Shown: positions 1-64,000 of the stretch, piece by piece
Numbering within the stretch: the first letter of the stretch is position 1
Layout of the letters: each line of letters begins with the position of its first letter
NCBI RefSeq assembly: GCF_046119375.1
Contig: NW_027362767.1
Span: 90,024,001-90,088,000, forward strand
Direction: 5' to 3'
Origin: Phyllobates terribilis
Lineage: Eukaryota
DNA length: 64,000 bases
The notes under the pieces: model-generated
What the model saw: the letters and a program-made list of their open reading frames with translations, nothing else
What the model was told of the DNA's origin: nothing
Database searches by the model: none
Position numbers and translations under genes: made by a program

Positions 1-89
1 CAATACCATATGCCCGGACAGCCCCTTTGATTATAGTTGCTTGGTGTAGAATCGGGGTTTAGTTCTCCATAATGGAGCCGGTGACTCAC

Positions 90-3000
90 CTAATGGAGCT
101 GTTTTTGTAGAACCACACGACACACAGTAATTACGGCTCATCTTTCCATCTTCACATAATGAGTCGATTGTGTCATCATCATAAAGAAAAGCATCTACAT
201 GAAGGGTCGGTCTCTGGAGCCTTTGAATCTAACAAAACACAAGATTTTTTTGGATTATTTTCTATGGCGGAGCTAAAAACTCCAGCAGAAACTTTCCGAT
301 GTATGCACAGAGAATTGCAGAGTCTATTCACATGTATGGAATATGGAGAGTAGTTTTCAATTTTTTAACAAAATGAATGTCAAATCCGACTCATGCGGAC
401 ATAACCCCACAATGTTCTGTGTGGATTCCAGATACATTCCCATTCATATGGATACTGTTTTCAGAAACCCACCCACATAGAGCAGGAAAAGAAAAGTGTG
501 CTGAGTTCAGGACATGATGCAGATTTTTAAATACATGGCATGAGCATTGCGTTGTGAAAATGATGAGAATTTTACAGTAAAATTTACCCTTTGCAATGGG
601 CAAAAATTCTTTGCATGGGAAACTATCTGCAGCAAAAATCTGCATGTACATACCTATAGATTTCCATAGTGGAGAAAACACTGAATGATATGACTTTCCA
701 CTTAATATGTTTGCAGGGGAATTGTGCCTCCCACACAAGAAGGGTAGTCCAGGCAAAAAGAAAAAGTTTCCCAGGGACTAGAAGCTGTAAAAAGTAACTA
801 CTCCCCTATCAGCACCAGCCTGGATGCAGTGCAGTTCTCTGAGCACTGACATATGAAGCGGAAAGGTCATGGTGAGTAGCACATCATCGAATGTTTTTCT
901 GAAGACCCGCTGCTCAAGTCACCTGAAACACTGCAGCCAATCAAAGTCTGCAGCGTTCCGGCTGCTGGAACAGTAACGTCTCCTCCTCCTGTGTCAGTGC
1001 AGAACACGGGGCACCCTGCCCTGGATTTAGGTGGATGCCATTAAGTGAGAATCACAGGTTTCTAATTTTTTACAGCTCCAGGTCCCTAGGAAATGTTTAT
1101 TTTTCCCCGGTTAACCCCTCTAAAGGTTTATTGTCATCTGGAAAGTTAAAGGCTTTTGCTAGACTACTCCAGCACTTTAGTGATCAGACATCGACTCAAT
1201 ATTCAAACCTTCCCAAGAGGCTCCATAATGACTACACAGAATGATTTCCAATCCTGACACACACATTCAGTTTGGTTTAGACTTAACAAAAGAAAAGAGA
1301 CTGGAAAAGTGGCAACATCAATGCTCAACTCACATGTGTGAAATCTGGAAATAATACGCCCAAGCAATTTAAGCAAATTCATGGGCCTATTAATCAAGAG
1401 TAAAACTCGTCGAGCAACATAGGTGACATTACTGAAGAAAACATAGCTTTCCACAACACCATGCCAACAGTGAAACATAGTGGGGCTAGTGTGATGGCAT
1501 CTTAACTCCTTAATGACTTATGATGGACCATGTCTGTCATAAGTAGTCTCCCTGCCTTTGATGCGGGCTTGCACGCGGAGCCTGCATCTTTTCCAGCAGA
1601 TGATGGCTGTGATATTCAGCCATCATCTGCTTCTAACGACCGCTGTTGTAACCTGTTAAATGACTACCTCTTGAAGCTCATCAAGAGAATGCCACGAGTG
1701 TGCAAAGCAGTCATCAAAGCAAAAGGTGGCTACTTTGAAGAACCTAGAATATGTAACATACCTGGCGGCGCCCTTGCATGGTGGTCCATCTTCCACTGTG
1801 CAAGAGCGCGCACTTGATCTCCAGTCCAGAATGTCTCTCTGGCTTCCCTCCATGCTGTCTGTTTGTGTCTGTTTCTGCTGCTTAAGGGTGGCGCCCGATC
1901 ACTTCCTGCTTTTTGTACCTGCTGTGGGTCACACCCCTTGTGCGTCCTCAGCCTATTGCTGTCTGTCACCTGGTATATAACCCAGCTGCTCCAATCAATC
2001 CCTGCCTGAGCATTGTGTTTCATTCAGTGTGTGCTTGCACTCTGAAGGTGCCAGGTCCTGTTCTGTGTTCTCTTGTCTGCCTATCCTGGAGGCTGTACTT
2101 CCAGGCCTGTCTGAACACGCTCCTAGCCTGTTCCTCCAGCCTTCTAGGGGCCGATTACCTAGACCCGCTCCTGTATCTTGTCTGTCCTGTCTGAACTCGC
2201 TCCTAGCCTGTTCCTCCCGCCTTCTAGGGGCCGATTACCTAGACCCGCTCCTGTATCTTGTCTGTCCTGTCTGAACACGCTCCTTGCCTGTTCATCCCGC
2301 CTCTCTGGGGGCCGTATTCCCAGACCCGCTCCTGTATCCCGCTGCAGTGTCGGTCTCTTCCGTACACTCAGTTCCAGTCTGAACTCTCTCCTATCCTTTA
2401 CCTGTTTTGCCTCTATGTCCGTTCCTTTCCTTTTTCTGCAGAGTCTGAACTCGTACCTAACTCTTGCTTGTTGTCTCTGTACTCCCGTTTGTGTGTTTGT
2501 GGTCCACTAGCTGCTTCACTGCGAGTACCTTCTGGGTATCTGGCTCTGCCTTTCCCTTCCTGTCTGTTCCGTGTGAGCAGAGCCCTGTTCGCCCTGCTCA
2601 GTCTCGCTCCGCTCTGACTCCTTTGCTCACCGCTCCAGGCGGTCTCGTCCTGACTTGCTCTTGCTCACCGCTCCAGGCGGTCTCGTCCTGCCCTGCTCTT
2701 GCTCACCGCTCCAGGCGGTCTCGTCCTGCCCTGCTCTTGCTCACCGCTCCAGGCGGTCTCGTCCTGCCCTGCTCTTGCTCACCGCTCCAGGCGGTCTCGT
2801 CCTGCCCTGCTCTTGCTCACCGCTCCAGGCGGTCTCGTCCTGCCCTGCTCTTGCTCACCGCTCCAGGCGGTCTCGTCCTGCCCTGCTCTTGCTCACCGCT
2901 CCAGGCGGTCTCGTCCTGCCCTGCTCTTGCTCACCGCTCCAGGCGGTCTCGTCCTGCCCTGCTCTTGCTCACCGCTCCAGGCGGTCTCGTCCTGCCCTGC

Positions 3001-6000
3001 TCTTGCTCACCTCTCTGGGCGGCCTCACTCTGCTGTGTTTGTCTGCCACATCTGTGGTTCTGTTCCAGAGTCCCAGTGTGTACTGGGTCCTATCCCGCCT
3101 GTGTTCCTGCCTGCTAGTGCCTTCCTGTCTGCACTCTAGCCGTGCTTGCCTGTACCCCCCTGCCCGCATACCAGTCGTGCCTGCCTATTCCCACCAGTCT
3201 GTGTGCCAGCCTAACCAGTCTGTTCCTGTATTCCCCTGTGTGGGTCAACAGCTGTGTCCGGGGTCTGTCCTGGAGTAGCACCTGGTCCCTCTGCTCGGTT
3301 CCTCCTGGGTGCACTGGCGTCGTATGCCGTCGTGCGACCCTGGTCGGATCGGGTGAATACTTCGTTACGCCCCTCCAGGCATTCACTCTCCGGCACGGTC
3401 CAGTGGAATCAAACGCACACGCCGCTCAGCCCGGGCGTGTGCATTACAGAATATAAGACATATTTTCAGTTGTTTCACACTTTTTTGTTAAGTATATAAT
3501 TCCACATGTGTTAATTCATAGTTTTGATGCCTTCAGTGTGAATGTACAATTTTCATAGCCATGAAAATACAGAAAAATCTTTAAATGAGAAGGTGTGTCC
3601 AAACTTTTGGTCTGTACTGTACATGTTTGGTATCTGCGTAAGTGTACTGACCTGTAAATAAAAAACAATTTCAGAATTGCTTTTTTTTGCTATTTTTCCA
3701 CACTTTGATTTTTTTTCCTCTCCAGAACATCATATGATAAAATAGATGGTGTCATTCAAAAGTATAACTTTTCTTGCAAAAAACAAGTCCTCACACGGAT
3801 ATAGCAACGAAAAAATAAAAAAGTTATGACTCTTGGAATAAGGGGAGGTATAAAGCAAAAGTGCAAAAACTAAAACTTGCCTGGTCCTTAAGTGGCTAAA
3901 GGGGTTGTTCAGGACTTACTGTACATAATGATGACCTGTACAATAGGTCATCAATATCAGATTGCTGAAGGTGTGATGCGCGGCACCCTCACAAATATCC
4001 TTTTTGCGGCACGTAATCTGCCTGAAAAGCAACATAAAATAAACATGATGCACAGCAATGTCAAAATGACATTGCTGTGCACATGTTCGATCTTATGTCA
4101 CTTTGTGTAACCACTTCAGGGTTACATAACCTTGAAGTGGTTAAAAGAAGTGACATGCTCTTTCTAGTGGAAGTCGCCCATTCTCTATACTTGAAAGTGT
4201 AAAAGATGCCGGCGCCAGCAAGAACAGAGACAAACTGCTGGAGAAGGCTCAGCGGGTGCGCTGGCATATAAATGATGCTGTGTGCACATACCCTTAGGCA
4301 GGATTACAATGACAAGCAACACCTCTATACACAGCTGATAACACAGGATCCACCAATCAGAATAGGTGATGTCACAGCTGACCTACTCCTCCTCCCTTCA
4401 CAATGACATTTGCACATGCTCATTAGATGCTTCAATTATATAGGGTCTGAGGCTATTGCAGCTAATGTACATGTGCATTTCTTTAAGCATGAGTCTAAAA
4501 TACACAGTGGCCAGTGAGGAATGTATTTTTTTTTAAATGCAGATCCTGATATGAAAAATAATAAAAAAAAAAATTAACAAAAATGTGTAAAAATAGATTG
4601 AACATGAAGACCTGATTTAAAAAAGTAGGTCATTTTCAGATGACATACTCCCTTTCATGTTTCCCTGACACAAAGCCTGAAACATTTGTCATTACTGAAG
4701 CAACAATGAATTGTGCGGAGGACCAAAAATTATTCGGAAACAATATCTCACCTCTTCCATTACTTGCTTCTCCGATATCACCATCGCCTCCACCGGCAAG
4801 CAGTTTCGCAAATCATCAGCAATATTGTGGAGCAGAACCTCTGAATTGTTTGTTGTTAGCTCTTCTATTTCACCTTAAAAACAGAAAACACTTCAGTGTG
4901 GAAACCAGTTTGACACCAGAGTAACATAGATCTCCTATAGGACCAAGTGCTGTACTGTAGCCACCATCAGACACATGGAAGCAGCTTCAGGAGATTAGTC
5001 ATCGGGGGACATCTACTACAGAGCGGGCAGCACTCTGATAGATTTGGCATAGTTTCTTTCTGGCCTAGTTTTGTACCGACTAACTTAAAGAGATTGTCCG
5101 CTACTTTTTCACTGATGACCCATCATTAGGATAGGTCATCAAAGTCTGATTGGTCAGGATCCAACACCCGGCACCTCCGCTGTTATCAGTGTCGGAGGCT
5201 CAAAAGTGAAGCATGAAGCACATTTTTTTCTTTTGACTTCCCAGGTGTTGATTTTTAGAAGAGTCAAAAATATTATTCTAATCCTACAAGACCCCAAAAG
5301 TGAACTCATCCCCAATTACAATTCTGCTTTGCCATGTAAAACAACATTTGCCTGTAAATATTCAGAATACAGTATCACTTTATTGGGGGCGCTGTGGCTA
5401 TCATGGTTCATTTGTTTTTATTTGTAAGAACATTTCTCCTAAATTGTCCCATGTGTGTTGTGATCTACAGATTTGTAGAAAACATTATGTACACTTTTAC
5501 AATCATATGTATTCCTGCATCTAAAATAGTGAAGCAATAGTCTTGATTTAAAATATTCTACTTTTGTGCCTACGGTTCCTGTGCAAAGCTGGGTATTTCT
5601 ATGGTCACAAATTAAACTCTGGGTGTAGATTAGAGCCAGTGCTTCTCAAATCACAACTCGCAAAAGTGAATGTATTTGCCCAGAAATCTATCAGGTTATA
5701 AGTTCTTCCAACCCTCTTGTTCCTATAACTTGTGGGAAGCGACTTGATCACATTCACTGTCATTAGTTGTGATGTAGCAGCGGCTGTTCACCACTTTCAA
5801 GCAAATTCTTAAAGGGAATCTGGCACCAACGGTGCCATTCCTCCCCAATGAGCAGCTGGCTCAGACAATATCTAAAGACTGCAGCTGATGAGCAGCAGTG
5901 GCCATATAACGCATCGCATCGGATAATAAAGCAAGGAGATCGAGGCAGGTGAGCGCGAAATTCACTCTCTTCTATGCCTTTCGAACTCCAAATATCAAAG

Positions 6001-7481
6001 CAGGTTTCGAGCGCTCAAAGAAATCAATGCAGCACACAGTTCAAAATGGCATAGGTAATTCTCTAGTTCTTATACTAGACTATTTAATGCAAAATCACTC
6101 ATCCGGAATGGAGGGAGACCAACGCTCAGTAAAAGTGAAATACAACTGTAAGAATAAGCTTCTTAATTCATGCTGCAGCTTTAGAATTCTCTTTTCCTGG
6201 AGGGTCCAACTGACTCAAGATAAGGATGGTATAATGAAGTCTAGTCCCGGGTTTCGGCACCAACTTTATGTGAGCTAAATTCACTCTCTTCTATGCCTTT
6301 CGAAATCCAAATATTAAAGTATTTTTTGAGATCTCAAGAAAATCAATACAGCACAGCTTTATATGGTGTACTAGATATGACTTTTGCTTTATTAGCACAT
6401 GTAGGCTTTTAAAAAGGGTCACAGACAAAGGAAACATTCCCTCCGAACTATAAGCCATTAGGAATTTTAGGGGCATGAATACAAATGTGAAACTTCCCCA
6501 CCCATCAGTGTTATTTGATCACCATTACACAGAAGTTATAGGGCAAAATGGATACTGTGCTCTCACACAGGACACAGTACTAAGTGCGGAAGGAGCGGTA
6601 GGTACTGTTGCGATTGGTATCTTTTTTTTCCCTTTCTCCTCACCCTGGACACATTAAGAAAGTGTTTGACAGCAATAGGTAACCCCACTGTGGGAAAGTC
6701 CCAAAAAATATTCACCCTGCACTTTTGAGTAGGACAGGAAATAGCTAAATTTCTGGGAGGGGCTTTTGGGAAGGTTAAGGGCTACAGCACACTCAGCGCT
6801 CCCCTGAATCTTGACCATGGCCCTTCTACTCTTATTACATGTCACCCCATTACCTGACCTCCATGAAATGTGTATTTGGATGCTGGGAATAGGTCTGATA
6901 ATGAAGCATAGCAGCGACACGCACAAGGAACCTTCCCGGAAGAGCGGCTTACTCATGGATTTTAGGGGCACCATGGAGATTCCTTCCAGGATTTTGGAAA
7001 GTCTCCCTTTTTACCGGAGGCAGACAGATATTCGGGGAGAGGTAACAATTATGGTGTAACATGACTGCAGGATACAAAATAGGATTCTACCCACAAGAAA
7101 ATTCGGAGACAGATCCAAATTTAACAAGACGCAACCTCCCCCCATCAAGCCCCAGAACGGAAGTGTGATTCTGACTCATACAAGGGTGCTGTAGAATGGG
7201 ACACGTGAACGACAGACAACATCCCACAGATGTAACGCATGTACACTAAGAACTGGAGATAAATAGATCAGGGGGAGACATAATCACTGATGGACACACT
7301 AGTCAGGGCAACCCAGGCTGATAACAGAGAGAACTAGATGGCTTCTCCACATAGTCACACATAAAGGAGCCGCCGACTTCTTACTGCTGGTTTTCATCCA
7401 CTGGATAACCTTGGGCAGGGCAGAGGGGGACACCTGCCCCAGTAATGTGAGGAGGGCATTCTGAGCTTCAGCTACATCCAT
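90..7481 (-). CDS. Uncharacterised conserved protein, 5' three coding exons (partial; continues left of the window); possibly a SAM-dependent methyltransferase-like family member
   Basis: Exons 7481-7385 (97 nt, ATG...ACCAGCA|gtaaga), 4873-4752 (122 nt, tttaag|GT...GAAGAG|gtgaga) and 228-90 (139 nt, ttgttag|ATT...CCATTAG|gtgagt) have compatible phases (1, 0, 1). They give MDVAEAQNALLTLLGQVSPSALPKVIQWMKTSSEIEELTTNNSEVLLHNIADDLRNCLPVEAMVISEKQVMEEIQRLQRPTLHVDAFLYDDDTIDSLCEDGKMSRNYCVVCGSTKTAPLG with no stops. From memory it resembles the zebrafish zgc:109986-type family; not verified by search. Confidence 0.85.
1330..1500 (+). mobile_element. Degenerate Tc1-like transposase fragment
   Basis: Translates to ...PTVKHSGASVMA, similar to the Tc1 PTVKHGGGSVMVW motif; short and decayed. 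Confidence 0.4.
2109..2345. repeat. About 3 copies of an 80-bp repeat inside the solo LTR
   Basis: GTCTGAAC starts recur at 2109, 2189 and 2269. Confidence 0.8.
2623..3011. repeat. 38-bp tandem repeat, about 10 copies, inside the solo LTR
   Basis: Unit CTGCTCTTGCTCACCGCTCCAGGCGGTCTCGTCCTGCC, near-perfect copies. Confidence 0.95.
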
Positions 7482-7977
7482 CTGCCCCAGTCATGCAGAT
7501 CACAGTATATTTATTGGGTGTACCAAGATGGCCGCCGCCACCGGCAGCACACCTCACCGGCTGTACCGGGGCACGAGCTCTGTGCGGCCTCAGCCTGTCA
7601 CTCCGTCCATTAACCCTACAGCCAAAGCAGCATTTAATCCAAATCAGCCCACACTCTGCGCAGCAGCCGCTGCCTCCTCATCACTAGGAACGGAGATAAG
7701 CGTCTACAGCGGCAGGGGGACAGCAATATGGGTAACACCGGAGGTCCATGGGGGAAGAAGAACCCTGGGTAAAGGTTAAAGGTCGCCAGCATGTGGTGAC
7801 GTTTCCTATAGACCGGAAGCTGCTGGGATATGCTCGGGTTTCCGTGAGCTTCTGTTTAGAATCTGGACGTCGTTTCCGAGGACTGGGGAGAGAGGAGGAG
7901 GAGGAGACGTGGAGGCGCCGTCCCGCCGGGGGCGGAAGAGACAGTGACACCCGGAGCAGGGGCGAGTTATACTGAGG
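7482..7977. promoter_or_regulatory. Candidate bidirectional GC/CpG-rich promoter and putative SRP54 non-coding exon 1 (donor after 7977)
   Basis: CpG-rich relative to the flanks; YY1-like CAAGATGGCCGCC near 7524, CRE half-site TGACGT 7797-7802, ETS CCGGAAG 7813-7819; plus-strand donor CTGAGG|gtaatg at 7977/7978; lies directly upstream of the minus-strand ATG at 7481. Confidence 0.55.
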
Positions 7978-8335
7978 GTAATGTGTGGGCAGGGATCCGG
8001 CTCCAGCAGCTGCGGGTTATCGGGTTCTCTCCTGGGAAAGCACAGGGCAGGAATAATGGCCTCATGACCAGAACCAGGGGCCAACAGGTCTCCTGATGTA
8101 AAGGTCTGAGATCCTCACTGCTGAGGAGAATATGGAGATCTTATGTTCTCCCAAAAGGTTCACACACTCAGCTGTGTACGAGATAATGATCTGCTGATCC
8201 AGGTAATCCACCATGATCTGGGGCCAGCAGGCTGGGATCTGGGGGGCCGGCGGGCATCCTGGGGCGGCAGGTTTGGATCCAGGAAACTGGGGCTGGGATC
8301 CAGGGGCTGGAGGGCTCGAATCCAGGATACTGGGG

Positions 8336-11300
8336 TCATAGAATCATAGAATGGTAGAGTTGGAAGGGACCTCCTGGGTCATCTGGTCCAACCCCCTGCT
8401 CAAAGCAGGATTCACTAGATCATCTCAGACAGATGTCTGTCCAGCCTCTGTTTGAAGACGTCCATTGAAGGGGAACTCACCACCTCTCGTGGCAGCCTGT
8501 TCCACTCATTAATCACCCTAACTGTCAAAAAGTTTTTTTCTAATATCTAATCTGTGTCTCCTCCCATTTAGTTTCATCCCATTGCTTCTAGTCTTTCCTT
8601 GTGCAAATGAGAATAAAGATGATCCTTCTACAATGTGACAGCCCTTGACATATTTGTAGACAGCTATTAAGTCTCCTCTCAGTCTTCTTTTTTGCAAGCT
8701 AAACATTCCCAAATCCTGCAACCGTTCCTCATAGGACATGGTTTGCAGACCAGTCACCATTCTGGTCGCTCTTCTCTGAACTTGCTCCAGTTTGTCTATG
8801 TCTTTTTTAAAATGTGGTGCCCAAAACTGTACACAGTATTCCAGATGAGGTCTGACCAAAGAGGAGTAAAGACCGATAATGACTTCACGTGATCTAGACT
8901 GTATGCTTCTGTTAATACATCCCAGAATTGTATTTGCCTTTTTTGCTGCTGCATCACACTGTTGACTCATGTTCAGTCTATGATCTATTAGTATACCTGT
9001 CTTTTTCACATGTACTGTTGCTTAGCTCTATTCCTCCCATTCTGTATATGCTTTTTTCATTTTTATTGCCCAGATGTAGTACTTTGCATTTTTCCCTGTT
9101 AAAAACCATTCTGTTGGTTGCTGCCCACTGCTCCAGTTTATTTAGGTCTTTTTGAATCCTCTCTCTCTCTCTCTCTCTCTTCTCTAGTATTAGCTATCTC
9201 TCCTAGCTTTGTGTCATCAGCAAATTTAATCAGTTTACCCTCAATTCCTTCATCTAAATCATTGATAAAGATGTTGAACAATACAGGTCCCAGGACGGAG
9301 CCCTGTGGTACCCCACTTGAGACATTCATCCAGCTGGATGTGAAGCCATTTACAACCACCCTTTGAGTCCGATCACTAAGCCAGTTATGAATCCACCTAA
9401 CAGTTGCCTGGTCCATTGCATACTTGGTCATTTTTTCAATAAGGATGGTGTGAGATACTTTGTCAAATGCTTTGCTGAAGTCAAGATATACTATATCTAC
9501 AGCATTTCCCTGATCCACCCAGTCAGTGATTCTGTCATAGAAGGAAATTAAGTTAGTCTGACATGACTTGTTAGTTACAAACCCATGCTGACTCTGGTTA
9601 ATCACTTCATTCTTATCCATGTACTTACATACATGTTGTTTAATAATTTGTTCAAAGATCTTTCCTGGTATAGAAGTCAGACTCACCGGCCTATAGTTCC
9701 CTGGGTCCACCTTCTTCCCCTTTTTGAAGATGGGAACAACATTTGCTCTTCTCCAGTCTTCTGGGACTTCTCCTGTTCTCCAAGAATTTTCAAAGATTAT
9801 GGAGAGTGGTTCTAAAATTTCTTCTACGATCTCCTTCAGTACTCTGGGGTGTAATTCATCTGGACCTGGAGACTTGAACTCATTTATGTTAGCTAAATAT
9901 TCCCTCACAATCTTTCTGTTTAAAGATAACTTGGATTCCTCTATTCCTTTAAAAGGACAGTGAAGATCAGTTGATGTTACATTTTCTTTCTGAGAGAAAA
10001 CAGATGCAAAATAGGAATTAAAAAGTTCGGCCTTCTCAACATCCTCTCTTACCATTTCTCCATTTTCATCCTGTAAAAATCCTATAGCATCTTTGACTTT
10101 TCTTTTACTTTTGACATACCCCCAAAATCCTTTTTTATTGCTTTGACATCTCTTGCAAGCCTTAATTCATTGTCAGCTTTAGCTAAACTGATACTTGCCC
10201 TGCAGGATCTGCAGACTGCATTATAATCTTCTTTAGATATGCCTCCCTCTTTCCATTTAATAAACATTTCTTTCTTTCTTTTTAGCATGTGTTTAAGTTC
10301 TGTGTTCATCCATCCTGGTTTCCTTAAATGCTTCCCATTCTTCCTACTTTTCGGGATTGTTAACGATTGTGCTTTGAGAATCTCATTTTTAAAAATTTCC
10401 CATCCTTCCTGGACATTTTTGTCCTTAAGGACATCCAGCCATTGGATCCCTCCTATTCTCTTTCTGAGTCTCTTAAAATCTGCCTTTCTAAAATCTAACC
10501 TTGAAGTTTGAGTCTTCACATGTCTTCCTCCTCTAGTTATCCAAAATTCTATAATAGCATGATCGCTGCCTCCTAGGGTCCCAGCCACCTTTACCTCCTC
10601 AACCATTTCCTCCCTGTTTATAAGGATTAGATCCAAAGTAGCAGATCCCCTTGTTTTCTCCCCTACCTTTTGGAAGATAAAGTTGTCAGCAAGATAGGAT
10701 AAGAATGTGCTTGACCTGTTAGTTTTACTTGAGAGAGATTACCAACAAATGTCTGGATAGTTGAAATCTCCCATGACCACTACGTCATATTTTTTGGAGA
10801 ACTTGGTCATTTGATACATAAAGAGTTCATCCATATCTTCAGCTTGCCCAGGTGGCCTGTAGTAAATGCCTACAATGGTGTCCTTTCCGTTGTTCTCTCC
10901 TTGTATTCTTACCCAAACAGTTTCCACAGAACTCCCAGTCTCTGAAGCTTCAATCTCTGTGCAGATATACGCTTTTCTAACATACAATGCAACACCTCCT
11001 CCTCGTTTATCAAGTCTGTTTCTTGCAAATAAGTTGTATCCTTTTAGCCTTTTATTCCAATCATGTGTATCGTCCCACCAAGTTTCAGTGATTCCAATGA
11101 CATCATATTCCTTTTCCTGCATTAGTAGTTCCAATTCTCCTTGTTTGTTGCCCATGCTTTGTGCATTTGTATAAAAACATTTTAGTGTTTGATTGGTTTC
11201 TCTTCCTCCCATATTTTTATTATTTAGATTTTTTTGTCTTTGTTCTTCTTTTCTACTTCCAGTAGCAGAGATCTCAATAGTATTTGTCAGCTGTATGGCT

Positions 11301-11480
11301 TTTTCTGGCCTTTTGCTTCCCTTCCCACATTGTTCTAGTTTAAAGCTCTTCTGATGAGTGTAGCAAGACGACTTCCAAATACATGTTTTCCAGTCTTCGT
11401 AAGGTGCACCCCATCTCTAGCAAGTAGTCCATCGTATAGGTAATTCATTCCGTGATCCAGAAATCCAAATCCTTGTTGAC
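8336..11480 (-). mobile_element. CR1-clade LINE, 5'-truncated and frameshifted (ORF1 tail plus APE-RT ORF2)
   Basis: The 3' end has the CR1-type ATTCTATG repeat; ORF2 pieces are 11212-10739 (APE: YTNAQSMGNK, GITETWWD), 10636-10082, 10055-9138 (RT: [24 protein letters not shown]) and 9009-8518; the upstream frame reads LLARDGVHLTKTGKHVFGSRLATLIRRALN*, an SGNH-esterase-like ORF1 end. Confidence 0.95.
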
Positions 11481-12029
11481 GGCACCATCGACGTTGGGAT
11501 CTGGGGGGCTGGTGTGTTGGGATTCAGGGGGCCAGCGGGTTGGGATCTGGGGGGCTGGTGTGTTGGGATTCAGGGGGCCAGCGGGTTGGGATCCGGGGAC
11601 CTGGGGCCGGTCTGATGTCCGTAGTCGTACACATAAGAATAATAGCAGGCACTACTAAAATAATCTACGTTTACTGATCATTTGCAGCAGAGCCGGCTCC
11701 CGGGCCCTTGGCTGACAATCCCGAGGATTACTCTTCGCTTTTTTTTCCCCACAAACACCTGTAACTTTTTTATTATTAGACTCTTACATATTCGACTTTC
11801 TGATCTTTTTTTGTTTTGTTGGGGACGGGGGGAGGATAAAGGAAACAAGAAGCCGCAATTCTGATATATAGAGATGTGTGTGTGTGTGTATATAGATTAT
11901 TATTCATTACGCTGGAGAATTACACACGCTACAATACCAAATATGTTTACTATTAGTTGTTATTTACTTTCCAGGAAAAGTTATGACATGAATAGTTTTT
12001 ATTTAAAACAAAAAGTAAATAAATATTTA

Positions 12030-13652
12030 CAGTACAGACCAAAAGTTTGGACACACCTTCTCATTTAAAGATTTTTCTGTATTTTCATGACTATGAAAAT
12101 TGTACATTCACACTGAAGGCATCAAAACTATGAATTAACACATGTGGAATTATATACTTAACAAAAAAGTGTGAAACAACTGAAAATATGTCTTATATTC
12201 TAGGTTCTTCAAAGTAGCCACCTTTTGCTTTGATGACTGCTTTGCACACTCTTGGCATTCTCTTGATGAGCTTCAAGAGGTAGTCACCGGAAATGGTCTT
12301 CCAACAATCTTGAAGGAGTTCCCAGAGATGCTTAGCACTTGTTGGCCCTTTTGCCTTCACTCTGCGGTCCAGCTCACCCCAAACCATCTCGATTGGGTTC
12401 AGGTCTGGTGACTGTGGAGGCCAGGTCATCTGGCGAAGCACCCCATCACTCTCTTTCTTGATCATATAGCCCTTACACAGCCTGGAGGTGTGTTTGGGGT
12501 CATTGTCCTGTTGAAAAATAAATGATGGTCCAACTAAACGCAAACCGGATGGAATAACATGCCTCTGCAAGATGCTGTGGTAGCCATGCTGGTTCAGTAT
12601 GCCTTCAGTTTTGAATAAATCCCCAACAGTGTCACCAGCAAAGCACCCCCACACCATCACACCTCCTCCTCCATGCTTCACGGTGGGAGCCAGGCATGTA
12701 GAGTCCATCCGTTCACCTTTTTTGCATCGCACAAAGACACGGTGGTTGGAACCAAAGATCTCAAATTTGGACTCCTCAGACCAAAGCACAGATTTCCACT
12801 GGTCTAATGTCCATTCCTTGTGTTCTTTAGCCCAAACAAGTCTCTTCTGCTTGTTGCCTGTCCTTAGCAGTGGTTTCCTAGCAGCTATTTTACCATGAAG
12901 GCCGGCTGCACAAAGTCTCCTCTTAGTTGTTGTACAGACGTGTCTGCTGCTAGAACTCTGTGTGGCATTGACCTGGTCTCTAATCTGAGCTGCTGTTAAC
13001 CTGTGATTTCTGAGGCTGGTGACTCGGATAAACTTATCCTCAGAAGCAGAGGTGACTCTTGGTCTTTCCTTTCCTGGGGCGGTCCTCGTGAGCCAGTTTC
13101 TTTGTAGCGCTTGATGGTTTTTGCAACTGCACTTGAGGACACTTTCAAAGTTTTCCCAATTTTTCGGACTGACTGACCTTCATTTCTTAAAGTAATGATG
13201 GCCACTCGTTTTTCTTTACTTAGAATTTGTATTATGGCAAGAAAAAAGCAGCTAACAGTCTATTCAGTAGGACTATCAGCTGTGTATCCACCTGACTTCT
13301 GCACAACACAACTGATGGTCCCAACCCCATTTATAAGGCAAGTAATCCCACTTATTAAACCTGAGAGGGCACACCTGTGAAGTGAAAACCATTTCCGGTG
13401 ACTACCTCTTGAAGCTCATCAAGAGAATGCCAAGAGTGTGCAAAGCAGTCATCTAAGAAAAAGGTGGCTACTTTGAAGAACCTAGAATATAAGACATATT
13501 TTCAGTTTCACACTCTTTTGTTAAGTATATAATTCCACATGTGTTAATTCATAGTTTTGATGCCTTCAGTGTGAATGTACAATTTTCATAGTCATGAAAA
13601 TACAGAAAAATCTTTAAATGAGAAGGTGTGTCCAAACTTTTGGTCTGTACTG
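12030..13652 (-). mobile_element. Tc1-like DNA transposon, DD38E (Intruder-type), full length but inactivated
   Basis: TA at 12028-29 and 13653-54; TIRs 12030-12297 and 13388-13652; transposase pieces at 12193-12789 and 12996-13205; 38 residues between the second D (QDNDPKH) and E (NPIE); the first catalytic D reads E (WSEESK). Confidence 0.92.
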
Positions 13653-13656
13653 TATA

Positions 13657-14757
13657 TTATGGGGGAAATAATTATTTGATCCCTTGCTGTTTTTGTAAGT
13701 TTTCCCACTGACGAAGACATGAATAGTCTATAATTTTAAGGGTAGGTTAATTTTAACATTGAGAGATAGAATATCCCCCCCAAAAAATCAAGAAAATCAC
13801 ATTGTATAAATTAGATACATTTATTTGCATTTTAAAATAATAAATAAGTATTTGATCACCTACAAACCATTACGAGTTCTGGACCTTCACAAAGCTGGAA
13901 TGAGCTACAAAACCATAAGTAAGATGCTGGGTGAGAAGGAGACAACTGTTGGTGCAATAGTAAGAAAATGGAAGAAATACAAAATGACTGTCAATCGACA
14001 TCAATCTGGAACACCATGCAAAATCTCACCTCGTGGGGTATCCTTGATCATGAGGAAGGTGAGAGATCAGTCTAAAATTACACGGGGGGAACTTGTTAAT
14101 GATCTTAAGGCAGTTGGTACCACAGTCGCCAAAGGGGACATGAAGACTGCACCGTACTGAAGGGAACATGGATGGGGTCATGTATCGCAAGATTTTTCCA
14201 ACAACCTCCTTCCCTCAGTAAGAGCATTGAAGATGGGTTGTGGCTGGGTCTTCCAGCAAGACAATGACCCGAAACATACAGCCAGGGCAACAAAGGAATT
14301 GCTCAAAAAGAAGCACAGTGAGGTCATGGAGTGGCCTAGCCAGTCTCCAGGCCTTAATCCCATAGAAAACTTATGGAGGGAGTTGAAGCTCCGAGTTATC
14401 AAGCGACGGTCTCAAAATCTGAATGATTTAGAGATGATCTGCAAAGAGGAGTGGACCAAAATTCCTCCTGACATGTGCACAACCCTCATCATCAACTACA
14501 AACAACGTCTGACTGCTGTGCTGCCAACAAGGGTTTTGCCACCAAGAATTGAGTGTTTGCCAGAGGGATCAAATACTTATATCTCACTGCAAAATGCAAA
14601 TAAATTTATATAATTTATACAATGTGATTTTTTTTGGGCTATTCTATCTCTCAATGTTAAAATTAACCTACTCTTAAAATTATAGACTGTTCATGTCTTT
14701 GTCAGTGGGCAAACTTACAAAAACTGCAAGGGATCAAATAATTATTTCGCCCACTAT
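13657..14757 (+). mobile_element. Tc1-like transposon (DD34E), internally deleted, abutting the previous element
   Basis: About 200-bp inverted termini (GGGGGAAATAATTATTTGATCCC / GGGATCAAATAATTATTTCGCCC); HTH part in 13825-14160 and DD34E part in 14227-14613. Confidence 0.88.
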
Positions 14758-14767
14758 GTATGTGTGA

Positions 14768-15569
14768 TATATAATCGTCTTATCCCATCTGTCTGTCCTT
14801 CTGTCCAGGAAATCTCGCGTCGCTGATTGGTCCGGCCGCGGCCAATCAGCGACGCGGGATTTCAGAAAAAGATGGCGGCCGTTAGCGGCTCATCTGCCGC
14901 ACGGAGGTCAGCGGCGATGCAGCCGGGAGATGACCGGCGCTAGCTGGTCATCTTCCGGCTGCTCGCAGCAGAAGTACCCCGACTGGCGGCGCTGCTGACC
15001 TCCATGCGGCTACCGTCGGGAGATGAGCGGCTAGGGCCGCTGATCTCCCGACGGCAAGTGTGAAGGGAGGACCAGGGAGCTGCGCCGCCGGTCGGGATAC
15101 TTCTGCTGCGAGCAGCCGGTCATCTCCCGGCTGCTCGCAGCGGAAGTACCAGCACAGGCAGCGCCGCTCCCCGGTCCTCACTAATACTATTCCGCGACCA
15201 ATCAGCGATATTGGCGCCAAATATAAACACCGCTCTGCACAGAGGTCAGCGGCGATGCAGCCGGGAGATGACCGGCGCTAGCTGACCTCCATGCGGCTAC
15301 CGTTGGAAGATCAGCGGCTAGGGATGCTGATCTCCCGAGGGCTAGTGTGAAGGGAGGACCGGGGAGCCGCGCCGCCGGTCGGGATACTTCTGCTGCGAGC
15401 AGCCGGTCATCTCCCGGCTGCTCGCAGCAGAAGTACCCACATAGGCAGCGCCGTTCCCCGGTCCTCACTAATACGGTTCGTTGATTGGTCGCGGCCGCTG
15501 GCCGCTACCAATCAGCGATATTGGCACCAAAGTGCCGAGTGTATTGAGCGAGGCTGAACATGTCTAGTT
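14768..15569 (+). repeat. GC-rich non-autonomous element with an internal direct duplication and hairpins (Helitron-like?)
   Basis: About 300-bp internal duplication (14900-15190 vs 15240-15475); 22-bp perfect hairpin at 15385-15435; ends ...CATGTCTAGT. The class assignment is weak. Confidence 0.35.
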
Positions 15570-15927
15570 GGAATGTGGCCAGAAGCATGCAATTCACATA
15601 ATTGCAGTCACATGACGCCCGCTCCTGGCACCGGAGAATCCGCAGTGCGCAGTCATAGTGACTGCAGACTTGTACCCAAAGGTTGAGCAACCCCTAAAGA
15701 CACAGTAAGCAGAAATCTTGAATACTGGGCAGAAGTACAGACTGTAACCGTAGATTGCACTTTTTTTTTCCCTTTCTTATGCTATAGCTATAGTGATTCT
15801 TATGTACTTATCATGTGTTCATGTAACAGTTTTCTGTCTGACTTTCAGTTTTTATAACTTTTTTGCCATGAAATAATTTCTTTTAATATTATTTCTGTAT
15901 TTTTCTATTGCAGGTTAGGGTGATTAG

Positions 15928-25681
<9,754 letters not shown>

Positions 25682-26530
25682 CCGACCATTTTGCCTTTAT
25701 CAACAGAGGATTCTTCATACTGCAGCCGCATCTTTTCTTTTAGAGACTTTCAAAACTCTTCTAGAAAGGGAGCGACGTCACTTCTGGAAGAACGTGAAAT
25801 AAATTGGATGTAGAGACTAAAGATTACATATGGTCCTTGTCATGTTATTACTTGGCTTTTTACTTCAAGTTATGACAAGGAAATCCAGTTTTAAATTATA
25901 TCACAAATTAATTTAAGTTTTGAAATAAATAGGAGATGTTAAAAAAAAAAGAATATTTACAACCAATGTTAACCTCTTTGTATACTTCATCACTGGCAGT
26001 TTCCTGGAAAATTGTCTGCTGTAAAATAAATTTCTTAATGGTTGTAGTCTGATTGTGTAGTTATTTGTGCGATGGGACCTTTTCCTGTTCACAAGGTCTT
26101 GGTTCAATGACCTACTTAAAGAGGTCGTCCACTACTTTATCATTGATGACCTATGCTTACGATAGGTCGTCAATGTGTGATCGGCCGGGGTCCGGCACCC
26201 CCGCCTATCAGCTGTTCTCGTTGTCGGCGGTAGTGGACAACCCATTTAAGCCTTTTAAGTCCTTGTTAAACAACTCTTAAAGTGCTAGTCAGACTCATTA
26301 ATGAAAACTTTCAAAGTACATGCACATGGAGTTTTGGATGCAGAAACTGAATGGAAACTCTCCCAAATGTAAAAACGCCTCAACAACTTTGAGTTTCTTC
26401 TCTGAAAACTCAGCAAAAAGACTCCTTGCGCACATAGCTTTAGGGTATTTTGACTTGGATTTTCAAAGGAAGAAGACCAACATCATCTGGTATAAGATTT
26501 ATTTTTTTTATTGTCTGCAGTTATTATATT

Positions 26531-26777
26531 CTTAATATGTAAATGAGTGGTTAAGATTTATGGGCCGGACATAGATCTCGCTGAGAATCTGCCTCCAGAG
26601 CTTATTTTATATGAAAGGTGTTACCAGTGTGAGACATGTAATGACTTACAGTCTGCTCTCCTGATCTACATGTCTCACACTGGTAACGACCCATTTAACT
26701 TAAAATAAGCCCTGGAGGCAGATTCTCGGGGAGATCTATGTCTGGCCCATAGATCTTAACAGCTCATTTACATATTA
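26531..26777. repeat. Near-perfect palindrome (MITE core)
   Basis: CTTAATATGTAAATGAG...ACATGTA mirrors TACATGT...CTCATTTACATATTAAG around a spacer of about 25 nt. Confidence 0.75.
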
Positions 26778-26958
26778 AGAAAAATCTGGAATTAAAGATC
26801 GGATCGCAGATAATAAGGTGGTATTTTATTCAGCTTCCTATGACCTTCATGTCCATATAGACGGCTTAGGAGGGCTGATCCTACCGACAGATTTTATTTC
26901 AATGCTGCTGGGCACCATACGTCCTAGTGTGGCTCCCTTACTATATACAGGTGATGTA

Positions 26959-28598
26959 CACTGCTCAAAAAAATAAAGGGAACACTTACATTCTGTTGTT
27001 TAACTCCAAGTGAATCAAATGTCAGTGAAATCAAACTCTCCACTTAGGAAACAACACTGACAATCAATTTCACATGCTGTTGTGCATATGGAATAGACAA
27101 TGGATGGAAATTATTGGCAATTATCAAGACACACTCAATAAAGGAGTGGTTCTGCAGATGGGGACCACAGACCACATCTCCGTACCAATGCTTTCTGCCT
27201 GATGTTTTGGTCACTTTTGAATGTTGGTTGTGCTTTCACACTTGTGGTAGCATGAGACGTACTCTACAACCCACAGAAGTTGCTCAGGTAGTGCAGCTCA
27301 TCCAGGATGGCACATCAATGCGAGCTGTGGCAAGAAGGTTTGCTGTGTCTGTCAGCGTAGTGTCCAGAGGCTGGAGGCTCTACCAGTAGACAGGCCAGTA
27401 CACCAGGAGACGTGGAGGGGGCCGTAGGAGGGCAACAACCCAGCAGCAGGACCACTACCTCCGCCTTTGTGCAAGGAGGAACAGGAGGAGAACGGCCAGA
27501 GCCTTGCAAAATGACCTCCAGCAGGCCACAAATGTGCATGTGTCTGCACAAACAGTTAGAAACCGACTCTATGAGGGTGGTATAAGGGCCTGACATCCAC
27601 AGATGGGGGTGGGCTCACAGCCCAACACCATTATTGGATGCTTTGCATTTACCACAGAACCCCAGGATTGGCAAAGTCGCCACTGGCACCCTGTGCTCTT
27701 CACAGATGAAAGCAGGTTCACACTGAGCACATGTCAAAGAGTCTGGAGACGCCGTGGAGAGCGATCTGCTGCCTGCAACATCCTTCAGCATGACCTGTTT
27801 GGCAGTGGGTCAGTAATGGTGTGGGGTGGCATTTCTTTGGAGGGCCGCACAGCCCTCCATGTGCTCGCCAGAGGTAGCCTGATTGCCATTAGGTACCGAG
27901 GTGAGACCCTCAGACCCCTTGTGACACCATATGCTGGTGCGGTTGGCCCTGGGTTCCTCCTAATGCAGGACAATGCCAGACCTCATGTGGCTGGAGTGTG
28001 TCAGCAGTTCCTGCAAGATGAAGGCATTGAAGCTATGGACTGGCCCGCCCGTTCCCCAGACCTGAATCCGATTGAGCACATCTGCGACATCATGTCTCGC
28101 TCCATCCACCAACGTCACGTTGCACCACAGACTGTCCAGGAGTTGGCGGATGCTTTAGTCCAGGTCTGGGAGGAGATCCCACAGGAGACCATCCGCAACC
28201 TCATCAGGAGCATGCCCAGGCGTTGTAGGGAGGCCATACAGGCACGTGGAGGCCACACACAATACTACAGCCTCATCAGGAGCATGTCCAGGCGTTGTAG
28301 GGAGGTCATACAAGCACGTGGAGGCCACACACAATACTGAGCCTCATTTTGACCTGTTTTAAGGACATTACATCAAAGTTGGATCAGCCTGTAGTGTGTT
28401 TTTCCACTTTAATTTTGGGGGTGACTCCAAATCCAGGCTTCCATTGGTTAATAAATTTGATTTCCATTGATGATTTTTGGGTGATTTTGTTGTCAGCACA
28501 TTCAACTTTGTACAGAACAAAGTATTCAATGAGAATATTTCATTCATTCAGATCTAGGATGTGTTATTTCAGTGTTCCCTTTATTTTTTTGAGCAGTG
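26959..28598 (+). mobile_element. Tc1 transposon (DD34E), full length, 1640 bp, inactivated
   Basis: TA flanks at 26957-58 and 28599-600; TIR CACTGCTCAAAAAAATAAAGGGAACACT; transposase from ATG 27252 has an early TAG and frameshifts; DESRF, QDNARPH and PDLNPIE lie in 27603-28340. Confidence 0.95.
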
Positions 28599-30289
28599 TA
28601 TGTATTACAGATAACAATATGGCAAAGTTACGCAACTAAGAAAAAAAATAGGATGTCCTACACATAACAGTGCAGTGAATATCTGATTACAGAAGAAACA
28701 CATAATTACTGTCATTGTGGTTTCAAAACTTCAGTGCAGAAACCAAAGTTCCTCCTCTATCCTACGCCATCTCCTACATGTGTTAACCCTTAATAGACCC
28801 ACACACCTCAGAAGAAGAATCTGAAGAAGCATTACATGTTCTGCAATGTAAAGGGAAGCTGTAATCCAATTCATCCTGCCTGTGGTTCTGGCAATGTTCT
28901 TGCAGTCGTGTAGGGTTTAGGGTATGTCCACACATTTCATAAAAATCTGCTGCAACTACTGATGTGCTGGCAGGAAAAAAATCCAGCATAAAATATGTAC
29001 ATTTTTTTGTGTGGGTTTTTCCCTCATGTATTTGGAATGGGTGAAAAACACTGAAAGAGTTGATATATTGCAGATATGAAACAGCTTCAAATCAGCAAGG
29101 AAAAAATAAGCAGTGTCTGCATGAGATTACAGACATCTCATTCACTTTACTGGTACAGTAAAATGCTGTCTAGCGGGGTGGGGAGAAGAGGCTGGGGACC
29201 ACTCACTGACTAGTCTGGGAGTATGAATCATGACAGGTTCCCTTTACTGCAACTTTACTCCTACACCTCATCACATATTTTCCATATTTCCTTTGATCTG
29301 CTAAAGAAAACTAGGTTTATTCAATGGACTATGATGACATCTGGAGTGCTCTCCGTATTCTGCTAATGCCACAATATAAGGATTTGTTTTAAGACCATTT
29401 CTTTGAAGGTATAAGTTTCTCCCTCTTTTTATCTTTAGAATATGTTTTCTTAATGATCTCTTCAGTGTAAGTTGTTTTTTTGGGAGTTTTTGGAGCAGAA
29501 ACTGTGGAAATCTTCAAATCCTCCCCCAAAAAATCGGTTAAAACTCAGCAAAATAACTCAGTGTTCATGTACCCTAAGAATATGTGCACACTTCATGTTA
29601 TTAGGTGGATACCGCCTGAAAAAGCACAGCAATATGGTTGAAAGAAATGAACATAATGCACAGCAATGTAAAAACCACATTGCTGTGCATACGTTTAGTC
29701 TCATGTCACTTCTTTTAACTGCTTCAGGGATCGCAAACTGTGAAGCGGTTAAAAGAAGTAACGTTCAGTCTTCGGGCGGCTTCATACATTTGAAAGTGAG
29801 GAGCAAAGGCAGTGGAGCAGATAACGACAGTGATGCAGATTCAGCTGGCAGAACAAAGACGACATGGGCTCGTACCCTAACCTAGTGATTTACAAAATGG
29901 ATTTGTAACCAGGGTTTTTGTTTTCCAATCGGAGCGCAGCATCAAATTTCGGCAGAGGCCCTACTGATCAGCTGTTATTACCTCCGGCAGTGGTTAGACG
30001 TAAACGCTATCACGGCTGCAGCCAAACAGTAGAGACCGAGGCAGTGGCAGAGACACTGCTGAACCCAGGGAAGATAAGTAAAGTGAAAAAAAATCCCAAA
30101 GGCATATTGCCCAGAAACACACAATCGGTGCCACTGACTGTGTGCAGCTGTGAGCACAAAACTCCAAAGACATATATAACATCAGAAGGAAAGGAGTTTT
30201 TTCAAAAATGATAAAAAATGTATAAACTTTATTGACAATTAATTTGAGCAAGACAATACATATAAAAAGAGACGTGAGCCGGAAAAAAG

Positions 30290-30780
30290 CGGACGCGGCA
30301 AAGATTGACTACCTTGACGTCAGCCTGGAGGTTGATTGTGACTTCTCCATCAGGACTGACGTATTTAGGAAGGCAACAGCCGTGAATTCACTGATTCATG
30401 CCTCCCCTGCACATAATCCCGCAACCATTAGAGCTGTCCCGGTTGGACAGTTCCTGAGGGTTAGGCGGATCAGCTCCTCCCCTGAGGACTTTGAGGACCA
30501 GGCCAGGTCTCTGAGGTCAAGGTTTCTCCAACGTGGCTACAGTAAACGTTCAATCAAAAGGGGATATAATAGAGCCAAGGCAACACCTCGTTCCTAACTG
30601 TTATATGGTCATAGAAAAATTAAATCAGTTGAAAATCAGACACGTTTTATTACCACATATAATACCAAGTGGAATGACATGCGTACCATCCTTAAGAGAC
30701 ATTGGCCTATACTTACAGAACCCTCTCTTGCGGGATCCATTGGAGATTTCCCGTCCATGACGTCTAGGAGAGCATTTTAG
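30290..30780 (+). mobile_element. Penelope-like retroelement fragment (RT C-terminal region)
   Basis: IDYLDVSLE...TDVFRKATAVNSLIHAS..H......VPVGQFLRVRRISS...RFLQRGY, then ITTYNTKWNDMRTILKRHWPIL; typical of the PLE RT thumb/linker. Confidence 0.8.
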
Positions 30781-31736
30781 TAAACTGCTTTTTTTTTTTT
30801 TAAGACAATGAATTGATCCGGCAGGCAAGTTTTCAGAAAGGGGGCAACCACTTCTTCCAGAAATTGGACGTACTGATACATGCAATTTTGGGTATTGTCT
30901 ATGATGCAGCTCAGGAGCTGAGTCCACATTGTACTTGAGAGATGATGGTTGTATTACACAGCCAGCATCTGCCTCTGACTGCAGCTCTTCTTACTGTTGT
31001 TAACCCTGTAAATGCTAATGGCAATCTCTGACAGCAGCATTTAAGGTCTATGCGCCCATCCCACCTCTGCCCACCAACAACCCAAGTGCGGGGGTGGCCA
31101 CTGGTAGCCTTGATCGCCAAGGTCCTGCTGAAGGCCCCTGTGACTGCCATGATGGTGTTTTGAAGGCTAGCCTGTGGCTGGGCTTCATAGGAGACCGTGA
31201 TTTTTTCTTCTATATACTGCAATACTGTGGTGTTACAGTACATAGATCAAGCGATAAGACGATCGCAGGTTCAAGTTCCCCAAGAGGACTAAAAAAATGA
31301 AAAGTAAAATAAAATAATATAATGAAATCTAATCACCACCATTAAAATAAAGAAATAAACATATTTGTTATTGCTGCGTTTGTAAAAGTCAGATCTATCA
31401 AAATATAAAATTAACCTGTACAGTAAAAGCCGTAAAGAGAAAACACATTGACACACCAGAAGTGTTTTTTTTTCTTTCAGTCAAGCAAACACAAAAAAAT
31501 GGACAGCATCGGGCTGCAACTAGTCAGCAGATCCATAGACTTGGATTGAGCTCTTCGATTGTCCACAGCACAACCAAAATACTGCCTGACGAACTAGTTT
31601 ATAAAAGTGAGACGGACAAGTGGCTGGAGGGTTTCATCTCCCAACAAATTCCAGTGTCAGCTGCAACTAAAAATAACGTGTCATGACACTGTGAGCTCCA
31701 GAGAGCGACGGGACAGTGACCAAGACAGGAGCGAAA

Positions 31737-34700
31737 ATGATCAAATACGACATGAAGACGCTGAGATTTATCGGGGCCGAGTGCTTAATATCCAACCAGG
31801 AATATGCTAAGGAACATATCAGGAGCCTGGCACATAATCTGTACCCCCTCTTACTCAAGGCTTGCTACATGCATGAAAAAGAAGAATTAATTGTTCTGTT
31901 GTTGGAGAACTGGCCTCAGCAAGAATTCAACTTTGGCAAACTATTGGGCAAGACACTGGACTACCCAGAAGATATCAGCCACTGGGCATGCCATCGAAGC
32001 CTGACAGCTTGTCTGAAGGGCTTGAAGAACTATGTACTGAACTCTTCAACCACCTATGCAAAAAGACTTAAAGCTGTGGACCTGACATCAATTCAAGACG
32101 TTGAATTTCAGCCGTGCCAATGTAAGAAGTCACTAGGAAGGTGGGCAAGGACGGAGATGATTTCACAGCTATGTTTTGAACTTCTGGTGGAGATTCAGAG
32201 ATTTAATTTCCATTCCTCCATATTTGAAATTGACATTGATATCTTCTGTAACCTCTTTGTCACAGAGAAGAACTATGAACTTGTGGTCCAAGCCTTACTG
32301 ATGCGATGTCACTGCCCCCTGAAGATAAGATGTGTAGACTTTAGGGTAGATAATTTAGCCTTGAGAAAGCTTTTTTATATCATAAAACTTGTAGAGCCCA
32401 ATTCTATCCACAAGTTGGAAATAGTTCACAACGTCCGCTTACAAGATTACCATCTTGAGGTCCTTCTAAATAATCTCACTTTCCCACAACTTCGGTCTCT
32501 CACCCTGCCAACAAGGACTTTCAATGTTGAACATTATACACCAGAAGATGATGCCTTATTAAGTACCATTGGCGAGAAACTAAGCAACATGGTCCATCTC
32601 ACAGAGCTAAGTGTTTCCTTCTCTACGCTTACAGGACGGCTGAGAAAGCTGCTCAGGTACATTTTATACATTTCATATATCTCAAAATAAAGAAAACGCA
32701 AATTTCTACGCAAATTATGCTGATTTCAGATGTTCGTGTGTGGACCGGCCCTGGGTCTCCTGACCTAGACTCAATAGCCTCATATATGCTTATGACGCTG
32801 TCAATGTCAGAATACCCTCTGCCAGTCTATGCTTCGTGGTCCGTACTCAGACAGTGATACACAGACCTCTCATTTTGCCCTAATTCACACATTACAGTCT
32901 AGATCAGGGGTGGGAAATTACTTTTCCCGAGGGGCCACATGATAGACCATGACTGTTGTGGAGGGCAGAACCCATAGGCTGAAATTAATTCTGCTCAATA
33001 TTAATATTGATTATAATTATTATCTTATATTAACTGTAAAACTTAATATAGAGCAGAATTAAGTATGCTGTCATCCCTCCTATATACCCTATGAGCCCAC
33101 ACATAGCCCCCCTATATACAGTATGAGCCCCAACACTAACCCCTGTATACAGTATGAGCCCCCACACAATCCTCCTATATACAGTATGAGCCTCCCATAT
33201 ACAGTATGAGACCACACACATCCCCCCTATAAATAGTATGAACCCCCATATAGCCTCCCTATATATAGTATGAGTCCACATACAGCCCCCTATATACAGT
33301 ATGAGCCCACTCACATCCCTCTATCTCTATATACAATATAAGCCCCCACACTGCCCCCAGTATACAGTATGAGCCCTAACACTGCCCCCTATATACAGTA
33401 TGAGCCCTCACACAGTCCACCTATATAAAGTATGAGTCCCCATATACAGTATGGGTCCACACACAGCCCCCTATATATAGTACGAGTCCACATACAGCCC
33501 CTTATATACATTATGAGCCTACACACATCCCTCTATATATAATATGAGCCCCAACACAGCCCCCTGCATACAGTATGAGTCCCCACACAATCTCCCTATA
33601 TATAGTATGAGCAAACATATAGCCCCCTATATTCAGGCACACATCGCATATATGACCAAAAGTTTGGACACACCTTCTCATTTAAAGATTTTTCTGTATT
33701 TTCATGACTATGAAAATTGTACATTCACACTTAAGGCATCAAAACTATGAATTAACACATGTGGAATTATATACTTACCAAAAAAGTGTGAAACAACTGA
33801 AAATATGTCTTATATTCTAGGTTCTTCAAAGTAGCCACCTTTTGCTTTGATGACTACTTTGAACACGCTTGGCATTCTCTTGATGAGCTTCAAGAGGTAG
33901 TCACCGGAAATGGTTTTCACTTCACAGGTGTGCCCTGTCAGGTTTAATAAGTGGGATTTCTTGCCTTATAAATGGGGTTGGGACCATCAGTTGTGTTGTG
34001 CAGAAGTCTGGTGGATACACAGCTGATAGTCCTACTGAATAGACTGTTAGAATGTGTATTATGGCAAGAAAAAAAGCAGCTAAGTAAATAAAAACGAGTG
34101 GCCACCATTACTTTTAGAAATGAAGATCAGTCAGTCCGAAAAATTGGGCAAACTTTGAAAGTGTCCCCAAGTGCAGTTGCAAAAACCATCAAGCGCAACA
34201 AAGAAACTGGCTCACATGAGGACCGCCCCAGGAAAAGAAGACCAAGAGTCACCTCTGCTTCTGAGGATAAGTTTATTCGAGTCACCAGCCTCAGAAATCG
34301 CAGGTTAACAGCAGCTCAGCTTAGAGACCAGATCAATGCCACACAGAGTTCTAGCAGCAGACACATCTCTTCAACAACTGTTAAGAGGAGACTTTATGCA
34401 GTAGGCTTTCATGGTAAAATAGCTGCTAGGACACAACTGCTAAGGACAGGCAACAAGCAGAAGAGACTTGTTTGGGCTTGTTTTCGGACTGACTGACCTT
34501 CATTTCTTAAAGTAATGATGGCCACTTGTTTTTCTTTACTTAACTGCTTTTTTCTTGCCATAATACAAATTCTAACAGTCTATTCAGTAGGACTATCAGC
34601 TGTGTATCCACCTGACTTCTGCACAACACAACTGATGGTCCCAACCCCATTTATAAGGCAAGAAATCCCACTTATTAAACCTGACAGGGCACACCTGTGA

Positions 34701-34969
34701 ATTGAAAACCATTTCCGGTGACTACCTCTTGAAGCTCATCAAGAGAATGCCAAGAGTGTGCAAAGCAGTCATCAAAGCAAAAGGTGGCTACTTTGAAGAA
34801 CCTAGAATATAAGACATATTTTCAGTTGTTTCACACTTTTTAGTTAAGTATATAATTCAACATGTGTTCATACATAGTTTTGATGCCTTCAGTGTGAATG
34901 TACAATTTCCAAAGTCATGAAAATACAGAAAAATCTTTAAATGAGAAGGTGTGTCCAAACTTTTGGTCT

Positions 34970-35022
<53 letters not shown>

Positions 35023-37212
35023 TATATAAAAAGTAACAACACATACTCACCTTGCTCCTGTTTCCCCGGCGCTCCGCTCTCCGGTGCACTGACTCCACAC
35101 AGCAGACGCGGTGTAGTGATGTCATCGCATCTGTTGTCTCAGTCGCACATGCTGATTGGTGGAAGAAGCAGTCGGCTGCTCCGTCCTCCACCAATGTACT
35201 CACTGCCATCTGCAGTAAAATATACATATAATATACAATATATAAAAAAATTGTAATAATATATTATTATTATTATTATTTTTATGTTTAAAAGGAACAT
35301 AATAGTTCTTGCTTTTTTATCAACCACAGTGATTTGCTATTAATGATGGGTTTATTATTTCTGGGCTGTATTAGACAATCTCAATGATATGGGAAACAAT
35401 CCATATCAACAGTCACTTGGCAACAAATTGTTAGGAAACAACATATGCAAATAAATGTACACTACAATTTTTAGCACTTCAGATAATTCTAATTACTCAG
35501 TTCTGGTAGTAGTTAGGCATAAAAAATAAATTGCTGGTCTGCATCTATCCCACCGAAATGATCTTATGTGCTACCAAAAGGCACAACACTGTTTGAAGGT
35601 CAAAGAATGGTAAGTCAACTGCAGCTCGACCCCAAAACCTGGTCAGTTATAACAATCGCCGGTTGGACAATAAATAGTTAAAAAACAGGGAAAATAAATG
35701 AGATAACCAATGGCACTGCTAATTAATTATGAAACAGAATAAAAGTAATGGGTTTATTCATGATAAAGGCAAGCTACTCATTTCAACACTAGACCGGAAG
35801 AAGGACCAGTGACAGTCATTGGTCCAGTGACATCACGAGTAAGGCCGCTGACAGCACCAGAAACGCGTTGATGTTTATCTGTGGACTAATAATGCATGTA
35901 AAGATGTTTTGATCAGGTACAATTAAAGGTGATGATTTTATAGTGCTGAGCTGGATTTTTTGTACCACATTCTGATAATCATGGTTGGTGGCAGCGATGT
36001 TCATTCCGTCCTCCGGAGGGACTACTGTGGTGAGCTAGCTTTTTTTTTCCCTTTTTACTATTGGTCTAGTGCCAAAACGCATAGTCTGTTTTCATCATGA
36101 ATAAACCTGTTACTTCTATTCTGTCTATCTTCATAAATCAGCAGCGTCATTGGTTACCCCCTTTTTTTCCTACAGTTTTATAAATCGGGTATTGTTATGA
36201 CTGACAGGAATTTTAGGATGAGCTGCAGCTGACTTGCCATTCTTTGACCTTGAAACAGCATTGTGCCTGGTGGTAACACATCCACAGATCATTTCAGTGG
36301 AATAGGCACCAATCAGCAACCCCCATTTTTACCCAATTACTACCATTCTCTACCACACTCTTCAACGGATATGTGGCTAGGAGAGGTCACCCAGAAGCTT
36401 TTCTGGATGTTATACGCCTAGGATAACTGCTTCTCCCATACCTCATTGATCCATACAGTGGTGCCCTATGACGCGCGTTTCTGTTTTCCATATAATTATT
36501 CAGTTCTAGCATTGTCACTCTTTCTACTTGTGCCCCCTTATAATAGTATTTCTATCATTTCCTTTTTAGCCCACTGCAGACCCCACTGAAAGTTCTTGAA
36601 GTAGGCAATTGTTCTCTGAACCAAGTAGACATGGCGTACTTGGCAAACAGCCTTCATGCTGAACATCTGGAGCTCTTGGACCTCAGTGGCCACAATATTA
36701 CAGAACTTTTCCCATCAACCTTCTTCAAACTTCTCCAAAAAGCTTCATCTACTCTAAAGACGTTGGTTTTGGAAGAATGTGATATTGGAGACATGAATAT
36801 CCACGTTATGGAAATGGGATTGGTGAATTGCCTCAAACTCAAAGATTTTAAATTCCTGCACAATCCTCTGACCTCTGTAAGTCTCAGGCGAATATTCAGA
36901 GTTCTTGTCAATTTGCCAATGTTGAAGTATGTTGAGTTTCCAGTCCCAAAAGACTGCTATCCTCCTGATGTCAGCTACCCCCTCGATGAAGTGACTCTTA
37001 CAAAATTCGACAGTCAAAAATTTAATATGGTGAAGGAATCTGTGCAGCGTATCTTGGTTCAGGCAACTCGAGATGATATATCGGCTGTCACCCCTCTTTT
37101 TGGCAGCTATGATCCTGCTATTGAAGAGACCAGCAAGGAACTGGGGGTTGGTTTATTGACTTCATTCAGAGAAGCTCTGCAGAGTTTCACAACGTCACTA
37201 CAAAAATTGTAA
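31737..37212 (+). CDS. LRRC14B: Leucine-rich repeat-containing protein 14B (PRAME/LRRC14 family) or a close paralog, about 515-520 aa
   Basis: Exon 1 is 31737 (or 31752, MKTLRFIGAE) to 32656 (CTCAG|gtacat); exon 2 is 36570-37212 (ttttag|C CCA CTG CAG ACC CCA). The frame is continuous. Motifs AHNLYPLL, LGRWARTE, KLEIVHNVRL, LDLSGHN, FPVPKDCYP and TPLFGS match human LRRC14B as recalled. Confidence 0.9.
32903..33650. repeat. hAT-like non-autonomous element with an internal minisatellite of about 31 bp (33030-33640)
   Basis: Starts CAGGGGTGGGAAA...GAGGGGCCACATG; repeats of CCCCTATATACAGTATGAGCCCC; reverse-strand relative of the array at 61390-63757. Confidence 0.55.
33655..34974. mobile_element. 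Fold-back derivative of the DD38E family (two 5' ends head-to-head)
   Basis: Arms 33655-34142 and 34481-34974 are reverse complements (about 490 bp); the spacer holds only the N-terminal DNA-binding part (ORF 34098-34496); followed by (AT)n. Confidence 0.9.
34975..35018. repeat. (AT)n microsatellite
   Basis: Pure AT run at the TA target of the Tc1 end. Confidence 0.95.
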
Positions 37213-37647
37213 GGATTGGGGTGTGAAAAAAACGGGTATCAAAGGGTAAAGTACGATGTCGGGATTACAACTGACCTCAAGTCTCTCGTCAATCCTCTCA
37301 TTACATGACTGTAGTAAAAATGCTCAAAAGATATACTGTGATCCAGAAAACTAAATAAATGCAAACACTAAAAAAAAATACACAATATAGAGGATAATCA
37401 GGTGTGCCTTCTACAGTAGCCTAAAGCCCACTATAGCTATCGGCCAAAAGATGGTCCAGTTGATAGTTGGGCTGATAGTGTCCTCTCCCGACTCCTCCAC
37501 GCACAGGAGCACTTGGCTCAGCCCCTGTCTTCTCTACGAGGGAGCTGGTGCCAGGCTCCTCTGGAGACAATTGTCTGTGGAGAACGAAAGGATCAGTCCA
37601 AAACAGACATGATGGACCTTTTTTGTGAGTCAGGAGGCCCCCATACA

Positions 37648-38575
37648 GATTAGACTTTCAGCTGATCCCAGTGATTCCCAAGTTCGGCCGACATTAGACT
37701 GTGAGTTGATCCTAGTGATTTCCAAGTTTGGCTGACATTAGACTGTCAGCTGATCCCAGTGATTCCTAAATTTGGCCGACATTAGACTATCAGCTGATCC
37801 CAGTGATTCAAATGTTCAGCCAACATTAGACTTTCAGCTGATCCCATTGATTCTCATGTTCAGCCAACATGAGACTGTCCCTGATCCCAGGGATTCCCGA
37901 GTTCGGCCGACATTAGACTGTCAGCTGATCCCAGGGATTCCCGAGTTCGGCCGATATTAGACTGTCACCTGATCCCAGTGATTCCCAAGTTCGGCTGACA
38001 TTAGACTGTCAGCTGATCCCAGTGATTCCTAAATTTGGCCGACATTATACTGTCAGCTGATCCCAGTGATTCCCGAGTTTGGCCGACATTAGACTATCAA
38101 CTGATTCCAGTGATTCCCAAGTTCATCTGACATTTGACTATCAGCTGATCCCAGTGATTCCCAAGTTCGGGCAACATTAGACTGTCAGCTGATCCCAGAG
38201 ATTTCCAAGTTCATCCGACAATAGACTGTCAGCTGATCCCAGCGATTCCCAAGTTCGTCTGACATTAGACTGTCAGCTGATCCCAGTGATTCCCAAGTTT
38301 GGGCGATATTAGACTGTCAGCTGATCCCAGGGATTCCTGAGTTCGGTCGACATTAGACTATCAGCTGATCCCAGTGATTCCCAAGTTTGTCCGACATTAG
38401 ACTGTCAGCTGATCCCAGCGATTCCCAAGTTTGTCCGACATTAGACTGTCAGCTGATCCCAGAGATTCCCAAGTTTGTCCGACATTAGACTGTCAGCTGA
38501 TCCCAGAGATTCCCAAGTTTGGGCGACATTAGACTGTCAGCTGATCCCAGAGATTCCCAAGTTCGGCCAACATTA
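37648..38575. repeat. 44-bp minisatellite, about 21 copies
   Basis: Unit GACATTAGACTGTCAGCTGATCCCAGTGATTCCCAAGTTCGGCC. Confidence 0.95.
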
Positions 38576-39041
38576 GTGTAATATGCATGAGGATCTTAGA
38601 GGTAGGGTCATATGCAATGTCTGACAATGCCTGAAATAGACCAGTCATACAATTCATGTTGGACAGTGAAGATGTCAGCTCGTTTCTTCCAAGTTCACAA
38701 TAAAATTACCCAAGGAGATCTTCCCGCTGTGTTTTTGGAAACCCTTGAACATAATCATGTGCACCACATTACCAATGCCGGGAGTAATGATCTAATCAGA
38801 GAGTTTCCTGCCAATAAGTTGTAATCAATGAGAATACATAAAGCGCTCCATTATCCTGCTGTGTTGTCACAGGAGAATCTTTACACAGGAGGAAACGTTA
38901 GATGAGGAGTCTCAACAATTCCTTAAAGGGCTTGTCCGGTCTTAAGCTACAAATCTACGTACAGTCACTCTATGTGTCTGCAGACTTGTGAACCCTCACA
39001 TTGTGTGCTGCAGACTTGTAGCCTGAGTCTGTACCACCCCT

Positions 39042-39421
39042 TTAAAGAGAACCTGTCAGCACACTTTATATACAGAAGCAGTGGTGTGGCTGTATAGCTG
39101 CTTGTCCCCCAATAAAAATAAACCTTTTTTTGTAGAGATCTAATGTCTCAGTGATTAAAGATTTAGTTTAGAAACCAAATGCAAATAGTCTAGAAGTGCA
39201 CTTGGGTGTGCCAGTGTATTTGAAGAAGCAGTCCAGGGGTATTGACACTCCCCCATTGCACTACCATCCTAATTTGCATATGACTTCTATGTTAGATTTC
39301 CTATGACTGGCACATGAAATCTCTCTAAAAAAAAAAGGTGTAATTTTTATTGGGGGGACAAGCAACAATATAGCCACACCACTGCTTCCATATATAAAAC
39401 ACGCCGACAGGTTCCCTTTAA
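39042..39421. mobile_element. Palindromic TTAA-flanked MITE; relative near 51040-51362
   Basis: TTAAAGAGAACCTGTCAG ... CGACAGGTTCCCTTTAA with mirrored GTGGTGTGGCT/AGCCACACCAC arms. Confidence 0.7.
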
Positions 39422-39834
39422 AGGGTATGTAAGAAGGTTGTCTGCATAACCTCCTGTCTAAAAATTAGAATGTACTTGTAAGAACAAAGGACTTTCAGAA
39501 AGAAAGCACATAAGATATGCTGGAATACTATAAAACAGAAGACTAGGAAGCACAAGCCTGGCGTCTTCAGAGGGGACCCTCCCTGAGTGGTCTGTACGGG
39601 AAATCTGCTGTGGGATCACATAGGTGCTCGTCTGGTATAGATAACATGGAGATGATTATTATCATTGGCTTCTCTATTTCTCATGTTTCTTCTTAATACA
39701 GATTTCTACATATATGGCATGCGATTCATTACACTGCACATATGAGCACTACCACACCCAGCGTGCTGGAGGGATCACTTTTTTTCCAGGCATTTGACTG
39801 TCATTCAAAAAAAACAAAGCTTTCATCTGTGAAA

Positions 39835-42800
39835 TGCTGAGGTGCCAGATTCTGAGACCTCCGGTGCCTGGTGCTGAGACCTCCGGTGCCTGGTGCTGAG
39901 ACCTGCAGTGCCTGGTGCTGAGACATCCGATGCCAGGTGCTGAGACCTCCGGTGCCAGGTCCCGAGACATTCGTTGCCAGGTGGTCATACCTAAATTGTC
40001 AGGTGCTGAAACATCCGGTGCCAGGTGCTGAGACATCCGATGCCAGGTGCTGAGACCTCCGATGCCTGGTGCTGAGACCTCCGGTGCCTGGTGATGAGAC
40101 CTCCGGTGCCAGGTCCTGAGACTTCCAGTGCCAGGTGCTGAGACATCCGGTGCCAGGTCCTGAGACATCCAGTGCCAGGTGCTCGTACCTAAAGTGTCAG
40201 GTGCTGAAACATCTGGTACCAGGTGCTGAGACATCCAGTGCCAGTTGCTGATACCTCTGGTGAAAGGTGCTGAGACCTCCGGTGCCTGGTGCTGGGACAT
40301 CCGGTGCCAGGTTCCAAGACATCAGGTGCCAGGTGCTCATACCTAAAGTGTCAGGTGCTGAAACATCCGATGCCAGGTGCTGAGACATCCGGTGCCAGTT
40401 GCTGAGACCTCCGGTGCCTGGTGTTGAGACCTCCGGTGCCTGGTGCTGAGACCTCCGGTGCCTGGTGCTAAGATCTCCGGTGCCAGGTCACGAGACATCC
40501 GGTGCCAGATGCTCATACCTAAAGTGTCAGGTGCTGAGACATCTGGTGCCAGGTCTCGAGACATCCAGTGCCAGGTGCTGAGACATACGGTGCCAGGTCC
40601 CGAGACATCCAGTGCCAGTTGTTGAGACATCCGGTGCTAGATCCTGAGACATCTGGTGCCAGGTGCTCATACCTAAAGTGTCAGTTGCTGAAACATCTGG
40701 TACCAGGTGCTGAGACATCCAGTGCCAGTTGCTGAGACCTCTGGTGAAAGGTGCTGAGACCTCCAGTGCCTGGTGCTGAGACATCCGGTGCCAGGTTCCA
40801 AGACATCAGGTGCCAGGTGCTCATACCTAAAGTGTCAGGTGCTGAAACATCCGGTGCCAGGTGCTGAGACATCCGGTGCCTGGTGCTGAGACCTCCGGTG
40901 CCTGGTGCTGAGATCTCCGGTGCCAGGTCCCGAGACATCCGATGCCAGATGCTCATACCTAAAGTGTCAGGTGCTGAGACATCTGGTGCCAGGTGCTGAG
41001 ACATCCGGTGTCAGTTGCTGAGACCTCCGGTGCCTGGTGCTGAGACCTCCGGTGCCAGGTGCTTAGACAGCCGGTGCCAGGTCCCGAGACATTCAGTGCC
41101 AGGTGCTGAGACATACGGTGCCAGGTCCCGAGACATCCAGTGTCAGGTGCTAAGACATCCGGTGCTAGATACTGAGACATCTGGTGCCAGGTGCTCATAC
41201 CTAAAGTGTCAGGTGCTGAGACATCCGGTGCCAGGTGCTGAGACATCCGGTGCCAGTTGCCGAGACCTCCGGTGCCTGGTGCTGAGACCTCCGGAGCCTG
41301 GTGCTGAGACCTCTGATGCCTTGTGCTGAGACCTTCAGTGCCAGGTGCTGAGATATCCGGTGCCTGGTGCTGAGTTCTCCGGTGCCAGGTCCCGAGATAT
41401 CCGGTGCCAGGTGCTCATACCTAAAGTGTCAGTTGCTGAGACATCCGGTGCCAGGTGCTGAGACATCCGGTGCCAGTTGCCGAAACCTCTGGTGCCTGGT
41501 GCTGAGACTTCCGGAGCCTGGTGCTGAGACCTCTGATGCCTTGTGCTGAGACCTCCAGTGCCAGGTGCTGAGACCTCCGGTGCCTGGTGCTGAGACCTCA
41601 GGTGCCTGACGCTGAGACCTCCGGAGCCTGGTGCTGAGACCTCTGATGCCTGGTACTGAGACCTCCGGTGCCAGGTGCTGAGACAGCCGGTGCCAGGTCC
41701 TGAGACATTCAGTGCCAGGTGCTGAGACATCCGGTGGCAGGTCCCGAGACACCCGGTGCCAGGTGCTCATACCTAAAGTGTCAGTTGCTGAAACATCTTG
41801 TACCAGGTGCTGAGACATCCAGTGCCAGTTGCTGAGACCTCTGGTGAAAGGTGCCGAGACCTCCGGTGCCTGGTGCTGAGACATCCGGTGCCAGGTTACA
41901 AGACAGCAGGTGCCAGATGCTCATACCTAAAGTGTCAGGTGCTGAAACATCCGGTGCCAGGTGCTGAGACATCCGGTGCCAGTTGCTGAGACCTCCGGTG
42001 CCTGGTGCTGAGATCTCCGGTGCCAGGTCCCGGGACATCCGGTGCCAGATGCTCATACCTAAAGTGTCAGGTGCTGAGACATCTGGTGCCAGGTGCTGAG
42101 AGACATCCGGTGCCAGTTGCTGAGACCTCTGGTGCCTGGTGCTGAGACCTCCGGTGCCTGGTGCTTAGACAGCCGGTGCCAGGTCCCGAGACATTCAGTG
42201 CCAGGTGATGAGACATACGGTGCCAGGTCCCGAGACATCCAGTGCCAGGTGCTGAGACATCCGGTGCTAGATCCTGAGACATCTGGTGCCAGGTGCTCAT
42301 ACCTAAAGTGTCAGTTGCTGAGACCTCCGGTGCCTGGTGCTGAGACCTCCGGTGCCAGGTGCTTAGACAGCCGGTGACAGGTCCCGAGACATTCAGTGCC
42401 AGGTGCTGAGACATACGGTGCCAGGTCCCGAGACATCCAGTACTAGGTGCTGAGACATCCGGTGCTAGATCCTGAGACATCTGGTGCCAGGTGCTCATAC
42501 CTAAAGTGTCAGTTGCTGAGACATCAGGTGCCAGGTGTTGAGACATCCGGTGCCAGTTGCCGAGACCTCCGGTGCCTGGTGCTGAGACCTCCAGTGCCAG
42601 GTGCTGAGACCTCCGGTGCCTGGTGCTGAGACCTCCGGTGCCTGATGCTGAGACCTCCGGTGCCTGGTACTGAGACCTCCAGCGCCAGGTGCTGAGACAG
42701 GCGGTGCCAGGTCCTGAGACATTCAGTGCCAGGTGCTGAGACATCCGGTGCCAGGTCCCGAGACATCCGGTGCCAGGTGCTCATACGTAAAGTGTCAGGT

Positions 42801-42901
42801 GCTGAGCCATCCGGTGCCAGGTGCTGAGACATCCGGTGCCAGGTGCTCATACCTAAAGTGTCAGGTGCTGAGACATCCGGTGCCAGATGCTGAGACCTCC
42901 A
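39835..42901. repeat. 22-bp satellite, about 139 monomers, with variant units
   Basis: Consensus GTGCTGAGACATCCGGTGCCAG; recurrent 22-bp variant GTGCTCATACCTAAAGTGTCAG. Confidence 0.95.
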
Positions 42902-44771
42902 CCGATCACTGACTGGAAGGGGCAAAAACGCTGAGCTGGGCACTAGGTCCTTTCCGATGTGATATAGGCTCACAAAAGATGCTGATCCCACCGCTCAAGG
43001 GAGATCCCAGCAGAGATGATCACCGGTGGGGCTTGCTATCCTGCACTTTATTGATTGGTGAGAATCTCAGTACCTGGACACTCACCCATTACATGGTCAG
43101 AAGTTTTCTGGAATAATTAGTTGGTTTCATACAGAAGAGGTTTTGTGAAGAAATAAAAAGTATTTGTGGTGTTTTTTTCTGATTTAATGATACATTTTTA
43201 ATGATATAATAAAGAGGTTTTTCAACATTATGTGACATTGGTCCTAAAGGAATGTTATAGAATAAAGAAATAACAATTCCTTACCCCTCGCTGTCTCCAC
43301 CAGACCTGGGGTGATAATATCCTTTCCATCAGTCACCTGACCTGTGCAGCCGATCACTGGCTGCAGTGGTCATGTTCAATACACGCAAATATCGCCGCTA
43401 CAGGTACCCCTAGAGTGGTGGGGGATTCATGGTGTAAGTGTTGATTGTTAGTTCATTTTTATTTATTTTTTCCTGCATTTGACATGCATTTTCTGTTTTT
43501 TTTTTTTTCTATAAAAGTGATAGAAAAAAAGATTGGAAAATTCCTGATGTTTTCACAAGTATTTAAAAACACTAATAAAAAGTAACTAGTCTATAAGTCT
43601 CAATGTGCACAAGTATAATGATAGGATAAGGGATAATTTATTGATCTATTGATCTATGGGGGTCCAACTGCTGGGACGCCACCAATCCTGATTACAGGGC
43701 ACTGCAGAGCCCCGTCTGAATGGACCGGAGGATGAGTATGTTCACTCCATGTCTACAGGACTGCTGGAAATTGACAAGCGCTGTACTCAGTCCCATAGAC
43801 AATGAATGGAGCAGAGGACCGTACACTTGACTTCCCCTCCAATCACACCTGGCCCTTTCCAGGTACTGATAGAGGTCCCAGCTGTTGGGCACCTAGCGAT
43901 CAATAAGTTATCCCCTATCCTAACTTGTGTATTTGGTACAACCAAAATGTTTAAAATGTTACAAAAAATGCCTGTTTTATTATGATAATGATGATAGATA
44001 GAAAGAAAGAAAGAGATTTTACGGCTCCAAAGTTTGGGTCCCTATTGATTTCTATGGCGTTCGGGATCAAGTTTGGGTACAGTTCCAGTACCACCCGAAC
44101 CGAACTTTGGACTAAATTTTGGCCGAACCCGAACTTCCACGGTTCCGCTCATCCTAGTAAAATCCCATTCACTACAAAGTAACTTGTGACATCATCAGTA
44201 AATGACCTCAGGGACCAAAATCCAGAAAAGGTGGGAAAAAGCCTATAAATATCTGACACTGACTGCATAGTAATCTTAGTAATGAGTGACATCTGATGGT
44301 GACATGTGGAATTGCACAAGAACAATGAATCGTTATATTTTTTCCTCCAGCAGGGGGCAGTGACACTCTCTGTAGCCTTTACATCTCCAATCGGATACAG
44401 ACCCTTTCAGGACCAGTTTCTTCCATCATTTCTTGAATATTTACATTTGTAAGATTTTATTTTCTCATTTTTCACACCATGCAAAAAATACAAATTTTAT
44501 ATTTAAAATTTTATAAATTTTAATAAATGTAATAAATAAAATAAAATAATAAAATAATAAATAAAATAAAATAATAAATATAATAAAAAATTTTATAAAA
44601 ATACAATAGAATTTTATATTAGTCTAAAAAGTCTGTGTCACGCTGTGTTGTCCAGGCTGCTCTACACTGGTATTCACAGGCGCGGTCCCACTACTGATCG
44701 GCACGGGGGTTTTGACTTGCTCCGTTTCCGACCTGGGCCGGTTCACCCCTCCTTAGGACAACCTGGTAGCT

Positions 44772-44938
44772 NNNNNNNNNNNNNNNNNNNNNNNNNNNNN
44801 NNNNNNNNNNNNNNNNNNNNNNNNNNNNNNNNNNNNNNNNNNNNNNNNNNNNNNNNNNNNNNNNNNNNNNNNNNNNNNNNNNNNNNNNNNNNNNNNNNNN
44901 NNNNNNNNNNNNNNNNNNNNNNNNNNNNNNNNNNNNNN
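44772..44938. other. Assembly gap (167 N)
   Basis: Run of N. Confidence 1.
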
Positions 44939-45447
44939 TGCTATCACTGACTTGAGGCTGTAGGAGCAGTGACGTCATCGGGAACCACAGCGCCATCTAG
45001 TGTCTGTTCCGTAGTGTAAATCTTTCACTCCTTCCACCACTAGCTAGCGTCAATTGGAGAACATTGGACACAGGGGCTGCTCTTCAGCGCCACCTAATGC
45101 TCACTCTAGTGTCCTGACATCCAGGTAATTCCAATCACACTTCTTCCGCCTCTTCTATCTGTGGGGAGCGATGCCGCACCTGGACCTGACTGGACTAATA
45201 ATAAGTCTGTGCTGTCTAGTACTCTGACAGACACCAGGTCCGGGCTGAGAGACTCTATTATGTGTGTGGGGGGGTGGGGGGGAGAGCTGATTGGACGAGG
45301 GTCAGTCTGAACTTGTGACTGACAGCAGCTCCTCCAATCAAAACTCTCAGTCACTAACCACAGCCCCAGAAAGTGGGAGGAGTCTGTGTTATTGGAAAGA
45401 AACTAGTGCGGACAAGTAAGAGGTGCTGAGTCCGGAGCAACAGCCAA

Positions 45448-47655
45448 GGAGGTGTGATGTCAGAGGGAGTGTGCATGCGTGTGGCCAGGGAGGTGTGATG
45501 TCAGAGGGAGTGTGTGCATGCGTGTGGCCAGGGAGGTGTGATGTCAGAGGGAGTGTGTGCATGCGTGTGGCCAGGGAGGTGTGATGTCAGAGGAAGTGTG
45601 TGCATGCGTGTGGCCAGGGAGGTGTGATGTCAGAGGGAGTGTGTGCGTGCGTGTGGCCAGGGAGGTGTGATGTCAGAGGGAGTGTGTGCATGCGTGTGGT
45701 CAGGGAGGTGTGATGTCAGAGGAAGTGTGTGCATGCGTGTGGCCAGGGAGGTGTGATGTCAGAGGGAGTGTGTGCGTGCGTGTGGCCAGGGAGGTGTGAT
45801 GTCAGAGGGAGTGTGTGCGTGCGTGTGCCCAGGGAGGTGTGATGTCAGAGGGAGTGTGTGCGTGCGTGTGGCCAGGGAGGTGTGATGTCAGAGGGAGTGT
45901 GTGCGTGCGTGTGGCCAGGGAGGTGTGATGTCGGAGGAAGTGTGTGCATGCGTGTGGCCAGGGAGGTGTGATGTCAGAGGGAGTGTGTGCATGCGTGTGG
46001 CCAGGGAGGTGTGATGTCAGAGGGAGTGTGTGCGTGCGTGTGCCCAGGGAGGTGTGATGTCAGAGGGAGTGTGTGCGTGCGTGTGGCCAGGGAGGTGTGA
46101 TGTCAGAGGGAGTGTGTGCATGCGTGTGGCCAGGGAGGTGTGATGTCAGAGGGAGTTTGTGCATGCGTGTGGCCAGGGAGGTGTGATGTCAGAGGGAGTG
46201 TGTGCATGCGTGTGGCCAGGGAGGTGTGATGTCAGAGGGAGTGTGTGCATGCGTTTGGCCAGGGAGGTGTGATGTCAGAGGGAGTGTGTGCATGCGTGTG
46301 GCCAGGGAGGTGTGATGTCAGAGGGAGTGTGCATGCGTGTGGCCAGGGAGGTGTGATGTCAGAGGGAGTGTGTGCATGCGTGTGGCCAGGGAGGTGTGAT
46401 GTCAGAGGGAGTGTGTGCATGCGTGTGGCCAGGGAGGTGTGATGTCAGAGGGAGTTTGTGCATGCGTGTGGCCAGGGAGGTGTGATGTCAGAGGGAGTGT
46501 GTGCATGCGTGTGGCCAGGGAGGTGTGATGTCAGAGGGAGTGTGTGCATGCGTGTGGCCAGGGAGGCGTGATGTCAGGCTATGTGCCCACGATGCAGAAA
46601 TGCTGCATATTTTTTCCGCTTCTCCCTGGCAGGAAAAACGCATGCGGATTTTACATGCGTTTTTCCCGCCAGGTAGAAGCGTTTGTGAAGCGTCTTTGCA
46701 TGCATTTCTGCATGCGGGTTATCAAACGCTTTTCCAAGAGATTTTAGCATCACTTGGAAAAGTGCTTGACAACTTGTTCACACTATATAAATCCATACAA
46801 TCGGCATATATAGTGTGACCAAGTAATAGTTAAAAAAAAAAGAATAAGAATGGTAAAAAATAAAAAAAATAGATTATACTCACCTTCCGATGTCCTCCCG
46901 GTGTTTTCTCCGCTGCATCCGGTGTCTTGGGCGGCTCCCGGTGACTGGTCACATGACTCAATGACGTCATGGCAGGTGCTTCACAACACCGCGACCCATA
47001 CAGCAGATCAGACGGAGGGGAGAATACACCGGGAGGACATCGGAAGGTAAGTATAATCTTAATTTTTTATTTTAAATTCTTGATTTAACAGGTTCTATGG
47101 TACCTGGGTCTGGAGAAGAGTCTCCTCTTCTCCAAATCCGGGTACCATCCGCACATTGAACCGTGTGATATCCGCTTGTGCAGATGCAGTGAGGCGGATG
47201 TCACGCGGTCCAATGCAAGTCAATGGCGGCGATTACGCTGCATGTCCGCAAAATTAATGGACATTCTGCGTATTTTTCCGCAATGATAAGCCACAGCGGA
47301 AATTTCCACAGTATGTGCACAGCACATGCGGATTATCATTGGGGACCATGGGGCACGTATTACCAAGCGTTTTTTAAGCGTTTTCACTGCGGAAATTCTG
47401 CGGCAAAAACGCTTGAAAAACGCATAGTGGGCACGCAGCCTCAGAAGGTGTGTGTGCGTGTGGCCAGGGAGGTGTGATGTCAGAGGGAGTGTGTGCGTGC
47501 CTGTGGCCAGGGAGGTGTGATGTCAGAGGGAGTGTGTGCGTGTGGTCCGGGAGGTGTGATGTCAGAAGGAGTGTGTGCATGCCTGTGGCCAGGGAGGTGT
47601 GATGTCAGAGGGAGTGTGTGTGTGCGTGTGGCCAGGGAGGTGTGATGTCAGAGGG
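45448..47655. repeat. 43-bp minisatellite (about 26 + 5 copies) interrupted by a MITE
   Basis: Unit GAGGGAGTGTGTGCATGCGTGTGGCCAGGGAGGTGTGATGTCA. Confidence 0.95.
46577..47440. mobile_element. PIF/Harbinger-like MITE, 864 bp, 3-bp TSD TCA
   Basis: TCA at 46574-76 and 47441-43; TIR GGCTATGTGCCCACGATGC / GCATAGTGGGCACGCAGCC; the satellite phase resumes after it. Confidence 0.85.
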
Positions 47656-47854
47656 TGTGTGTGTGTATAAAATTGTGTGTCTAATTGTGTGCTCCTATGT
47701 GTGTGTAATTGTGTGCTCCTATATGTGTATATGTAATTGTGTGCTGCTATATGTGTGCATGTAGTTGTGTGCTCCTGTGTGTATAATTGTGTAACTCCTA
47801 TATATGTGTATGTAATTGTGTGCTCCTGTGTGGGTGTGTGTGTGTGTGTGTAAG

Positions 47855-48660
47855 GGCAGTTTCACAAGTCCTGATATTTGCAGTACTGGAGATTTCCGTG
47901 TCCATGTGCACCGGTGTGACATACATGTGGCAACTGTGTTCCGCATCAATTGACACGTATCGGCGCCTGGGAATCAGCAGTACAGTTCGTGCTGTTCCCA
48001 GGTGCCGGGTGCTGAAGGCATCTGTCAGCATTGTCCCCTGCTTGTGCTTCGATCAGCGCCAGCAAGGGACAATGTTAACAGTTGTATTCAGCCCTCGCCA
48101 TGTCCTGTAAGTGTAAAAATAAGAATAAAATAAAAAACACTTATACTCACCTGTCCGAGATACTGTCCCACGCTGTAATGAATCTGACCGGTAATTCTGT
48201 ATCAGCGTCTGCTATGGCTGTAAGTGACCGCACATGCTGAGGAGCAGAGAATGACTCACTCAAGTGCTGAGCTCAGTGAGCGGCGTCCTGTCACTCACTG
48301 AGCTCAGCGCAGCTCAGGGCCGCTCGTTGCAGCGAGTCATTCTCCTCTGCTCCTCAGTGTTTGCGATCGCTTCCAGCCATAGCAGATGCTGATGCAGAAT
48401 TGCCAGGCAGATGGAATACAGTGTGATCGGACAGGAGAATAAGTGTTTTTTATTTTTATTTTTACACTTACAGGACACGGCGGGAGCTGAATACAACTGT
48501 TAACATTGTCCCCTGCTGGCGCTGATCACAAGCAGGGGACAATGATGACAGATGCCTTCATCACCCGGCACCTTCGAAACTGTACCGCTGATTCTCAGGC
48601 GCCGGTACCTGTCACACAGATGACACACAGATGTCATTCGTGTGTCATCAGTGTGGGACA
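47855..48660. mobile_element. Large palindromic MITE
   Basis: Mirror arms GGGACAATGTTAACAGTTGTATTCAG...ACACTTAT / ATAAGTGT...CTGAATACAACTGTTAACATTGTCCC. Confidence 0.65.
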
Positions 48661-50832
48661 TTTTCCTGCTCGGCAATAGGTGCGGAACTTATATAGGGAC
48701 AATAGGGTAGTCAAGGTGGTATTAGATCTGCCTAGGGGTCTCCACTCCTCCTTTCTCTATTTGTTGGGCTCCCTTCCCACTCTTCCCGTTGTTGTACACT
48801 TGTTTCTTCCCTCACCTTGCATGACACTACTGTGCTGCCCCCTGCTGTACCTGGTGTAGCCTACACTTCTCTATCAGGGCAGTCTGTCATTTGTAAAGCA
48901 CAATCGCTCTGTTCAGACTCGGCACACGTGTCTGCTTTGTTCTGTTATCGGAGGCCTAGGTCACATCTGTGTTATAGCTTCTGGTACAGACGGAGACCAG
49001 GATGAGTGCCAGACCGTCAGACACCAGCAGAACCCTTCAGTGCGGTTTCCATGTGATGATCTGTGCTGGAGGCTTCAGACAGAACCAGAGACACAAATGT
49101 GATCGGAGCCTAATATTTGCAGGTTGGTTCTGGTACCAGATCCATGTTCTAGGCTTGGTTATGTTACTGATATTTACAAATGCCAGGTTCACCGCAGCAA
49201 ATCAGACATGTATTTACAATAGGATCTATGGATTTCTGCTCCTACTGTGCCGTGCGCCCTGTATACCCCAACTGAGTGCAGGACCCCTGGGGGGCACAGT
49301 CCACATCATGACAGGGAGATTTTTACAGTTATGTAGCTACATTTTAATTCCCTTCTTCTAAGACCCAAAAAATTTTAATTTTTCCATCAACATTGTCGTG
49401 TGAGGACTTGTTTATTGAGACACGAGTTGTAGTTTAGAGCAAGAACATTAATTTTACCATATAATCAATGTACTGAAAAAAGGGGAAAAATCCACAGGGT
49501 GACCTACACTGTTATTTGGATCTTATTTCTTAAGGTGTTCGTTGTGCGGTAAAGATGATTTGGAAACTTGATCCTACCATTCTATAAGACTGCGGTGATT
49601 GACCAAACTTACAAGAATTTTTTTTCATATTTTAGTAGTTAAAAAAAATTGAGAACTTTGTAAAATAAAAATTCAGTTTGCGTCGCTACTTTCTGGGACA
49701 GGTGACATTTTTCTGTTTGCTCTGATGAACCTGTGAGAGTTTTTTGTGCTGAGCTGTAGATTTTTTGATATCTTGGTGAGATAGATGAGAAGTTTTGGTG
49801 GCTTTAATTGTATTTTTTAGGAAGTGCAGCAACCAATAAAGAGAAATTCTGCCATTTTGAGTTTTTTCCTTCTCATCTTTTAACATTACAGTTACAGATG
49901 TGGCGATATAAAACATTTTTTAGGAGGATTTAAACTTTTATATTTTTAATTTCTTTTATATTCTGTAAATATTAGTTTTACTTTAGGGAAAAAAATCAAA
50001 TGAGAAAAAATGCACAATCAATGTGTAGTAGTGAGATGAAGCCTATAATAATTACAGCACAGCCTAACGTCGTAATCATCTGTGGAAAGGAGAAAGCTTC
50101 ACCGACAGGTTTAGTGTTGGACAGTTTTGATTGTTTCATGTTATTTGAGCAACTGAAGAGGAACCTCGTGCTGGAGAAGTGTCCAGACTATGGGATATAC
50201 GGCCACTGTACGGCCATGAAACTGTCTGCTGCCCATAGCAACCAATCACAGTGCAGCTTTCATCTCTCATTGTGCTCTTTTACAGTGAAAGCTGCGCTGT
50301 GATTGGTTGCTATGGGTAACACAGACTGTTCCTTGTACACTGTGTTATAAAAGAGCCACGCTGCCCCCATATAGCACTGTTACGCTCCGTGCACAATGGC
50401 GGCAGCTCCGCTGTGTGCATCGGATAAATGACAATGTACAGAGAAGTCATGACATGTGGCGGACACATTTGTTGTCTTTACGGTTTATAGACGATGGTCT
50501 ATACAAAATCATTACATCCATCTTCCAGGACTAGATAGATTCTGGTAACAATACACTTTTATTGACCTCTCCAGTGGCGGAATACAAAATACCGTCATAT
50601 ACAGAGATAATATGTGATGTGTCTGGACAATCCCATGTAAGGAGTTTATCAGGCCTCCATTAATAAGTATGGCCGCTCCAGGAAATCTAGTTCTTCATAG
50701 TAAAATAGAGCGGATCCGTCCTGTACACGGTATTACAGATATACTGCACACATGGCAATCACTGGAGCCCGGGTCACATTGTACATAGAGCAGATATAAC
50801 AGACTCCTTGGTGGTCCCTCGTGTAGCGCCGA

Positions 50833-53800
50833 TCACTTGCAGCAGCTGCAGGTGTCACATCCATCGCTGCACTCACAGCCCTGGCTGCACTTACTGCACT
50901 CAGCCGGACAGCAGGAGCAGCAGCCTGGGGAGGAGACACTGGTGAGAAGACTGCAGGAATGGCGGACGTCACATAGTGTGCACAAGGACAAAACACAAGG
51001 GTTAAAGGAAACTCAACATGATATTACACACGGAAGAATTTGTAGGACTGTATAGGCGCTTGTACCCCAATTAAAATGAGACCTTTTTGTAGAAATCCAA
51101 TTTTCTAGTCATAATCAATCTAGTGTCAAGTCATATGCAAGTCAGGTAGGAAGTGCACCGGGGGCTAGAAGCAGCCCAATTACACTGACACGCCCCCAGT
51201 GCACTTCCAGCCTGATTTGCATATGGCTTCTACACTAGATTTCTCATTACAAGCCAATGGGATTTCTACGAGAAAGGTATCATTTTTATTAGGAAAGAAG
51301 CGCCTATAGAAGCATACCACTAATTACATATGTAGAAAATGTGCTGACAGGTTCAATTTGAAGGAATTTCTCAGACATTTATGACATGGATATTCACGGC
51401 CATCAGTTTTCACTGACTTGAATGGAGGAAGTCGTAGAACATTCTAGGTCTTGCATTCATTCCTCAATAGAAAATCCAACAGAAGAAGAATCATGCCATG
51501 CTCCCCCCATGCTGTAATTTAGTAAAGCTTCTGTGGCGCCCCTGAGGGTTCAGTCGCCACAGAGGTACTGCACCTCACCCAGAGGTGCGGTGTCTCCCTT
51601 CTCTCAGGTAAGGAGGGAGTGCTGCCCGGAACCCCAACACCTGCATCAAACACTACACTGCTACAGGCCGGCAGGAAGGGCAAGACGCAATGTATGTTTC
51701 TGCTGAGCCCTGACCCTGGGAACCAGTAGTGGGTGTGGATGGAGGAAGTAGTTAGTGGGAGCACTTTAGTAGGAGTATATATAGGGAAGCCATCTTAGGG
51801 TGGCAAATGAGTCAGGTCAGTAGAGGAGAGCAGTTCAGAAGAACAGTCTGGGAGCAGAGTCTCACTAGGAGCTCTGCTCCACAAGTAGGGCCTAGTGATA
51901 GAGGCCCAGGAGGGGAGCAGGGAGTTGGCTCCGTTCTGTTGAAGGGATCCTAGGGGGTATAGCGAGTGCAGGAAGGCACCCGTACGCGCCTCATCTGTCA
52001 GAAGACAGAGGGATTGTAGGCCGCAAGAAGGGGACCGGCCCCTGGCCCAGTTGTGTACTTCAAGTCCCAGCTGGAAAAACCGGAAGCTCCTGGCTTATAT
52101 AGTCAGTTGCTGAAGCCGCATTCTAATCCCCAGGAGGGTCAAGCAGGTCCGGGAACTCCGACGCACAGGAGGGACTTCAGAGCACCCGAGCGGGATTGAG
52201 AGTGGGCAGCGCAGGGCAGGAGGGAGAAAGACCCAGCATGAAGTTGGTCTAGCTAGGAACACGAGAAAGTGGGGTTCTGTCAGGCATTCCTAAATCACCT
52301 GAGGAAGAACTGAACCCCTGCCTGGTGAACACAGCGCGACATGGGAGGCTAGCAACTGTACGGCGCATCCGTGGAACCGTCATAATAACTGTGAGTAAAG
52401 ACTCGGATGACTGCACCGTGCTGCCTCTGTCCATTCTTTGATCTGCGCCATCTCTCCCCCTGCACTACAACACCCAGCGCAACCACCATCTACCTACTCT
52501 GCCCTGGAGCTTGCTCTACCTGTGGAGAGCCACACCATCCCTGCTGCCGTAACACCAGCTCCAGAGGACTGCTCCGCAGCGGCGGCACCCCTTAGCCGCA
52601 TTCCACAGGTGGCGTCACGAACAATCCCAAAAATCCCATATAAAAGTATCCCCTTTTTGCACTGACCGCCTTGGGTCACGGACCGGGCCAGCCGCCGTGA
52701 TACTCCCCTACCGGCAAACCCAGAGGCCCGGCTGCCGAGTAGCCCACGGCCCTGGGGGCGCGTCACTTCTATGGGAGAATATCACTGTACCTGGTGGAGC
52801 ATATTATATAGTATGGACTCACAGGGACATCTGTATTCAAGCTTGTAATGTTCTACACAGTTTTGATATTTTTTTCATCTATCTCTATTTTTAAGAACCC
52901 AAAGATGAAATCATGATGTTGGAGCTTTTGCTTCCATATTTAATATTTCTTCTAGATTTTAAAGAGGTTGACCACTACTTGGACAAACGCTTCTCATTTC
53001 TCAATTTTGGCCCCGTTAAAATAAAAACCCCTATACTCCCCTCCGGTGCCGGTACCGTTCCACCGGTGTCAGCACTCACATTCCTGGGGCTCACATGAGG
53101 TTGTTATGTCACCTGAACCCTGAGCCCGATCAGCGCTGGCGTCACTGTCGCCTCCTTCACACAAATCGAACATCAAGAGGAAGTCAGAGGTCAGCCGCAG
53201 CCGAGACTTCCCGCTGATATTCAGTAGATCCGAAGGTGAGGACAGTGACGCCGGCGCTGATTGGGCACAGGGCTAGTGTGACGTAACAACCGCACATGAG
53301 CCCTGGAAACACGAGTGACGACACCACTGGGACGGCACCGACATCGGAGGTGAGAATAAGTGTTTTTACTTTAACAGGGCCAAACTTGAGGTACGAGAAG
53401 GGGTTGTGCAAATAGTGGACAATCCCTTTAAGGGGTACTCGGGGCTTAAGAGAAATATATGCAGTAACTCTACGTGACTGCAAATTGATGAACCATTACA
53501 ATGTACAATGGCACACTGACCACAAGGTTTCCCTCCATTTACAGAGAGGGCGATCTTGTGCCGACTAGATTCTCATCCACTACACTTAAATGGGTTGTCC
53601 CCTGTCAGTTAATCCTGGGCACAGTTTGGTAAAAAAAAAAAGGTCACTGGTTGGTTGTCCCCCACAAATAGTCAAGTAATATGTAGCATATCATAAGCCC
53701 AATTATAAAATTTCCTTTAGACATATTCAAAACTCAATAAGGAACAAAAAGGGTCTGGTTAGAAACTATATAAAGGGATCAATAAATATATGGTGATGGT

Positions 53801-54950
53801 TTGGGGGGCCTTAATGAAGCTGAGAGATTCCCTTTAACTGAAATAGGACAATCCGTTTGTTCTATTGAGACAATCGGATGAGAATCTAGTCGGCATGTGA
53901 CCGCCCTCTCACTATGGAGTAGAGGGGAGTCCTGACACTGTGCACATTGCAGCAGTTCGGCAATCTGCAGACACATCGAGTGACTGCAGAAAGATTTCTT
54001 CAGTCTGGAAAACACCTTTCAGGATAGTCTTTCAGGGTAATTACATTCTAAGCTATGCACATTGCCATTTAGTGCAGCGTGCCCTAAGAATATTCTCACC
54101 TTTATATTTGTTTATTCAGATCCTTTGTGCTTATAACCAGAAAACCGACTCTGAAGTAGTATGTATAGTAGGCGCTCGGTGCCCCATTAGCGGTGCTCAG
54201 CGGTCCGGAGCACCTTCCTTATGTCAGTTATTCCTCGCTGCATTGAGAACCTAATTTACTTATCACATCAAAGTCGTCTTTGATTATTCTTTGGATAAGC
54301 CGTCCTCTATGGCGATCTGCATTTTGCCCTCATAGACTTCCTGTAATATTTTATTATTCTATAAAAAATGAAAGATTCTCTTGACAGATTGAATTAATTT
54401 CTATGAACTAAGAACGGACATCAGTGTGCATTATGTCTAGTTGGAAATTGTATATATAGGATGGATGTAGAGCATACATGTATACTCACTTTTTTTGCAT
54501 GTTGGACATTTGCAGTTCTTACATTTGCAGGATTCTCCGCAGGTACAAGAAGCTCCTAAGAGGGAAACAGGAGTTTTATCATGGAGCAGAAAATGACATA
54601 TATTCAATGATCATCAAATGCTATAGATCTGATACTCGCCACAATAAACACTATTCTCAGCGGCAGCACACACAACTATACAACCCATTAGACAGTCAGA
54701 AATACACAATGTTAGATTAAAAATCCCGACATTGTAACATTTCTCTTTAAACCACAATAATGTAGATGTTTTGCTACAAACATCGCTATAATTATTCTGA
54801 TTGTAGTAAAAATATTCAGAGTATTGTCTTAGCATTGCCCAAAATGGATCTGAGCTCCAGGCTACACCTGCATTTAGTTTCCTGCAATGTCTCTATATCC
54901 AGTGTAATCCCCTTCTTACCTGATGAGCAGTTACAGTCCTGAGGGTCCAT
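50833..54950 (-). CDS. MT: Metallothionein, paralog 1 (62 aa)
   Basis: Exons 54950-54920, 54555-54490 and 50924-50833, all GT-AG, give [62 protein letters not shown]; AATAAA (minus) at 50563-50558. The exact ortholog name (mt4/mt-a) is not resolvable from sequence. Confidence 0.97.
51532..52765. mobile_element. Solo LTR (Gypsy-like), 1234 bp, 4-bp TSD, in MT intron 2
   Basis: TG...CA termini (TGTGGCGCCCC / GGGGCGCGTCA); CTTC duplicated at 51528-31 and 52766-69. Confidence 0.85.
52958..53430. mobile_element. Palindromic TTAA-flanked MITE in MT intron 2
   Basis: TTAAAGAGGTTGACCACTA ... TAGTGGACAATCCCTTTAA with mirrored interior. Confidence 0.7.
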
Positions 54951-55029
54951 GGCTCTGGGGTACAGATGATCTGTAGGATTGGTGGATTCTGTGTGTGATG
55001 CTGAATGAAGTGAACAGTGACTTTCTGCC

Positions 55030-55141
55030 TTTTATACACAAGATACTGAGCTGAGTGCAAACTCTGCCCATAAGTCAGTGCACCCCCCGCCCAGTCACAT
55101 CCACATGTGTAAGGACAGTGTACAGTGAGGAGCTGTGTGCA
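55030..55141 (-). promoter_or_regulatory. MT paralog 1 promoter: TATA, three MREs, ARE/GC box, E-box
   Basis: TATAAAA 55036-55030; MRE cores (TGCRCNC) at 55053-59, 55079-85 and 55135-41; GTGACTGGGC (ARE consensus) at 55098-55089; CACATGTG nearby. Confidence 0.85.
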
Positions 55142-55611
55142 AACCTGCAGAGTCACATAGACGGGGATGATCCAACAGAAATGTCTGTGATTTACAGTCA
55201 CTGTATTACAATTACTATAATACCTCTAAGTATAAGCGCATTACTTATTCATATCCAACTTCTTACAATATCTTTATCCAGAGATTATTATATGTTCTGC
55301 AAATGTTGTTACTTTTCAATAAAGAATCTACATAAATCTGCTTATGGTTTAAAATAAGAAACAAAGTATTAATTATAACTTGCATATGAAAAAGTGTTAA
55401 TAAATCGGACACATAGAGTTTGGAAGAGTGATGTTTCTCCTTAGGTCATGTAGACACAAGCTGCACAGATGATTGCATGTAAATGATATGTCACCAGATA
55501 AAGTGGAATTCTTCTTTGTATCTACAGTCAGGGGCTTTTGTATGAATTCCTAAGAAATGGGATTCAGACGTTTCCCAGACAGAGTCGCTGACATCAATAA
55601 GGCAAACATTA

Positions 55612-55710
55612 ATCATCTTTATTTTTATATAGCGCTAACATATTCCGCAGCACTTTACATACATTATTATCATCACAGTCCCCATTGGGGCTCACAATCT
55701 AGATATTAAT
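55612..55710 (-). mobile_element. L2/CR1-type LINE 3' tail fragment
   Basis: The reverse complement reads GTAAAGTGCTGCGGAATATGTTAGCGCTATATAAAAATAAAGAT, a typical amphibian L2-like 3' end. Confidence 0.5.
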
Positions 55711-55836
55711 AATTGGATATTGTCTGACCTTCTTTCCGGTAGTGTCTATCTTTTTACCTGGACACATTAGCATATTCTACTATGGAGCCCCCATCGGAGC
55801 CATTAATGGGGGCACAGGAGTGTGAGTGCAGCCTTA

Positions 55837-57023
55837 GATGAGTGCAGTGTGGTGAGTACAGGGATGTTCAGGCTGGGTGTGATGAGATGAGTGCAGTGTG
55901 GTGAGCACAGGGCTGTTCAGGCTGGGTGTGATGAGATGAGTGCAGTGTGGTGAGTACAGGGATGTTCAGGCTGGGTGTGATGAGATGAGTGCAGTGTGGT
56001 GAGTATAGGGTTGTTCAGGCTGGGTGTGATGAGATGAGTGCAGTGTGGTGAGCACAGGGCTGTTCAGACTGGGTGTGATGAGATGAGTGCAGTGTGGTGA
56101 GCACAGGGATGTTCAGGCTGGGTGTGATGAGATGAGTGCAGTGTGGTGAGTACAGGGTTGTTCAGGCTGGGTGTGATGAGATGAGTGCAGTGTGGTGAGT
56201 ACAAGGATGTTCAGGCTGGGTGTGATGAGATGAGTGCAGTGTGGTGAGTACAGGGCTGTTCAGGCTGGGTGTGATGAGATGAGTGCATTGTGGTGAGTAC
56301 AGGGTTGTTCAGGCTGGGTGTGATGAGATGAGTGCAGTGTGGTGAGTACAGGGCTGTTCAGGCTGGGTGTGATGAGATGAGTGCAGTGTGGTGAGTACAA
56401 GGATGTTCAGGCTGGGTGTGATGAGATGAGTGCAGTGTGGTGAGTACAGGGCTGTTCAGGCTGGGTGTGATGAGATGAGTGCAGTGTGGTGAGTACAGGG
56501 TTGTTCAGGCTGGGTGTGATGAGATGAGTGCAGTGTGGTGAGTACAGGGCTGTTCAGGCTGGGTGTGATGAGATGAGTGCAGTGTGGTGAGTACAGGGCT
56601 GTTCAGGCTGGGTGTGATGAGATGAGTGCAGTCTGGTGAGTACAGGGCTGTTCAGGCTGGGTGTGATGAGATGAGTGCAGTGTGGTGAGTACAGGGCTGT
56701 TCAGGCTGGGTGTGATGAGATGAGTGCAGTGTGGTGAGTACAGGGTTGTTCAGGCTGGGTGTGATGAGATGAGTGCAGTGTGGTGAGTACAGGGCTGTTC
56801 AGGCTGGGTGTGATGAGATGAGTGCAGTGTGGTGAGTACAGGGTTGCTCAGGCTGGGTGTGATGAGATGAGTGCAGTGTGGTGAGTACAGGGATGTTGAG
56901 GCTGGGTGTGATGAGATGAGTGCAGTGTGGTGAGTTCAGGGCTGTTCAGGCTGGGTGTGATGAGATGAGTGCAGTGTGGTGAGTACAGGGTTGTTCAGGC
57001 TGGGTGTGATGAGATGAGTGCAG
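55837..57023. repeat. 49-bp minisatellite, 24.2 copies, each with an MRE core
   Basis: Unit GATGAGTGCAGTGTGGTGAGTACAGGGCTGTTCAGGCTGGGTGTGATGA; GAGTGCA recurs at exact 49-bp spacing from 55840 to 57016. Confidence 0.97.
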
Positions 57024-57333
57024 GGCTGGAGGTGACGGCTGTGTGCAGAGATGGGGGATGTAGAAAGTGTAGTCCAGGCTGAGTGCACACTGATCATTTC
57101 TCCTGCTGAGGTCACACTGCACACAGCACTAAATCATCTCTGGGGAACAGGAACAAGAACCATGATTAACTCTTTGATAGCAGCTGCAGCTAAATAATGA
57201 AAACGGGGATATCGGCTAACAGTTATTTGCATATAGCTGTAGGATGGGCCCTGAGGATAAATTCCTCCTGTGGGCCCCTGACACCCCAGTCCGACACTGG
57301 ATAAAATCATTCAGTAGCGCTACAAAATGTCAC

Positions 57334-58106
57334 TCGGTCCTATTTGTCTACCCTTTTATATGCATTACTTCAACTTTGATATACAGTAAGGTTTTTAATA
57401 TAGGCAGTATAGGTACCGTCCCAATTTAGGGTCACCTTGCCGCTGGTGGGACGGCTTGTATACTTTTTTTGATCAAAAATAGTTCACTAAGTACCCTATA
57501 TTTATTATGCAACTTTGCTTTACATTTATATATAATTATGGTAGGGTATGAGATATATTTTTGTCTTGCTTCTTTTTTTTTTTTTTTTTTTCTTTTTTGC
57601 TAGTGTGAACATGCCTCTGTTTCTTGTATGTCTGCCATCTTAGACCTCAGTTCACATTGTCTGGTTTTTTGACTTGTTTGCATTCTGTGCAATTTAAGGG
57701 TGTGGCATGCCCTTTGTTGAGCTGATTGGTGTGTATGTAGCTTACCACGGGCCTAGGTGGTCTGGAGTTGGGACTCGGTCCTATTTGTCTACCCTTTTAT
57801 ATGCATTACTTCAACTTTGATATACAGTAAGGTTTTTAATATAGGCAGTATAGGTACCGTCCCAATTTAGGGTCACCTTGCCGCTGGTGGGACGGCTTGT
57901 ATACTTTTTTTGATCAAAAATAGTTCACTAAGTACCCTATATTTATTATGCAACTTTGCTTTACATTTATATATAATTATGGTAGGGTATGAGATATATT
58001 TTTGTCTTGCTTCTTCTTTTTTTTTTTTTTTTCTTTTTTGCTAGTGTGAACATGCCTCTGTTTCTTGTATGTCTGCCATCTTAGACCTCAGTTCACATTG
58101 TCTGGT
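57334..58106. mobile_element. 773-bp insertion with two direct terminal repeats of about 334 bp and a 10-bp TSD (Penelope pLTR/TRIM-like)
   Basis: 57332-57665 matches 57773-58106 apart from the T-run; AAAATGTCAC is duplicated at 57324-33 and 58107-16. Confidence 0.8.
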
Positions 58107-58426
58107 AAAATGTCACAGTGTAGCCCCGGCCTCACGTGAACACTTAGGAAGGTCTTCATCTATTAAATAAGTATAATTTCTTCGTTATCGATGTTGTTGG
58201 GTAAACCAATATATCAGGGATTTCCAAGCATTGCCATGATCCTGAATGTCACATCTGTTAGATACACAGTGTAGCCCAGAAAATGCTCTTCAAGAAGGTG
58301 TATATGAATAAGTAAAGCGCTTATATTTATATCATTACATAGAATGATTAAGGTGACTGCTGGTAACAATGTCCGTCACCATAGACATGTCTGCCGGGTC
58401 ATACTTTGTCCTGGGGGGCTGCAGGT

Positions 58427-58531
58427 TGCACACAGCACCTCCTTGTTTGTCCTGACACATGTGGATGTGATGTGGGCGGTGGGTGGTTTGTGATCAGGGT
58501 TTGCACTCAGCTCTGTATCTGCTGTATATAA
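58427..58531 (+). promoter_or_regulatory. MT paralog 2 promoter: MREs, E-box, GC box, TATA
   Basis: TGCACAC 58427-33, CACATGTG near 58456, GGGCGG near 58474, TGCACTC 58502-08, TATATAA 58525-31. Confidence 0.85.
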
Positions 58532-58610
58532 GGTGGAGAAGAACTGTTCACTTCATTCAGCATCATTTCCAGACTCCACCAATCCTACAGATCATCTGTA
58601 CCCCAGAGCC

Positions 58611-60755
58611 ATGGACCCTCAGGACTGTAACTGCTCAGCAGGTAAGAAGGGGATTGCACTGGACCTGTTACATGTAGTAGTGCTGAGTGCGTTAATTAGT
58701 TGTTTTCTTAGATGTTCCTCTGGTTTAATGTAGGACTGCGTGCTCTTCTATTCAGAGAAACAATATAATGTGTTGGACAGGAGGAAATGATCCCATTCCA
58801 TTTAAAAAATCATCTTCACCATCAGATTCCATATAGTGACTTTTACTAAACGCTGGATGGAAACAAGGACGCAGCGCTGGCCATATGTGATACCTGCCTT
58901 AATGGAAATATTTGGGCCAACTTGTTAAACACTTAGGGCAAAGACAATACAATAGGAGATAATTCTTACTACAATCAGAACAAGTTGGAAATATAAAATG
59001 ATGTCGATTGCAGTAAAATATCTTTACATTAACGTGATTTAAAGACAAATGATACAATGTGAGAATGTTCTTCTATCCTTGTGTTCTTCTTACTCTGCCT
59101 AATGGGATGTATTCACACAGTGCAGCTGGCGCTGATGTACATAGCGGTACAAGCATGTCTGCAGGAGCTGACAATAGTGTATACTGTGAGGAGGACATTG
59201 GAAAGAAATCCATGGTGTATGATGGTGACTGAATGTACTGAATATTCTGCTCCATGATAAAATTCCTGCTTCTCTTAGGTGCTTCTTGTACCTGCAGAGA
59301 ATCCTGCAAATGTAAGAACTGCAAGTGTACAACATGCAAAAAAAGTGAGTATACAGGAGCTATAGATAGAAATACATAGCATCTCTAGCCAGACTTTATA
59401 CACTGTATTGTTTATGTAGTTTAAACCTTATTGATTTATATAAAATAAATCTGTCATCTTTAACTTCAGGCCTTTTAGAGATCATTTCATCTTCAACTTG
59501 CTTAACTGTTTAGAATAACAGTAATTTTGACCAGGGGTGCCCAAACTTTTACATGCCACTGTCATAGTATTATTATTAATAGCATTATTATTATTGCTTT
59601 TATAGGGTTTCATTATTCATTATATTATTATCATCATTAGTAAAAAAATAAACTGAAAATACTGAAAAAAATATTAAGAAAAGTAAAATAAAAGCTTCAA
59701 ATTCATGCTATGATATTGGGCCCTAAAACCTATCTTACTGTATATACCTCAAGTAAATTTGATGCTGGCACTAATAAAGGATATGTGATGAAGGATAATT
59801 GTAAATAACTGTGAAACATATTTAATAATGGTGAGCTTAAGGCCGGGTTCACACGAGCGTATTTTACGGTCCTTGTATGGATGGCAATTATCAGACTAAA
59901 CTGCAGATCTGCTGACCCGAACTTACTGACTGATAGACACATATGAAGCTTTAAAGGGAATCTGTCAGCAGGTTTTTGCTATGTAATCTGAAGACAGCAT
60001 GAGTTAGGGGTTAAAACACAGATTTCAGTGATGCCTCTCTTATCAGGCTAGCAATTTTGTTTGCTTGCAATGATGGTTTTAGCACCAGGAGCTGGGACAC
60101 AGCATGCGCATGCTAGACCGACACGCCCCCTCCTATGATAGGCAGCTCACTGTCTATGGACATTGTATATACCAAGCCTGGTGTGGGCGGGGTTAGCTTC
60201 CTCAGCTCTGCTGTATTGCTAAATCTAAAAACTCTGATTTTGTCAGAACGGCTGCACCCAGTAAAGTAAGTGATACATCATCGGATTCAGCTTCTCTTTG
60301 CCTACATCAAGCCACTCTTGGATGAGGTAGCAAAAATCCACTGACAAATTCCCTTTAAGCTTGAGTCTGGAGACCCGTCGCCAGACCAGGCATTGTGGTT
60401 CGTATATGGACTGTGAAATACGCTCTTGGGTATTCCTGCCACACATACTCCCAGACGCAGCATCTAGGTACAGAATTAATGTGGAGGTAATTTATCATGA
60501 GCTGCGGCTTCCTATATTCACTTCCATGGAAACAGGCGAGGTTATATATCCTGTGGATTGGAAATTAATGCTCACGATTGTCAATGTGCTTACTAGAAAT
60601 CAAAATGTTGTATCTCTACAATCTCTGTATACAGCAGTCTTCTCACCAGTGTCTCCTCCCCAGGCTGCTGCTCCTGCTGTCCGGCTGAGTGCAGTAAGTG
60701 CAGCCAGGGCTGTGAGTGCAGCGATGGATGTGACACCTGCAGCTGCTGCAAGTGA
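58611..60755 (+). CDS. MT: Metallothionein, paralog 2 (62 aa)
   Basis: Exons 58611-58641, 59279-59344 and 60664-60755, all GT-AG, give [62 protein letters not shown]; AATAAA at 61017-61022. Confidence 0.97.
59950..60359. mobile_element. TTAA-flanked MITE in intron 2 of MT paralog 2
   Basis: TTAAAGGGAATCTGTCAG ... CTGACAAATTCCCTTTAA. Confidence 0.75.
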
Positions 60756-61389
60756 TCGGCGCTACACGAGGGACCACCAAGGAGTCTGTTATATCTGCTC
60801 TATGTACAATGTGACCCGGGCTCCAGTGATTGCCATGTGTGCAGTATATGTGTAATACATGCTGATGATGTAACTGCTCTTCTAATGTAAAGTATAGATT
60901 TCCTGTACCTGCCATACTGTATAATGCTGCCCTGCTACACTTCTCACTTATGTTCCTCCTTATCTGTACACAATCTTATATTATTTCTGTATATCAAAGT
61001 CTTTTTCTATTCCACCAATAAAGAAGCCAATAAAAATATATTAATTGTTATCAAAAAGATCAAGTCTTGTAAGATGTTTAATCACTCTATACTGATCCTC
61101 ATCTATATAATGTAACAGCAGTAACTGTGTCCACCATGTGCTAATTATCCATGGCCGGCGTCTGCACCCGGCACACCCTCTTGCTCAGGGCCCCAGCATA
61201 GGGGTGGCTGTCCTGCAGCTCCGTCGTCTCCTGCCACTGTGACGTGTCAGGGCAGAGGGTGCGATGACGTCACTACAGCACGCCTTCTGCTCTGAGCGTC
61301 ACAGTGCAGCGACTGAGCCAGATGACGGTGACGCTGGAGTCCTGACCTGACGCAGCAAGGAGAGGGGAGTATTTGATTTTTTTTTCTTT

Positions 61390-63757
61390 TATGTATGGAG
61401 CTATATATGGGGCCTATACTGCATGGAGCTATATATGGGGTCCATTTATCTGTATAGAGCATTATATGGGGTCCATTATTCCGTATGCAGCATTATATGG
61501 GGCCCATTATTCTGTATGGAGCTATATATGGGACCCTTACTGTATGGAGTGTTATATGGGGTCCATTATTCTGTTTTGAGCATTATATGAGGCCCATTAT
61601 TCTGTATAGAGCATTATATGGGGCCCATTATTTTGTATGGAGCTATATATGGGGCCCATTATTCTGTATGGAGCATTATATGGGATCCATTATTCTGTAT
61701 GGAGCTATATATGGGTCCCATTATTCTGTATGGAGCATTATATGGGATCCATTATTCTGTATAGAGCATTATATGGGGTCCATTATTCCGTATGCAGCAT
61801 TATATGGGGCCCATTATTTTGTATGGAGCATTATATGGGGCCCATTATTCTGTATGGAGCTATATATGGGTCCCATTATTCTGTATGGAGCATTATATGG
61901 GATCCATTATTCTGTATAGAGCATTATATGGGGTCCATTATTCCGTATGCAGCATTATATGGGGCCCATTATTCTGTATGGAGCTATATATGGGGCCCTT
62001 ACTGTATGGAGTGCTATATGGGGTCCATTATTCTGTTTTGAGCATTATATGAGGCCCATTATTCTGTATGGAGCATTATATGGGGCCCATTATTTTGTAT
62101 GGAGCATTATATGGGGCCCAATATTCTGTATGGAGCTATATATGGGGCCCATTATTTTGTATGGAGCATTATATGGGGCCCATTATTCTGTATGGAGCTA
62201 TATATGGGGCCCTTACTGTATGGAGTGTTATATGGGGTTCATTGTTCTGTTTTGAGCATTATATGAGGCCCATTATTCTGTATGGAGCATTATATGGGGC
62301 CCATTATTTTGTATGGAGCATTATATGGGGCCCATTGTTCTGTATGGAGCTATATATGGGGCCCATTATTCTGTATGGAGCATTATATGGGGTCCATTAT
62401 TCTGTATAGAGCATAATATGGGGTCCATTATTCCGTATGCAGCATTATATGGGGCTCATTCTTCTGTATAGAGCTATATATGGGGCCCTTACTGTATGGA
62501 GTGCTATATGGGGTCCATTATTCTGTTTTGAGCATTATATGAGGCCTATTATTGTGTACGGAGCATTATATGGGGCCCATTATTTTGTATGGAGCATTAT
62601 ATGGGGCCCATTATTCAGTATGGAGCTATATAGGGGGCCCATTATTTTGTATGGAGCATTATATGGGGCCCATTATTCTGTATGGAGCTATATATGGGGT
62701 CCATTATTTTATATGGAGCGTTATATGGGGCCCATTATTCTGTATGGAGCTATATATGGGGCCCATACTGTATGGAACGCTATATGGGGTCCATTATTCT
62801 GTATATTATTATTATTTATTGTTATAGCGCCATTCCTTCCATGGCGCTTTACATGTGAAAGGGATATACATAGCACAAACAGTTACAATAAATTTGAACA
62901 ATACAAGTTGGCGACTGGTACAGGAGGAGCGAGGACCGTGCCCACGAGGGCTCACAGCCTACAAGGGATGGGCGAGGATATAGTAGGTGGGGGTATAGAG
63001 CATTATATGAGGCCCATTATTCTGTATGAAGCATTATATGGGGCTCATTATTCTGTATGAAGCATTATATGGGGCTCATTATACTGTATGGAGCATTATA
63101 TGGGGATCATTATTCTGTATGGAGGACTATGTGGTGCCCATAATACTGTATGGAGGACTATGTGGTGGCCATAATACTGTATGGAGCACTATGTGGGGCC
63201 ATTATATTGTATGGAGAATTATATGGGGATCATTATTCTGTATATTATTATTTATTATTATAGCGCCATTCCTTCCATGGCGCTTTACATGTGCAAGGGA
63301 TATACATAGCACAAACAATTACAATAAATTTGAACAATACATGCCGGCGACTAGTACAGGAGGAGCGAGGACCCAGCCCGCGAGGGCTCACCATCTACAA
63401 GGGATGGACGAGGATACAGTAGGTGGGTGTATAGAGCATTATATGAGGCCCATTATTCTGTATGACGCATTATATGGGGCTAATTATACTGTATGGAGCA
63501 TTATTTGGGGATCATTATTCTTTATGGAGGACTATGTGGTGCCCATTATACTATATGGAAGAATATGTGGTGCCCATAATACGGTATGGAGGACTATGTG
63601 GTGGCCATAATACTGTATGGAGGACTATGTGGTGGCCATAATACTGTATGAAGGACTATGTGGGCCCATTATACTGTATGGAGGATTAGATGGGGATCAT
63701 TATTCTGTATGGAGGACTGTGTAGTGCCCATAATACTGTATGGAGGACTATGTGGTG
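61390..63757. repeat. 31-32-bp satellite with two embedded LINE-tail segments
   Basis: Unit TATTCTGTATGGAGCATTATATGGGGCCCAT; non-satellite inserts at about 62800-63000 and 63240-63432. Confidence 0.92.
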
Positions 63758-64000
63758 AGAATAGGGATGTTCAGGCTGGGTGTGATGAGATGTACAGCAC
63801 CATGGAATCAATGGTGCTCTCAAAATAAATAATATTAATATTATATTACTACTTTTTATTTTTAATACAGATGGAAGCATTTTCTCAGCTCTGCCAGTAG
63901 GTGTCAGTAGCACTCAGTGTAACAGCATCACGGAAAGATCGGGAGACAGAAAAGCAGAATCTGGGGAAATAGTGGAAAAGTGCAAATACATGGATGGATG

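What the first reader, a model, noticed from the sequence alone, without database searches (positions are those of the whole stretch)
55837..57124. Minisatellite array of 25 metal-response-element cores between two divergent metallothionein promoters
Seen: a 49-bp unit repeated 24.2 times. Each unit carries GAGTGCA (TGCACTC on the minus strand, the same core as the TATA-proximal MRE of both MT genes), and all 25 cores are intact while other unit positions vary. Single-copy MRE cores follow directly (57041-47, the double GAGTGCACAC at 57081-90, and 57118-24). The array lies about 0.8 kb from one TATA box and 1.5 kb from the other. Established: TGCRCNC is the MTF-1 core, and multimerised MREs give strong Zn/Cd inducibility in reporters. 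Inference: tandem expansion of one MRE has built a shared, copy-number-variable MTF-1 enhancer that could tune metal tolerance. Caveats: the cores lack the GC-rich MRE flank, and a fragment of the unit recurs near 63765, so it may derive from a dispersed repeat.
Basis: partly seen in the sequence, partly recalled or inferred. Interest (0 to 1): 0.88.

Follow-up and report, generated by a model that had tools for sequence, protein, structure and literature searches.

The report
Young minisatellite carrying metal-response cores
A real 49-base repeat with 25 copies of the metal-switch core motif lies between two back-to-back metallothionein genes of a poison-frog-like genome, but the copies match only because they descend from one unit, so a role as a metal-sensing enhancer is possible and unproven.

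Summary
A 49-bp x 24.2 array (55836-57023, 96% identity) carries TGCACTC on the minus strand in all 25 in-register units. It lies 0.8 kb and 1.5 kb from the TATA boxes of two head-to-head metallothionein genes.

The functional reading has no sequence support:
- Only 10 of 49 columns vary, and 18 of 49 seven-column windows are invariant, so an intact core is expected (P=0.18).
- 16% of the window is tandem repeat.
- A second minisatellite (45443-46577) also carries a core and has lost it in about a third of its units.
- The Engystomops and Xenopus MT loci have three proximal cores each and no upstream array, so the array is lineage-specific.
- The 3' flank is ATCTC, not GC-rich, although the unit matches these genes' own proximal MRE at 12 of 13 bases.

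Origin is unsettled. Forty-two of the 49 bases recur at 63753-63794 without the core. The unit and both array edges are also the window's best non-self matches to MT exon 3, where GAGTGCA encodes Glu-Cys-Ser.

Best reading: a young, probably near-neutral minisatellite. MTF-1 binding is plausible and untested.

Earlier scan notes on this genome report many minisatellites built from local functional sequence. None covers this array.

The parts
55836..57023 (.). 49-bp x 24.2 minisatellite. Every unit carries TGCACTC on the minus strand (GAGTGCA on the plus strand).
   Evidence: TRF. 25 in-register cores. Unit table with 10 variable columns.
55815..55835 (.). 5' edge of the array. It holds one more core (55824-30) in a degenerate partial unit and matches MT exon 3 at 21 of 26 positions.
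57024..57127 (.). Degenerate 3' edge with four cores (57041-, 57081-, 57084+, 57118+). Three of them read TGCACNCAGC, like the promoter MREs.
55030..55141 (-). Left MT proximal promoter: TATA at 55030-36 and MRE cores at 55053 (TGCACTC), 55079 and 55135.
58427..58531 (+). Right MT proximal promoter: MRE cores at 58427 (TGCACAC) and 58502 (TGCACTC), and TATA at 58525-31.
50833..54950 (-). Left metallothionein gene (3 exons, 62 aa).
   Evidence: Inverted-repeat arms.
58611..60755 (+). Right metallothionein gene (3 exons, 62 aa; 87% identical to the Ranitomeya variabilis MT). Exon 3 is 60664-60755.
55265..58292 (.). Unique spacer between the arms of the inverted MT duplication. Promoter homology ends at about 55265 on the left and about 58292 on the right.
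63753..63794 (+). A 42-nt copy of the unit (unit positions 13-49 plus 1-5). It lacks exactly the 7 nt AGTGCAG and is fused to the end of a 31-bp minisatellite at a shared TGTGGTG.
55628..55812 (+). A SINE-like head (TATAGCGC..CTTTACA..GGCTCACA) followed by one degenerate 31-bp-type unit, just upstream of the array. The region upstream of the 63753 copy has the same elements in the same order.
57334..58106 (.). A 773-bp insertion flanked by the direct repeat AAAATGTCAC. It separates the array from the right promoter. Without it the array would lie about 0.7 kb from the right TATA.
   Evidence: read directly

Best explanation
The feature is a young, lineage-specific minisatellite. It grew by replication slippage or unequal exchange in the 3-kb unique spacer of an inverted metallothionein gene duplication, in a genome that produces minisatellites abundantly.

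The 25 MRE cores are identical because they descend from one founding unit. Selection is not needed to explain them.

The founding unit came from local or nearby sequence. There are two candidates: a relic resembling MT exon 3, in which GAGTGCA would be the Glu-Cys-Ser codons, or a piece of the neighbouring repeat complex.

Each unit offers a full 7/7 core with a weak, non-GC-rich 3' flank. The array may therefore recruit some MTF-1 when zinc is high. Its net effect on the two MT genes is most likely small or nil.

Shown here: the anatomy, the lack of core-specific conservation, the absence from two other frogs, and the abundance of repeats. Inferred: near-neutrality and the origin of the unit.
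For: Array structure:
- The array is 96% identical.
- Outside one hypervariable column, units differ at about 1% of positions.
- Both edges are degenerate, as expected for slippage growth.

Core invariance is not special:
- P=0.18 for a 7-column block.
- 18 of 49 seven-column windows are invariant.

Repeat background:
- 16% of the window is tandem repeat, with 11 arrays of at least 200 bp.
- Random 49-mers hold a core 4-7% of the time.
- The 43-bp array at 45443-46577 also holds a core, in only 17 of about 26 units.

Comparison with other frogs: the Engystomops (L001) and Xenopus laevis (L002) MT loci show three proximal cores each and no tandem repeat in 10 kb upstream.

The MRE flank:
- The unit's 3' flank is ATCTC.
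- The published MRE is the 7-bp core plus a less conserved GGCCC (PMC11503025).
- MREs that share the core differ in MTF-1 affinity (PMC7503544).
- In a CUT&RUN study, the JASPAR MTF-1 motif was not enriched in MTF-1 peaks (PMC10047149).

Origin:
- A 42-nt copy without the core lies at 63753.
- The window's three best non-self matches to exon 3 are the array's 3' junction, its 5' flank and the unit.
- The unit against exon 3 gives P about 0.003, and about 0.005 after removing the shared 9-mer.
Against: - The array sits exactly between two MT promoters.
- The unit's site matches these genes' own proximal MRE at 12 of 13 bases (TGCACTCA.CTCA, P about 0.03).
- Those promoter MREs themselves lack the canonical GC-rich flank, so the missing flank is a weaker argument in this species.
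- TGCRCNCAGC is enriched, with 11 hits against 1 expected. Nine lie in the MT locus and three within 90 bp at the array's 3' edge. This could mark a genuine distal MRE cluster from which the array grew.
- Multimerised MREs drive metal-inducible reporters (PMC4879176).
- Tandem repeats holding tens of homotypic TF motifs can be strong enhancers (PMC13373173).
- The array is too young for any conservation test to have power. Absence of a signal is not evidence of neutrality.
Confidence: 0.6

Rival explanations
1. One reading: the array is a working, shared MTF-1 enhancer. Twenty-five in-phase MRE cores recruit zinc-loaded MTF-1 and boost metal induction of both divergent MT genes. Copy number sets the strength.
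For: - All 25 units have a full 7/7 core, and it is the same heptamer as both TATA-proximal MREs.
- The match to the proximal MRE extends to 12 of 13 bases.
- Promoter-type TGCACNCAGC sites are clustered at the 3' edge.
- The array lies 0.8 kb and 1.5 kb from the two TATA boxes. The second distance was about 0.7 kb before the 773-bp insertion.
- 4xMRE reporters are metal-inducible (PMC4879176).
- Distal MRE-bearing enhancers cooperate with proximal MREs in non-mammalian MT promoters (PMC1913499).
- Homotypic-motif tandem repeats can be potent enhancers (PMC13373173).
Against: - The core is not conserved beyond expectation.
- The array is absent from the Engystomops and Xenopus MT loci.
- The unit lacks the GC-rich flank, and the G at +2 that all four promoter MREs keep is a T.
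- By a general flank-similarity measure the unit is unexceptional: 7 of 14 flank positions match, a level that 8% of background cores reach.
- Motif presence predicts MTF-1 occupancy poorly (PMC10047149).
- The genome makes minisatellites from many kinds of local sequence (scan notes).
Confidence: 0.25
2. Origin-level rival, compatible with either functional outcome: the unit is a decayed piece of metallothionein exon 3, a pseudo-exon left in the spacer by the rearrangements that duplicated the gene. The apparent MRE core would then be the codons GAG-TGC-AG (Glu-Cys-Ser) read on the opposite strand.
For: - Scanning exon 3 against all 80-nt tiles of the window on both strands, the three best non-self hits are the array's 3' junction (19/22), its 5' flank (21/26) and the unit. 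All are on the plus strand and collinear.
- The unit aligns over 45 of 49 nt (P about 0.003). After the shared TGAGTGCAG is removed, P is still about 0.005.
- Collapsing the array between its two edge GAGTGCAG copies gives 25 of 30 ungapped matches to exon 3. The score is 35, against a null of 14.2 +/- 2.4 with a maximum of 25.
- MRE-like motifs inside MT transcripts are reported in earthworms (PMC12783039).
- Scan notes describe other minisatellites in this genome built from exon junctions (unchecked).
Against: - Single BLAST HSPs have E of 0.1-5 in a 1.5 kb x 7 kb search.
- The margins over background are small: 29, 27 and 26 against 25, 24 and 23.
- The three hits share one 9-mer and are related to each other by descent, so they are not independent.
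- The collapsed construct was chosen after seeing the data.
- No homology to intron 2 lies next to the array (P=0.56), and homology to the 3'UTR side is only marginal (P=0.02).
Confidence: 0.3
3. Origin-level rival: the unit belongs to, or was copied from, a dispersed or locally duplicated repeat complex of the form SINE-like head, then 31-bp repeats, then the 42-nt segment. The MT spacer holds one copy of that complex in which the last segment expanded.
For: - A 42-nt copy with 3 mismatches lies at 63753-63794. It scores 69, against a 99th percentile of 24 for window tiles.
- The motif TATAGCGC..CTTTACA occurs only three times in the window. All three are on the plus strand: once 180 bp upstream of the array, and twice in the complex that ends in the 42-nt copy.
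- One degenerate 31-bp-type unit lies between that head and the array (P about 0.007).
- Both places therefore share the same three elements in the same order and on the same strand.
Against: - The flanks of the two copies are otherwise not alignable.
- The 42-nt segment is absent from the first two periods of the 436-bp higher-order repeat, so it is not a regular part of that complex.
- It is as similar to the array units as they are to each other. This fits a recent patch copied from the array at a 7-nt microhomology.
- The window has no other copy.
- Genome-wide copy number could not be measured with these tools (one search found nothing, which says little).
Confidence: 0.35

Closest known systems
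Metal response elements (MREs) of metallothionein promoters, bound by MTF-1
   Same: The full 7-bp core TGCRCNC is present in every unit, and it is the same heptamer as the genes' own TATA-proximal MRE. MREs normally occur in multiple copies and work in either orientation (PMC4879176).
   Different: - The less conserved GC-rich 3' half (GGCCC, PMC11503025) is absent.
- The sites are spaced at exactly 49 bp and lie 0.8-2 kb from the promoters, not within about 200 bp.
- They are not conserved in other frogs.
- Binding is untested.
Synthetic multimerised MRE reporters (for example 4xMRE)
   Same: Tandem head-to-tail copies of one MRE core. In reporters such constructs give MTF-1-dependent Zn/Cd induction (PMC4879176).
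   Different: The synthetic constructs use a high-affinity MRE with its flank. MREd is the strongest mouse element (PMC7503544). Here the flank differs, the spacer is 42 nt of unrelated sequence, and the setting is natural chromatin.
Distal MRE-bearing enhancers of non-mammalian MT genes
   Same: These are MRE-containing elements several hundred bp upstream that cooperate with proximal MREs. Promoter alleles that differ in MRE number differ in inducibility in Orchesella cincta (PMC1913499).
   Different: Those enhancers hold one or a few MREs together with other sites such as ARE. They are not a homogeneous 25-copy minisatellite.
Tandem-repeat enhancers made of homotypic TF motif clusters (the MORC3-repressed IFNB1 element with 45 PU.1 sites)
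   Same: A tandem repeat in which every unit carries the same TF motif, placed near the gene that the TF regulates (PMC13373173).
   Different: In that case binding, enhancer activity, repression and cross-species conservation of motif accumulation were all shown. None of these is shown here.
Ordinary vertebrate minisatellites (VNTRs)
   Same: A G/T-rich unit of 10-100 bp, high homogeneity, degenerate edges, one hypervariable column, and non-coding with stops in all frames.
   Different: Nothing sets it apart structurally. Only its position and the chance-or-descent presence of the MRE core are notable.

Membership tests
Metal response element (MTF-1 site) | 7-bp core TGCRCNC | tested here: met
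   25 of 25 units read TGCACTC on the minus strand.
Metal response element (MTF-1 site) | Less conserved GC-rich 3' half (GGCCC) of the 12-bp MRE (PMC11503025) | tested here: not met
   The unit flank is ATCTC. This genome's four promoter MREs have AGCTC or AGCAC, so the feature is only partly present even in the bona fide promoters.
Metal response element (MTF-1 site) | Zinc-dependent MTF-1 binding and metal-inducible activity | not testable with these tools
   This needs EMSA, CUT&RUN and reporter assays.
Metal response element (MTF-1 site) | Conservation of the site in related species | tested here: not met
   No upstream array is present in Engystomops (L001) or Xenopus laevis (L002), which have only three proximal cores each. 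Closer relatives (Ranitomeya) gave no DNA.
Metal response element (MTF-1 site) | Core more conserved than the surrounding unit positions | tested here: inconclusive
   There are no variants in the core, but P=0.18 and 18 of 49 windows are equally invariant. The array is too young for the test to have power.
Minisatellite / VNTR | Head-to-tail array of a 10-100 bp unit with degenerate edges | tested here: met
   TRF gives 49 bp x 24.2 at 96%. Edge units are degenerate.
Minisatellite / VNTR | Copy-number polymorphism among individuals | not testable with these tools
   Only one assembly was readable. The exact-protein look-up found the same record with no DNA.
Tandem-repeat enhancer with homotypic motif cluster | Tens of copies of one TF motif in a tandem repeat near a target gene | tested here: met
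   25 cores lie 0.8 kb and 1.5 kb from two MT TATA boxes.
Tandem-repeat enhancer with homotypic motif cluster | TF occupancy and enhancer activity | not testable with these tools
   No chromatin or reporter data are available.
Dispersed-repeat (TE-derived) satellite | The same unit at other loci with shared flanking element structure | tested here: inconclusive
   One 42-nt copy lies 6.7 kb away, preceded by the same head and 31-bp-type motif. The flanks are otherwise unalignable, and the genome-wide count is unavailable.

The most novel reading that the evidence does not exclude
A natural 25-copy MRE minisatellite acts as a bidirectional, zinc- and cadmium-inducible enhancer shared by two divergent metallothionein genes of a dendrobatid frog. 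Its copy number varies among individuals and sets the amplitude of MT induction. It could have been born from MT coding sequence, whose Glu-Cys-Ser codons happen to spell the MTF-1 core.
Probability: 0.15. Interest if true: 0.7.

Novelty: new member of a known kind. Interest (0 to 1): 0.3.

Why it matters
If the array binds MTF-1, it would be a natural counterpart of the synthetic multimerised-MRE reporters. It would also be a VNTR that could tune metal tolerance by copy number. This would be a concrete case of regulatory novelty produced by a genome's general tendency to amplify short local sequences.

If it does not bind, it is a caution. In a minisatellite-rich genome, any motif present in a founding unit appears as an impressive array of sites next to a relevant gene, and the identity of the copies says nothing about selection.

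The possible exon-3 origin adds a second caution. Cys-rich MT coding sequence itself spells the MRE core on its antisense strand.

Tried and rejected
Comparative data from close relatives:
- The Ranitomeya variabilis MT locus and this genome's own record were found but returned no DNA because the files are too large.
- The exact-sequence cluster look-up of both MT proteins found nothing.
- Only Engystomops and Xenopus could be read.

Genome-wide spread of the unit:
- A 24-mer scan of the metagenome contigs found nothing.
- The scan's own sequence index returned nothing.
- Neither blank is informative.

Extended homology between the spacer halves, which would show that the inverted duplication reaches the array: none was found beyond about 290 bp upstream of the TATA boxes.

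Homology of the array flanks to the flanks of the 63753 copy: none was found beyond a generic SINE-like piece.

Flank similarity of the unit's site to the four promoter MREs: unexceptional, with 7 of 14 positions matching, a level that 8% of background cores reach.

BLAST of the array flanks against the MT genes: HSPs had E of 0.1-5, not significant on their own.

Relationship between the 49-bp and 43-bp units: P=0.05, so it was dropped.

Papers on fine mapping of the MRE and on MRE enhancer multimers (PMC362737, PMC454951, PMC3478646) are not held.

Full report
**What is there.**

Tandem Repeats Finder reports one array at 55836-57023: period 49, 24.2 copies, 96% matches, no indels. A search for TGCRCNC finds 25 minus-strand TGCACTC matches from 55840 to 57016, spaced at exactly 49 bp. 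Further cores lie at 55824, 57041, 57081, 57084 and 57118.

The window holds two three-exon metallothionein genes, head to head:
- The left CDS is 50833-54950 on the minus strand, with its TATA at 55030-36.
- The right CDS is 58611-60755 on the plus strand, with its TATA at 58525-31.

The two genes are arms of an inverted duplication. Promoter homology ends about 290 bp upstream of each TATA, which leaves a unique spacer at about 55265-58292. The array lies in that spacer, 800 bp from one TATA and 1502 bp from the other. A 773-bp insertion flanked by the direct repeat AAAATGTCAC (57334-58106) accounts for half of the larger distance.

**Whose genome.**

The MT protein is 87% identical to a Ranitomeya variabilis metallothionein, and other frogs and turtles follow. 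The exact protein lies at two places on one 470-Mb NCBI record, so a third MT gene exists outside the window.

**Is the core protected?**

No test shows it. Laying out the 24 full units shows variation in only 10 of 49 columns. There are 25 mismatches in all, and 13 of them fall in one hypervariable column. The chance that a given 7-column block escapes is 0.18. Eighteen of 49 circular 7-column windows are invariant, and the core lies inside a 24-column invariant run. The copies are alike because the array is young or still being homogenised. Intact cores therefore carry no information about selection.

**How surprising is a core in a minisatellite here?**

- Sixteen percent of the window is tandem repeat, with 11 arrays of at least 200 bp.
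- Earlier notes of this scan describe many minisatellites in this genome that look like amplified local functional sequence, such as splice sites, histone 3' signals and X-boxes (unchecked).
- A random 49-mer carries a core 4-7% of the time.
- A second array, 43 bp x 26.5 at 45443-46577, also carries one (TGCACAC). Only 17 of about 26 units keep it, and the rest have mutated it.
- Degenerate GT-rich repeats downstream of the Engystomops MT gene carry the same heptamer.

**Comparison with other frogs.**

The MT loci of Engystomops pustulosus (L001) and Xenopus laevis (L002), each with 10 kb of flank, show three cores just upstream of the promoter. Neither has a tandem repeat in the 10 kb upstream, and neither has a second divergent gene. 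The array is therefore not an old frog feature. Closer relatives could not be read.

**How good is the site?**

Published descriptions give a 12-bp MRE: the conserved core plus a less conserved GGCCC (PMC11503025). MREs with the same core differ in MTF-1 affinity and activity (PMC7503544). In a human CUT&RUN study, the JASPAR MTF-1 motif was not enriched in MTF-1 peaks (PMC10047149).

The unit reads TGCACTC followed by ATCTC. This genome's four promoter MREs read TGCAC(A/T)C followed by AGC(T/A)C, so they too lack the classic flank. The unit matches the left proximal MRE at 12 of 13 bases (P about 0.03) and differs at the G that all four promoter sites keep.

Three of the four cores at the 3' edge carry the promoter-type AGC extension. 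TGCRCNCAGC occurs 11 times against 1 expected, and nine of those hits are in the MT locus. These points favour some real MRE-likeness. Two things weaken them. The edge sites look like degenerate units and so are not independent of each other. A general flank-match measure also rates the unit as ordinary.

**Where did the unit come from?** There are two leads, each at roughly P = 0.01.

*First lead: a nearby repeat complex.*
- Forty-two of the 49 bases recur at 63753-63794 with three mismatches. That copy is fused to the end of a 31-bp minisatellite at a shared TGTGGTG, and it lacks exactly AGTGCAG, the core.
- Both places are preceded, on the same strand and in the same order, by a SINE-like head and by 31-bp-type units. 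The head occurs nowhere else in the window.
- Beyond these elements the flanks do not align.

*Second lead: MT exon 3.*
- When MT exon 3 is scanned against the whole window, its three best non-self matches are the array's 3' junction (19/22), its 5' flank (21/26) and the unit. All are on the plus strand and collinear.
- The unit aligns over 45 of 49 bases (P about 0.003). The alignment still stands after the shared 9-mer is removed (P about 0.005).
- Collapsing the array gives 25 of 30 ungapped matches.
- On this reading GAGTGCA is Glu-Cys-Ser read from the other strand. MRE-like motifs inside MT transcripts have been noted in earthworms (PMC12783039).
- The weaknesses are real. BLAST E-values for single segments are 0.1-5, the hits share a seed, and the collapsed construct was chosen after the fact. 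I treat this as a lead and not a result.

**Mechanism and verdict.**

The array most likely arose and is maintained by slippage and unequal exchange, and the core was carried along from the founding unit. It offers 25 full cores with weak flanks. That could recruit MTF-1 at high zinc, because multimerised MREs work in reporters (PMC4879176), distal MRE enhancers cooperate with proximal ones in non-mammalian MT genes (PMC1913499), and homotypic-motif tandem repeats can be strong enhancers (PMC13373173).

Nothing in the sequence shows that this one does. My estimates are:
- about 0.6 that it is near-neutral;
- about 0.25 that it measurably enhances metal induction;
- about 0.15 for the full copy-number-tuning story.

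The decisive data are a genome-wide and cross-species search for the unit, MTF-1 binding assays, and reporters with graded unit numbers.

Noticed in passing
window 45443-46577 and 47448-47663: A 43-bp minisatellite (26.5 plus 5 copies) carries the MRE core TGCACAC in 17 units and a mutated form in the rest. It is split by an insertion of about 870 bp (46578-47447) that has imperfect terminal inverted repeats of about 19 nt (GGCT..GTGCCCAC), which looks like a MITE.
   Followed up: partly
window 57334-58106: A 773-bp insertion made of two direct repeats of about 335 bp around a core of about 105 bp. It is flanked by the 10-bp direct repeat AAAATGTCAC and lies between the array and the right MT promoter.
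   Followed up: no
window 50730-50954 and 60634-60858: A 225-nt tract covering exon 3 is 100% identical between the two inverted MT genes. The promoters are only about 88% identical. This fits recent gene conversion.
   Followed up: partly
outside the window (record of GCA_046119375.1): A further gene on the same 470-Mb record encodes a protein identical to the right MT gene, with a gene span of 3114 bp against 2145 bp. The MT family therefore has at least three members on this chromosome.
   Followed up: no
window 61392-63755: A 31-bp minisatellite complex with a 436-bp higher-order period. Each period holds a SINE-like head (TATAGCGCC..CTTTACA..GGCTCACA). A possibly related 31-bp array lies at 33075-33636 on the other strand.
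   Followed up: partly
window 55836-57023, plus strand: Each unit contains GGTGAGTA, a consensus 5' splice-site sequence, giving 24 tandem copies that point toward the right MT gene. The unit has no CpG at all.
   Followed up: no
window 39841-42900: A 3-kb array of a 22-bp unit (139 copies, 77% matches). It is one of 11 arrays of at least 200 bp, and tandem repeats cover 16% of the window.
   Followed up: no
L001 14363-15221: Degenerate GT-rich tandem repeats just downstream of the Engystomops MT gene carry about nine TGCACAC cores. This shows that such repeats often spell the MRE core.
   Followed up: no
window 60684-60720 and 50868-50904: MT exon 3 contains two full MRE cores on its antisense strand (GAGTGCA, Glu-Cys-Ser codons). 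One of them carries the promoter-type AGC extension.
   Followed up: partly
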